Assembly (NCBI RefSeq): GCF_030684315.1
Contig: NC_081384.1
Coordinates: forward strand, 31,458,935 to 31,522,934
Length of the DNA: 64,000 nucleotides
Direction: 5' to 3'
Origin: Stegostoma tigrinum
Lineage: Eukaryota
Shown here: positions 1 to 64,000 of the stretch, one piece after another
Position numbering within the stretch: the stretch's first letter is position 1
How the letters are laid out: the number at the start of each line of letters is the position of its first letter
Notes under the pieces: generated by a model
The model's database searches: none
What the model saw: the letters and a program-made list of their open reading frames with translations, nothing else
What the model was told of the DNA's origin: nothing
Made by a program: the position numbers and the translations under genes

Positions 1-94
1 CGTAGTCGCACTCCTCACTCTGATTATTGTTTTAAAAATTAAAGGTATCATTCTTCAACCAGTTTCTGCTTTTCCTATTTGTACACGGTGGCTG

Positions 95-428
95 GTATTC
101 TTACAACCATTATTCAAAATTCACATCAACTCTCCCATTCCATTTATCTCTCCGTGCAAACGGCTTTCCCCTTCACTGCTCGGCAACCAGTCTCATCTGG
201 ACATCGCGCAGTTTTTCCGCCGTCTCCGCTTCCCCACCGATAACTCTCCTCTCCACCTATCTTCTCCTCTTTCCATCTTCTCTCCGCCTCCCCTCTCTCC
301 CTATTAACTTCAGATTCCTCTCCCATCCCCCTTTTCTGATGAAGGGTCTAGGCCCGAAACGTCAGCTTTTGTGCTCCTAAGATGCTGCTTGTCCTACTGT
401 GTTCATCCAGCTCCACACTTTGTTATCA
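95..428 (+). mobile_element. Penelope-like element 3' fragment with hammerhead core (duplicate at about 8470-8800)
   Basis: C/T-rich tract similar to 46700-46980; CTGATGA-AGGG-TCTAGG-CCC-GAAA-CGTC at 336-363 (duplicate at 8707-8734). Confidence 0.7.
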
Positions 429-697
429 CAAACTTTGTCCATTTTTGCTGCTGAACCGGAATACAAAATTCAAAGAAACAATCGTATCACAGAAAAAATC
501 AGAGCAGTGGAATTGAAAAAGGGTTGATACGTCTCAGGTGTAAGTGCAAATCTTGAACGAACATTGGAGATGACGAGCACGAAGAGTAACAGACTGAAGA
601 CAGAAATATCAGTAGCAATTATACTCAGTGTCAAAAGGTTAAATGAGAGAAGTCAAAAATGGACATCAAACTAGTAAATGTGTAATGTTAAACCGAA

Positions 698-870
698 TTT
701 ATTTATATCAATGAGTTCGTTTTCAGTATAAAAATTTCCAGCTTAAAAAAAATTTACTTCCCAACGTACAAATAAATAACAATAAATTAGCATCTTTAAG
801 TTAATTGACATATTACATAAATTTCAATAAATTAAGACGTCTCGTCAATAAATATGAATAAATTAGAGTA
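698..870 (-). promoter_or_regulatory. Gene 1 3'UTR AU-rich elements and poly(A) signal
   Basis: Several ATTTA/TTATTTATT on the minus strand; AATAAA at 703-698. The equivalent block occurs at about 9070-9240 (gene 2) and 17770-17938 (gene 3). Confidence 0.6.
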
Positions 871-1182
871 ACTGAGATGGGTTTCAAGATTGGCAAGTCG
901 GAGTTCACAAGTGACAAGGTCAATGTGGTTCAGAAATCACTGAACTGGAAGTCTGATGTTCCAAAACAGACTTCACACTCAGTGAAACTTCAACATTGCA
1001 TCGGGAGAAAACATCGCAACAATACATGTCAGTGAATCAAAATAAATAGTTCTGGCAACACTCCCGTTGTTGCTCTTGATGCAAGTGAGAAAAAAAATTC
1101 TTACAAACATATATAAACAGTTTCAATGGAAAGTCTTTGAAATAAATATTCATTGTTCTGGTCTGCAGTGAGAATGTTTTTT

Positions 1183-3479
1183 TCAGTTTCTTCTGTTGAC
1201 TTGTGCCATTATGAAATGCAACTGTTGTAAACGGGCTCTGGTCTCAGCACGGATTATTTCCCAGGAACATTCACTGAATTTCTGAAAAGTAAGATATTCA
1301 AGTAAGTGCATTTGAAAATGAAAAAATTAAATGTTGCCATGATTTACACAGTTAGTTATCAATTCTCATACCTTGTGTTTGAGAAACTTTTCCAGGTTCC
1401 TGAAGTAATGCTGAATGGCAGCATTTCTCTTCAGTTTGTGGTCAGATCCTGATTTCCTCAGGCAGTCTTGCAACTCTCTGAGCTGTTGATCGAGGAGAAG
1501 ACGAAAATGTTCAACCTTGTCCCAGGCCCAAGTGACTGAACCCAGGTTCATGCTGTAGATCTTGTTGATGTGGTGCAGGGTTTGATGGATAATCGCAGTC
1601 CTTTCCTGAGTCTGAACAAAACACACAAGGTTAGAAGAGACGACATTATTTCCGTTCGTGGTAATAAAACGTGCGGCTGGATGAACACAGCAGGCCGAGC
1701 AGCATCTCAGGAGCACAAAAGCCGACGTTTCGGGCCTAGACCCTTCATCAGAGAGGGGTTGGGGTGTGGGTTCTGGAATAAATTTGAGATGCAGCAGGGC
1801 CTGCTGTGTTCATCCAGCCTCACATTTTATTATCTTGGATTCTGCAGCATCCGCAGTTCCCATTATCACTAATACAATTATTTCCGTTCGTTTTGGGTTA
1901 ATATTCAATTCAATAAACAAACAGCAAATAACAGTTAATTGTTCAAATCCAATATTATCACATCAATGGAAAATGAGCAATGCGAGTCTTTAAATCAATG
2001 ATTAAGATGCAGGTATAAAGGGTTTATTCAGCAGAGGAAAAGGGCATGACAAGTTAGAGTTTTCAGCAGCCTCGAATTGTGCTGATAAAAGTGGAATGGA
2101 AAAGGTTCCAAACGATGAATATCCAGTTCCTCAGACAACAAGAAACAGGCTCAATCAAGTCGGAGAACTAACAAGCTAAATAGGGGTAATTGGAATGTGT
2201 GCCGATTAATTAGTGTGTAACACAAGAAGGAAGCTAAACATGTTTTTGAGAAGTGTTAATAAAAGAAAAGCTGGCTGGTAAGGGAGCAAAATATATGATC
2301 CCTCCTCTGTTAGCAAGGGTATCACTGAAGACTGAAACATTAATTTGAATTTACTTGCTTTAGAGAACAACAGTGTGAAACGTGAGTAAAGTGGCAAGTT
2401 GATGATAAACTCAGCAGGAAGTAACTCGACAAGGAGAAAGTCATCAAGAGTTAACAGCGAATAGAATGTGAATGCTACTTGCCCTTTTTTGAATATATTC
2501 TGAGTTTGCTTTTGCAAAGTAGAAATTCGTGTAAAATCATGCTCAAAGGAGCGAGAAAATAATAAACATATCCTGTGTGGTGAAGAATGTTGATGGTTCG
2601 GAACTTGGATGTAACGTGGAAAGTGCAGCGATAGCGAGAAAGATCCTGTGAAGCCTGAGAACAGGGGCCCTTTCGCTTTCAGCCCGAACTTTCGAGAGCA
2701 GGATGGGGATTTGTTCAGTGAGAGGGTTGAGTTTTAAGCAGGCAAAGTGATTCTCAGTGACAGCCCTGTTCAACGTCAGTTGCGGCAGCCGAATGGTAAA
2801 CGACGAATTCACAAAACAGTGGAGAGTGCTGCAGTGATTTTTGTCAATTCACTTCAGCTGAAATGGGACTAAAATGGACAGATGTTGACAACTCAAATAC
2901 CAAACGAAGGTACCTTGAGAGCAGTACTGACAAAGCATGAACTTGTTCACAGTGTGCCAGTCTCATGCTTTTACTGAGACGGGTTGCGGCGATTTACACA
3001 ACGGATGGAAATCATTGCGGTTCAACCTCCAACGATCTGATCGTGTCGCTAATCTCACACATACATTCTCTAAAGTCTCAGTCTGAATAAAATGACTCAC
3101 CTCAAATCCGTCGGAAAGTTTCACCAGATCCAAGGGCTTAGTTTTCAGTGACAGCCTCTGCCTTATGCAATGTCGGGGGAAATGACCTCCCTGAGAAGAG
3201 GAAACAGTCCCGGTTACATTCAGTCCCACAAACTGAAATGCTGGAGAAACACCGAACGGTAATTGCACAAAATGAATATCTATTTCTCCCTCAACCGACA
3301 TTCAACAGCGAACAGACCAACTGGGACTCCGATCAGTTGACACTCACCATTTCGTACAGTTTGCTCAAGGTCTCTGTGTTGAGAACTTGCTGTAACTGCA
3401 GCCTCTCACAGCCCAGGCTCAGGCTCCCTGACCCCAAGAGCAGCACCACCCAGAGTCTCCAAATTCTCGCCAGAGCCAT
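1183..3479 (-). CDS. IFN1: Type I interferon, gene 1 (4 exons, 186 aa)
   Basis: Exons 3479-3348, 3190-3101, 1611-1372, 1281-1183 (132/90/240/99 nt), all GT-AG and phase 0. Signal peptide MALARIWRLWVVLLLGSGSLSLG, then CERLQLQQ; one Cys per exon; C-terminal KFSECSWEIIRAE matches the type I IFN CAWE motif. Confidence 0.93.
1660..1876 (-). mobile_element. Penelope-derived fold-back insertion in intron 2 of IFN gene 1
   Basis: 15-bp TSD ATTATTTCCGTTCGT (1645-1659, 1877-1891); empty site in copy B at about 10016-10030; internal inverted repeat; hammerhead core at 1751-1724. Confidence 0.85.
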
Positions 3480-3576
3480 GCTGCACCGAGATAGCGGCGA
3501 AACTCTGACCAGAAGAATCCGATCACGACTGGATCTGCTTCCAACTCCCAAAACAGTCCCTTTTTCACTGATAATG

Positions 3577-3697
3577 GGAACTGCAGATGCTGGAGAATCC
3601 AAGACATTAAAATGTGAGGCTGGATGAACACAGCAGGCCCAGCAGCATCTCAGGAGCACAAAAGCTGACGTTTCGGACCTAGACCCTTCATCAGAGC
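3577..3697 (-). mobile_element. Penelope-derived 121-bp element between the TATA box and ATG of IFN gene 1
   Basis: Absent from copy B (GATAATG/AGAAGCGG joined at about 11717); same family as 8014-8150 and 46889-46979. Confidence 0.85.
3664..3697 (-). ncRNA. Minimal hammerhead ribozyme motif (Penelope type)
   Basis: Minus strand GCU-CUGAUGA-AGGG-UCUAGG-UCC-GAAA-CGUC-AGC: conserved core boxes, stem II GGG/UCC, 3-bp stem I GCU/AGC, palindromic ACGU in place of stem III. Activity untested. Confidence 0.6.
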
Positions 3698-3809
3698 AGA
3701 AGCGGTTTCCTTCAGTGTCGAGTCCTGTGCGACTGTCTGAGTATATCTGCATGTCTGACAGAGCGAAGTCGGCCTGAGCTGGGTGCTGTGACCGCCTGAG
3801 CGGCCGGTG

Positions 3810-3968
3810 TATATAGGAGGCACTGGCGAGGTGTGGCCATGACATTCGAAAAGTGAAACCAGCTTCCGGGAGTTTTCAATGATCAGAGGAGAGCAAGTGT
3901 GTGTGCTCCCTGTCTGACGGAAGGAATCTGAAAGCTGAAGATTCCTGAAGGAGCGAGTGGAAGATCCC
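3810..3968 (-). promoter_or_regulatory. IFN gene 1 promoter: TATA, IRF/ISRE and NF-kB-like sites
   Basis: TATATA 3810-3815; GAAAAGTGAAACC 3848-3860; GGGAGTTTTC 3868-3877; GGGATCTTCC (minus) 3959-3968. The IRF and distal kB-like motifs recur in genes 2 and 3. Confidence 0.7.
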
Positions 3969-5478
3969 TGACAGAAAATAACAACGAGTGTTCGAGACAA
4001 GCTCAAAGATCCGACAATTCCTTCCAAAATCATTTAAAGCATTATTGGAAAACCGAATACTTTCTCTCAATTAAAACGGATATACGGGCATTATTGGAGC
4101 AATGGGTTAGATTGCTGAATTATATTTCTTCAATCAACACGACAAACAACATTCAGACGATGCGTAAATTTGAAAAAAGAACTCATCTCTCGCCTCCTCT
4201 GCAACCTTTCAAAGACTGAACCACAGCTTCGTCGTTCAAGGTCTCTCTGCTCGACGGACCGATCTGGCTGGGACTGCATTCCGTTGCTCCCATTCTGATC
4301 AAACTCATTGTAGCCTGAGAATGATCACATCTCTTCACACTCCAAACTGCTCACACACTCTCACTGTCAGCTGACTCCAACGGAAGCTGCCCTTAGTCCC
4401 TGATAACAAAGTGTGGAGCTGGATGAACTCAGCAGGCCAATACAGAAGGTTCATCCAGCTCTACACTGTTCAATCTCGGATTCTCAAGCATCTGCAGTTT
4501 CTTTTGTCTCTGCCCCAAGTCCCCCTGTACTAATCTCCGTGCTCATCCCTACTGGACAAAATACAAATTGTAGCCTTAGATTCCAAGCGTTGCGAGGACC
4601 GAAAGCTCTGTCCCTCGGGACATCTCCCTGAAGACTCCAATTGTACTGCATTTTCACTCGGTATATTCATCAGCCACAATCATTTCCGTTAACTGCGCAT
4701 CGAGAGACTGGAGTAAATGTTTTTGTTTTACGAAGCAAAAACTGTCTTCCTTGTCACTCACTCCAGCCAAACCAAATTTCACCCCTCTCAATGACAAACT
4801 TCTGAACCTGACCCAGGCAATGCGCCCCGTGTTTTATATTTGACCCCGAGGTGAACTTATGATGCTTACCTGAATCATCATCGTCCTCCTGTTTGGAGTA
4901 AGCTATATCTCAGACTTAAGCATTGCCCCCTGTTTCAGATTCCGCGAAAACATGCAACTCTACCTTCCCTTCTGCCCTGTATAGGCCAAGGTCACGGCTC
5001 TGTGGCTGCGACGCCATTCGGCCATACTCCCAAACACCTTTGCCCTGCCCTGACATGGACTAGAACACAGCTACCTCCACACCTCATTCCCGTTTTGAAT
5101 GTACACCTCTGTCCCCAGACATAGTGGAACACCTCACTCGTTTCCGTCAAGTTCCCTTCCTCCTCTGTTCAACTCCCGCTGATATGTGCCGAGCCGGGAC
5201 CAACAATTCCACGTCAATCAATTTCAGGCATTATTCTGGTGACACCTCCTGGCCATGCTCCCAATGCAGCACACGGGAAATGCACTGCGCCTCTCCTTCA
5301 ACAAGATGACCAGCTGTACACACCACACGAGATGTGCTCTGATCGATTCCAGTACAATCGAAAAAACCGCACAACTTCAGTATTGTTATATGTTTTGTCT
5401 TTGCGTGTCAACAGTTTCCGACTCTCGTACTCTAACATACAAACGTTCGGATCTGTATTTGGGGCAGCTGACACTCAC

Positions 5479-5610
5479 CATTTCGTGCAGTTTGCTCAGA
5501 GTCTCTGTGTTGAGAACTTGCTGTAACTGCAGCCTCTCACAGCCCAGACTCAGGCTCCCGGACACCAAACCCAGCACCATCCAAAATCTCCAAACCGTCG
5601 CCAGACACAT
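5479..5610 (-). other. Orphan but intact IFN exon 1 (possible alternative first exon for gene 1)
   Basis: 132 nt, MCLATVWRFWMVLGLVSGSLSLGCERLQLQQVLNTETLSKLHEM, donor GTGAGT; no exon 2 seen before gene 1. Confidence 0.85.
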
Positions 5611-5774
5611 GTTGTACCGAGACAGAAGGTAGCACCGAGGTGGAAGATGAGAAAGCGGTCAGTGTGCAGTCGGAGCGGATTGTGACCCGGGAGCGGCCGC
5701 CTGTGCTGCCGAGTGCTGTGAGTGTGAGCCTGGGCTCTGCTGGTTGCTCTCACCGGCACTGCCATGCTGGCGGC

Positions 5775-6460
5775 TTTAAAGGGGCACATTACATTCCAAA
5801 AGTGAAAACTGCTCCCAGGATTTTTGGAGGACCTGGAGCAGGAGCGTGTGCTCTTTCTATCTGAGGTAAGGAATCGAAAAACTGGAGATTCCCGAAGCTG
5901 CGGCTGGAAAATCCCGGGTCGAAAATCGCAACCAGCGCTCGATTTGCAGCTAAATGTTGAGTGTGTTCAGATGATCGGGCACTGAGCTGGTGCAGGAGGA
6001 GGATCTGTACTTGGCTGGTGGGATTGGGGACTGGGTCGGGATATGTACTTGGGGCTGGATGTCCTAATCCGGATTACAGAGACCCCGTACGCGGAAATCC
6101 CCGGTGTCACGGCGCTAGTCGCGTTCCCATTTTCCAGGTTGGAGATGACAGGGAGCCCGGGTCACAGGCCTGGCTCACCGGCTGCTGGCGACTGTCTCCG
6201 CTCACATTCACCTGGCCCAGAATCCGCTCCCTCACTGGAGCAAGGTTCCCACTTCCAGCTCGGATTCCGGAAATATTTTCAGGATCTCTATCGAATCACC
6301 AGGATCTGATCCGACTCTGAAAGTGATCCCTCTCCCTTTCCTTTCATCGCTTCTTTCTGCTCTCTCTCTTCCGGGAAAGTGTCCGTGTCGGTTTCTCTCT
6401 GCAAATGTACCTCGTGTCTGTTTTCTCAAAAGCGAAAGTGCCGCAGGGAAAGTGACGCGT
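5775..6460 (-). promoter_or_regulatory. CpG-rich promoter/enhancer of the orphan exon 1, with multiple NF-kB and IRF motifs
   Basis: TTTAAA 5775-5780; AAAAGTGAAAAC 5798-5809; minus-strand GGGAATCTCC 5884-5893, GGGATTTTCC 5906-5915, GGGGATTTCC 6093-6102; AAAAGCGAAAGT 6428-6439. Confidence 0.65.
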
Positions 6461-8013
6461 TTTGTCATTTCCGAAAGGGAGTGGAGTTTGTCAACACAGC
6501 GGGTCAGACTGAGAGGGGGCAGGACAAGGAACATGTGGGAAAGTATTTGTGATATTCCGGAACATGTTGGTTCAGGGGCAAATGTCTCCAAATCACTTTT
6601 ACTTGGAACTACCACCCACTCTGACAGAGCAGGTGAACTATTTAAATGCTTGAAATGTTCACTTTTATAATTAAGTCTTGCTGTTTGTAGCTGGAACAGA
6701 AACTGTTTTTACCCGAAATAGAATTTGGCCGTTGATTTTAAACTGTTGCCAACGAGAATTCGCACAAGATTGGTCCTCTTTAAATTACAATGATACTTAG
6801 CGCTCAACATTTGCCAATCACAAAATTTCTTTGCAACCGCGTTCCTACACGCATGGAACTGTCCTCATAGCCAAACACTCCAGGGTCGTCGTTGGCACAT
6901 TCGCCAAGTCCTGCAAGCTTCAACAAAGCGAATGTCTGCATCCTGAGCAGGACCAGTGTGACATGCGAGACAAAGTCTGCTTCAAAAGGCTACATTTATA
7001 TAACGCCGTTCATGACCAAAACACTCATCAAATCACCCTGCAAAAATAGACTCTTTTTAAAATGTATTCACTTTAAATGCAACAAATATGTTCTGCGTAT
7101 TGTGTTGCACAACCTCAGAGCATGTGGAATACAGTAAAACGCAGATTACCTGGTTTTGTGATATTGATTGTGGTTCAGTTAGAGGAATGCCAGACGGATC
7201 ATTGGTGGGGCATAAAGTACTCAGTATTTCTGTTAGTAACTTGTTTGAAGGGGCGCACGACAAGCAAGAAATGCTAGCGCAGTCAGCGACAACGCCTTCC
7301 CAGGACTGAATGACAAAAATCAGAAAACCATCCAGAATGTGGAACGTCAATGGAAAGAGGAAGCTGATGAAAGGTGGGGATGTTTTGTTGTCAATACGCA
7401 GGATATTCGTGCAAACAAATTCCGTGTACTAGTTATATAATGTTTGGGCTCACTACTTAAACAAGATACACAATTATCAGACAAACTTCAGAGTAAATCC
7501 ACTCGGTTAATTCTTGGAATATTAATGTTGGCTAATAAGAACAGATTTCGCGTCTGGGCCCACGTAAATTGCAGTTGTGCAGAATGAAATGGTGAAGTTA
7601 TTGAAACAACTAAGGATCTGGGGAGACTTAAGTGAATAAATGTTATGTAGGTATTTCGGCCTTTGTGAATGCGACTAAATGCTCATTGGTTGAATATGAG
7701 CAAACTCCACTTCAGATAGAGGTAAGGACAATTTCCTGGTCGAGGAGTCGATTGTCACTCCGTACGTCCACCCCTGACACCCACCGTGATATTCTTTAAA
7801 ATATTCAGGTCTATAGTGAGATTTTTGATCGACAATCAAACCATAACTTTTTGTAGGGACTACAAACCTGAAAAGAACAGGAGGTGCTGATAATCTGAAA
7901 CATAAAACAGGAATTGTTGCAGAAAATCAGTCGTCTGACAGCAACTGTAGCAAGAAAGGAGAACTAACGTTATTATTCCAGTGACCTTCAGGAGCGAACG
8001 GGAAAAGAAATCA

Positions 8014-8150
8014 GAGATAATGGGAACTGCAGATGCTGGAGATTCCAAGATAATAAGATAATAAAATGTGAGGCTGGATGAACACAGCAGGCCAAGCAGC
8101 ATCTCAGGAGCACAAAAGCTGACGTTTCGGGCCTAGACCCTTCATCAGAG
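8014..8150 (-). mobile_element. Penelope-derived short element with hammerhead core
   Basis: Core at 8148-8121; flanking AGAAATCA direct repeat (8006-8013, 8151-8158). Confidence 0.8.
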
Positions 8151-9553
8151 AGAAATCACTCTGCTTTCTCTCTATAGGGTTTCTGCAGAAATGTTTGCTT
8201 CTGTCAAAGGTCTTTAGGGTATGAGCTGAAAATATGAGCGAAGGCCACAATCTGATCAGCTGCAACACAACATTCGAAACACTTGACGTGTTAAGTGTTC
8301 ACCCTTTTACATGGTTATGCGATCAAATATTTCTTTAAAAAATGTATTTTTCGCAGCTGGAAGCTGTTATGATTCGTAGTCGCACTCCTCACTCTGATTA
8401 TTGTTTTAAAAATTAAAGGTATCATTCTTCAACCAGTTTCTGCTTTTCCTATTTGTACACGGTGGCTGGTATTCTTACAACCATTATTCAAAATTCACAT
8501 CAACTCTCCCATTCCATTTATCTCTCCGTGCAAACGGCTTTCCCCTTCACTGCTCGGCAACCAGTCTCATCTGGACATCGCGCAGTTTTTCCGCCGTCTC
8601 CGCTTCCCCACCGATAACTCTCCTCTCCACATATCTTCTCTTTCCATCTTCTCTCCTCCTCCCCTCTCTCCCTATTAACTTCAGATTCCTCTCCCATCCC
8701 CCTTTTCTGATGAAGGGTCTAGGCCCGAAACGTCAGCTTTTGTGCTCCTAAGATGCTGCTTGTCCTACTGTGTTCATCCAGCTCCACACTTTGTTATCAC
8801 AAACTTTGTCCATTTTTGCTGCTGAACCGGAATACAAAATTCAAAGAAACAATCGTATCACAGAAAAAATCAGAGCAGTGGAATTGAAAAAGGGTTGATA
8901 CGTCTCAGGTGTAAGTGCAAATCTTGAACAAACATTGGAGATGACGAGCACGAAGAGTAACAGACTGAAGACAGAAATATCAGTAGCATTTATACTCAGT
9001 GTCAAAAGGTTAAATGAGAGAAGTCAAAAATGGACATCAAACTAGTAAATGTGTAATGTTAAACCGAATTTATTTATATCAATGAGTTCGTTTTCAGTAT
9101 AAAAATTTCCAGCTTAAAAAAAATTTACTTCCCAACGTACAAATAAATAACAATAAATTAGCATCTTTAAGTTAATTGACATATTACATAAATTTCAATA
9201 AATTAAGACGTCTCGTCAATAAATATGAATAAATTAGAGTAACTGAGATGGGTTTCAAGATTGGCAAGTCGGAGTTCACAAGTGACAAGGTCAATGTGGT
9301 TCAGAAATCACTGAACTGGAAGTCTGATGTTCCAAAACAGACTTCACACTCAGTGAAACTTCAACATTGCATCGGGAGAAAACATCGCAACAATACATGT
9401 CAGTGAATCAAAATAAATAGTTCTGGCAACACTCCCGTTGTTGCTCTTGATGCAAGTGAGAAAAAAAATTCTAACAAACATATATAAACAGTTTCAATGG
9501 AAAGTCTTTGAAATAAGTATTCATTGTTCTGGTCTGCAGTGAGTATGTTTTTT

Positions 9554-11620
9554 TCAGTTTCTTCTGTTGACTTGTGCCATTATGAAATGCAACTGTTGTA
9601 AACGGGCTCTGGTCTCAGCACGGATTATTTCCCAGGAACATTCACTGAATTTCTGAAAAGTAAGATATTCAAGTAAGTGCATTTGAAAATGAAAAAATTA
9701 AATGTTGCCATGATTTACACAGTTAGTTATCAATTCTCATACTTTGTGTTTGAGAAACTTTTCCAGGTTCCTGAAGTAATGCTGAATGGCAGCATTTCTC
9801 TTCAGTTTGTGGTCAGATCCTGATTTCCTCAGGCAGTCTTGCAACTCTCTGAGCTGTTGATCGAGGAGAAGACGAAAATGTTCAACCTTGTCCCAGGCCC
9901 AAGTGACTGAACCCAGGTTCATGCTGTAGATCTTGTTGATGTGGTGCAGGGTTTGATGGATAATCGCAGTCCTTTCCTGAGTCTGAACAAAACACACAAG
10001 GTTAGAAGAGACGACATTATTTCCGTTCGTTTTGGGTTTATATTCAATTCAATAAACAAACAGCAAATAACAGTTAATTGTTCAAATCAAATATTATCAC
10101 ATCAATGGAAAATGAGCAATGCGAGTCTTTAAATCAATGATTAAGATGCAGGTATAAAGGATTTATTCAGCAGAGGAAAAGGACATGACAAGTTAGAGTT
10201 TTCAGCAGCCTCGAATTGTGCTGATAAAAGTGGAATGGAAAAGGTTCCAAACGATGAACATCCAGTTCCTCAGACAACAAGAAACAGGCTCAATCAAGTC
10301 GGAGAACTAACAAGCTAAATAGGGGTAATCGGAATGTGTGCCGATTAATTAGTGTGTAACACAAGAAGGAAGCTAAACATGTTTTTGAGAAGTATTAATA
10401 AAAGAAAAGCTGGCTGGTAAGGGAGCAAAATATATGATCCCTTCTCTGTTAGCAAGGGTATCACTGAAGACTGAAACATTAATTTGAATTTACTTGATTT
10501 AAAGAACAAAAGTGTGAAACGTGAGAGTGAAGTGGCAAGTTGATGATAAACTCAGCAGGAAGTAACTCGACAAGGAGAAAGTCATCAAGAGTTAACAGCG
10601 AATAGAATGTGAATGCTACTTGCCCTTTTTTGAATATATTCTGAGTTTGCTTTTGCAAAGTAGAAATTCGTGTAAAATCATGCTCAAAGGAGCGAGAAAA
10701 TAATAAACATATCCTGTGTGGTGAAGAATGTTGATGGTTCGGAACTTGGATATAACGTGGAAAGTTCAGCGATAGCGAGAAAGATCCTGTGAAGCCTGAG
10801 AACAGGGGCCCTTTCGCTTTCAGCCCGAACTTTAGAGAGCAGGATGGGGATTTGTTCAGTGAGAGGGTTGAGTTTTAAGCAGGCAAAGTGATTCTCAGTG
10901 ACAGCCCTGTTCATCGTCAGTTGCGGCAGCCGAATGGTAAACGACGAATTCACAAAACAGTGGAGAGTGCTGCAGTGATTTTTGTCAATTCACTTCAGCT
11001 GAAATGGGACTAAAATGGACAGATGTTGACAACGCTAAAACCAAACGAAGGTACCTTGAGAGCAGTACTGACAAAGCATGAACTTGTTCACAGTGTGCCA
11101 GTCTCATGCTTTTACTGAGACGGGTTGCGGCGATTTACACAATGGATGAAAATCATGGCGGTTCAACCTCTAACGATCTGATCGTGTCGCTAATCTCACA
11201 CATACATTCTCTAAAGTCTCAGTCTGAATAAAATGACTCACCTCAAATCCGTCGGAAAGTTTCACCAGATCCAAGGGCTTAGTTTTCAGTGACAACCTCT
11301 GCCTTATGCAATGTCGGGGGAAATGACCTCCCTGAGAGGAGAAAACAGTCCCGGTTACATTCAGTCCCACAAACTGAGATGCTGGAGAAACACCGAACGG
11401 TAGTTGCACAAAATTAATATCTATTTCTCCCTCAACCGACATTGAACAGCGAACAGACCCACTGGGACCCCGATCAGTTGACACTCACCATTTCATACAG
11501 TTTGCTCAAGGTCTCTGTGTTGAGAACTTGCTGTAACTGCAGCCTCTCACAGCCCAGGCTCAGGCTCCCTGACCCCAAGAGCAGCACCACCCAGAGTCTC
11601 CAAATTCTCGCCAGAGCCAT
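9554..11620 (-). CDS. IFN1: Type I interferon, gene 2 (4 exons, 186 aa; protein identical to gene 1 by my reading)
   Basis: Exons 11620-11489, 11331-11242, 9982-9743, 9652-9554; GT-AG, phase 0, open frame, CSWEIIRAE motif. Confidence 0.92.
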
Positions 11621-11829
11621 GCTGCACCGAGATAGCGGCGAAACTCTGACCAGAAGAATCCGATCACGACTGGATCTGCTTCCAACTCCCAAAACAGTCC
11701 CTTTTTCACTGATAATGAGAAGCGGTTTCCGTCAGTGTCGAGTCCTGTGCGACTGTCTGAGTATATCTGCATGTGTGACAGAGCGAGGTCGGCCTGAGCT
11801 GGGTGCTGTGACTGCCTGAGTGGCCGGTG

Positions 11830-11988
11830 TATATCGGAGGCACTGGCGAGGTGTGGCCATGACATTCGAAAAGTGAAACCAGTTTCCGGGAGTTTTCAAT
11901 GATCAGAGGAGAGCAAGTGTGTGTGCTCTCTGTCTGACGGAAGGAATCTGAAAGCTGGAGATTCCTGAAGGAGCGAGTGGAAGATCCC
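11830..11988 (-). promoter_or_regulatory. IFN gene 2 promoter (IRF and kB-like sites; TATA changed to GATATA)
   Basis: GAAAAGTGAAACC 11868-11880; GGGAGTTTTC 11888-11897; GGAAGATCCC 11979-11988. Confidence 0.65.
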
Positions 11989-12734
11989 TGACAGAAAATA
12001 ACAAAACGAGTGTTCGAGACAAGCTCAAAGATCCGACAATTCCTTCCAAAATCATTTAAAGCATTATTGGAAAACCGAATACTTTCTCTCAATTAAAACG
12101 GATATACGGGCATTATTGGAGCAATGGGTTAGATTGCTGAATTATATTTCTTCAATCAAAACGACAAACGAGACTCGGACTATGTGTACATCTTAAAAAT
12201 AACTCATCTCTCGCCTCCTCTGCAACCTTTCAAAGACTGAACCACAGCTTTGTCGTTCAAGGTCTCTCTGCTCGACGGACCGATCTGGCTGGGACTGCAT
12301 TCCGTTGCTCCCATTCTGATCAAACTCATTGTAGCCAGAGAATGATCACATCTCTTCACACTCCAACCTGCTCACACACTCTCACTGTCAGCTGACCCTA
12401 ACGACCTCCTCTTGTTCCCTTTCTGCATCGCTCCGTGATGGCCTCTATTGGACAAAATACAAACAGCAGCCTTAGATTCCAAGCCTTGTCAGGACTCAAT
12501 GCTCTCCCTCTGTACATCTCCGCAACTTTCCAACCGCACTGCATTTTCACCCTCCATATTTATCATCCATAGCCGCCAGCATGGCAGTGCCGATGAGAGC
12601 GACCAGCAGAGCCCAGGCTCACACTCACAGCACTCGGCAGCACAGGCGGTCGCTCCGGCTCACAATCCGCTCCGACTTCACACTGACCGCTTTCTCATCT
12701 TCCGCCTCGGTGCTCCCTTCTGGCTCGGTGCAAC

Positions 12735-12866
12735 ATGGCTCTGGCGACGGTTTGGAGATTTTGGATGGTGCTGGGGTTGGTGTCCGGGAGCCTGAGTCTG
12801 GGCTGTGAGAGGCTGCAGTTACAGCAAGTTCTCAACACAGAGACTCTGAGCAAACTGCACGAAATA
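12735..12866 (+). other. Orphan intact IFN exon 1 with truncated promoter (possible alternative first exon for gene 3)
   Basis: 132 nt, MALATVWRFWMVLGLVSGSLSLGCERLQLQQVLNTETLSKLHEI, donor GTGAGT at 12867. Upstream homology to the 5610 module stops near 12572, just short of the TTTAAA and IRF elements. Confidence 0.85.
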
Positions 12867-14172
12867 GTGAGTGTCAGCTGATCTATATTGACTGTTCTGG
12901 TCCGTGATTCATCAGTTGTCCACTTACAAACCCAAAACATTTAAGAATACTTAAGTAGGGTGGTTGCTTCAACTGTGCAGGGAGCCGCTTAGGCCGTTTC
13001 TCGAGTCGGGTGGACCCTTTTTTAAGGAAGGAATTAAAATGAAATGGAAACAGGACAGAGAGGTTTCACCAGAGTAATGGCTGAAATTGATTCACGACGA
13101 ATTGTTGTTCAAGGCTCGGCATGTGTCCGCTGGAGTTTCGAAGAGAAGGAAAGGATCTTGACCAAAATGAAACAGTGGTTTGAATCTTCCCGGGGACAGC
13201 GGTGTCTATTGTGGCCCAAAATGGGAATTGGGTGTCGTTGTTAGCTGTGTTCCGGTGAGTGCCAGGGGAAGGGAAAAGGGATTTGGGAGTAAGGCTGTAA
13301 GGACGGACGAGGAGCAGCGTGAGAGCTTTCCTTCCCCATGACAGGTGGGAAGCGATGAATGTTTATGTTTTTGATTAATCTGATACTGGAGGCATTGCTT
13401 AAATCTGAGTTTTTTTATAATCCAAGGAGGAGGGTGACTACGGTTGAGCTGTGCGTCAAAATTTCACCTCGGGATCTAAGATAAAAATCAGATTTCCAAT
13501 AGTCTGGGTCTGTGACAGAAGGAAGTGCTTGAGAGCTGAAAGGTCGGGTGGGGGGCTGATTAAATTGAATCAGAAGGAATGATTTTCTGTTTGTGAAAAT
13601 AAAAAAGATCTGCTGCAAACGTCTTGATCTGTAACTACCCGAAATGTTGACTATGGGTAGCGAATCTACAGTGATAATGTACAGCTATTAGCATGGAATC
13701 TGAGGCTGCATTTTCTAAATTGACCCTCAGTGGACAGCATGTAGGTAAGTGAAGTGGGGTCAACGACACGTCATTGGGGCCCCTCTCAGCGGCAGGGGCT
13801 GAGCAGTTTGCGGAGTGAAGAGATGTGATTGCGGGTTTTCTGAGGCAGAACAGAGCAGGAGCGAGGGAAAGCAGTCCCAGCCGTGGAGAAGACGGAACTT
13901 GAACGAAAAAGCTGTGGTCCATTGTGTTAAAGGTCACGGAGAGGCGAGAATGCCAAGAAATCCTTTATCCTGTTCTCAGGTACATTTCGTGTTGTTTATG
14001 GTTTTAATGAAACAAATATAATTCAAATACCAAATCAATTGTTCCAACCATATCAGTGGATGAGTTCCACTTGGAAAAATAGCCAAGCTCCCAAAAATGT
14101 TATCAATAATATTTGGGAGAAATTCTCGGACCTATGAGTTTGCCTCGCACTCTGGCTGTGTGTTTTTTATCA

Positions 14173-14300
14173 GGGATCTTCCACTCCCTGCTTCAGAAAT
14201 CTCCAGAATTCAGATTCCTTTCCTCAGACAGCGAGAACCCAGAGGTTTTCTTGCTCTCTTATACCACGTTCAAAACTTCCACAAACAGGTTTCACTTTTC
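14173..14300 (+). promoter_or_regulatory. IFN gene 3 promoter
   Basis: GGGATCTTCC 14173-14182; GGTTTCACTTTTC 14288-14300. Confidence 0.6.
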
Positions 14301-14572
14301 GAATGTCATGCCGACACTTCGCCAGTCCCCCCACCGATAGAAACCGGTGCTCAGGCAGTAGCAGATCCGAGCTCAGGCCAACCTCGCTCGATCACACACA
14401 CAGACACTCGCTCAGGACTCGACACTTAAGGAAATCGCTTTGACTTGACAAGCAGCTGCATTGCGACGCCCCCAGTTTAAATCAATAACAAAGGAGCCGT
14501 TTGGGAGTTGGAACCAGACCCAGTCGTGATCAGATTCTTCCGGTCAGAGTTTCCCCGCTATCTCGGTGCAGC

Positions 14573-17443
14573 ATGGCTCTGGCAAGAATTTGGAGACTCT
14601 GGGTGATGCTGGTCTTAGTGTCCGGGAGCCTGAGCCTGGGCTGTGAGAGGCTGCAAGTTACAGCAAGTTCTCAACACAGAGACTCTGAGCAAACTGAATG
14701 AAATGGTGAGTTTCAGCTGACCCCACAACAGAATCTGAATCTCACCGGGATTTTACTTTGCTAATTGTCAGATCAGGGAGAAATAGAATTCCTTTGTGTG
14801 CAATTCGCTCTCTGTGATACTCCAGTAACTCATTTTGTGGGACTGAAAGTAACTGGGACTGTTTTCTCATCTCAGGGCGGACCCTTTCCCCTACACTGCC
14901 TAAGCCAGAGGTTCTCGTTGAAAACGAAGTCGTTGAACCTTGCGAAACTTTCCAGCGGACTGGAGGTGAGTGAAAACTCGATTGGTTTTATTCAGATGGA
15001 GACGATAGAGAATGTACGTGTGAGATTAATGGCATGATCAGAGCGTTCGACATTGAACATCAGTGATTACCACCCATTGTATAAATCGCCAAAGCGTATC
15101 GGCGTCGTTTTGTTTCTCTCTTTTCCTCGTTCACTAATTCCCTTCCTGTTCTTTAAATCTCCTTATGACAAACCCTCCCCCTGAGACGATGTCAAAACCT
15201 CTCCCGACCCCATCCCTCAGACCCACCTACCCACCTCATCCAAAAGCCTTTCCTGTCTATCACGCCGCTCGAACTATCTTGTTTCACTCAATCTCAATGC
15301 CGCTCACTGACCTCATCTCTTTTCTCATAGTTTCTCACGTTCGCATTGCTCAGGCTTCCTGAAACCTTCTCAAATTATCACAATCTAACTCTCCCTTAAA
15401 ATCTCACTTACTCCGTTTCGCCAATCCCTCCAATCCTGATGGGCTCATTCCTGTCTGGCTTCCATTGGCAGTGAGATGTGAACCACAGAGGCCAGTTAAT
15501 TTCTGCAAACACAGCACCGCGCTGCATCCAAAGAGTCAATCTCTCTCCTGAATGCACAAACTGAATCAATTCACCAATTAATCCCACGCACCTGCCCCAT
15601 AACATAACACACCTTCCGCTTTAACTCTATATCAACATCACTTTTAAAAATTATTCTCGGAGCTTCTTTTCACCACGCGGCCAGTACATTCAAATACACA
15701 CAGTTGGCTGATTAATATTCCTACAACAACCCTTCAGCTAGGTGCTAATGTGATGCTATTTTGCATAGATCGCATTTATGCACTTTGTGGCTATTTACTG
15801 AGACGCATTTTATTCTCCTTGCCTACTTCATGGGATTCTCTTATTTATCCTTTATAAGCGGGAGATCATTGCTGTCTGGCTCAGCAAATCTCTGAACTAT
15901 GAAAGATGAGACGACTGCAGCCCTTCCACAGTAATCATTCCATGCTATGTGTTTACTCCACTCGAGAATCTTTGTCTGGTTTTAGCATTGTTAGTATCTG
16001 TCCCTGCTATTTCAATGTTGTGCCCCATTTCCCTGAAGTGCATTTTCAGTATTCACTGAATTACTTTTGGCTTGCCGCAAGGAACATTCACTCGGACTGT
16101 CACTGAGAGTCAATTTGCTTGTTGAAAGTGCAACGCTCTCGCTGAACAGATGGCCCACTTTCTATTAGAAAGGGTAACAATCTGTGACTAAGTAAGTAAG
16201 TTAAGGAAGTACCGAACTGAAGGGAAGGGAATGTAATGTTGAAAAGATTAGTGACTGAACAGAAGATGAGAGAAGTTTTAAAAAATAGATAATTATGCCT
16301 AAAAATAATAGAGCAAAAAATAGGCTATGAGAATAAACTAGCAAAAATAAAGCTTCTCCATTCGTAATATAGGAAAGAAGACAACTGAAATATATGTTGA
16401 TACATTATAGCCTGAAATTGGCGAATATTTAATTGGAAGCAAAGAAATGACAGAGACTTTGAACAAATATTTTGTATTTGTTATCTGTTTATTCTCTCTT
16501 CAATTTCTCATCAACCTCTACTTTCCTGTAACATTTAATACCTTTGTTTTCTAAATAAAATAAATTCAACTCACATTCATTCTTCAGTCTTGACCTCAAC
16601 CTCAAAGTGGAAATTACATAATTTACAACCTTATCAACATGTTTTCGTTGAATTAAAACTTTTTAAAAATATGTTAATCTTCCTTTTCGTGTTACACACT
16701 AATCAATCTTTTATTTTTTAGTTCGTTCTCCCTCTTGATTGAGCCTGTGTCCTTACGATAGGAAGTACTGAATATTAGTAATGCAGAAGCTTTTCTGTTT
16801 CACTATAACATAGACAATTCGGAGTTACAAAGAACTCCAACTGGTCACGTCATTTTCTATGCATCAAAGCCCCTCTGTACATATTTTCAAAATATTGATT
16901 TAAAGAATTGAATTACTCAAATTCTATTCATTCTCATGAAAGCCTATAATGAATGGGAATAAATTTCTCTTTCCAAATCTTGTGTGCCTTGTTCAGGCTC
17001 AGGAGAGAATTCAAATAATCCATCAAACCCTGCACCTCATCAACAAGATCTACAGAATTAACCTGGGTTCAGTGACATGGGCTTGGGACAAGGTGGAAAA
17101 CTATCTTCTTCTCCTGGATCTACAGCTCAGAGAATTGGAAGACTGCCTGAGGAAATCAGGGTGTGACCACAAGATGAAGAGAAATGCTGCCATTCAACTG
17201 TATTTCAGGAAATTGGAGAAGTTCCTAAAACACGAGGTATAACAATTGATAACGAACTGTGTGCTTCCTAACAAACAATTGTTTTGCCAACATTTAACTC
17301 GTTTCATTCTCAAATGCATTTGCTTGAATATTCTACCTTTTCAGAAATTCAGTGACTGTTCCTGGGAAATAATCCATGCTGAGAGCAGAGCCCGTTTACA
17401 ACAGCTGCATTCCATTATGGCACAAGTCAGCACAAGAAACTGA
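14573..17443 (+). pseudogene. IFN1: Type I interferon, gene 3; +1 frameshift in exon 1, exons 2-4 intact
   Basis: Exons 14573-14705 (133 nt; CTGCAAGTTA versus CTGCAGTTA in paralogs, extra A at 14655/14656, giving TGA at 14699-14701), 14876-14965, 16997-17236, 17345-17443 (KFSDCSWEIIHAESRARLQQLHSIMAQVSTRN*). The extra base could be a sequencing error. Confidence 0.85.
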
Positions 17444-18677
17444 AAAGAACATTTTTTACTACAGATCAGGGAAATGAATATTTAATTCCAAAACTTTCTT
17501 TTGAAAATATATATTTATGTTTGCAAGAAATGTTTTGTACATTGGTAACAGTGAAAGTGTTACTCGGATTATGCAATTCAATTCATTGCTATTTATTGTT
17601 GTGATATTTTCTCATGTTGCAATGTTGAAGTTTCACTGTGTGTGGAATCTGTTTTGAGATGTCAGACTTGCAAAGACATGGGTTTGCACTTCAGTGATAT
17701 CTGAGACACATTGATGTTGCCACGTATTTGCCAATCATGCAACCCATCTCAGTTATTCCAAATTATTCCTATTTATTGACATGTTGTCTTAATTTATTGA
17801 ACAGCGACAGTTTTATATGGAATGTTAAGTAACTTAATTTTTTGTTAAATTATTGCTATTTATTATACATTTTGGAGTACACTATTTATACAACTGGGAA
17901 TTTTGTACACTGAATAAGAGCTCATTGATTTAAATAAATTGGCCTCGATAATACATTTACTGAACGGACGCTGTGCTTCTTGTAATTTGATCTTTTGATA
18001 ATGAGTATAAATGCTGAGGATATTTCTGTCTCAATTCCTGTTACTCTGGCTCCTCCTCATCAACAATCTCCATTTTGCACAATTGTTTTTTCTTCTGAAC
18101 TTTGTATTTTGGTTCAGCAGCAAAAGTGGACTGACTTTTGGATGCTGAGACGGAAAGGGTAACACTGGTTGAAGGGAGCAACAAATGGAATAAGTGGCTT
18201 GAAGTGACCTGAGAATGCTGAATGCTGACAGTATCAGCCATTGAATACCGACAGGGGAAGCAGACAATGTCTGAAAATGACATCGCTCAGCGTAAAGGAA
18301 GTCAAAATATGATGAGTGCTATTATAACTCACAGCATCTTGGCTTGCATGGCGATAGTCTGTTTTGGTGCAAAATATGTCATCACATACACATGCAAATA
18401 GATGTACAGAGGCAGGCCGCTTAAGACCTCAATTGTCACCGCTATTCTGTTACAGTTTTATCAGATTGTGGCCTTGACTCAAATTTGCAGCTCACACCTA
18501 ATGGCCTTGAGGGAAACAGAAATTTCTGGAGAAACCCATATGGTATGGCAGCACCGGTGGAGAGAAATCAGAGTGAACAATTTTAGATCAGCTCTGAAGT
18601 ACGGTCATAAGACTAAAAATGTTAATTCTGCTTTCTCACCACACTTGCTGCGAGACAGTCGATTTTCTCCAAATACT

Positions 18678-18890
18678 GATCAGAGATAATGGGAACTGCA
18701 GATGCTGGAGAATCCAAGATAACAAAGTGTGGAGCTGGAAGAACACAGCAGGCCAAGCAGCATCCTAGGAGCACAAAAGCTGATGTTTCGGGCCTAGACC
18801 CTTCGTCAGAGGTCTCTGATGAAGAGTCTAGGCCCGAAACGTCAGCTTTTGTGCTCCTAGGATGCTGCTTGGCCGGCTGTGTTCATCCAG
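18678..18890. mobile_element. Penelope-derived head-to-head palindromic element
   Basis: 14-bp TSD TTTCTCCAAATACT (18664-18677, 18891-18904); long inverted arms centred near 18812, with a hammerhead-like core on each strand. Confidence 0.85.
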
Positions 18891-19549
18891 TTTCTCCAAA
18901 TACTCCTGTTTTTATCTTCAAACTTCCAGTGCCTGAGTTCTTTGTTTGCTTTCAGATGCTGAAAACTTCCAATTTATTTGTTTATTAAAGATCGCTCCAG
19001 TTTAGACTTGAATAGATTAAATGCCACGGATTTTGAGTGGGGAAATTTCGTGATTAGAAATTCTGTTACCAGTATAAATGGTATCACCTCCATCTGAAAG
19101 GGAGACTGCTCATATTCAACCAGTGCCCACAGTTGTAGGTTCCACAAAGGCACAAATATCTTAATTACATTTATTCACGCAGATTTTATCAGACCCTTAA
19201 CTGTTTCAGAAAAGTCACCACCTCATTCAGCACAACTGCAATAAATGCACGCCTAGGCTGCTAAGCATTTTCACGTGAGCCAGCATTGTCATTCCAGAAT
19301 CAACCGAGTGAATCCATTGTGAGCTGTACCTGATGATGGGTATATCCTATTTAATTAATGAGCCTAAACATTATATAATTCGCCCACGTGGTCAAGTTGC
19401 ACAAGTATCTAATGCAGTGGTAAAAATCCTTCCCTACCTTACCACACCTTCATCCCCGCAAAACGTCGAATATGCCAGATGACTTTTGATTTTCTTATTG
19501 AAACGTCGGTCAAGATTATGCTGTCTGGACTATCATTTATTCGTTTTCT

Positions 19550-19970
19550 CTAGTTACCTTTGAGAAGGTGGTAGAATTTTGCAGTTTTGTACTGCTGCAA
19601 TCCATGTCGGGTTTGACTGACAATGCTGTTGGGGAGGAACCAACAATGTTTTGAACCAATGGCACTGAACCAATGCTGATGCAATCCCAAGACAGGACGG
19701 CGAGTGGGCTTGGTGTGGAACATGCTGCTGGTAGTGTTCCCATGTGTCGGCTCTCGTGTGTTTTGATGGTCGAGCTTTTGGGTTTAAGAGCTGTTTTGTT
19801 TCAGCATTTGTTGCATTTATGCGGCGCATCTTGTAGGTCCTGTACATTGCTGGCAGCTGGCAGCGGTGGAGGGAATTAGTTATTGTGGATGCGGTGGCAG
19901 TTCTCAGCGATATAAACAGCCTCACATTTTCCCACAACAAGCTCCACCTGCATAAAGCTGCCAACTGCTT
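19550..19970 (-). mobile_element. Non-LTR retrotransposon 3' fragment
   Basis: Similar to blocks at about 34040-34230 and 34840-35120; family not assigned. Confidence 0.5.
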
Positions 19971-20794
19971 TAACCTCTTGATTACTCTTTGGATGCTCTG
20001 CAGGTCCTCCTCACAAATTGTTTTGTCACTTTATTTGATGACATTAGCATTTCTGTCATAATTTTTGTCTGACGCCCATTCAAAATAATAAAACCAGGTT
20101 ATCTGGTCTTTACTGTATTCCGCCTCGTGGGAGCTTGCTAAACTCAATTTGTTGAACATATGTCCTGCGTTTGAACTGAAAACTTGTCAAGTATTTTTTA
20201 AAGTTTTTGAACAGTGCCTTGGAAAGTTATTTGTTCATGACGGGTTATATAAATGTAGCTCCTCCCGTACTGCGTGATCTGGCCTCACATGCAAGCTGAT
20301 TGAATTCAGCATGCATGCACCGCCTTTGCAAATGTTTGCTGGTCATCGAAAATGCGCCAAATTTAACTGGAGAGTTTAGGTGTGTAACAGCAGTATCCAT
20401 GCATGAATGCATTTGCAGTGTATTTTGTAACAGTAAAATTATTCCCGCTAAGCACCAAATATAACTTCAAATGGACCCATATTGACTGAAGTGCCGTAGT
20501 CAACGACTTAAAACCAACAATTAATTCGTCTTTTTTGAGGACAAGACAGTTTCTGTACCAACTAGAAACAAAATCGTTTTAATGAGAAAATGAGCGTTTG
20601 AATGCATTTAAAATAAAATGTCCATTCTGTAAGTGTGTATGGTGGTTTCAAGTAAAAGTGATTTGGAGACATTTGCCCCTGAACCAACATGTTCCGGAAT
20701 ATCACAAACACTTTCCCACATGTTCCTTGTCCTGCCCCCTATCAGTCTGACCCGCTGTGTTTACAAACTCCTCTCTCTTTCGGAAATGACAAAA

Positions 20795-21500
20795 CGCGTC
20801 ACTTTCCCTGCGGCACTTTCGCTTTTGAGAAAATAGACACGAGGTACATTTGCAGAGAGAAACCGACAAAGACACTTTCCCGGGAGAGAGAGAGCAGAAA
20901 GAAGCGATGAAAGGAAAGGGAGAGGGATCACTTTCGGAATCCGAATCACCAGATCCTGGTGATTTCACACGGATCCTGAAAATGCCTCCCGAATCCGAGC
21001 TGGAAGTGGGAACCTTGCTCCAGTGAGGGAGCGGATTCTGGGCCAGGTGAATGTGAGCGGAGACAGTCGCCAGCAGCCGGTGAGCCAGGCCTGTGACCCG
21101 GGCTCCCTGTCATCTCCAACCTGGAAAATGGGAACGCGACTAGCGCCGTGTGAACGCACCGGGACACCGGGGATTTCCGCATACGGGGTCTCTATAATCC
21201 GGATTAGGACATCCAGCCCCAAGTACATATCCCCATACCCACCAAATCCCACCAGCCAAGTACAGAGCCTCCCCCTGCACCAGCTCAGTGCCCGATCATC
21301 TGAACACACTCAACATTCAGCTGCAAATCGAGCGCTGGTTGCGATTTTCGACCCGGGATTTTCCAGCCGCTGCTTCGGGAATCTCCAGCTTTTCGATTCT
21401 TTACCTCAGAAAGAAAGAGCACACATTCCTGCTCCAGGCGCTCCAAAAATCCTGGGAGCAGTTTTCACTTTTGGAATGTAATGTGCCCCTTTCGAGCCGC
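20795..21500 (+). promoter_or_regulatory. IFN gene 4 promoter/enhancer (inverted paralog of 5775-6460)
   Basis: GGGGATTTCC about 21170, GGGATTTTCC 21355-21364, GGGAATCTCC 21377-21386, GTTTTCACTTTT 21461-21472; TTTAAA replaced by TTTCGA. Confidence 0.62.
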
Positions 21501-21642
21501 CAGGAGCAACCAGCAGAGCCCAGGCTCACACTCACAGCACTCGGCAGCACAGGCGGTCGCTCCCGGGTCACAATCCGCTCCGACTGCACACTGACCGCTT
21601 TCTCATCTTCCACCTCGGTGCTACCTTCTGTCTCGGTGCAGC

Positions 21643-24600
21643 ATGTGTCTGGCGACGGTTTGGAGATTTTGGACGGTGCTGGGGTTGGTGTCCGGGAGCC
21701 TGAGTCTGGGCTGTGAGAGGCTGCAGCAAGTTCTCAACACAGAGACTCTGAGCAAACTGCACGAAATGGTGAGTGTCAGCTGCCCCCAGAACAGGATTGG
21801 GATCTCACTCTGTCCGTTATACTTTAGGAAGTGCTATGTGGGAGGTGGATATGATGGATTAAAGTCACTGTTAACAAAATTGCTGGAATTATTTGTGAGG
21901 GATGACAGGCAGGGTGATCATCGTACTTTGTTGGTACGTTTGATTGCGACAAGGAATTTTGGACAAAATGTAGAACTTCAAATGAGAAAACTTTTGTGTA
22001 GAACGGCTCAGCATGTGGCGGACTGAAATTACTTAGTTGAAATGAGAAGCGATTTATTTTTGATAGCAAGCACCGCCGAACAAAATGATTAAATTGTCAA
22101 GGGGCGCAGTGGCAGAGGGCCTTTTGCATATATCCGCTTAAATCCATGACAAATTGACAGAGAGGACAACGTGATAGAACTTCAAAACTTATCTACCTCC
22201 CGAGACTTTATCCATACGGCTAGAGAATATTATCTGTAAAGAAATTATATTAAACTTGAATAACAGTATAGGTTTGGCCTCAGTGGAATATCATGTGGTT
22301 GTTGGGCACTACACTTTAGCAACAAACTAAAGCAGTTCTGATGGATTCAGAAGGATAGGTGCAGGGATGAGCAACTTCAATACTGCATTTACATTGGAGA
22401 ATTGGGGAGTGGCTTCCTTGCAGAAAAGCATGTTGAGTGGATAATTTACTGAGGTATTTAAAGTGATGAGGTGGCAGTAATGGCAGAAGATCCAATGGTG
22501 ACATGAGGAATGGCCTCTTCATGTAATGAGTGGTTGGGAGCCGCCACATGCTGCCTGAGATTGTGGTGGAGAGCAATCAAAGGAGAAGGTGGAATATTTT
22601 CTTGAAAAGATGAAGGTAGAAGACCAAGTGTGTTAAATTCAGCAAACCAATCCAACTTCGGACAACCAACATAAAGGCGAAAGGCTGATTGGCTTCCTTT
22701 TGTGCAGTCACCATGTTGTGAAACTGCGTTGTTTGACCCTGAATGGAACTAGGAAATCAGCCTCTGAGGAACTGAGCAAATCACATACAGAGGAGATTAT
22801 AGGTCAGCATGTCTTCCAGGTGGTACATGTTAAAAATGGAGGTTGTATTGGTGAACAGAATCAACTATCAATGTCTGAAGGGGAAACTAAACAAAAGGAT
22901 CAGAACTAGAAATTAAGGGGAAATCAAATTTGAAGGGCACAATTGATTATCAGACCATTATTAATGATTTGAATCAGGAAAGTCAAATTTATACAGAGCC
23001 AAGTTTACAGATGCCACAAAAATAGGTCGGTGGCAAATGTTGAGAAATATGCCATGAGTATGCAGAAAGATTTAGACAAGATAAGTGAATAGGCAAAGAC
23101 TTAGCATGCAGGATGCAATATTGGAACATCTGATGTTATGCACATTGATAGGAAGAATAGAGCAGGAAGAATGGACAAGCATGGAAGAAAGTGAAAAATA
23201 AAAGAGATTTAGGAATCCTTCTGCATGAATCACAAAATTCAAGTTTAGCAAGTATTAGGGAAAACAAATGGAATGACGGCCTTAATTCAAAGGCTTCAGA
23301 GTATAAAAATAGCCGAGTCTTATTAAAAACAAACAAGATACTAGTTAGACCACACCTGGAATATTGTGACCAGTTTTGGTCCCCTTATCTCAGGAAAGAT
23401 TTATTGTCATTGAAGGCTGTGCAGAGAACCGTCACTAGGTTGAGCCAGAATAGGTAGGATTTGTTGTATGAAGAATGGTTGAATAGATTGGGCCTGGACT
23501 CTTTGGAGCTTAGAAGAATGAAAGGCCACCTTATTGAACAATGCTACATTCTTAGGAAACTTCACAGGATTGATGCAGAGATGTTGTTTTCTTTCGAGGG
23601 AAAGACTCGTATCACAGGCACAGTTTCAGAGTGTGCAGTCAGCCAGAGATGAGAAATTTCTGTTGTCAGAGATAGTGAATCTGTGATTTTTTTCATCACA
23701 GAGGCCTATCAAGTCTGGGTTGTTAAGTATATTCAACATTGAGATATTCAGCTTTTTAACCAGTAAAGCAATCAAGGGTTGTGTGGAAAGGGCAGGATGG
23801 TAGAGTTGATGGTTAACAGCTCAGTAACGGTGAAGCAGGGCTGATGGACTGTATATAAGATAACACGGTGTGAAGCTGGATGAACACAACAGGCCAAGCA
23901 GCATCAGAGGAGCAGGAAATCTGATGTTTCGGGTCGAGACCCTTCTTCAGCATCAACAGTTCCTACTATCTCTGTATCAATGACTGAATATCCTACTCCT
24001 GCTCCTACATCTTATGGTCTTTTGGAAGGGAATTGATCTTGAGGGAGGTTGGAAGCAAAAATGGTAAACTGAGGGCAAATGGGAGTATAAATGGAGAGGA
24101 GTATTTCAACAGTAGTTACTGATGTAGGTTAGAGTCAGGGAACATTATGGAAGTGGAAGTAGGCAGTCTTATTCATACTCACCTCTGGGTCAAACATGAA
24201 AGCAGGTTGGCAAAAGGTCTGGGTCAGACTCAGACAGTTTCCAGGGAGAGGGATGGCATCCATGACTCGGGAAGAGATATTCTGCTGGGGACCATAACAG
24301 TAGTTTCAGTGGTCTCAACATTGGAAATAGGAAAATGAGTAGGCTATTAGTCTCATTAAACCTGCTCCACTGTTTAATAAGATTATGACTGCCCTGACTA
24401 TGATTGTAACTTTACATTCTTGCCTTTCCCGGCACCCTCATTAGAAAAGCCCCCTCGTCTTCAGCTTAAGTAGGGGGTACCTGATTCTGAAACTGTCAAA
24501 TATGTTACAGATTCCCCCATAAAGGGGTACATCTCAGCATCTACTCAGTCAAATCCCCCCCCAAGAATCCATATTTTACAATAAGGTGACCTCTCATTAT

Positions 24601-26748
24601 TCTATATGCTAATGGATACTTACCTGAGGCCTTCAACCTTCCTTCATAAGACAAGCCTTCAGATTTTTAATTGAAAGAAACTTCTTCTCCATGAAAAGAG
24701 AAGTTTGGATCAGCAGTCTGATAGTTCAGAGGCTGGAGGAGTGGAGAAAGCTGATGGTGAGGTAGAATTTTGTTCTGAATGCAGATAAGTACTAACTGAA
24801 GTCAGATGATGCCACCACTCGGCAGTGTGTAGCTGCGAAATGCACCAGGGTGGTAGTGCCTCTGCCTTTGAGCATGGAGAACTAGTTTCAATTCATGCCT
24901 GCTCCAAATGTGTGTAACAACATCCATGGATAGGTTGATTATGAAGAGTGTAGATCCTGAGGAGATACCAGGAGGAACACGGTGAGATCAGGAAAAGAAG
25001 TCGCTGCGGGTGATTTGCTTGCTACAATTACATGGATCAGAGTAGAACGAGGCAATTACAATCGCAGCCAGCTGCTGGTGAAGGCTGGCCGACGATATGA
25101 TGTGATCAAACGTGTTAAAGGCTGCAGACAGTGTCGGACAGATAGTGGGGAAAGATTGCCATTGTGACAGTAACATTGATTTAATCAGTTACAGAGAAAA
25201 ATACATTCTCGTCAATACAGCAGCCATTATTGTATCCTGTTGCGGAGAATCCCATGCTCAAAAAATCCTTTTAACTTGTCCAGGTTACCAGATGTTTGAG
25301 CTAACCCCCATTATCTGGCTTTGATTTTCTATCAGGCATTTTCTTCTCACTGCTTTCGCAATCACCAGATTTCAGATTTCTTCCCTCAGACAGGGAGCAG
25401 ACAGACTATTTCTCATTCTCCCACACTCGTCCAAAACTCCTGTAACCACATTTCGTTTTTCGATTGACATTTCCACACCTCACCCATTGCTCGTCCTATA
25501 AAAATGTGGCAGCTTGGGCAGTGCCAGCTCCCAGAAGAGGCCAGATACACACGCGCGCCCCCCCCCCCCACAAAGACACACACACACACACACACACACA
25601 CCTGTTCAGTTTTAGCTGCCTCCAAAACTCGATCAGAAACTCAGCGGGTTTGCTCATTGTTAGATAGTTTGCAGTTTTGCTCCATTGTACTGTTGATAGT
25701 AAGTTGTTCTCCAGTATTTCTGTTGCTGATGTTGGTTGAATCAATGAACGTCTTCTCACAGGGGGGTCGCTTTCCCTGGCAATGTGTAAGTGAAAGATCT
25801 GCACTTAAAGCCAAGCCCCTGAACTTGGTGAAGCTTTCAAAAGGTTTACAGGTGAGTGGACACTGGACTGGAGTTTATTTTTAAATCTTCTGACAGGAGT
25901 TTTCTGGAAAGCATTTAAGATCAACAACTTTAGAATTTAAATATCAGGCCACCCACCGATTCAGAAAAGTGTCATGTGCTGTTTTCAGTCAGGTTTACTG
26001 AAATAAAGAGACCATTCAGTGAATTGTAACTATGTCAGGTTAATATACTCACCACACAGTCGAATCCAATTTCCAACTCCAGTTTTACAGAGTACAGAGC
26101 TAAGTGCAGATCCAGGTTCATTTTAAATGAGTTGAGGCTTTCTCAAGCACCAAGAAGTGCAGAGAATTCCAGGCACTCATCACACTCCATGTGACACCAT
26201 TCTTCCTCATATCCTCCCTAGTTCCTTCTAGCAGTTGGAATTAGATGAAATGGGAAACAGTTCTTTCTCTAAGATTCCTGTGTGTGTTTTTCTGAGGCCC
26301 AGGACAGGATCCAGATACTTCATCAAACCTTGTATCATATCAAGAAGATCTGCAGCATGAACGTGGGGTCGGTCACTTGGGCCCAGGACAAAATGGAAAA
26401 TGTCTGGCTTCTCCTTGATCGACAGTTCAGGGAAGTAGATGAATGTGTTAAGAGATCTGGAGCAGAGGTCAGACTGAGCAGAAACACCACCATTCACAAA
26501 TACTTCAGGAAACTGCGAAAGTTTCTCAAACAGAAGGTGGGACAATTGATCATTGACTGTACAATTACTGGCATTCAGTTCATTTCATTCCATTTAAAAT
26601 GTGTTCATTCTCTAATATCTCTTATCCCCTCAATGATTCCATATTTCAGAACTTCAACGACTGTTCCTGGGAAATAATCCGCGCTGAGACCAGAGCCTGT
26701 TTACAACAGTTGTTTGTCATTATGGCAGAAGTCGGCAGAAGAAATTAA
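21643..26748 (+). CDS. IFN1: Type I interferon, gene 4 (4 exons, about 184 aa)
   Basis: Exons 21643-21768, 25762-25851, 26297-26536, 26650-26748 (NFNDCSWEIIRAETRACLQQ...). The exon 3 acceptor is GAG, with an in-frame CAG 6 nt downstream. Intron 1 is 4 kb, so the exon1-exon2 join is inferred. Confidence 0.82.
22950..23850 (+). mobile_element. CR1-like LINE 3' end in intron 1 of gene 4
   Basis: [34 protein letters not shown] and YEEWLNRLGLDSLELRRMKGHLIE are typical CR1 ORF2 C-terminal motifs; a second decayed piece lies at about 22060-22600. Confidence 0.85.
25557..25601. repeat. Poly-C and (CA)n microsatellite
   Basis: Seen directly. Confidence 0.9.
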
Positions 26749-29460
26749 AAGAAAGGCGAAAGCCATGTCTAGTAGAGATGGAACAATTTGTTTTTTAAAT
26801 AGCCTGTCATATCTACAGTTCATGGTATCTTGACTGTTTTGTGATGACACTTCACCTGCATGGTAACTGATGGAGGGCAAATAGTATATCGCTGATAGTT
26901 TGTACTTGATCGTTTAATCAAAATTATCGCTGAGATATTTTCCTGTATTAACTATTTCACCAGGGAAATCTGAGAAGAATACTATTTCTGGCTCTTTCTT
27001 TATTGGCTGACAGCCTCTACAGTTCAAAGTCTCAACTGCGCTTTGTTCCATGCTAATATAAGGCCATTTACCCCATCAGTTCTCATGTGGTGCAGCATTT
27101 TTCATGTGACAGCCTTATCAAATGCCTTTTGGAAATCCATGTGCACTACATCTGCCAGATTCCCTTTGTCCAACTGTATTGGTTGATTTTCTAGAGGCCA
27201 TGTCTGGAACTGGCCTAACCAGCTGACTCCATTCTTGCTCCCCATCCTATCTGAATGGTGTTAATTTGATCACAAGGATACTGTCACACAATAAGAATTA
27301 CAATTTTCATACTTGGTATAAAATCAATGAGGACAAAAGGGCCTGAAGATTTTTCACTGACATTTTTAATACATATTGTCAATGAGAAGTCATTTTAGAG
27401 ATTTCATTTTTTTCTTGAAGAAGTATTATGTTTTATGCAAATGTAAAGCATTATTAATTATACAAAACTATTAGTTTGGATCAGTGATGACTCTCGAAGT
27501 CAGAATGTTATGTGTTTAAACCCCACCTGAAAGGTCACTTGTTATTTTCCTTTGAGCTTTTTGAAATTCTTCATCCCTGTTGCTGAGCTTTCAGTAACAA
27601 TCCTGCAGTGATAATGCTCCAGCAAGAACAGAGCTCTCATTTTCAAAGTATTCTCTGTCTAAAGTGTCCAGCCAATGACACCCGATCTCATCATTGGCTC
27701 ACACTGATGTTTCCCTCTGGTTCTCTAAATAGTCAACACTACTTTATTTAAATTTGTATTAATTTATTCCTGTTTATCATTTTGATCATGTTATGAACTG
27801 CTTCTGTTTTGTATTGTATGAACATTAAGTTCCAAAAGAAATAATTTATTAATATTTATTGAGAGTAAGCTCATATAAAATATTTTGTAAACTAGAAACT
27901 TTTGATACTGAATGAAGGTATGTTTGAGCAAATACATTTTTTGAAAATGATGCATTTATTGGAGTAATATTTATTTCTTGTCTGTGTCCATCAGTTTACC
28001 ATACTCACTATAGCTATTCTAGATTGCTTTACTTGCTGCTTGTTACTGATAATCCTTCTCTAGTCTACCTTCCTTTCTCCAACATATGATGTTCCCTTAC
28101 CAGGCAAAATATATGAATCCCATTGAATTTAATAAGCCTCAGTTTCTATCTACTGGATAGTATGACTGTTTTAGCCTCTCAGTAACACATCTGTATTCCT
28201 CCTCTGGATGAGAAGCTCATACTCAGGGAGACAACAAAAAGAGATGGGGTGATATAAATGGAATGGGGCCTTTATCTATAAGCGCATATTCTTTACAGCT
28301 TCAGGCTGATTAGCTCATTATAGACAATAACTTGCTAACTGTTCATCCTATAAGTTTAAGCACATTGGAAGTAAGAGTAGAAGTCTGAAACCTGTTAGCA
28401 ATGAGCCAACTTCAAAAGGCTACTTAAATTGTGGTTTACTTCTTCCCTCTCTTCCCTTAGTCCATTCATGATGTTTGATATCATTGTTTCAAACTGAATT
28501 TTCTACTTGTGTCCTCATTCGCAACAATAATCTATTCATTCTCTCTGCTCCATTGTTATTCTGAAAATATAACTTTATCGCTTCATTTACAACTTTATAC
28601 TGAGAAGAATTGTAATGTTGAACTTTTAACTTATTTCTTTATTTTTCTAATTTGTATCTATGATTTTCTACCTCGATATCTTGAATGGCTGTGAATGGCG
28701 ACATTTTAAACTTTTTTGCTGTCCTCCTGGATCTCTGTACTTGATTACATGTGACAATAAAACCCAATTCTCATTCTAATTCTGATCTTCTTTAGCCTTC
28801 CTTTTTATTGTTCTATTTTATATCCTCCATATGTTCACTTTTCATCTCACTGTGTAATACTGAGTTACAATGTGGATCATTGACATTTTATCAGATTCAA
28901 GTAATTCCTATATTCATTCAGTTTTATATAATCCTGGTATTTCACTGACTAATTTTTTTCATATTTTTAGCAAATATTTCCTTGCTTTGCCCACAGCCAA
29001 TTGATAAATATGCATTTTTAGTCTCCAAGAAAGGAAGCCTTTAGAAATGTCCATTTTAGGGTCTCATCAGCACAGTAACTGAAACTTTTGAATTAAGTTA
29101 GTACTGCTGCGTTGGGTTCATATGTTGGAGGGTTCTAATTTGCTCCACATTGGAGTGGAGACTGAATTTCTGGTGCAAAATTCTCAGTTGTCATTTAGAC
29201 ATATGCTTGTGCCTAATTATTCAGGTTTTGACTCCTCCATTACATTTTTTGCATTTTTACATTCATACTCCACAAAATCCTTTTGTTGTACAAGGCCATT
29301 TAAAATCATCCTTTCAACTTGGCTAGGGAGGACAGCTAAAATGCAACTACATTGCGATGCTTTCACAGTCACATGGAGGCCAGATTGAGTAAAGCCAGCA
29401 GTTTGCTGGACAACATCAAACAGTTATTATTTCTTTGCAGAATTTTTTTCTAAGTATGTT

Positions 29461-30050
29461 TGTAATGCTGGTACACGTTGAAATAACTCCACGAAGGTCG
29501 GTATCCTATCACCAAGTCACCCTTTATTTACACAAGCACAGCACATGGACTCAGACCAGCTAGCTCAGAGCCTGTCCCTAAAATGAGGAGAATCCCTGAC
29601 ACTCCAGTTTGTATCTGTCAGCCAGGCCTCCCTGATTGGATAAGCTTAACAGCCCCAATCAGAGAACTCATATTCTCTGATATCCATCTGGCTGACCTCA
29701 CTTCAATCATTACATTCTTCCCCCTCTAAGTCCTGGATTTTGGCCCATTCTTTTTACTGTAGTTTGTCCTGTGGCGTTTTTGCACTAGATCCGGTTCCTC
29801 CGACTCTGCCTCAGACACTGGCAATGTCTACTGTACAGTAGCCCACTTCCTGCATCCAGACTGACTGGGAAGGAATTCATCCTCTTCTTCAGGTAGTAAA
29901 GACGTCGAGGCAGTGACATCTGCCGTGGCCTTTTCAGATTCTGAGGTCTCTTTGATGCTTTGGAGGAGATGAACCCAATGGTTCTGACATACTCTTAGCC
30001 AGCCTAGGAGACTTTCCTTTGTTCTAAACTATTGTCCCCGGGGAAAAATA
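29461..30050 (-). mobile_element. LTR retrotransposon 3' LTR (29461-29714) with polypurine tract and adjacent internal fragment
   Basis: Termini TGTAATG...CATTACA; minus-strand AATAAA at 29528-29523; AGAGGGGGAAGAA PPT abuts the LTR at 29727-29715. Confidence 0.7.
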
Positions 30051-30589
30051 TGAAGACAAATCATGTCCAAAGCTGAGATTGTTGCTAGATAATCTACTTG
30101 GTTTTATGCTTAATTGACTTTTTCACTGTGGCTTAATGCAATAAAATGGATTAATAGGTCATTTCAGTGGATAACAAAGGCTCACAGTCATAAATAGGCC
30201 AGATTGAGCAAGGCCAGCAGTTTGCTGAAAATTTTGCTAAATATATTTATAATGCAGGCACAAATGATGATTCAGAATTTTTCAACTTCACAAGTAATAG
30301 AATAACTATTAACAACTGAAAAAGCTGAAATTGGATATCATTACTTTGTCGAAATGCCTGTAATTAAGATGTAAATGTATGCCATTTTAAGAGTTAATAT
30401 TTTGAATAAAACACAATAAAACAATTGACCCATCGTTTAGTTTAGCTGCACTATATAAAATTGCATTTTCCCAAGCAATGTCAAGAAAGCAGTTTACTGA
30501 GCAGAGACCATTTCTATACTAATCAGTGAATCTAATTATTAAACAACTAACAGACTGATTTCTCTTTAATTCAGCAAAGACATATGTTC

Positions 30590-31105
30590 AGGGTCAGCGG
30601 TGTGTCGCAAGGATTGGTGTTGGGTCCACTACTTATTGTCATTTATACAAATGATTTTGATGTGAATATGCAAAATTATGGTCAGTAAGTTTGAAGAATA
30701 CACCAATTGGTGGTGTAGTGGACAGTGAAGAAGGTTAACTCAGAGTACAATGGGACCTCGATCAGATGGGCCAATGGGACAAGGAGTGACAGAGGGAGTT
30801 TAATCTAAATGACTGTAAGGAGCCACATTTTGATCGGGCAAATCAGAACAGGACTTATACACTTAATGGTAAGATCTTGGGGAGTGTTGATGAACAAAGT
30901 GACCTTGGGGTGCGGGTTAATAGTTCCTTGAAACTGGAATTTAAAAGGCATCTGGATGGGTATATGAATAGGAAATATTTGGAGGCATATTAGCCAAATG
31001 CTGACAAATGGGACTAGATTAATTTAGGATATCTGTTCAGCATGGACGAGTTGGACCGAAGATTCTGTTTCTGTGCTGTACATTTCTATGACTCTAAGAC
31101 TCTAA
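30590..31105 (+). mobile_element. CR1-like LINE fragment
   Basis: SGVSQGLVLGPLL RT-like motif; short repeated GACTCTA tail. Confidence 0.75.
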
Positions 31106-34100
31106 GGTTGTTTGCTTGTCACTTAGAGGAACAAAAGGATTTGGAAGCTCAAGTACAAAAATTATTAATTATTAATGCTCAGGTACAAAAAGCAAAAAAA
31201 TAGTGCGAATGGAATGTTGCCTTCCACCCAACAACTTCCATGGCTGTTTTTGCCAGAAAAATAGTTGTGAACAGAGAACTAAGATTTTGCACATTCCTGC
31301 TGCACCACTACAAAATATTGAGGCCCCCCCCCATCATACAAAATTATTCACACTCTTTGGTTGCTGAGACATGACTTTGGATATGCTCATTCATATAATT
31401 GTACTTTGGACCAGTTTTTGGAAATGAGAAGTTATGGGAAAAGGATGGGAAACTGCCATGGGAAGGTTAATTTTTACTAATGCATCAAGCTAGTACTGCC
31501 TGGAATTCACTGCCTGAAAGAAGCAAATTCAATAGCAACTTGCCAAAGGCAATTCAATGCATTCTTGAAAACCAAACAAATCAAGGGCTAAGGCAAACAG
31601 AAATAAAATGGAATTGAGTAAATAACTCTTGAATAGAGCATATGGTACAAATAGGCCTTCTTCTGTACAGCAAAACTTTATGATTTTATGAATTTACTGT
31701 TTCATATACATGCGGTTCCCTTTCTATCTTGCAATTTTAATATTATTTTCTGAGCCCTTTTAAGGTCTTCCTACTCACCTGATTAAACACTTAGAATGAA
31801 ACAGTGAACTTTTGTGAATGTCTTTATATAAATCAGTACTGGAAAATGCATAAGGGTAATTTTTCTTGGCCTGTCCTTGGAATGCCATAGAATTGGAAGT
31901 CTTAGCCTCCATACTTTTGAAAGACTCAGTTAACTGCCTGCAACTTAGTTTAGCTTGTGTAATAATACTCCTGCTTTTTCTCAAATCTGTGTGCATCTCA
32001 GGAAGGTTCATGTTTCCTGAGTTTGGAAATTTGGTGGGAAATTGTCAAATCATCAACATGAATCAGTGCCTTACTGCAGGAAACAAAATGATTAACAAGC
32101 CAACACAAAGTTGGCCATTGGTAGTTGCTGTAATATATCTGGTGAACCGTGTGCATTCACGCTCAGTACACCTTTATCAGTGTGAATGTCCTCCAATACA
32201 TCTTTAAAATAACCATTGTCCATGTGGCCTAGATTTTGAGCTATTTCACTGCTTGAGCCATCACCCAGTACCGTCCTGATCCAATATAGGCAAAATTACT
32301 CACGTGTAGACTGGGTGGGATGTTGGCCAGTATATGGGATACTTAGTCAATTTTAAAGTGGTGAAGACAAAGGATAACCAGAATGATATCCTGGCTAGCT
32401 AAATCCAATGGATTCAATCCAACACTCTCATAGCCTCATTGAAATCAAAAGGACTTGAATCACTTAACTGTCTTGGGAAGTTATAACAATTATATTGTCA
32501 TTATGCGTGTTATTATATCAACATTTTTATTATTGTTGTTATTATGCTATTATATTAACATATCATTTATTATCAAATGGGAGAGCAGATTCAATGGGCC
32601 AAATGGCTTAATTCTGCTCCAAATCTTATAGTCTTACAGTGAACAGAAACACAGTGAGGTAGGTTGGCAAAAAAACTGATTAGATTTTTCAGATTGAGAT
32701 AACTGACAAAACAATGGGATCAAAAAATTGGATTGAGCTTGGCAAAGATGGTTCTATGCTACTGCAGGCCCAGCATATTTCCTGTGAAATATTAATTTGG
32801 GTTCTTCAATTCATGAAACTCTCTGCTGCGGTAAGAGAAGCCACTGATCTCTGCCCTATTCATTCCCCCGCCACCTGTTAGTTTCATGGTTACTTTCAGT
32901 CTTACTTTTGCTTTCAATTTCAGTTTAACTGCATGAGCAGAGTGGGATTTTTCATTGTGTGTAGTCAGTCAATGACAAACCTCCTGTGCAGATAGCTCAC
33001 CTGGTCAGGTCGGTAGTGCACACAGTTGATGTGATTTGACATAGAGAAACACTTGAAATTTTACGGGTTTCCCAACAAAGAGATCCCCCTGTTCAACATG
33101 AAATTGCAAACCTGACTGAGAATTGCCAGTGTGGGAAAATAGATAATTGCTCCAGCAGTGCAGTATGGATTCCTCATTATTTAATTTGTTCATGGATTTG
33201 ATTGACACTGGCAATGCCGGGACTCTTGAAATAAGTGGCTTGCTGGACCACTTTGGGGGAAAGTTAAGAGTCAACCACACTGCTATGGATCAGTAGTTTC
33301 ATGTAGGCCAGACTATTTGAACTTGGCAGATTTCTTTCCCTAAAGTGCGTTAGTCAATGGTATAGGCATTTACAATTGAGGCCAGTTTTGTTGTTGCTAT
33401 CACTGGCACTAGCTTTATATTGCAGATCGATTAATTTAATTTAAAGTCCACCGGCTGCTATGTTGGAATTTAAACCCGTGACCCCGGAATGCTAAAATGG
33501 TACTCCAGATTACTAGTCCAATGACATTACTCTACCACCAGAGTTCGGATTGAGGTGCACTTGCTGGATTCCCCATTGTAAATCCATCCAAGATGTCCCA
33601 CTTGAAAGTTGAGGGGAGGCAGGGAAATCTGTCATTGAAGCCTACCAACAGCTCATCACATCATCCTGGATTTTCCAGGACTGTACTCATGAAGAATGGT
33701 TCAGTTGGGGTATCACTCCTGCTTTCAATATCTAGATAATGGATCATGCGTTTCAGGACATAAATCTTCATTTTAGGAATTAGAGTTTTAATTGTAGGAA
33801 CATTCATTTAAAATAAGGAGCTTATTAGCCTTAAAAAGCTAAGACCCTGTTGAATCAAGAGTTTGGCAGCGAGGAACATAAAATTATAGCTAGGTTTACT
33901 TAGTTAGAAATCTGAAGGGTGATATATGCAATACTTGAAACAAGTGTAGTCTGGAGAAATGTTTTTGTTTTGAATGTTAGATAGTAGAAGTAGAGATGAA
34001 TTAGCTTTTTTCATGCATACATGGGATGTGGGCATCATGGGCAGCACTTGCATTTATTGTTCACTCTTAGTTGGCCTTGAGAAGGTAGTGGTGAGCTTCC

Positions 34101-35164
34101 TTCATGAACTGCTACAGTCCATTTTGTGTAGGTAGACACACAGTGCCATTAGGGACGCGGGGGTTTCAGCATTTTGACCCAGTGACACTGAACAGTCGGC
34201 GATATATTTCCAAATCAGGATGGTAAGCGAATTTAAAAGGATTCAGTGAAAACTGAAAGGTTGTGAAAACTTATTTGCTTCGTCAGGTCAAAGACAAAAT
34301 TGTAATGAGGAACCATTAACTTAAAGATCACTTTAAGACATCTTTGACAAAGCTATGATATCAGAAAAGGGAGTGGAGCTTAGGTAAGGTTTTAGGCTTC
34401 AATATTTTTCGGTATTTTTGTTGAGACAGTTATTTGCAGTTTAGACTTTGCAGATTTGCAGCTCACTAAGAACGATAGCTAAAGCAAATGATAGCTAGAT
34501 AGACATGTGCTGTAAATAAAGTAAAACACTAACATCATGATTAACTGTGTGAAAAGTGGGTGAGAATTAATCTTAGTTTGAAATTTGTGAGAGAAGTGGA
34601 AAGATGAGTTTAGTTTCAAACTAGTGGAAGAATCCATACTGTTCCAAAACAGAAAACAGTGAACAATAGTCATCTAAATTGGCTGGAAAATATTGAAAAA
34701 GTAATCAGAACAAAGGACTATTATATCAGAAGGGTAAATGCAAATTTAACATTGGAGCATTGCTGGACTTTCCCCAGTATAGTCTCCATAGGATTACAGC
34801 ACACACTTTTTAAAAAAGTGTCCATGTGATGTGGATATTTCTGGCTAGGCCACAATTTATTGCCCATCCCCAGTTAGTCTGGGGAAAGTAGTGGCCACCT
34901 GCTTTCTTGAACAATTGCTGACAATGTGATTTCTGGGCACCTAGACTTCAGTGAAGAGGTGAGTTCCTGGGTCTTGATCCAGTAACAGTAAAGGAACAGG
35001 AATTTACACCCCAGACAGGATGGTCTGTGATTTGGAGGTGAACTTGGCTTTGTTTCTTGACACTCACTCATTTTGTGCTTCTTTGGAGGCTGCCAGCCCC
35101 TGTTGCTTGCATTGCTATTTAGTGTAAAGGAAGAGGCAGCCACTTGTCATGTTTGGGAACACTG

Positions 35165-35392
35165 AACTTAAGAGGCATAAACAAAGTTGTTGGAAAAGCA
35201 GAGCAGGTCTGGCAGCATCTGTGGAGGAGAAAACAGAGTTAATGTTTCAGGTCCGAACTGTACTGAGGAAGGGTCACTGGATCCGAAACGTTAACTCTGT
35301 TTTCTCCTCCACAGATACCGCCAGACGTGCTGAGCTTTTCCAACAACTTTGTTTCTGTTCCTGATTTATAGCATCCGCAGTTCTTTTGGTTC
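35165..35392. mobile_element. Penelope-related palindromic short element, second subfamily
   Basis: Inverted arms; CTGAGGAAGGG...CCGAAACGTT core at about 35263-35292. Relatives at about 45045-45190, 48730-48815 and 63410-63545. Confidence 0.65.
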
Positions 35393-35939
35393 TTACTGAA
35401 CTCAAGGGGGTGGATATGTTGTTCTAAGGCATTGTGCAAGGTCAGAGATTGGGCCTCAGTCTGTCCTGCATGTGTTGCCATGCATTATCTACTCTTGTCC
35501 TTTGAGGTGGTCTCTACAGAACTAAACAGCTTGAAGATTGATATGTTCTATAAGAGTTTATTTGGGGGAGTTAAGAAGTAAACCTGAGTGTATATTAGAC
35601 CATTGTAAACCATGTTGTTAGATTAAGTGTGTTTGGGGTTTGATTAGTTTGCTGAATATACAATGAAGTCTATTGTTTAAAAAACGTGATGTCTTGTAGT
35701 GTAGTCCCATTAGCTAAAATGATTCAGATTTCTCTTTAGCTCTTAACATCTCCTAACTAGATCAAAATATTCTTCAAAATAGTCAGATCCACTGCAATTG
35801 ATGTCATAATTTCACAGTTCATTGATTAATTGATAATTATTGACAATAATAAAATATATATTTAACCACAAAACTCACAAGACCCTGTGAGTTTTAGCTG
35901 GGAAATTTGTGAAATGCTAATATTTCTAGGATGATTTGT

Positions 35940-37660
35940 ACTGGCATTCCCCAGGGGATGAGACCCTTCCATTTCCTAATTTATATTAACGATCTCGAGT
36001 TTGGAGTGCAGGGGAAAATTTCATTGTTTGCGGATGATACAAAATTTAAAAGCACTTCAAACTTTGAGGAGAATTTTATTGTGAGAGGGGAGTGGTACAA
36101 AAGGTTCCAAAGGGGCTATTTTTCACATACAGGGTGATGAGTGTCTGGAATGGATTCCCAGAAGTAGTGGTGGAGGCGAGTACAATTTTGTCATTTAAGA
36201 ACCATTTGGACAGGTAAATGGATGGGGTAGGTTTGAAGAGATGGTGACCAAATGAAGGTAAATGGGACTAGTTTAAATGTAAAAATTGGGCGGCATGAAA
36301 GAGTTGGGCCAAAGGGCCTGTTTCCATGCTGCAAATGTCTATTACACTATGACTCTATAATTTCAAAAGGTCATAGACAATATGACTGAATGGGCAGACA
36401 GGTGATAAGTGATGTTCAAGGCAGAGAATTACCAAGTGATACATTTTGGTCGAAGAATGATGAAGAAACAATATACAATAAAGACACTGCTCTCTAGAGT
36501 GTGCAAAACAAACAAACTTGGGAGAATACTGCTATATGCCATTAAAGGTAGTTGGATAGATGGAAAGATCAGTTAATAAGATATAACAAACCCAAGAAAT
36601 TATTGGTAGTGCCACAGTGACTTTGCAAGGAGATTATTTTGAACATGTATAAGAAACTGGCAAGCTATGTACAGTTCTAGGAATCACATTTTTGGAAGGA
36701 TGGGAACACATTGGAGGGCACAGAAAATGGGTCCCTGGAATAAGAAATTTTAGTTGTAAAGGTTAAGTGGAAAAGTTGAGACATTTTCCTTGGAGAGGAG
36801 AAGGCTAAGAGAAGATTGAATTTGATAAAGAAAGTCAGGTCAGAACAAACAGGGAGAAATTGTTTTTGCTTGTAAATGGAACAAAAATGAGAAGGTGCAG
36901 ATTTTAAATCCTTTGCAAAGCAAGAAAACTTTTCACAAAACAAACGTGCAGGTTATGTGGATTACCATGCTAAATTGTCCATAATATTCAGGGTTGTGCA
37001 GGCTTGGTGGATTAGCCATGGGAAATGTTGCGCAGGCATGGATTGGGTGGGTCTTGATGAAATGCTCTTTGGAGGACTGGTGTGGACTCAATGAGCTGAA
37101 TGGCCCGCTTCCACAATGTAGAGATTGAATGATTTATGATTCTAAGTAGTTTGGTTTAGCAAGGTATTGGATGGAAGTGTGACTGAGGCAGGCTCAATGG
37201 AGGCATTCACAAGGGGACTCGGTGCAACTTTAAATAGAGACAATGTCACTTGGGATCCACGGTGAGCCAATAACATGAAAACGGAATGGTAATTGAAGAT
37301 ACAGAGTAGCAGTAGGAGGCTGCTTTTTCTGATTAACTGCTGGTGTTCCACAAGGATGCTTAGTTGTTCTAACAGATTTGGAAGAGAAAGTAGGTGGTCT
37401 AACTCATACGTTTGTGGGTGACACAAAGATTAGGCCAGCTGCGGATAGTGAGGAAGATTCCCAGGGGATACAATAGGATATAGATAGGCTAGAAACTTCA
37501 GTGGAGAAATGGCAGATAGAATTTAATCTGGGCCAATGCAAGGTGATGCAGTTTGGAAAATCTCATGCAGGATGGAAGTATACATGAAATAATGGAACGA
37601 TTAAAAACATTACTGTACAGAGACATCTAGGCATACATGTTCACAGTTCCCCAAAAATAT
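35940..37660 (+). mobile_element. Nested CR1-like LINE fragments with a SINE piece (about 36945-37145)
   Basis: GIPQG...FLIYINDLEFGVQGKISLFADDTK RT motif; repeated LINE 3' tails. Confidence 0.75.
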
Positions 37661-40600
37661 TCAATCAGGACGTCAGTCATCTTCCCTGACCACACAGCAA
37701 GATTCCTTTGCTTGTCTATCCCACCATTCCTTTCACCATCCTTAAAAAATAACTGCTGTGATCTTTTATGTCAACATGTTAAACTTTTCTCATACCTCCC
37801 TTTATGTCCTTTGTCAATTTTTTCTGCACTTCATTCTCTGTGTATTCTGCTTTACTTTCAATTGCAAAGGACATTTTCACAACACTCACCTATCTGTATT
37901 ATTCTTACTTTTACTTACTTTGTCATTTAAGGACTTCTCCATTCCACTAGTCGAATAGTTACCTTCAATCAACTAGTTCAGACATGTTAAGACCTATCTC
38001 TGGTGCAGCTGGGTCTTGTATCCAGATATTCAGGTCCTGAGGGTTGGGCACTACCACTGCATCACAAGAACCCATTCCTAGTGCGACTATGCTTATCTTG
38101 CCTCCAATCTGTTTCCATAACATTGTTCAGTTACTGCTATTTTCATTCCTTAAAATTAAAATAGTCATCATATTATTCTATGTTCATTAGAACCATCTTA
38201 ATTACTTAAATTGACCAATATATTTTACGAATTTTTGGTCTTTCATATTCTTTACTCATTCTTACCACCAGTGTATAAGTTCATCTAAGCCAGAGGCCCA
38301 GGTTCAAAGTCTCCCCTCTATAGCATCTAAATGGAGTATGTAATAGCTCTAGAATGTTGTCTGTATCATTAGTCAAATTGTATGCCATGGAATGGGAAGT
38401 CAATTGCAGATGAAATTAAATACAGAGAAATTACAAGCTTTGGAATCCCCTTTCTAAACCTCTCTCCCCCTCTCTCCACTCTCTCGGTAAAGATATTCCT
38501 CCAAATCTTTATCTTTACCCACCCTTGGCTCCCCAACCTAAAATCTTCTATGTCAAATTGTCATTTATAACTCACCTGTGAAGTGCACTTTCATTGTTTT
38601 CATAAATTCTTAAAAAGTGATATTTTACTGAAAGTTGTTGATGTGAGGTATTTTTGGAAGAAGAATGAAGATTGTGCCCATGTATTCTCGATTACCCAGA
38701 ACCACATCTCTGAAACTGAGGAACATTACATAGGGTTTTCATAATTAAATCAGGTCATTTGCCCAACAAGTCCATACGACTGTTTATGTTCTACAAGATC
38801 TTCTCCACCTACTTTTCATCTAATCCTATTAGAAAACACATTGTTTTCTCGGTGATGTCCAAGGCCCTTTTCTTGGTTTCCTTTCTCTCTTTTCCAGTAG
38901 TATACTCTATGCTGCTCATCTCCCAGTCCTGCTTTAGTCAAGAGGGGAAGGCAGCGGTAATGTTTTGGGCGTGTGGTGATGTTTTAATTCAAAGAAATCT
39001 GGATGGAAAAGTTAGCCTGATGCTGACACGTAGTGACTGTTGATTGCTACTTTCTTTAAAAAAAAACTCAATTCACTAAATTTTTTTTAGGCAGAAGTAT
39101 CTGCCATCGTTTTCCAGTCTGGCCTACATGCTACTCCTAATCCATGGCAATACAGCTGACTCTTAAATGTTCTTTAGGCAATTAGGGATTGCTAATTAAT
39201 TCTGGCAAAGCCAGTGATACGTAAATCTTATGAACAAATAAAGAAAAAGAGAACGGCTACTGCTGCACCCAAAACTGAGCAAAAGTGAATTTGTGCAGAA
39301 CGCTCAATGTCATGTGTTTATCTAGCTTTCTTTTCAATCTTGACTAGTTTTAAAATAGTAACAAAATTCTGCCTCTTAATTTGTCAGCAGATGCAGAAAC
39401 TCTGAACTGTCTATATTTTTTCACGTGGCATGCACATCACTGTGATTCCGAACAGGCAACTATTTTCTGTGTTCTGGAGATACATGCAGGCCATACAAGG
39501 TGAAGATGGCAGATTTCCTTCCCCACCTTTCAGACCTTTTTTGCAGGAAAGCTTATTTAGTCTTTGCTGATTTAAACTGACTGTTGAATCTGCATTGTAA
39601 CTAAATTCATTTCAATGATTGACAATGGTTACACTCCATGTGAATCTTCCTCATTGAAACTTTACTGCCTTGTTCTTGTCTCACAGAAGGGGATACAGCT
39701 GTGAATTTGTCTCCATCTAACTGTCATTATTTCGATCTCAGTGGGTTACTGTTTCTCACAAGTAAGCCACTATTTCCTGTTTTGCTCTGAGACAATGCCA
39801 TTGTTGCATTAATTTTAATATAGTTTGTTGTTCTTTGCCCTTTGTCTTTTCAACTTCTGGTTACAGAAACATATATTGCATGAAATTCTCTTAAATTGTC
39901 TTCTATTTTCGTTAACTTCATTATCATAACACCAATGTTGATTAACAGAAGAAACATCCTATGTGTGCTGGAAAATGGAATAGAAACTGAAAATGCTGCA
40001 AATTATTCCACAGGCCTAGCAGCATCACATTGTGGAGACAGAAAGTCATATTTTATTCATAACATTAACTTTGTCTCTTTCCTCACAGTCTCAGCCATGC
40101 CTGCTTTGCTTTCATAGCTGTTTATGTTTTCATTACAATATTGACCAATAATGACTAGTTTGTAGAATGCAAAAATGCATAAAATGTAGAATGCATAAAA
40201 GCTCATTCATCCACCATTACTATTATTGTTTTCTATGTAATTACTATAATAACTGGCATTAAGTCCCTGCCGCCTCAAATATAAAATCTTTACAAGGCAT
40301 GGTTGTATGTACATATACACATGTTTGGCAACATTGCTCAGGATCTCTCTTTCATGGCATGGGTCTTGCCTAACTGGTTTTGGTGTGTGAGACTATGGTC
40401 ATGTTCTTCAGGTCTTCCATTATCAGCAAACTCTTCAGGAAGTAATAGGGGTGAAATCAGGTTGTTTCCAAAGTAGATGTCAATATTTAGTGATGCAGGT
40501 AGCATTTTGAACTCGGTGAATGTGTCACTGTTTGCAGTACGTACCCAGTGCTGATCACACTGTTGAGTGGCTGCATTCTTCAGCAGGAGCTTTCAGTTTG

Positions 40601-40779
40601 AACACAGCTCTCCTCTCTTAAAGCTAGCCTGCAATTTTATGATGGCTGGGGTAGATACTGGAAATACCTATGAACAAGATTTTGAGCAAAAAGGCAAAAT
40701 TACTACACATTAGAGTAGAAAACATGACTCAATTTCTTCTGATGCTGCACCAAAACATCATTTCAGCAACCCAGTGGCC

Positions 40780-41130
40780 AACTCTAACACATTTCACATG
40801 ACATTCCCTGCATCCATGCTGTCCATTCATGTGTGGATTGCAGATCCGAGGCTTGAGCTATTGTCAAAGTATATCCCACATCATCCATTACCCTGGTGCA
40901 CAAATGCAGATGGCACATTTGACCCTGTAGAATGAAGGCATCTTGACTGCTGCAGGATACCACACAGTGACCTACATAATACACAGCATATCACATGAGC
41001 TGGACTTTAAGGAACTGACATTTCTTTTATGTTCCAGTGCATTTAAGAGCTAATATGAGGCACCTGGTAAGTGACATGATCAATGGTATGCTGCAGAAGT
41101 GGAAGACCTGTATTTCCCATGATGCTATGT
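40780..41130 (-). mobile_element. Decayed PIF/Harbinger DDE transposase fragment
   Basis: Frameshifted motifs in the expected order: GLPLLQHTIDHV, WYP/SSQDAFIL, DDVGYTL (compare GFP..GAIDxTH, YPGSxHD, GDxGYPL). Confidence 0.55.
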
Positions 41131-42944
41131 ATTTGTTCTGCTGACTCGTTTTTGGCAAGAGAAAATGACAGCTGTTCAACCATCTCAGAATACACAGCTT
41201 AGTAACTCTTCTTATGCAAAAATGATGGAAAATTAGGAGATATTGCACATGATATTGAATACAGCCTGGTAGGAATTGTGGCAATTGATCCTACCACCAC
41301 AGTCATGGCATTGATGTCATTGCCCTACACTAAGGTTGCAGTTGTAGTAGGTGGCATGTGAGTGTAAGAATCTCCTTAATGAAATGCAGATATCTGACAC
41401 ACCATTCCTTACTGTTTATCTCTCCACCAATGCTACCAAATGTTCTGAGTTTCTCTCACTATTTTTTATTTCATCATTTAGGAGATTTGCTAAGTCTCTA
41501 GACATAGATAAGTGCTCCTGGGAGGTGCTGCTGTAAATAGGATGGATCTCAGATATGCATTTCAGTGTCTGACATTTATTTCTGCCTTCTGATATTCAGA
41601 AGCTTCTTAATGCAGCTCATGTGAAAGCAATAAAGCTTCTTGGCATGATGGTAATACAGTATGCAAGCCTGCTTTTATAAACCAGAGTTAGAAGGACTTT
41701 GAATCTTTACAACCTAAGACCCCAAATGCTCCTTCGAGATGAAGCATTGATTTCGCTAGTAATTCTTTTTATTTAATATACTGCAGTTAATGCAATCAAT
41801 TCAGTCTGATCCATAAAGCAGAGAACAAACGTAGATTGGATGATCTCTTTGTTCAACATCAAGATAGGTTTGTAATTATTAAGGGAAACATAAGTCAAGG
41901 GAAAAAGGCAGAAAGGTGGAGTTGAGGATTATTAGATCAACATGATATAATGGAATAGTAGAGCAGACTCAATGGACTGATTTGCCTACTTCTTTATCAT
42001 AATCTTACCATTGCTCCTATCTTTTTATCATAATACAGAAGGCATTTTAATTAATCACTTTGGTCTCACAATGTAAGTTCACTGAATAGCATCTCATTTT
42101 TTAGCAAATGTTTACAGTCTTCTGGCTCAGTAAATTTGATAGCTTCAAGTAAAGAGTATCATTCCTGATTTTATTTTATCATTGCTGTTCTGATTTCCTA
42201 TCTCCCACCCATGTTTTTTCCTTTCAGATCTTCCATTTTAGACTGCTTCCCATTTTCCTTCCACTTTTCAATGATATAAAACCCATTACATTTCTCCTTG
42301 CTTCACTTTTGCAGAATCCTATTTGACTGAAAATATTAATTCTGTTTCTCTCTCCACATTTGGTTCCTGGCCTGCTGAATGTTTCCAATGGCTCTGTTTG
42401 AATAATGGGCAAGGCCTTTGTTCCATGAGCATTCACTTGGTAGACAGCCTTGCTCACTTATACTCCAACACTGATGTTCAAAGTCTGCTAAAGGCTATAT
42501 ATGCTTTGTAAATTTTCACATGCATCATAGAAAGTTTGAGAGAATGTGTTGCTGAGATAAACGTACTAAGGTAATGGAATATTAGAGCATTAGGACTCTA
42601 AATCTCTGCCATTTGACATTTGTGTCAATCTGTAGCAAGATGGATAAAAACATTGCAACAGAATGACTTTGTAATTATTTAATTTAATTAATTTTAGCAT
42701 TTACTGCTTGCCATTGGTCCCTCCTGATCAAGAACATTTTTTGTTAGACACTTTACACTGACTTGGAGCCTAAGTACAAGACTCAGTAACAGTTATCTTT
42801 TCTGATTTTCTTTATAGTTTACAGTCCTTGGGTGAAATTGTTATTTTAATTGCTTGAGCTTCTGAGTTTTGTTTAGAATACTCTTAATACTTGTGTCCAT
42901 TTAATTTTGCAAATGATTAAATCATTTTGCCTAATGCAAAATTC

Positions 42945-43210
42945 AGAATCTCTACAGAGCCAAAGCCGGGCCTTTGGGGCAACAAGTCTACATTAACCCT
43001 CGGAGTACCCCACCCTCTAACCCACATTTCCCTGAGCACCTTGGGCAATTTAGCATGGCCAATCCACCTAGCCTGCACATCTTTGGACTGTGGGAGGAAA
43101 CTCACACAGACATGGAGAGAATGCACCAAGTCCACACAGACAGTTGCCCAAAGCCAGGTCCCTGGCACTGTGAGGCAGCAGTGCTAACCACTGAGCCACC
43201 ATGCCATCCC
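42945..43210 (-). mobile_element. tRNA-derived SINE (HE1/V-SINE-like)
   Basis: GGTGGCTCAGTGGTTAGCAC A-box head and GGTGGATTGGCCATGCTAAATTG core shared with 56091-56401. Confidence 0.8.
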
Positions 43211-44192
43211 TTAATATTTTCAACTATTGTGATGGGAGTTGAACTTATTGCTCTCCCCATCCCAACCTATTTTTCTAATCAACTTGTTCAGGGATATGTT
43301 TACTCACAATTGGTTGGAGGCAGCACTTGAACCCAGGCCTCTCAGTCCAGGGGTAGGAACACTACCTCTGTACCACAACAGCCACTAAATCAATGTGCTC
43401 TATAAAACTGACAATATAATTCTCAGCTTGGAACAATATAAGATAGCAGGGAGTGGCCAACTGATGTTCAATTTTGTTCACAATTATTTTATTTTAAAAT
43501 TTGTACAAGGGCGATTCAATCAAGAAAGCTGATAAATAAATATAATGGGTGATAAGAGAATGATTTAAACAAGAAAGAAGTTTCTTCCCCCCAATAAAGG
43601 TGTGTAACTACCACATGAGTATCTGCAATTTGATAAACTTCACATAGTGGAATACAGAGACCAGCATGCTCTGAGACAAACACTCTACAAAGTGACAGGG
43701 CTCAGTGATTGCGTCACAAGGCCAGAGAAAGCGAATAGATCACTTGGAAATTGTTAAATAAACAGACAAGGCAATTATAACTTCAAGATCATGTAAATAC
43801 TAACACATACATATGCAAACGACATAAACATAAAGCTTGGAATTGAAACAACTTCATAAATATTGTACAATATATTTATTGTGAAGCTGCATTTGAGGTC
43901 TGACGCCGATAAATATTATATTACAATAAAACTGGTTAAATATAAACATTGCAGAGACTCTGGTATGCAAATATTTTTCAACTTGAAATATGTTCAGTAT
44001 ATCCAGATATAAATATGAGTGTATAAGTTAAATTTAAATTATAATCTCTGGTAAAAAGAAAGCAAGTTATTATACTGTTAAGCAAGCTTGTCCTCTTGAC
44101 TGAACAATGAAACAATTTTCCACCACACTTCAACAATATCTTGAAAAAGAATTGATCCTAGTCTTCATTAGCTTTATCCATCTTTCGTTGCT

Positions 44193-47100
44193 TCAGCTTA
44201 GTTGTCCCGTTATGAACTGCAGCTGTTGTAAACGGGCTCTGGTCTCAGCGCGGATTATTTCCCAGGAGCAGTCACTGAATCTCTGAAAAGTGAAAACATT
44301 GAGAAAAAGCCATCAGTAAATGAATAGGTTTAAACGGGTTGACATGAACTGAATGTCAGTCATCTATTGTCTCACCCTCTGTTTGAGAAACTTGTTCAGT
44401 TTCCTGAAGTATTTGAGAATGATGGAGTTTCTCTTCTGCCTGGAGCCTGCTCCTGGTTTCCTCACACACGTTTCCAACTCCTGGAGCTGTCGATCCAGGA
44501 GAAGGCGGAAGTTTTCAACCTGCTCCCGGGCCCAGGTGACTGATCCCAGGTTCTTGCTGTAGATCTTGCTGATGTGACGCAAGGCTTGGTGGACAATCTG
44601 GATCCTTTCCTGAGCCTGAGAAAATAACACGGAAGAGTATTAGGAAAGATCTATTCCTGTTTGACTTGGTGGAGATGGGGCATGCCTGAGAGACCACTAT
44701 AACAATTCAGTTCATCACTATCTTAACATCTGAACTCGCGTATCAGAATACATAATCAGAATTTGAAATGCGTCCTTATTTTTGTTTCAGCTTCTATAAT
44801 AATTGATTCCATTTCCTTCTCAGGTTCTCCATAAAAAATAAGTTCTCCTATGAGAACTAAAGTTAATACTTTAAACCCCTAACAAAAGCCACAACAGATT
44901 CCGTTGACAATGCCCTGAGCAGGTTTTGATGTAAAATAGTTCAGCTTTTTTTTAGAATTTTAGAATATTAACAAAATTTTCGGACACAGCATTGGTTCAG
45001 GCCAGTCCGGTTTCTAACATACTGTTGTAGGCTAGTTGAAATTTTTGCAGAAGCAAATTATTGCAGATGCTGGAATCTGCCCTGCAAACAAAAACAAAAT
45101 GCTGGAAATCTGATGAAGGGCCATCTAGACACGAAACGTTAGCTCTCTCTGCGGATGCTCTGTGATTACCAGCTTTTATCTTGGTTGTTTTTAGTTGAAA
45201 GCTTTAACTGGGTAAACGATATCGTGAAAATAGAGGAAAAAGATGTTCATTCATTCTACAGAATATCTGTCCATTACAACATTGAAAATCCAGCAGCAAA
45301 TTCTCATTCATGGCATTAACAAAATAACACGTTCTCTTAAAATAATTTACTTTTGTTTTATTTTGGGATATGTTTCTCGGACAAGCCGAGCGGAACGATT
45401 TGCGGGTTGACAAGGCGCACACTCACCCGTAACCCCTTGACCAGCTCGGTCACGTTCGGGAATTTGACAAGCAGTGATCTTCCTCTTGCGCACTCCAATG
45501 CCAAGGATCCTCCCTATAAGAGTACACCGCAGTCAGAATCTGCCTCAAACTCAGTACCGGTAGTTCTAAATTGCTCTTCTTAAAACCACTGTAGACGTTC
45601 TTTGTCACTGCTTGATTGTTCTTCTCACCTAATTAAGTGGCCGTCCAATTTCCCTAAATCGGTGAGACCAAACTTAGACTACGTGACCGGTTTGCGAGGA
45701 TATTGGCCTGGCCAGTAACGCGAACCTAACCTCTGGGACAGCCCATTTCAACTCCACCACCTCGTACATGTCCACCTTAGACCTCGCCCAGTGTCAGCCA
45801 GTGGAAGGCAAATTTGAGGAACACCTCGTCTTCCGCCTGGGCACCCCATAGCTGGAGGACTCAACACTGAGTCCTCCAATTTCAAATAACCTTCCCACCC
45901 ATAGCTGCAAGTGTCCTCCGACACTTCCGCCCAACGCATTATCCTCCGACACTTCCGCCCAACGCATTATCCTCCGACACTTCCGCCATTTACAATCCGA
46001 CCCCACCACCCAAGACATTTTTCCATCCCCTCCCCTGTCAGCTTTCCGGAGAGACCACTCTCTCCGTGACTCCCTTGTTCGCTCCACACTGCCCTCCAAC
46101 CCCACCACACCCGGCACCTTCCCCTGCAACCGCAGGAAATGCTACACTTGCCCCCACACCTCCTCGCTCACCCCTATCCCAGGCCCCAAGATGACATTCC
46201 ACATTAAGCAGAGGTTCACCTGCACATCTGCCAATGTGGTATACTGCATCCACTGTACCCGGTGCGGCTTCCTCTACATTGGGGAAACCAAGCGGAGGCT
46301 TGGGGACCGCTTTGCAGAACACCTCCGCTCAGTTCACAACAAATAACTGCACCTCCCAGTCGCAAACCATTTCCACTCCCCCTCCCATTCTCTAGATGAC
46401 ATGTCCATCATGGGCCTCCTGCACTGCCACAATGATGCCACCCGAAGGTTGCAGGAACAGCAACTCATATTCCGCCTGGGAACCCTGCAGCCATATGGTA
46501 TCAATGTGGACTTCACCAGTTTCAAAATCTCCCCTTCCCCTACTGCATCCCTAAACCAGCCCAGTTCGTCCCCTCCCCCCACTGCACCACACAACCAGCC
46601 CAGCTCTTCCCCCCCCCCACCCACTGCATCCCAAAACCAGTCCAACCTGTCTCTGCCTCCCTAACCGGTTCTTCCTCTCACCCATCCCTTCCTCCCACCC
46701 CAAGCCGCACCCCCAGCTACCTACTAACCTCATCCCACCTCCTTGACCTGCCCGTCTTCCCTGGACTGACCTATCCCCTCCCTACCTCCCCACCTACACT
46801 CTCTCCACCTATCTTCTTTACTCTCCATCTTCGGTCCGCGTCCCCCTCTCTCCCTATTTATTCCAGTTCCCTCTCCCCATCCCCCTCTCTGATGAAGGGT
46901 CTAGGCCCGAAACGTCAGCTTTTGTGCCCCTGAGATGCTGCTTGGCCTGCTGTGTTCATCCAGCCTCACATTGTATTATCTTCCCACCCATAGCGTAGTT
47001 TTCAGCCACCAACCGGATTCATCGCTCCCATCTATCAACCATGTGGTACCTACTCCCAGGATCCATCTATCACTACCATCCACCTTTCACAACTCCGGTA

Positions 47101-47800
47101 CTCCCTCGACCCCCTTGATCTGCAGTCACCCTATCCCCACTCCCAGTCCTGTAGAAGGGTACTACCAGAAACCTTGACTGCTCCTTTCCTCCAAGAGCTG
47201 CCTGGTTTGCTGCGTTCTTCCAGCCTCCTATCTGACGACCGTCCAATTATATCGGTCACGTTTGTACAAATGTCTATAAAGACGGGGCTAGACTCGAAAC
47301 GTCAGCTTTCCTGCTCCTCTGATGCTGCTTGGCCTGCTGTGTTCATCCAGCTCTACACCTTGTTATCTCTAACCAATTCGAGTTACTTTAATATTTCGGG
47401 CTGTATTCATACAAATGGAAAACAGGAACAGGATAGACCATTCGGCCCATCGAGCCTATTCCAGCATGGCTCATCATTCAACTCATTAGCTTGTTCCTGT
47501 TTTCCCCTCAATATCCTTTGATCCCTTTCGCACCACGTGCTAGATCCAACCCTTCCTTGAAAATCATACTGTGCGTTATGCATGCAAACGAACCGGACCC
47601 AAAACAATTCACACCCCGTGAGTGAATTGCATCGCACCACGCCCAAGGTAACACCAGTGTAAACTCACCATTGCGTTCAAGATCGTTAGAGCATCCTTGT
47701 TCAACCTTTTCTGTAACTGCAGCCCCTGGCAGTCCAAGCTCAGGATCCGGGGCAGCAAAACAAACAAGACGCACAGTCCCGAGACACCAGAAAAACCCAT
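44193..47800 (-). CDS. IFN1: Type I interferon, gene 5 (4 exons, 182 aa)
   Basis: Exons 47800-47669 (MGFSGVSGLCVLFVLLPRILSLDCQGLQLQ...), 45513-45427 (GGSLALECARGRSLLVKFPNVTELVKGLR), 44615-44376, 44282-44193 (RFSDCSWEIIRAETRARLQQLQFITGQLS*); GT-AG, phase 0. Confidence 0.9.
45906..46979 (+). mobile_element. 5'-truncated Penelope-like element with GIY-YIG endonuclease, in intron 1 of gene 5
   Basis: NVVYCIHCTRCGFLYIGETKRRLGDRFAEH...RRLQEQQLIFRLGTLQPYGINVDF with one in-frame TAA at about 46344; hammerhead core 46889-46916; 15-bp TSD CTTCCCACCCATAGC (45891-45905, 46980-46994). Confidence 0.9.
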
Positions 47801-47939
47801 ATTCAAACAATACAAAACAGTGATCTGAGACTGCAGAGGGGTACTGGATTGGACTTCAGCTCCGAAAAGGGTACCAACTGGAGCTGAACTCCTTCCCTGG
47901 TGAGTGGTAAGGAATTTTCCTTCTGGTTGAAATGTGCCC

Positions 47940-48091
47940 ATTTTAAAGGTGTATACCAGGATGTTCCTTTGACGTTATAAAAACGAATCAATTTTGCTCC
48001 TTACCGCAGTGTATCAGGGAATCTTCCAACTACCGCCCCTCCCAATCCAATCTCACAACGCGACTTCTTCATTTGAAGCTTTTCGCTTTCT
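47940..48091 (-). promoter_or_regulatory. IFN gene 5 promoter
   Basis: TTTAAAA about 47941-47947, CRE/ATF-like TGACGTTA 47970-47977, GGGAATCTTCC 48017-48027, IRF-like GAAAAGCGAAAAGC (minus) 48078-48091; conserved with gene 6. Confidence 0.6.
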
Positions 48092-50943
48092 GCTTAATTA
48101 AAATTTTTGATAAATTAAGATACAAAACAAAAAAAAATCGATTTACGAGCCGGGGTGACGTTTCTCTAAATTTTACATTCTGACCGTTTGCTTGAGCGAC
48201 ATTAAAAATGCAACTCCTAAAAATGTTGTTAATATTCTAAAGTTCTGAAAAAGAGGAACTATTTTATATTAGAAGCTCCTCCGGTCACTGTCAACGTAAA
48301 TTGCTGGGGTTTGGATAAGAGTTTTAAAATGTTATGTTCGCTTCTCACAGGGAAGCTTACGGTTTTTTTGTGGAGAACCTGAGAAGGAAATGGAATCAGT
48401 TGTTGTAGAAGCTGCAAGAAAAATCCGAGGAGATTATGAAATTTAGAAAACAAAACCGTCAGTTTCCACTCTGTGGTACCTTTACAGGCAAACTGTGGGA
48501 TTTCAATTCACTGAACAACTCGATAGCCTGGTAGAATTTGATTTCATTGTTAACTACAAACTGTGCTTGCGAACTAGGAATTGTCAGATTGGGTTGTTTT
48601 TCTTTCTAACCATTTTTCTGCCCCCTTTCTTAATCTTCAACAGCCGAACACATTCCTACAGCCTCTTGATATCACAACCACCTGTGTATGTAAAAACTGA
48701 AAGAACTGCTGATGTTGTAAAAAAGTTTTAAGGGTGACTCGTTAACTTTGATCTCGCTCCACAGACGTTGCCAGACCTGCTGAGCTTTTCCAGCAATTTC
48801 TGCTTTTGTCATCTGTTTACGTGTCTGTCTGCTCAATAAGCAGGAGACCATTGGTCTTGAATTAACCCCAACGACACACAAACATCGACTGTAAACATTA
48901 TCAACGCATAATGACCCAAAAAGAACAGTAGATAGGATTGATTAATTTTTCCGCTACCTCAAGGGTGTTGCAACCAATCATCTATGCTACAACTGGAGTT
49001 AAGAGAAATGATTTTAACTCTGATTGAGATAAATCAATCACAGAACCCTCTCTGGCATGAGCGGATTTGCTCCTGAGCATCTTGACCAGTGGAGGAATTA
49101 GATGAGATTGTTTTCCTGAAAGGCAAGTTTCTTGGGAGAGCTTTGATACAAGGTGTTATTTTCTAAATCTACGATAATTACATAAGTATCTGATAAATGC
49201 ATCTGCCTTTGTGAATCAATGTAATTGTTCTCATGTCACTTTGACACGGTATTCTTGGCCTTTATCTCTTAAAGCTCCCTGTTGTCTTCTGCCACCATTC
49301 CAATTCGATAGATGTTGTCTTTTACAATACCTCCAACATTCCATCTTTCTGTTCCCACAGCCAAATGTCGAAAATAAATGTCACCTCCACACTAGCAGCT
49401 GCTCAGATGCTGAGAGATTAAACTCAAGCTGGCTTGTAAGCATTCTGTTAGAAAACGTGATGAAATTTAATTTCTCTGGAAATGTGAAATGTTGTACCTA
49501 CGGTTGAAGGGAGGCGACCTTAGGCTCGTCTTTTTTTTTCAGATCAACGCTTCCAAACGTGTGATGTTACCATTCATCAGCAGATAGGACTTGACCTTCT
49601 GGATCAGAGATAGGGACACTACAATAGCCCTACGGTTCATGTTTTATAATTTGCCAATAATGACTTTTATGTAAGAAACAGGAGACCATTTTCCACATGT
49701 CAGGTTTCTTGGAACGGCCAATTAATATGTCAGGTTGGGAATTTGAGGGGGCAGCGAATCTTGGGAAATACTTCCTGGCCACAGCATAATTACAGTTGTA
49801 GGATCTTGTGGTAGTAGCCTTACCTCTGAACCTGAGGGCTTGGTATTGATCCAACTCACTTGAAAAGTGACCCTTTGCAATTCTGAACAAGTTGCTTAAA
49901 AACAACTACAGCTTTCAGTGAGTGCTTGCGTTTGAAAGGTGACGTGCAAAAAGTGTGTCATGTTTGAGCAGGATATCGCAACGAAATATATAAAGTACTG
50001 AGGTGAAAAAACTTCCCTTTAGTTTAGCTGAACAGAAATAAGCGAAGAGCTCATACAACTCCTAAGATGCTGCTTGGCCTGCTGTGTTCATCCAGCTTCA
50101 CACTTTGTTATCTATACAACTGCAACTGATTATACCTTTTTCGAAAATACAATCTTCGGTTAGATTAGATTCCCTACAGTGTGGAAAGTTACTTTATATT
50201 TTTTTAAAAAGTGTAAGGTCATTGCAAAAACAGTTGAATTTAGAGATCAGTGGTATGAAATCATGAGTGCCCTCTCTCTTCGAAGGGAAATTTGATTGCT
50301 TGAGAAGTGTAGGGATTCTGGTTTGCGATCAGTAATCTGCTGATTTTTCGGTGGTTATAATCACCTTCAGATCCCTAGTTCTGACATTGGACTTAATTTA
50401 GGAACGTGAAGTGAGATGGCAGCAGACAGGCGTTTCAGGGCAAAGGATCTCTGTGTTTATTAAATGTAAAGATGAAAATATCACAAGAAATAAAAAAAAG
50501 TCAGAGGCAATAAACAGGGAAATAAAACAAAGGTGAATAAAAATATAAATGTTAAAAAGTGACAAATTCAAAACATTGAAACTGACATTATCAGTTATTA
50601 ACTTAACACAGGCTAATTACTATTAGAAACTAAACAGTAGTTTCAAACACAAACATTTAGTCAGACTTCCCGACCTCGGGGTTCCCTGCACTGTCACCAA
50701 CCCACGTTGTCCTCCCTGTTACCCAGGTTGGATACTTTGGGTCTGATTGAAACAATGCCGATGGTTTTATTCTATACTGTACTCGAGTTATGTAGCCAAA
50801 TGAGCTAACCAACCCCTTTTAAAAGCAAATGCAGCGAGAGCAATTTTTAAAGAAGTGCAGAATTTGTTCATCCACGAATGAACACTTGAGAATTTTTATT
50901 GGATCCTGATTGATAATGATGATCCTGCCTGCCTTTCTTCAGG

Positions 50944-51135
50944 ATGGCTCTGACAAGAAGTTGATCAGCTTGCTGGAATTAGCCCCAGGGATACACAAGC
51001 ACCGACTGTAAACCTATGATCGGATAATGACCAAAAATAAAGCATGTGAGCTCTCATCTGAAGGCTGGGCTGTGAGAGACTATAATTACAGCAAGTTGAC
51101 AAACACAAAGACTCTAAGCTCTCAGAACGAAATAA
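50944..51135 (+). pseudogene. Decayed IFN exon 1 relic
   Basis: ATGGCTCTGACAAGAAGTTG resembles the exon 1 start; CTGGGCTGTGAGAGACTATAATTACAGCAAGTT...AGACTCTAAGC resembles its 3' half. The halves are separated by about 100 bp of other sequence; there is an in-frame TAA and the donor is lost. Confidence 0.7.
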
Positions 51136-52604
51136 TACATTTGATCTGATCCTGACTTACTCCATCGCCAGGATGTGCGTATGTGCTAAACTATTTTGAT
51201 CAGAATTTCACCTGTTCCAGAGTGGAGACTGCACTGGGCGACAGAGAAAGCAGATCCCCAGCCGCAGCCCCTTCACCTGATACGTTCAATTTTTCAGTAT
51301 AGAAAATGCTATTGCACGCTTGGCAGGCAGGAAATATTGCCTATTCTGATTATCCTTGTATTTTTCCAAAATAGCAAGGCAGTTTCATTTGCTCAGATTT
51401 CATTGCATTGCTCTGCAATTTGTGTAATTCACATCCAGCTACCTTCAGTTTTGCAAGTAGTTCGAATTTTTTATGCTATGCCACATTTAGCCAAATTAGT
51501 CAATGGCAGTTAGGATTCGGAAGGCTGCACGAACAGCCAGGAGCATTTTCAGATAGGATAGTTTGCCTTCACACATTTCAATGAAGCAAAGGGGTTACAG
51601 CCTCACTATGTAAACCTAACACATTTAGCAGCGCAGTGTTCCGGTTAATAACGGTTAAATGTGCTAAAGTGTAGTAAGGCCTCGACATTGTTTTATAGAC
51701 TGTTAGTATTGGAATATGACCTCAATAGATCTATTGTTGGACATGGCCAACCAGTGTGCATCTGAATTCAGTCTTCCAAGGGCAGCATGCCTTATTATCG
51801 ACTCAAAGTACATGATCTCTTCCAGCAAGTCTCCTGATATCTATATTGCAGGATTTCACAGCATTAAGTTGGTGTCTTCATATTCCATGGGCACCTCGTA
51901 AGGAAGTTTGGGAAAAATTATGACGATGGCATGTTAGAACTTCGTCATAAGGATTCCTTCCAGGTGGGACTCAAAAACGGAAATTCTTAGCTCGAGGGCA
52001 CTGCAAGGCAATACCGGGCCACATGGTAGCCCTCCCCAATAGCACGATTTAGAAACTACCATAGTTTAGCCCTGTGGTCCTATCATTAGTGAGGGGTGAC
52101 TGAGGGTCACCACAGCTCTGGTGAGGGGAGGGGTTGAGGTGGAGCGTCCTTGATGGTAACCTCAACCAGCGAATTCAGCCTAAAGTGTTCGTGTTACTGC
52201 AAATCAGCCACCCAGGCCAACTAAAATATCGAACAGACATGAAACTCGATCAAGTAGCAAAGACCACGACTTGAAAAGCTAAATTTCAAAATATTTATTA
52301 CTAATTGGTGTAATTTGAGAAAAAAAGATCTCGTGCCATAAATAGTTTATAAAAACATACGTAGTGCAGCAACTCGAACATACAAAAGTTCTACTACATT
52401 TCAAATATGTTCACATACCAGATAGATATGAACGTCGCATTAAATATTAAGGTTATATTGTGAATTAGACTATTCTGACCAAATGTCATTCTAACAGTTA
52501 TATTGGCTTGATTCGCTTGATCGTTCAAAATAACATTTCTATAAAACTTTAATACTTAAATATTAAATAATAATCGGTTTTCAATAATTATCTGTGGAAA
52601 GTCT

Positions 52605-54024
52605 TTAGTTGCTTCTGCTTAGTTGTCCCGTTATGAACTGCAGCTGTTGTAAACGGGCTGTGGTCTCAGCGCGGATTATTTCCCAGGAGCAGTCACTGAA
52701 TCTCTGAAAAATGGGAACATTGAGAAAAAGCCATCAATAAATGAATAGATTTAAACGGGCTGACATGAACTGAACGCCAGTTGTCTATTTCGCACCTTCA
52801 GCTTGAGAAACTTGTTCAGTTTCCTGAAGTATTTGAGAATGATGGAGTTTCTCTTCTGCCTGGAGCCTGCTCCTGGTTTCCTCACACACGTTTCCAACTC
52901 CTGGAGCTGTCGATCCAGGAGAAGGCGGAAGTTTTCGACCTGCTCCCGGGCCCAGGTGACTGACCCCAGGTTCCTGCTGTAGATCTTGCTGATGTGACGC
53001 AAGGTTTGGTGGACAATCTGGATCCTTTCCTGAGCCTGAGAAAATAACACGGAAGGACATTTCTCGTGTAACTTACGATTGCAATCGACATTTTAAACCG
53101 AAAATGTATAGTTGTTTGAATTTACAAATGCATTATAGTTACTCCTAACAATATTGATTAATACAGAGGTGCTTCCTACTACATCACCCTAGGCCTGGCT
53201 GACAGTTTAACAACAAACTTTAGGAGGGAAAGCGATTAACTTCAAAATATTCCCAATCGATTTATTCATTGCATGCTAAACACTAAACTTTCAGATCAAC
53301 ATTTAAGATAATTGACCAGCTTCTTGTTGTTGCCGGAGTGGAGATATTTCCCATTTACTTATTCCGCTGGACAACCTGGGCGAAATTTGAGGGTTTACAA
53401 GAAACATACTCACCTGTGACCGTTTGACAAGCTGGTGCAAATCCAAGGGTTCGATTTGCAGTGATTCTCTGGTTATTACACACTGCAATGGAAAGGTCCC
53501 ACCCTATGACAGGACACAGATTGTCAGAACCAGCTCCGAACACATGCTTAAACAAGTGGTAGTTACTCTTAGAAATGTTTCTCCTAAAGCATCTGCAGCT
53601 ATTCATTATCACTGAACAATTTGCTTGTCAACTTTAGCTCACATATTTAAATATCCGTCTAATTAAATCAGTCACTTTCGTTGTAAAAATGTCTCGCTTT
53701 TCAACACATTTCATTTCGCATTTTTATACTTAAGCGTTCTTTCAAGGAGGTATTCCACATAGCATGATGCAATCTTAGAATACAAAACATCCAACCTCAA
53801 CAATTTCTGGAAAGGAGAATGTCTCGAGAAAACTGATTAAGTTGAAGTTGAGGAATGTCCTGCCCATCCCAAGGATCTCTCCACTAACTCACCATGTCCG
53901 TTAGGATCTTCAGAGCATCCCTGTTTAGCACTTGCTGTAACTGCAGTCTTTGGCAGTCTTGGCTCAGGATCCCGGGCAACAAGACAAACAAAATGCACAG
54001 TCCCCAGACACCAAGAAAACCCAT
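52605..54024 (-). CDS. IFN1: Type I interferon, gene 6 (4 exons, 186 aa)
   Basis: Exons 54024-53893, 53503-53414 (GGTFPLQCVITRESLQIEPLDLHQLVKRSQ), 53035-52796, 52703-52605 (RFSDCSWEIIRAETTARLQQLQFITGQLSRSN*); GT-AG, phase 0. Confidence 0.93.
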
Positions 54025-54167
54025 GTTCAACAGTACAAGATATAACAGCGATCTGAGACTGCAGAGAGTGACTGGATCAGACTTCAGCTCCGAAGACGGT
54101 ACCAACACGAGCTGAACTCCTTCCGTGGTGGGTCGTAAGGAATATTCCTACTGTGTGAGCTGGGCCT

Positions 54168-54303
54168 ATTTTAAGGTATACACTAGGATATTCCTTTGAC
54201 GTTATAAAAACAGATCAATTTTGCTTCTAACCACAGTGTATTTTCAGGGAATCTTTTAACTTCATTCTCAAAGTGACTTCTTCATTTGGAACTTTTCACT
54301 TTC
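54168..54303 (-). promoter_or_regulatory. IFN gene 6 promoter
   Basis: TTAAAA about 54169-54174, TGACGTTA 54197-54204, degenerate kB GGGAATCTTT 54247-54256, IRF site GAAAGTGAAAAGT (minus) 54291-54303. Confidence 0.62.
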
Positions 54304-56090
54304 TGCTTAATTAAAAGTGCGAACTGTCTATGATAAATAAATTTACAGGACTTATTCATTGTTAAAAGTGCATATCTGGATTTCACGTTGGTTACTTCTC
54401 AGGTCCAAGAACTAACAAAACTATTTCATATAATCTTATATTACAATTTTAAATCCTAAAATGCATTTTTGTACCAAAAACCTTTCAGGTCCTTGTCAGC
54501 ACAGAATGTCACATACCTAGATGATATTAAACATATTTTGATCATTTTACCTGAGAAAGTTTCACTAGTCTGAGAGGGAAACCCCATTCTGGGGATGAAG
54601 GAATTATTCTGAGGATAGATTAAGAAGATATGATCTCCATTCCCTGGAACCTAGTAAAATGAGAAGTGATACCTTTGAAACACATTAAATGTTGAACTGT
54701 TTGGTAGGAGTCAACACTACAAACTGCATTTTCCATACCAGAGGCTTCTAGGACTGAGTGTTACAGTCTGAGCAGACGACATTTGTTACTGAGATGAGGA
54801 GAAGCTTACAGGGCCAGAAATGTAGATGGGATGGTGGTGTATTTGCAATGTTTCTGGGTTTGGTAGCCAAAAGGTCTAAGCTAATATTTAGTGAGCATGT
54901 ATTCAAATCCCATAATCGCATCTGGTGAAATGTAAATTCAGTTAGTTAATCTGAAATTGAAAAGTAGCCTCAGTGGTACTGAACATGAAGCTCTCATTGC
55001 CAATGATGGAATCTGATCCGTTTCTCCTTTTCTTTAAAGCAAGAAGTCTGCCACATTTCCCTTATCTGGCATGCATGTGCCTCTAGACTTGTGGCTGTGT
55101 GATGAACTGACCCCTGAAATTCCCCAAGGCATTCGATAGCCACTATCACCAGCTTCAATTAGTGAACAGTGACATAGTCTTCCACACGCTATGGAAGGGG
55201 CTCTGCCTCCTTTTGCCAGAGAAAAATATTTTGAAGAAAGGTTAACTTCAACTCTTGGACCTGTTGTTACATTGAAAATATATCCAAAAGGGTTTGGGAA
55301 AAAAATCAGCAGAATCTAACTACACTCCAGAGATGTGATATTACAACATCAACAATGTTAGTTTAAAGCCATGAGTTGTAACTGTTAAAAGCAAATAGGA
55401 AACATGGTTCACACACCAACAGGAGGTGATGGTATAGTGGTAATGTCATTTCACTTGTAATCCAGAACCCAAACTCATATTCTAGGCTCATGGGTTTGAA
55501 TGTTACTCCAGTAGATAGTGAAATTTGAATTCAATAAAAGAGCCAGTCTAATGGCAACTATGCAACTTTTGATTATTGTGAAAACCCGTCTGTTTCAAAA
55601 GCATCCTTCAGGGAGGGAAATCTGTTGTTCCTACCTGGGCTGCTTGACATCTGACTCCAGACCCACAGTTAATTGTTCTGTTAGCAATTATACATGATCA
55701 ATTAACACTAGCCTAGCCAGTGATGCTGCGTCCCATTAATGAATAAAAAAAGATTAAGCTCAATGGCCAGCCAATCTGCGAGTTTAACAATTTCAGAGTG
55801 CTTCAAGGATTGTCCAGTGCATCTTGCTATCACAGTGACTGTAACTACTGTTTGAATGTTATATTTTTTAAGTTGCAAGAATAAACTGTTTGAACATGTC
55901 AGATGTTTGTAGTGCCTCACAAGCCCAACCGAACACAAAAATGGTTACAGAATGGTTGTGGTCAAACCTTGCATGTCATTTATATTCATTGATCTGAAGA
56001 ATGTAATAATGCAAACCCTTCAGTTTTCTACCAAGCTGCTAACTTTAAACAAAAGGGAGTAAAATGTCCCTTATAATACCTATCAAATTT

Positions 56091-56401
56091 GGGTGGCACG
56101 GTGGCTCAGTGGTTAGCACTGTAGTCTCACAGCACCAGGGACCCGGGTTCCATTCCAGCCTCGGGCAACTGTCTGTGTGGACTTTGCACATTCTCCCCAC
56201 GTCTGCATGGGTTTCCTTTGGGTGCTCCCACAGACCAAAAGATGTGCAGGTTAGGTGGATTGGCCATGCTAAATCGCCTGTACTGTTCAGAGGTGTGTGG
56301 GTTATAGGGGGATGGGTTTGGGTGGGATGGTCCAAAGGGCAGTGTGGACTTGTTGGGCTGAAGGGCCTGTTTCCACACTGTAGGGAATCTAATCTAATCT
56401 A
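56091..56401 (+). mobile_element. tRNA-derived SINE (HE1/V-SINE-like), full length
   Basis: Pol III A/B-box-like head, conserved core, (AATCT)n tail. Further copies at about 57940-58310 (+) and 63830-64000 (-). Confidence 0.85.
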
Positions 56402-57088
56402 AAAATCAACAAACTATGTACAAAAATGGACGTCAGGTCAAAACTTGATCAGTGCAGGAGAAAGATGGATATCAACAGAAACTGTAGGACTGGGTATCAA
56501 AAGGGAGAGCATTAGGGAGCTGAGTATTTTGTCAGCAACAGTTGGATAATGGAAAATGGAGTCTCAAATCAGACGACTAAAGAGTGCATATGTCAAGAGA
56601 AACCATGGAGAATTCGAACATGAGATATCTGGCAGAGGCAGAGATGAATCCTTTAGAAGGCAACAAGTTTGGAGATATTTGATGACTGGGTGTAGAGCAA
56701 ACAGTTCTAGGGTGAAGGGATGATGTGGAGGTGCTGTTGTTGGACTGGGTGGACAAGGTCAGATATCACATGGCAATAGGTTACAGTCCAACGGGTTAAT
56801 TTGAAAACACAAGCTTTCACTATTCAATGGTGTGACCCTTTGGTCTTTTACTTATAAACTCTGGGAGCGAAGGGAGAAATATCCATGTGGTGAACTGCAC
56901 CGCTGTGCTACAACAAAAGGAAATGTTATCCATCTGCTTGTGATCAGGTGAGGTCTCCAGTGCCAAGTAACTTGCATAACAATTGAGGAGAGATGAGCAT
57001 AATTTCAACAGATGCAGCATATAAATGGATAGTTCAGCCTGTGCACATCAGCAACAAACTGAGGGATAAACAAGTGAGGTATAAAAGG

Positions 57089-57291
57089 GGATAACAAGGT
57101 GTAGACCTGGATGCACACAGCAGGCCAGGCAGCATCAGAGGGGCAGGAAGGCTGACGTTTCGGGCCTAGACCTTTCTTCAGAAAAAAGGTTTTTTTTTCT
57201 GAAGAACGGTCTTGACCTAAAACGTCAGCTTTCCTGCTCCTCAGATGCTACTTGACCTACTGTGTGCATCCAGGTCTACACTGTGATATCT
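57089..57291. mobile_element. Penelope-derived head-to-head palindromic element
   Basis: About 100-bp inverted arms centred near 57190; minus-strand CTGAAGA-AAGGTCTAGGCCC-GAAACGTC at 57181-57154. Confidence 0.8.
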
Positions 57292-57454
57292 ATGACTATT
57301 ATTGGTACCTGCAGCCATTTGCGGTGTCCCAGCTATGGCAAGCGACTGTGGACAAACCTCTAACCCAGCTTGGCTAGTCATAGACAGGTAAGGGGGGTTT
57401 GGGGTTAATGGTGTAAGGCTCTTCTAAGGAAGGGAAGTGGATTAGGACAGGTAG

Positions 57455-57485
<31 letters not shown>

Positions 57486-57763
57486 TCTCTCTCTCTCTCC
57501 CCCCCTATCTTTTCCCTCTTAGTATAACAATAGTCACCCACTGTATTTATTTTACCCGCTGTATTAATTAACCAGGGGTTAAGGTAACTGGGAGACAATC
57601 TCAGTCAGAGACAAGAGAGAGGGTTTAAATTTGATAGTCACTTTCTTGGTTTGTAAATATATTAATTTTGCTTTTTTGTTGAATAAAATCAGAGTTTTCT
57701 TGGCCTCTGAAACATCTGCCTCCAGTGTTCTCCACCACCACACATATAAGCATGGTGTCAGAA
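57292..57763 (+). mobile_element. Candidate retroviral LTR 3' part plus tRNA-Leu primer binding site
   Basis: (CT)n tract, AATAAA at about 57682, ends in CA at 57752, followed immediately by TGGTGTCAGAA (11-nt match to the complement of the tRNA-Leu(CAA) 3' end). Confidence 0.5.
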
Positions 57764-58319
57764 CCAGGGAGCTGGTAAACAGTGAACCAGGCAGCACTCC
57801 TTACACACTTTTCAAAAATGTAATCAGTAAAATCATTTGGAACAAGTTGTGAAATGCAGAATAATATGGTTTATGAGTACAAAACAAGAACACATATTTC
57901 TTTCTGATTCAAGCTTCCACATACTTGTGGGAGATACCATATAGGATGGAATGGTGTCTCATTACCTAGCAGTGCTGCCTTTCACCGCCAGGGTTCGGAG
58001 TTTAATTCCATCCTCAGGCAATTGTCTGTAGGATGTTTGCACATCCTCCCTGTCTCTATGTGTGTTTCTTCCAGGTGCTCTGGTCTCCTCCAAAGACATG
58101 CAGGTTAGGTGGATTGGTCAAGTTGAAATGCCTTGTGCTGTCCAGGGATGTGCAGACTAGGTGAACTAGTCATAGTTAATGTGAGGTTATGGAGATAGGG
58201 TAAAGAGGGGGTGGTGGTGGTGAGCTGATTGGGATACTCTTCAGTGTGTTGGTGTGGACTCAATGCGCTGAATGTTCTGCTTCCATGCTGTTGGGATTTG
58301 TTTATTCTATACTTGGGAG

Positions 58320-59950
58320 GATGAAAGAGGTATTCAAGAAAGGGAGTAAGAACAGTTCTTGGACTGCAGGCCAGTAAATTTAAGATGAGTAGTGTTTAAG
58401 ATTTTAGAACAATAATTTGAGAAAAGTCAACAGATAGATTTGAGCTAATTAAAAAACATCAGCAAGGATTTTTGTAAGGTGGATCATGTTTGACTGATCG
58501 TATTGAATTTATTCATAAAGTAACAGGTTGATGAAGGGCATGCAGTAGATGTTGCCTATATAGATCTTAAGAAACTGGTTGATAAGCTGCCACATAGAAA
58601 GCTAGATAACAACATTGAATGTCATGAAATAGCAGGATTACTGTCCAATGAGTGATCTCATGGCCAAGTGGTGTTATTGCAAATTCTGACATGACAGGCT
58701 TTAATTGAATTCAACAAAAAAAACCTAAAAAAATCTATAAGAGTCTAATAATGACCATTAAACCATTGATGATTATTGGTGGAATGCCCATTTGGTTCAC
58801 TAATGCCCTTTATGCAAGGAAATCTACCATCCTTACCTGGTCTGATCTACATAAGACTGCAGACCAATAGCAATATGGTTGACTCCTAACAGACCTCTGG
58901 TAATAAATGCAGGCTTGGACTGCAATGCACACATCCTGCAAATGAATTTTTAAAAATTGCCCTGGGGACAGAAAACCATGAGGTTTGTTTTTAGACATTT
59001 AGATATTTACTAAATACAAATGATCCTGAATGTAGCATAAAATTTTCCATTGATATCAAACTTGGAAGAATAGTAAACAGTGAGAATGATAAAAATTGCC
59101 TGCAACATCACATAGATAAGAAGCAGAATGGACAGAAAAGGTAAAATTTAATAAAAGGAAGTGTGATGCATTTGGCAGCGGGGACAGGGAGAAGAAATAT
59201 AAATTCAGTCGTATAATTTAGAAGAGTATGCAGGAATAGGAGGAAATATGTGCATATCAATCTTTCAGGATGACAGGACATATTGTGGAATGATTTGTAA
59301 ATCAGATGGGATCATGAGTTTCATAAATAGAGGTGTTGGATGCAAAAAAGCAAGGCAGTTTTGCTGTTCCATTATGTAAAGTTGTCGTACTCCTACTGGA
59401 CTATTTCGTTGCTCTTCCATTAGACAGAGGGACAACCTGTAGTGGTTTAACCTGAAGGTCACTATCTTGAGCCATTATGAAGTTGGTTATGACTCAACCA
59501 GAGCATTGCATCTAGTTCTGGTCATCCCACTTCAGGAAGGGTTGGCAGGGTTCAGTAGAGATTCACCATAGTTGTTCCATGGATGGGATATTTTAATAAC
59601 AAGATTAGATTGAAACAGTATAACAAGTTTAGATAAGGTGGACAAGCAAAGCTATTCCCATTATCTGATTGTACAAGGGACAGTGGGTCACAGATTTAAA
59701 GATACAGGGAGAATGTGAGGAAAAATGTTTTTAGATAGCAAGTAGTAATGACTCAGAATTTGCTGCCAACAAGAGTGGAAGTGGAAACACTGAATCATTT
59801 CAAAAGAAACAGCACTTGAACAACACAAACTTCCAGAGCCATGATTACTAGCAGAGCGCTGAGACTGACTAGATTGCTCTGCAGCAAGCAGAGTAGATTC
59901 AAGGGGCTAACTGGCCTCCTTTTGTGCTGTAAGTTACTCTATCATTCCTC
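58320..59950 (+). mobile_element. Decayed CR1-like LINE ORF2
   Basis: Degenerate RT motifs (QQGF..GGSCLT, VDVAYIDLKK..DKLPHRKL) and CR1-type 3' region, interrupted by short elements. Confidence 0.7.
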
Positions 59951-60689
59951 CTGTAATTGAATAAGCGGCATAGATCAATGTGAGTCTATGCTTACAAGTT
60001 TGCCAGGAATTTCACTTGTTCCACTTGAGTGGAGGTAACACCAGCACTATTTATTTCTATTTATTCTTGGGATGTGAGTATTGCTAGTAAACCCAGTGTT
60101 TTTTTCCCATCCATAACTGCCCTTGAGAAGGTAGTGTTCAGCTATCTTTTGAGTCACTGTATAGGGTGGGCAGGAGGACTAAAACATAATGATGATATTT
60201 GACAACTGCATGGGAGAATAGATTTGACAGAATGGGAAAATAGGCTGGGAAAGTTTAGGATGATACATGAAAAGCTGTATGACCTTGAATGAATCCTGTG
60301 AACATTTCTTTATAGGCTGAAGACGGCGCCTGCAACTTGTTTCTCTGTAGCTGTATTTTGTCTTCTGCATCTGCTTTAGTTGTTCCAGCTGTTTGTTACA
60401 TTGCATTAGAGAGGGAATTTTGTTCCAAATTTCCGGACTTCACTTTGGACTGGGATCGTGGACGGTGCCAGGAAGAACCTCAGCCTCCAGACCAGCCATC
60501 GATGGAGTAGTCCCTGACAGCAGAAGGACATGAGGCATGTTGTTATTTTATCCCATGCTTTTTCATTTTTTTAACTTAATAAATGTTCTTTCCTTTTTTT
60601 ATCTTTTATTATTATTCAATAATTTCTCGCATTTAAGCAAATTGCCGTTGTCGAGCCTCCTCTTAACTATATTTTACTGAATCAGGAAA

Positions 60690-63086
60690 GAGCCATTTGG
60701 GTACACTCTGTGTTCCAAGGCGGGCAGTAACTGTTGGGAAGGCACAATGGGAGCCCCTCATTCCTCCACCTTCATGGGTGGCTTTGTTGAAACAGTATCA
60801 TATTCCAGGAGGACGTAATGAAATTGTGGATACTATACAGAGTCCTGATAGCTGTAGGGATTCTGACACATGCAGTATCTGCATACAATCGCCCTATGTG
60901 GCCTCTAAAGAAGCCTGATGGAAGTTGGCGAATGACAATTGACTGCTGCCAACTCAACAAATATGTTCCTTCACTGTCGGCAGCTGTGTCTGACATGGTC
61001 ACTGTTTTAAAAGTTTGTCATGGGGGCCAGATTCCTGCTGTGCTATTATTGATCTAGGAAATGCCTTTTTCTCAATACCACTAGCCCCAGAATCACAAAT
61101 TGAGTTTGCTTTTGCATGGGCAGGTCACCAATATACCTTCTTTTGGCTACCACAAGGATACCTACACAGCCCAACTTTATGCCATCCACCAGTATCAAGG
61201 GAATTAGATATGTATCCACTGCCAATCGACATTCACGTAGCGCATTATATTGATGTCATCTTGATCTGTGGGCTAATGGAAATCACTGTGTTGGAAGCTC
61301 TAGCCACACTGTTACAACATATATAAGACGGAGGCTGGAAAGTGAGTCTGAATACGATACAGGGACCAGCATAATCAGTGCAGTTTTTAGGAATTCAATG
61401 GATAAAAAGGGATAGATGCATCCCCGAAAAAGTAATGCATAAAATACAAGAAATGGCTGCTTCAACTAGCAAGACAGAAGCACCGAAATTTATAGGTCTT
61501 CTTGGATATTGGCACAGCCATGTATGTCAATTGACCACATGACTAAGATCAAAAGAAAGCTCAGTTTAAATGGGGCAATGAACAGCAGAAAGCATTTTTA
61601 GCCGATGAAGGGGCTATGGCACTAGCACTTCTCCTGGCCCCTTGGATACCTGGCTAATCCTTTGAATTACAAGTATCTCTAGTACAAGATGGAGCCATGT
61701 CGAGCTTATGGCAGAGGCAAAAGGGGAAAGCAGTACCCTTGGGCTTCTGGTCCAGAAAAATGGCCGAAGCAGCTAAACATTACGCACTATTTGAAAAGCA
61801 ACTTGTGACCTGCTTCCGGGCTCTAGTAGAAACTGGGGGGAAGACAGCCGATGACAAAGTTCTCCTTTGATGTGAATTACCAGTTCTAATGTGATTGTTA
61901 GCTGATGTTACAACCCATAAGACCATGAGATCCCAACAAAACTACATTGTAAAATGGAAATTAGACATAGCTGATCAAGCCAAGAAGGGAAAAGAAAGAG
62001 TTGCCAAACTCCATGTTGGACTGACTGAATATCCACCAGATGGACAAGTTCCAGGTCCCAACTGGGCCATACCTGCATCTCCCATTCAATGGGATGTTCC
62101 TTGAACAACCACCTGAAGATATTCATCAGTGCGCTTGGTTCAGCGATAGATCAGCTACCTGGAAGAATGGCCAAAGTCAGTGGCAAGCAGCTGCATTTAA
62201 TCCCTCCAAACCGATAATTATCCATAGTGAAGGAGATGGGGGAAGTTGAGAAATATGCTGAGTTAGCAGCTGTGGTCCTAGTGCTGTGTTTGTATGAACC
62301 CATGGGCAGTGGTCAACAGAATAGTTGTATGGACGGCCAACCTGACAGTTACATGACTGGAAGATGCCTCGAAAACCCCTGTGGGAAACAAATATGGACA
62401 AAGGTACAACACATATAAGTCGCTGTGTACCATGTTGATGCCTGTGTGAAGGGTGGTTCGGAATCTGCTGATCATAACAATACAATGGAAGGAATAGTCA
62501 AAGCAGAACCAGCATCTGTAGAACTTGCATCTGAAGAGAACCACACTGAAAAATGGGCTTATGGGAAATCAGGACACTTGGGATATAATGGCAATGTGCA
62601 TAGGGAAGAGGTCAAGGTTTGCATTTACCCAACAATCTGGCGAAAGAAGTCATTGGCAAGTGTGAGATATTTCAAAAGGTAAAACATGTTTCACTGCCAA
62701 AAAAGCTAATGGCACAAATCAAGTGAGGAGATTGGACAGCTCAAACCTGGCAGATTGACCATGTTGGCCCATTACTGTTACAACAATGGTATCAATATCT
62801 GTTAATCATGGTGGACACCTACTCTGGGCTAATGCTAGCTTTTCCAACAACCAAACCGAATCAGAGTTACACAGCTAAGGAACTAGAACAGTTGATATCC
62901 TACTATGGTGAAGCATCTGAAATGCGATCAGATAATTGCTCACATTTTGCAGGCCAACAAGTGCAACAATGGGCTGCAGATAAGGGGATACATTTGATGT
63001 TTCACATTCGCTATTACCCTAAAGCAGTGCGCCTTGTAGAACGAATGAATAGGTTAATAAAACAGCAAATTAATTTATTGTTACAG
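60690..63086 (+). mobile_element. pol: Decayed endogenous retrovirus pol (RT-RNaseH-integrase), class III ERV-L/ERV-S-like
   Basis: YNRPMWPLKKPDGSWRMTID, IDLGNAFFSIPL, FAFAWAGHQYTFFWLPQGYLHSPTLCH, HYIDV (decayed YIDD), WFSDRSA (RNase H), WQIDHVGPL, VDTYSGL...SDNCSHF...VERMN (integrase DDE); many stops and frameshifts. Confidence 0.88.
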
Positions 63087-63215
63087 AGATAGTAGGAACT
63101 GCTGATGCTGGAGAATCTGATATAACAAGGTGTAGAGCTGGATGAATACAGCAGGCCAAGCAGTGTCAGAGGAACAGGAAAGCTGATGTTTCGGGTCTAG
63201 ACCCTTCTTCAGAAA
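63087..63215 (-). mobile_element. Penelope-derived short element abutting the truncated ERV integrase
   Basis: Same family as 8014-8150. Confidence 0.75.
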
Positions 63216-64000
63216 AGTAGAGTTGGCTGAGCTAGGTGAGGAGATGGGCATTCTGTGGATCTTTGGAAGAGCATGTTATCTGTGGAAATTAAGTGAAAAC
63301 AATGTGCCTGATAGTGTATGTCTGATAAATTCTAGTGTTGCTTCTGCCACTGTTGCATTGAAAAGGTCACTAATTTGCTTTGGGAGAAGATACCTAATAT
63401 TTGAGGCTGAATAAAAACTAAAAGAACTGCAAATGCTGTAAATCAGAAACCAAAACAGATGTTGCTGGAAAAGTTCAGCAGATCTAGCAGCATTTGTGAA
63501 GACAAAATAGATCTGATGTTTTGAATCGGGAGATCCTTCCTCATGTAACATGTTCAGCAAACTAACATATTATTCTTACACTAGAGAGTGATAAGCAAAA
63601 GTGACAACAAAAAATGTCAGAGAACTGTTGGCATTCACAATGGAGGAAAAGGCTATTTAGAGTCATCAAGTCATAGAATTGTTAAAGCATGGAAAAAGCA
63701 CTGTGTCTGCAGTGGTCATCAGACGTCCATCTACTCTAATCCCATTGTTCAGCACTAGCCAGTAGCTTTCTATGCTATGGCATTTCAAATGCTCATCTAA
63801 ACAGTTCTAAACTGTTCTTAAGGTTTCCAACCTTAGATTCATTGAATCCCTACAGTGTGGAAACAGGCCATTCAGCCCAACAAGTCCACACCACCCATCG
63901 GAAGAGCATCCCACCACAATGCGTTCCTTGACCTCTTATCTAACCTAAACATCCCTGAACACTATGGGAAATTTAGCATGGCCAATCTATCTATCCTGTT

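Follow-up and report, generated by a model that had tools for sequence, protein, structure and literature searches.

Evidence from sequence for a candidate alternative first exon and inducible promoter upstream of a type I interferon gene in the zebra shark

The first of the interferon (IFN) genes analysed here in the zebra shark, Stegostoma tigrinum (gene 1), appears to be a two-promoter gene. From its sequence we put at roughly 60% the probability that a promoter-plus-exon-1 unit upstream of it (the distal unit) provides a working first exon, and probably the main inducible start, because copies of the gene nearby have lost or broken the downstream (proximal) unit. The window, the whole stretch of DNA that was analysed, is 64,000 nucleotides long and contains gene 1 and its neighbours, genes 2, 3 and 4 (Table 1).

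Gene 1 has four exons separated by three phase-0 introns; its products carry Pfam domain PF00143 in the precomputed annotation of the protein collection, and a homology search with its product gave seven matches, all named interferon, the best at 100% to Stegostoma tigrinum. A sequence-only reading of this DNA had proposed an intact exon 1 copy on the same strand upstream of gene 1, with an open frame, a signal peptide and a phase-0 donor; each of these elements is present, the signal peptide as a prediction. The distal exon 1 is 132 nt long and open, has the donor ATG/GTGAGTGT, identical to that of the proximal exon, and shares 87% identity with the proximal exon across 161 nt, with the donor in the same phase. 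Predicted leaders with a hydrophobic core at residues 9–17 are encoded by both exons. Also as proposed, the predicted join of 5479 to 3190, continued through exons 2–4, yields a 186-aa type I interferon uninterrupted by stops; eight residues distinguish it from the proximal product, seven in the leader (2, 5, 6, 9, 11, 14 and 16) and one in the mature protein (42, H/Y). This product is identical to RefSeq XP_059494807.1 of Stegostoma tigrinum, a predicted model matched by product, and the proximal product, common to genes 1 and 2, is found under one accession only.

The would-be intron created by this join (5478–3191, 2288 nt) contains no AATAAA or ATTAAA poly(A) signal, and the exon 2 acceptor at its end ties for the highest pyrimidine content among the intron's acceptors. 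Intron-1 homology stops 17–40 nt beyond the donor. The distal exon had been described as lacking exons 2–4 of its own, and none of the three spacers searched holds remnants of them; a complete upstream gene at the distal exon was rejected for this reason, and the unit may have arisen by an old deletion from such a gene. Between 157 and 597 nt upstream of the proximal donor there are six AG sites with 10 or more pyrimidines in 15 positions, and when the proximal exon 1 is included as an internal exon all seven forms tested stop at residue 67–132. Distal transcripts could thus be lost to decay, since these AG sites yield inclusion forms with premature stops.

Table 1. Features of gene 1 and its neighbours, in window coordinates.
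Feature	Position	Strand	Remark
Gene 1 distal promoter and 5′UTR	5611..6600	−	92–97% identity to 20655–21642 at gene 4; 65–78% upstream of ~6600
Distal kB motifs	6102–6093, 5915–5906, 5893–5884	−	consensus match
Distal IRF-type motifs	6437–6430, 6344–6337, 5879–5872, 5807–5800	−	pattern match
Distal TATA-like box	5780–5775	−	TTTAAA only
Distal exon 1, coding part	5479..5610	−	leader and first ~21 mature residues; phase-0 GTGAGT donor; product P0013 / XP_059494807.1
Spacer, 5′ part of would-be intron 1	4383..5478	−	no exon 2–4 remnants, no AATAAA/ATTAAA; 66–71% identity to gene 3 spacer
Proximal core promoter	3800..4010	−	~73% identity to distal core over 160 nt
Proximal motifs	kB 3968–3959, IRF-type 3858–3851, TATATA 3815–3810	−	
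High-copy repeat in proximal 5′UTR, 121 nt	3577..3697	−	empty site in gene 2
Proximal exon 1, coding part	3348..3479	−	intact; product P0011 / XP_048416306.2
Exon 2	3101..3190	−	common acceptor at 3190, pyrimidines 13/15
Exon 3	1372..1611	−	
Exon 4, to stop	1183..1281	−	
Gene 2	9554..12403	−	96–99% copy of gene 1, proximal unit only
Gene 3 distal 5′UTR and intact exon 1 (12735–12866)	12571..12866	+	product P0004 / XP_059494617.1
Gene 3 proximal exon 1, 133 nt	14573..14705	+	one-base frameshift near 14655
Gene 4 distal promoter and exon 1 (21643–21768)	20654..21768	+	product P0050 / XP_059494787.1
Gene 4 proximal promoter remnant	25291..25542	+	TATAAA at 25497; no exon 1 behind it
Gene 4 exons 2–4	25762–25851, 26297–26536, 26650–26748	+	open

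Homologous putative core promoters precede both first exons of gene 1, and kB and IRF motifs are enriched at the distal one. The claim that the distal promoter is rich in such motifs was upheld by a scan of five patterns over nine regions (p values uncorrected): the 900 nt upstream contain three kB consensus sites against 0.38 expected (300 shuffles, uncorrected p = 0.023) and four AANNGAAA (IRF-type) sites against 0.51 expected, a count reached in none of the 300 shuffles. The proximal promoter of gene 1 holds one site of each kind, versus three and four in the distal promoter, and the distal TATA-like TTTAAA is weaker than the proximal TATATA. Upstream ATGs number none in the distal 5′UTR (5752–5611) and four in the proximal 5′UTR, where one opens a 91-residue in-frame extension and one overlaps the start.

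The distal-plus-proximal layout of gene 1 recurs at genes 3 and 4, a repetition that the sequence-only reading had overlooked. At gene 2 the distal unit is absent from the head-to-head junction with gene 3. Within the window, two of three distal copies lack an intact core, because gene 3 lacks the distal promoter upstream of 12571 and gene 4 has lost TTTAAA, together with 17 nt at the presumed start. The distal exon of gene 4 carries an in-frame 6-nt deletion and is the sole exon 1 of that gene; the RefSeq models of genes 3 and 4 both take the distal exon. On the proximal side, the TATATA is altered at genes 2 and 3. The distal exon had been called spare, which is contradicted both by gene 4 and by the leaders of the nine retrieved zebra-shark models, seven of which are of the distal type (five of seven among those with gene-1-type bodies).

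Copies outside the window are known through protein models and contig depth alone. Two Stegostoma models, P0009 and P0012, match the distal type at seven of eight diagnostic residues and the proximal type at the final one; crossover between the exon copies could produce this pattern, as could conversion or point mutation. Whale shark, too, has a model with the proximal-type leader (P0008), so this type predates the split of the two genera and has been kept since. In Hemiscyllium, model P0019 runs through a distal-type promoter and UTR, enters the first part of one exon 1 and continues into a second exon 1, which hints at the same layout in that genus; alternatively, the model may have fused two complete genes. 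A protein search with the translated distal UTR gave none among four candidates at E ≤ 10, and an exhaustive search using the distal exon 1 as query returned one representative with a single stretch and no further two-exon-1 model. Relative to gene 3 introns, DNA contig depth (four runs, one sample), which does not equal copy number, was 5.5–7.3× over the distal promoter, 5.8–7.4× over the gene body, 3.3–4.3× over the proximal promoter and 1.8–3.1× over the spacer, which loosely suggests that copies with the distal unit only exist outside the window.

Distal units are 92–98% identical among paralogs, and between genes 1 and 4 this extends over ~1.1 kb. The same two genes share 61% protein identity over exons 2–4, and nucleotide identities of 65–78% in the upstream flank, 69–71% in the proximal promoter and 72% in the exon 3–4 region. 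Tests of the high-identity tract against its flank gave Fisher p values of about 1e-24 and 1e-49. By these sequence comparisons the two-unit layout is old, and gene conversion has most likely kept the distal unit uniform, since the flanks of the old layout are only 65–78% identical. Exon 1 was likewise homogenised between divergent paralogs in all six species compared (89–100% versus 61–82% for exons 2–4), and conversion is therefore common in these interferon genes. In trees of 27 selected rows, from which P0006 (a different subgroup) was left out, gene-1-type and gene-4-type bodies each hold Stegostoma, Rhincodon and Chiloscyllium rows (support 100/99 for both); exons 2–4 group by paralog and exon 1 largely by species or genus, although the exon 1 tree, with 44 columns and 1 of 22 branches starred, has little resolution. 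Because of this split in grouping, gene models of shark IFNs and trees based on exon 1 are unreliable. Between genes 1 and 3 the distal UTR and promoter are 94.5% and the exon 97% identical, and the exon differs by two non-synonymous codons and one synonymous codon, with no sign of purifying selection. Conversion without selection can explain the sharp rise in identity, because the UTR and promoter are as conserved as the exon, and conversion alone could keep a dead distal exon intact. The idea that promoter-plus-exon-1 cassettes are swappable modules holds insofar as one unit is common to divergent bodies (92–98%, genes 1 and 4); the swapping seen is evolutionary, by conversion and deletion, and does not demonstrate regulated switching.

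These observations bear directly on the possibility, which we regard as unlikely, that the distal unit of gene 1 is a passive relic: the stump of a truncated duplicate, maintained by conversion from copies elsewhere that use it as a real first exon, with gene 1 using the proximal start only and distal transcripts absent or abortive. A conversion-like tract that spans non-coding and coding parts equally is consistent with such a stump, as are the prevalence of conversion across six of six species, the open distal exon that gene 3 keeps despite promoter loss, and the several acceptors leading to premature stops. Against this, the distal unit of gene 1 is intact in every element, the layout has survived duplications now ~30% diverged, no poly(A) signal precedes exon 2, and no acceptor in the intron is more pyrimidine-rich than that of exon 2; a unit that works at gene 4 over 4 kb should presumably also work at gene 1 over 2.3 kb.

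Somewhat less likely again is a completed promoter replacement, by which the distal unit alone would yield protein at gene 1 and the proximal exon, intact but crippled by the repeat in its 5′UTR, would have no real alternative use. The broken proximal exon of gene 3 and its loss at gene 4, the altered TATATA at genes 2 and 3, the four upstream ATGs and the single kB and IRF motifs of the proximal promoter all fit this course of events. However, the proximal unit of gene 1 still has a strong donor and an open frame along with TATATA and both motifs, the proximal unit is the only one at gene 2 and its frame there is intact, and the proximal-type leader is kept in whale shark too. A collapsed tandem array in the assembly would account for the 96–99% identity of genes 1 and 2, for the contig depth, which points to several near-identical copies, for the lack of any DNA contig spanning the whole unit, and for the frameshift of gene 3, which could be a one-base error. 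It is nevertheless highly improbable, as mis-assembly cannot create an order of parts that genes 3 and 4 repeat with just 65–75% identity, and the spacer and both promoters are covered by DNA contigs with 1–5 differences.

The sequence-only reading had also pointed out that a distal start would skip a hammerhead-bearing 5′UTR. The 121-nt repeat in the proximal 5′UTR, over whose bin DNA contig depth is very high, contains a minimal hammerhead-like core (3694–3667) with the conserved core nucleotides present (pattern match at 3694). Similar cores number 13 in the window, and a second one in sense orientation at 1751, in intron 2, makes a dimer in gene 1 pre-mRNA conceivable. No Rfam hammerhead was matched in window positions 1–20000 at E ≤ 1, and the predicted monomer fold of the 3694–3667 core lacks the three-helix hammerhead structure. 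In the available part of PMC4209133, minimal hammerhead motifs of Penelope-like elements share with it the CTGATGA...CGAAAC GTC core, a palindromic helix III, a bulged base 5′ of helix II and residence in a very high-copy repeat; the gene 1 core differs in lying in a 121-nt fragment within a 5′UTR. The case for the hammerhead is weak, since single copies of motifs this small show no detectable cleavage in vitro according to that source, and ribozyme cleavage as the purpose of the distal exon was rejected on the Rfam, fold and activity results together. A better reason why skipping the proximal 5′UTR could matter is its four upstream ATGs, three of which are brought by the repeat, which also brings the ATG at 3752 into frame with exon 1.

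On the favoured reading, gene 1 would have two working starts. An old duplication would have made the two-unit layout before gene-1-type and gene-4-type bodies split, and gene conversion would since have spread the distal unit across the cluster and kept its copies uniform. Upon infection, NF-kB and IRF factors would fire the distal promoter; the distal donor would pair with the acceptor at 3190, splicing over the proximal unit, for two reasons: proximal exon 1 is itself a first exon, and any form that includes it stops prematurely. The distal form is predicted to be secreted and would be almost the same interferon as the downstream form, so that the choice of unit would change regulation, 5′UTR and leader and hardly the mature cytokine. 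The proximal unit would be a second, weaker start, surviving in genes 1 and 2 and lost elsewhere through frameshift, deletion or crossover between exon copies. More tentatively, this may be an old two-promoter design of carpet-shark IFN genes, in which a conversion-copied promoter-plus-leader cassette times the whole cluster and an internal second start offers each gene an optional separate programme, with gene 1 as the intact two-start state and its neighbours as promoter replacement in progress.

This cluster bears on the open question of how induction is shared or divided in multigene interferon clusters: two-unit, proximal-only, distal-only and possibly hybrid copies occur together, which makes promoter turnover directly testable. 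Its genes may also stand near the proposed lineage leading to intronless tetrapod IFNs (PMC6640115). Cartilaginous-fish type I IFN genes have four exons and three introns (PMC5332411), and gene 1 is alike in its exons, phase-0 introns and PF00143; a second promoter or exon 1, both present at gene 1, is not mentioned in the portion of that paper available to us. The words "exon" and "promoter" do not occur in the main text of Redmond et al. 2019 (PMC6640115), and a search of the literature, mostly open-access main texts, turned up no account of shark IFN genes with two first exons.

The teleost precedent invoked for alternative first exons holds in part. As far as the available sections of PMC5127012 and PMC5332411 describe, teleost group I IFN (IFNa/IFNphi1) has two transcription starts and one downstream exon set, as predicted at gene 1, and the long zebrafish transcript is constitutive, poorly inducible and without a signal peptide. 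The parallel fails in that the teleost upstream form is leaderless and non-secreted (PMC5127012, in the same sections), whereas the distal exon of gene 1 encodes a predicted leader, and identity with the teleost intracellular-IFN system was rejected for that reason. Compared with the account in those sections of PMC5127012, the two first exons in the shark are homologous to each other and both code for a leader, and the upstream start has the richer inducible-type motifs, so that motif content would point away from a constitutive upstream start. If both starts work, the design would be secreted-plus-secreted, unlike the secreted-plus-intracellular arrangement of teleosts. Duplicated first exons are already a known kind of arrangement, and the protein consequence at gene 1 is small. 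UGT1, GCNT2 and the protocadherins, in the parts of PMC1885805 and PMC3325998 available, have tandemly duplicated first exons with their own promoters and common downstream exons, much as is predicted for gene 1. Theirs are long arrays in which the variable exon encodes the specificity domain; the shark genes have two exons each, encoding a leader and a near-identical helix, in a layout repeated gene by gene and homogenised.

Clustered in the window are type I interferon (IFN) genes of four exons, consistent with the four-exon, three-intron structure given for cartilaginous fish in an excerpt of PMC5332411. In gene 1, exon 3 matches a zebra shark (Stegostoma tigrinum) interferon in RefSeq at 100% identity, and all seven matches in that search were shark interferons carrying PF00143. 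Gene 1 has two promoter-plus-exon 1 units, a distal (upstream) and a proximal (downstream) one, whose exons end in the same donor, ATG/GTGAGTGT. Joining the distal exon to position 3190 gives a stop-free product of 186 residues that differs from the proximal product at eight positions, seven in the leader plus H/Y at residue 42. The 900 nt upstream of the distal exon contain three kB motifs (p = 0.023 by shuffling) and four IRF-type motifs, a number reached in none of 300 shuffles, the scan having used five consensus patterns over nine regions with p uncorrected for multiple testing; the region upstream of the proximal exon has one motif of each kind. The two core promoters share about 73% identity over 160 nt and the exon copies 87% over 161 nt, and the units are therefore old duplicates. 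No remnants of exons 2-4 were found in the spacer, and neither AATAAA nor ATTAAA in the 2288-nt would-be intron. The sequence-only reading had thus described the distal exon accurately, as an open frame with a phase-compatible donor, a kB/IRF-rich promoter and no exons 2-4 of its own.

From the window sequence, public protein models and DNA contigs, we consider that gene 1 probably has a working distal first exon, with the proximal unit serving as a second start (probability about 0.6). We propose that transcription starts near 5750, driven by the kB and IRF sites of the distal promoter, and that splicing from the donor at 5478 to the acceptor at 3191 bypasses the proximal unit. The resulting message would be cleaner to translate because its UTR has no upstream ATG, against four in the proximal UTR of gene 1. 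A 121-nt repeat inserted in gene 1, but absent from gene 2, accounts for three of these four; it also places an ATG at 3752 in frame, creating a stop-free 91-residue extension of proximal exon 1, while the corresponding upstream ATG in gene 2 is out of frame. Skipping a hammerhead-bearing 5′UTR, a point raised in the sequence-only reading, is a side issue: 13 copies of the repeat's hammerhead-like core are present in the window, Rfam yields no match to it and a monomeric hammerhead fold is not predicted, and for minimal motifs of this type PMC4209133 found cleavage undetectable in single copies and slight in dimers. Two sense-strand copies of the minimal core lie in the gene 1 pre-mRNA (3694 and 1751, minus strand), where a dimeric fold is conceivable.

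The same distal-plus-proximal layout, overlooked in the sequence-only reading, recurs at genes 3 and 4. Both units are intact in gene 1; gene 2, a 96-99% copy of gene 1, has the proximal unit only; gene 3 combines a broken proximal unit with a promoterless distal exon; and gene 4, whose exons 2-4 are open, has the distal unit only. Genes 2 and 3 lie head to head with a junction at about 12570 (12403-12571), where both the distal unit of gene 2 and the distal promoter of gene 3 are absent; the gene 2 promoter motifs are 750-860 nt from the gene 3 distal ATG.

Positions of first-exon units and related features in the window
Feature	Coordinates	Strand	Remark
Gene 1 distal exon 1	5610-5479	-	132 nt, open frame
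Gene 1 proximal exon 1	3479-3348	-
Gene 1 proximal exon 1 extension	3752-3480	-
Gene 1 exon 2	3190-3101	-
Gene 2	9554-12403	-
Gene 3 distal exon 1	12735-12866	+
Gene 3 proximal exon 1	14573-14705	+	one-base frameshift
Gene 4 distal promoter and exon	20654-21768	+
Gene 4 proximal promoter remnant	25291-25542	+	no exon 1 behind it
Region with gene 4 in-frame ATGs	25291-25851	+
Gene 5	47800-44184	-	different subgroup
Gene 6	54024-52605		intact
Exon 1 fragment	51062-51133	+	degenerate, with stop codon

Despite the lost exon, the gene 4 proximal remnant retains two IRF-type motifs and TATAAA (25497). Exon 2 is in frame with ATGs at 25729 and 25744, where an unspliced start would yield a leaderless, N-terminally truncated interferon, though this could be chance. 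Exon 3 of gene 4 (26297, plus strand) has an unusual GAG acceptor, and its 3′ flank does not align with the 3′UTR of genes 1-3. Gene 5 matches exons 1, 3 and 4, with an earlier stop in exon 4, but nothing in it corresponds to exon 2 of gene 6, a close paralog; gene 5 is probably a pseudogene. No promoter homology was found at the degenerate exon 1 fragment.

The RefSeq models XP_059494807.1, XP_059494617.1 and XP_059494787.1 reproduce exactly, in that order, the distal products of genes 1, 3 and 4, and the proximal product, identical in genes 1 and 2, matches XP_048416306.2, the one accession listed. Provided that the models come from the same loci, the RefSeq pipeline would have selected the distal exon at gene 1; none of the model names for the products of genes 1-4 carries an isoform label. 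The distal leader is present in seven of the nine retrieved Stegostoma models, and in five of seven with gene-1-type bodies (exons 2-4). Two models, XP_059494806.1 and XP_059494818.1, carry the distal state at the first seven diagnostic residues but the proximal one at the eighth, as a crossover between exon copies would give, one residue being thin evidence. DNA contig depth relative to gene 3 introns (four runs of one sample) reached 5.8-7.4 in the gene body, 5.5-7.3 in the distal promoter and 5.0-6.4 in the flank upstream of it, versus 3.3-4.3 in the proximal promoter and 1.8-3.1 in the spacer; depth is not copy number, but the values are a rough hint of some copies with the distal unit only. 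A gene-4-type whale shark (Rhincodon typus) model, P0049, has a distal-like leader, and its three accessions under "isoform X1" suggest that the locus has several transcript models.

From about 6600 to the donor, the distal units of genes 1 and 4 are 92-98% identical, against 65-78% in the flank just upstream, 69-71% in the proximal promoters and 72% in the exon 3-4 region, a difference between tract and flank far beyond chance. Genes 1 and 3 share 94.5% identity in the distal UTR and 97% in the exon, versus 66-71% in the spacer. The simplest reading of these alignments is that an old two-unit gene was duplicated whole and its distal unit gene-converted later. In the tree, gene-1-type bodies group in one clade and gene-4-type bodies in another, each containing Stegostoma, Rhincodon and Chiloscyllium sequences (support 100/99 for both); the body split therefore predates these three genera, and by inference so would the two-unit layout. 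Exon 1 homogenisation is general: identity between body types is 89-100% for exon 1 in each of the six species compared, versus 61-82% for exons 2-4, the exception being the Stegostoma proximal exon (81%). The Hemiscyllium model XP_060704568.1 comprises a translated distal-type promoter and UTR, an out-of-frame exon 1 start and, after it, another exon 1 that is whole. This hints at the tandem layout in that genus, although the model may be two fused genes.

Several observations speak against a working distal exon; one alternative is that the distal unit of gene 1 is a passive relic, which we regard as unlikely. A dead exon can stay open through gene conversion, and the converted tract spans non-coding sequence equally; genes 1 and 3 differ in three distal-exon codons, two by a non-synonymous and one by a synonymous change. 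Distal cores are impaired elsewhere, the gene 3 exon being promoterless and gene 4 lacking 17 nt near the presumed start as well as the TTTAAA. The proximal exon could also be included as an internal exon through one of several possible acceptors upstream of its donor, and all seven inclusion forms tested stop early. A completed replacement at gene 1 is somewhat less probable still, and an artefact very improbable; a working distal exon with a second, proximal start is our preferred reading.

The distal first exon is a real observation, and richer than originally described. In the literature searched, an incomplete set, we found no report of a two-unit layout in shark IFN genes; neither "exon" nor "promoter" occurs as a word in the main text of PMC6640115. 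The teleost precedent previously invoked holds in that group I IFN genes have two starts, but their long transcript is constitutive and lacks a signal peptide (PMC5127012, in the portion seen), and this leaderless form is not matched here: both first exons of gene 1 encode leaders, so gene 1 lacks the defining feature of the teleost system. The layout may be most like that of variable-first-exon genes such as UGT1 and GCNT2, as outlined in parts of PMC1885805 and PMC3325998. Unlike those genes, gene 1 would use two homogenised exons that change regulation rather than specificity, and dual use, the decisive feature of such genes, is predicted for it from sequence.

Follow-up and report, generated by a model that had tools for sequence, protein, structure and literature searches.

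One of two interferon (IFN) genes that encode the same protein in Stegostoma tigrinum has the 5'-truncated end of a Penelope-derived element (PLE) in its predicted 5' leader, and the hammerhead ribozyme motif within it is probably a silent passenger, with any effect on the output of the gene coming through start codons. The window, the 64-kb stretch of DNA that was analysed, holds both genes on its minus strand, along with several relatives in varying states of repair. The main parts of the two genes are as follows.

3348 to 3479, minus strand: coding part of IFN gene 1 exon 1, with the signal peptide and the start of the mature protein
3101 to 3190, minus strand: IFN gene 1 exon 2, from the gene 1/gene 2 alignment
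1372 to 1611, minus strand: IFN gene 1 exon 3, matching Pfam Interferon PF00143 (E 4.2e-11)
1183 to 1281, minus strand: coding part of IFN gene 1 exon 4 with the stop, from the gene model
9554 to 11835, minus strand: IFN gene 2, encoding the same protein from an ATG at 11620, with both insertion sites empty (leader, about 11717; intron, about 10030)

Gene 1 has four exons and GT-AG introns, encodes a 186-aa protein, and has all of its splice sites and its reading frame intact. Translation of gene 2 gave an identical 186 aa, as the original prediction had claimed, and the gene 1 protein matches XP_048416306.2 (Stegostoma tigrinum, interferon alpha-F-like) at 186/186 residues, the public annotation of that identical protein starting at the 186-aa ATG. 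Type I interferons of cartilaginous fish are described as having four exons, three introns and four cysteines (PMC5332411, in the part available), and the host gene shows the interferon alpha/beta domain, four exons, three introns and four cysteines (C24, C52, C124 and C159). Genes 1 and 2 are 99.3%, 97.9% and 95.9% identical over three blocks, and the read depth would fit two separate loci as well as two alleles that the assembly placed in tandem. Seven zebra-shark proteins of one 90% cluster map to a single 41.8-Mb contig.

Broken or partial IFN paralogues are also present in the window, including a frameshifted paralogue and exon-only fragments, and these look like marks of a cluster in which genes arise and die quickly. 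The paralogue at 14573-17440 (+) is frameshifted by a 1-nt insertion in exon 1, and its leader holds about 36 nt, missing in genes 1 and 2, exactly at the leader insertion site. Fragments at 5610 (-), 12735 (+) and 21643 (+) have an exon-1 match alone in the tblastn map, and a copy at 25750-26745 (+) has a homologous promoter but no exon 1 that could be seen. In run X5, whose type is unrecorded, one contig of 153 nt agrees letter for letter with the last part of exon 3 (1372-1480), and its match ends at the donor site; the depth in the next bin would fit the remainder of the contig lying on exon 4, as in a spliced transcript.

When gene 1 was globally aligned to gene 2, a single gap of 121 nt was left at 3697-3577, and this gap is the element.

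3577 to 3697, minus strand: 5'-truncated PLE pseudo-LTR end with its tail, 121 bp, from the repeat search and the gene 1/gene 2 alignment

The alignment confirmed the claim that a 121-bp Penelope-derived fragment sits between a TATATA (3815-3810) and the ATG (3479) of gene 1 and is missing from gene 2; the element is oriented sense to the gene, in the order TATA-like box, element, ATG. Homology to the repeat extends 7 nt past the element, through 3576-3570, into letters common to both genes, and the 7 nt that follow the gap in gene 2 are indeed the 3' end of the repeat, as was first noticed. The description of gene 2 as otherwise near-identical was right about the leader insertion but missed a second one, of 232 nt in intron 2, and the TATATA upstream of the element is present in gene 1 but reads GATATA in gene 2.

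Repeats of this family are frequent, with 23 matches in the 64-kb window, and when 88,655 contigs from one DNA run were aligned to a 3.8-kb stretch, the depth was heaped on two repeat sites. Their source is best seen in a longer copy elsewhere in the window.

45852 to 46982, plus strand: 5'-truncated PLE with a GIY-YIG-like C-terminal frame, a 3' region and a pseudo-LTR that has the same hammerhead (46889)

The GIY-YIG-like frame is broken by a stop, its Pfam match (E 0.0027) is below the cut-off, and no RT domain was seen at 45852-46982. It is directly followed by a longer copy of the repeat, 46791-46982, which places the hammerhead inside a PLE flanking repeat. The 3' ends of the repeat copies fall into two classes, near element positions 95-98 and 127-128, about 31 nt apart, and this spacing fits the 30-40 bp tail described for PLEs (PMC11167929, in the part available) and supports a PLE origin. 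The Penelope ancestry originally proposed is thus upheld by the frame that runs into the repeat and by the two classes of 3' end. Two further decayed copies of the repeat lie just downstream of the truncated PLE (45852-47367 (+)). Other inverted pairs, joined at their hammerhead ends, are found at 18686-18897, 35176-35395 and 57090-57314, and the 35.2-kb pair gives rise to spurious Rfam matches to mir-3202 and mir-7094.

The start of the element in gene 1 reads, on the minus strand, GCU-CUGAUGA-A-GGGUCUAGGUCC-GAAACGUC-AGC.

3664 to 3697, minus strand: minimal type I hammerhead motif, with helix I formed by 3697-3695 and 3666-3664, and the core at 3694-3667

All of the core nucleotides are intact in the leader copy (CUGANGA, GAAA and UH consensus), and the predicted scissile site is 3667/3666, after the GUC at 3669-3667. 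The original reading of the motif stood as far as the core and the GUC are concerned, but not for helix II, which consists of only G-C, G-C and G-U, with an unpaired A after A9; the C-to-U change responsible for the last pair is found in the leader copy alone among 11 aligned copies. The unpaired nucleotide after A9 and the G10.1-C11.1 pair are features of minimal hammerheads (min-HHR), and helix III is the palindrome ACGU (15.2-16.2), without a loop. The three pairs of helix I, which had been singled out beforehand, are unique to this copy among the 13 hammerhead-like cores that a looser scan of the window returned, the others having two pairs (nine cores), one (one core) or none (two cores). 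A single base at the junction of the insertion supplies the third pair; it is present in 1/11 copies at that alignment column, and for this reason the idea of a 3-bp helix I as a selected improvement was rejected.

The window contains the core pattern eight times; 100 shuffles gave 0.56 +/- 0.72, and 0/100 reached eight. Rfam/Infernal searches found no hammerhead family at E<=1 over the 64 kb (five weak miRNA matches) or at E<=10 over 3540-3760 (five unrelated matches); the failure of the hammerhead models to match the leader motif, a check suggested with the original prediction, points to a non-canonical motif rather than to an absent one. In a canonical hammerhead active as a monomer, helix I is about 6 bp long and makes loop contacts, compared with 3 bp here, and here helix III has no loop. 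Across the 11 aligned copies, 93% of helix II cells are paired and no pair has changed on both sides, and the covariation score was not above that of shuffles (490/500 were at least as high), so covariation gives no independent structural support. To judge by its anatomy and position, the leader motif is a PLE minimal hammerhead, as the original prediction had it. In a further copy, at 63212 (-), helix II and its loop together form 12 nt of perfect palindrome, and in modelled dimers the helix II regions of the two strands pair with each other, so the repeat may dimerise via helix II as well as helix III.

The age of the insertion was assessed from its empty counterparts. In a related species (organism B), a 365-nt contig aligns to 3381-3571 and 3698-3860 with three letters between, and a second contig skips the intron-2 insertion; the element is also missing from five other aligned paralogue leaders. 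Because gene 2 and the matching contig of organism B both lack the element, the alignments mark the leader insertion as a young gain, made after the split from organism B, and the candidate role of an old conserved regulator was rejected on account of the empty site in that species. The empty site holds five letters in gene 2 versus three in organism B, and the one in gene 2 includes ATT; a PLE of the anole prefers ATT or an AT-rich target (PMC11167929, in the part available). Given the nearly equal spacing and the ATT, gene 2 probably never carried the element, and insertion before the duplication followed by deletion from gene 2 is less likely. The caveat attached to the original prediction, that gene 2 might have lost its copy, is weakened by the empty site of organism B, although the 7-nt match to the end of the repeat is still compatible with it. 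At the edges of the intron-2 insertion (1659, 1900), contigs of run X1 enter the insertion and those of run X4 end on either side of it; this hints weakly at variation between individuals in the insertion or in gene copy number.

Whether the element is transcribed as part of the message depends on where the gene starts, and two upstream features bear on this.

3847 to 3877, minus strand: putative promoter cassette conserved among paralogues, with what we take to be an IRF-element-like motif (3860-3847) and an NF-kB-like motif (3877-3868)
3810 to 3815, minus strand: TATATA, reading GATATA in gene 2; at the corresponding position, a paralogous promoter (about 25,497) has TATAAAAA

The spacing from the TATA-like box predicts a start near 3789, which would give a leader of 310 nt in gene 1 and 189 nt in gene 2, and from this promoter anatomy the element probably lies within the 5' leader. 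Four of 14 listed sequencing runs, none of the 14 marked as RNA, were aligned to the sequence, all as contigs. Run X1, which is possibly related to the source of the window, has a contig over 3668-4345 that reaches 30 nt into the element; run X5 has no cover on exon 1 or on the host parts of the leader, and is uninformative either way. The difference between TATATA in gene 1 (3815) and GATATA in gene 2 (11835) could favour gene 1, the opposite of the damping that had been proposed.

The ability of the leader hammerhead to cleave was considered against what is known of its relatives and by folding, which brought in one segment of the host sequence.

3502 to 3514, minus strand: host leader segment predicted by folding to pair with the hammerhead 5' strand and the CUGAUGA core

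Because helix III is a loopless ACGU palindrome, a lone copy cannot close it and needs a partner in a dimer. With a single min-HHR of Schistosoma mansoni no cleavage could be detected, and dimers and trimers cleaved at a low level (PMC4209133, in the part available). The hammerhead of an anole PLE did not cleave without the PLE protein, and no RNA-seq reads ended at its cut site (PMC11167929); among Xenopus retrozyme dimers, 8/9 gave no product and one was highly active (bioRxiv 10.64898/2026.07.22.740005), as far as the available parts of these two sources go. Helix II is modelled at -0.9 kcal/mol in the leader copy versus -5.1 kcal/mol, and at each of five transcript lengths at most 7e-8 of the molecules are predicted to have helices I and II in place while the core is left free, tiny fractions that understate activity because nearest-neighbour folding omits the tertiary core of the hammerhead. 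For nascent fragments (n=4), the modelled folding cost was 9.7-11.1 kcal/mol in the leader copy against 11.6-14.5 kcal/mol in three other copies, a difference that slightly favours the original prediction. The structure of the whole leader was not unusual relative to shuffles, with z of 0.51 in gene 1 and 0.40 in gene 2, so the helix that buries the core represents no exceptional structure. Modelled double hammerheads reached about -5 kcal/mol versus -27 to -38 kcal/mol for inactive duplexes in 4/4 pairings, and since helix I of a double hammerhead forms between the partners, its topology suggests that the leader strand with its third pair would serve the cut of the partner. At the density of the window (seven independent intact cores per 64 kb), a leader of 190 nt would carry an intact core in sense with a probability of about 0.01, so placements of this kind are expected genome-wide. 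Overall, it is likely that the leader hammerhead cannot cut the message.

A possible partner is nevertheless present in the same gene, in the insertion that lies in intron 2.

1660 to 1891, minus strand: second insertion found in gene 1 and not in gene 2 (232 nt, intron 2), made of two inverted copies of the PLE repeat
1724 to 1751, minus strand: second sense minimal hammerhead core, within intron 2; the leader copy lies 1.9 kb upstream of it
1785 to 1868, plus strand: arm of the intron-2 insertion that lies antisense; over 84 nt it is 93% identical to the leader element

The insertion is flanked by a 15-bp duplication (1891-1877 and 1659-1645), and its sense core has an intact helix II and a helix I of two pairs, one of them G-U. 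It lies about 50 nt upstream of the exon-3 acceptor and is predicted to form a long hairpin of -100.6 kcal/mol, a possible substrate for double-stranded-RNA editing or sensing in an interferon pre-mRNA. A cis dimer of the leader and intron-2 hammerheads in the pre-mRNA of gene 1 is geometrically possible in the models, but the pairings predicted to compete with it are far stronger, and the duplex of the antisense arm with the leader element is put at -150 kcal/mol.

The original prediction had overlooked this second sense hammerhead, and also the start codons that the insertion added to the leader.

3605 to 3691, minus strand: three AUGs brought by the element, all out of frame, opening 13 codons at 3691, 13 at 3648 and 62 at 3607
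3480 to 3752, minus strand: host upstream AUG at 3752, in frame with the IFN ATG and with no stop, giving a predicted 91-residue N-terminal extension through the element

The uORF from the AUG at 3607 overlaps the main ATG, and this AUG arises from substitutions in the leader copy that were not seen in other aligned copies. The length of the insertion, 121 nt, shifted the host AUG at 3752 into frame in gene 1; its counterpart in gene 2 is out of frame and opens a 70-codon overlapping uORF. The predicted extension precedes the signal peptide. The contexts of the upstream AUGs are weak to moderate, so their effect on output could be small. The frame through the element is open in 4/5 translated copies, and with an open frame inherited in this way, an in-frame landing is about a 1-in-3 event that needs no selection. 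An annotated extended interferon of 277 aa was found neither among seven matches nor among 17 cluster members, and the single long cluster member (349 aa, Hemiscyllium) is extended by upstream sequence without the PLE repeat.

The reading preferred here is that the element arrived, as it may have, by ordinary target-primed reverse transcription and would now be transcribed within the leader from a start near 3789. The leader hammerhead would not cleave, because it is a lone copy without a helix III, its helix II is weakened and its core would be paired elsewhere. Scanning ribosomes would meet four upstream AUGs instead of one, so that the main reading frame would be modestly less translated, and some N-terminally extended product may be made from the upstream starts. 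Its persistence would be neutral or mildly harmful within a redundant gene cluster of fast turnover, and this is the most likely reason for the presence of the element, which gave no sign of selection.

The other readings differ in where they depart from this sequence of events. An unlikely one is that the element lies outside the main mRNA leader, owing to a downstream start or to splicing, or that gene 1 is silent, and that there is no post-transcriptional effect of any kind. Cytokine genes do not usually have a leader as long as 310 nt containing four upstream AUGs, the TATATA is not common to gene 2 or the 14.5-kb paralogue, and the annotation of the identical protein begins at the 186-aa ATG. 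Alternative 5' splicing is, moreover, used by teleost IFN genes (PMC5332411, in the part available). Set against this are the IRF-like and TATA-like cassette conserved among paralogues, one of them with TATAAAAA, with a spacing that fits a start near 3789, and splice sites and a reading frame in gene 1 that are all intact. Least probable of all the readings is the one first put forward, that the lone leader hammerhead cleaves itself after the GUC, with loss of the cap and damping of gene 1. The intact core, the GUC triplet and the sole 3-bp helix I among 13 cores speak for it, as does the modelled cost of folding in nascent RNA, slightly below that of other copies. The notion of a built-in damper fared poorly nonetheless: helix III cannot be closed in a monomer, and a single min-HHR was inactive in vitro (PMC4209133); helix II is weakened, the third pair of helix I comes down to one junction base, and the core is predicted to be buried. 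Real cleavage in a leader need not silence a gene in any case, as cap-independent translation was seen in fungal-virus and plant reporters (PMC13725137, in the part available).

It is very unlikely that the leader copy damps gene 1 and not gene 2 by forming a double hammerhead with the intron-2 copy or with a copy in another transcript, perhaps dependent on the PLE protein. The two sense cores, both in gene 1 only, are 1.9 kb apart, a spacing that resembles two repeats of a 3-kb PLE (PMC4209133), a long predicted hairpin would place the intron-2 copy between its arms, the double hammerhead of the leader and intron-2 copies is nested and modelled at -5.4 kcal/mol, and a PLE protein of the anole assists cleavage (PMC11167929). 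The inactive duplex of the same pair, however, is modelled at -31.7 kcal/mol, the antisense arm could pair still more strongly with the leader element, and in a mixed dimer the leader site would be held by just two helix I pairs. With an intact core about every 9 kb, two sense copies would be expected in most long shark pre-mRNAs, so that efficient cleavage would presumably be broadly harmful. Slightly less probable again is retention of the insertion for rewired translation, with an inhibitory uORF of the gene 2 type turned into an in-frame start and a 277-aa interferon of altered secretion or location. The AUG at 3752 is in frame, with G as its -3 base in gene 1 and C in gene 2, the frame upstream of the ATG is open for 132 codons in gene 1 versus 37 in gene 2, and intracellular IFN forms exist in teleosts (PMC5332411). 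Against selection for such a product are the inherited open frame and its 1-in-3 odds, the absence of the upstream AUG from the 14.5-kb paralogue, a 1-nt deletion at 3495 in the extension frame of organism B, and the 17 cluster members, none of them of 277 aa. Equally improbable is a combination of the two, a transposon-gated gene 1 in which double-hammerhead cutting would depend on the PLE protein and uncut messages would give an N-terminally extended interferon through the ribozyme.

What most deserves to be taken further is the finding of the added start codons and that of the two hammerhead copies in gene 1. Two genes that encode the same protein and differ by two PLE insertions make a natural pair, and this pair allows a direct test of whether dispersed minimal hammerheads, whose in vitro rates are very low and which may need helpers (PMC6765202, in the part available), ever cut host transcripts in vivo. 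Were cleavage real and dependent on the PLE protein, it would amount to control of an antiviral cytokine by a mobile element. The literature searched, which covered few subscription papers, yielded no report of a host 5' leader in which a PLE hammerhead acts.

The leader element is one of very many dispersed PLE ends, and its kind of motif was described in 2014 (PMC4209133). As in the min-HHR of that description, in the part available, the shark motif has a type I core, an unpaired nucleotide after A9, G10.1-C11.1 and a loopless, palindromic helix III, and it is found in PLE flanking repeats, mostly as dispersed single truncated copies. Helix I is 2-3 bp in the shark repeat, compared with 2 bp in D. 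virilis and 4-5 bp in S. mansoni; it differs from the described motifs in a helix II of 4 bp in the repeat family, weakened in the leader copy, and in the location of that copy inside the predicted leader of a host cytokine gene. The available part of PMC4209133 names no sharks as min-HHR hosts, though its supplement may list them. The Poseidon PLE of Anolis carolinensis (PMC11167929) likewise has a pseudo-LTR hammerhead, two classes of 3' end and an AT-rich target, a likeness drawn without comparison of clades; the anole ribozyme was assayed and is assisted by protein, whereas the shark motif is known from its sequence. The discontinuous hammerhead of Clec2 (PMC6765202, PMC6155905, in the parts available) is also found in the UTR of a host immune gene, where its cleavage was proposed to lower expression, but it is an active type III ribozyme in the 3' UTR of several mammals, and the shark motif is loopless, minimal, young and confined to one paralogue, its position not being conserved in the organism B contig or the five other paralogue leaders. 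The 5' UTR hammerheads of chrysoviruses and fusariviruses (PMC13725137) share the type I form and the place upstream of a coding region; these are conserved viral motifs that act as self-cleaving ribozymes in vitro as well as in vivo, promote cap-independent translation and are not PLE remnants. Compared with XP_048416306.2 and the interferons of cartilaginous fish, the protein itself shows no difference, and what sets gene 1 apart is the two PLE insertions that gene 2 lacks.
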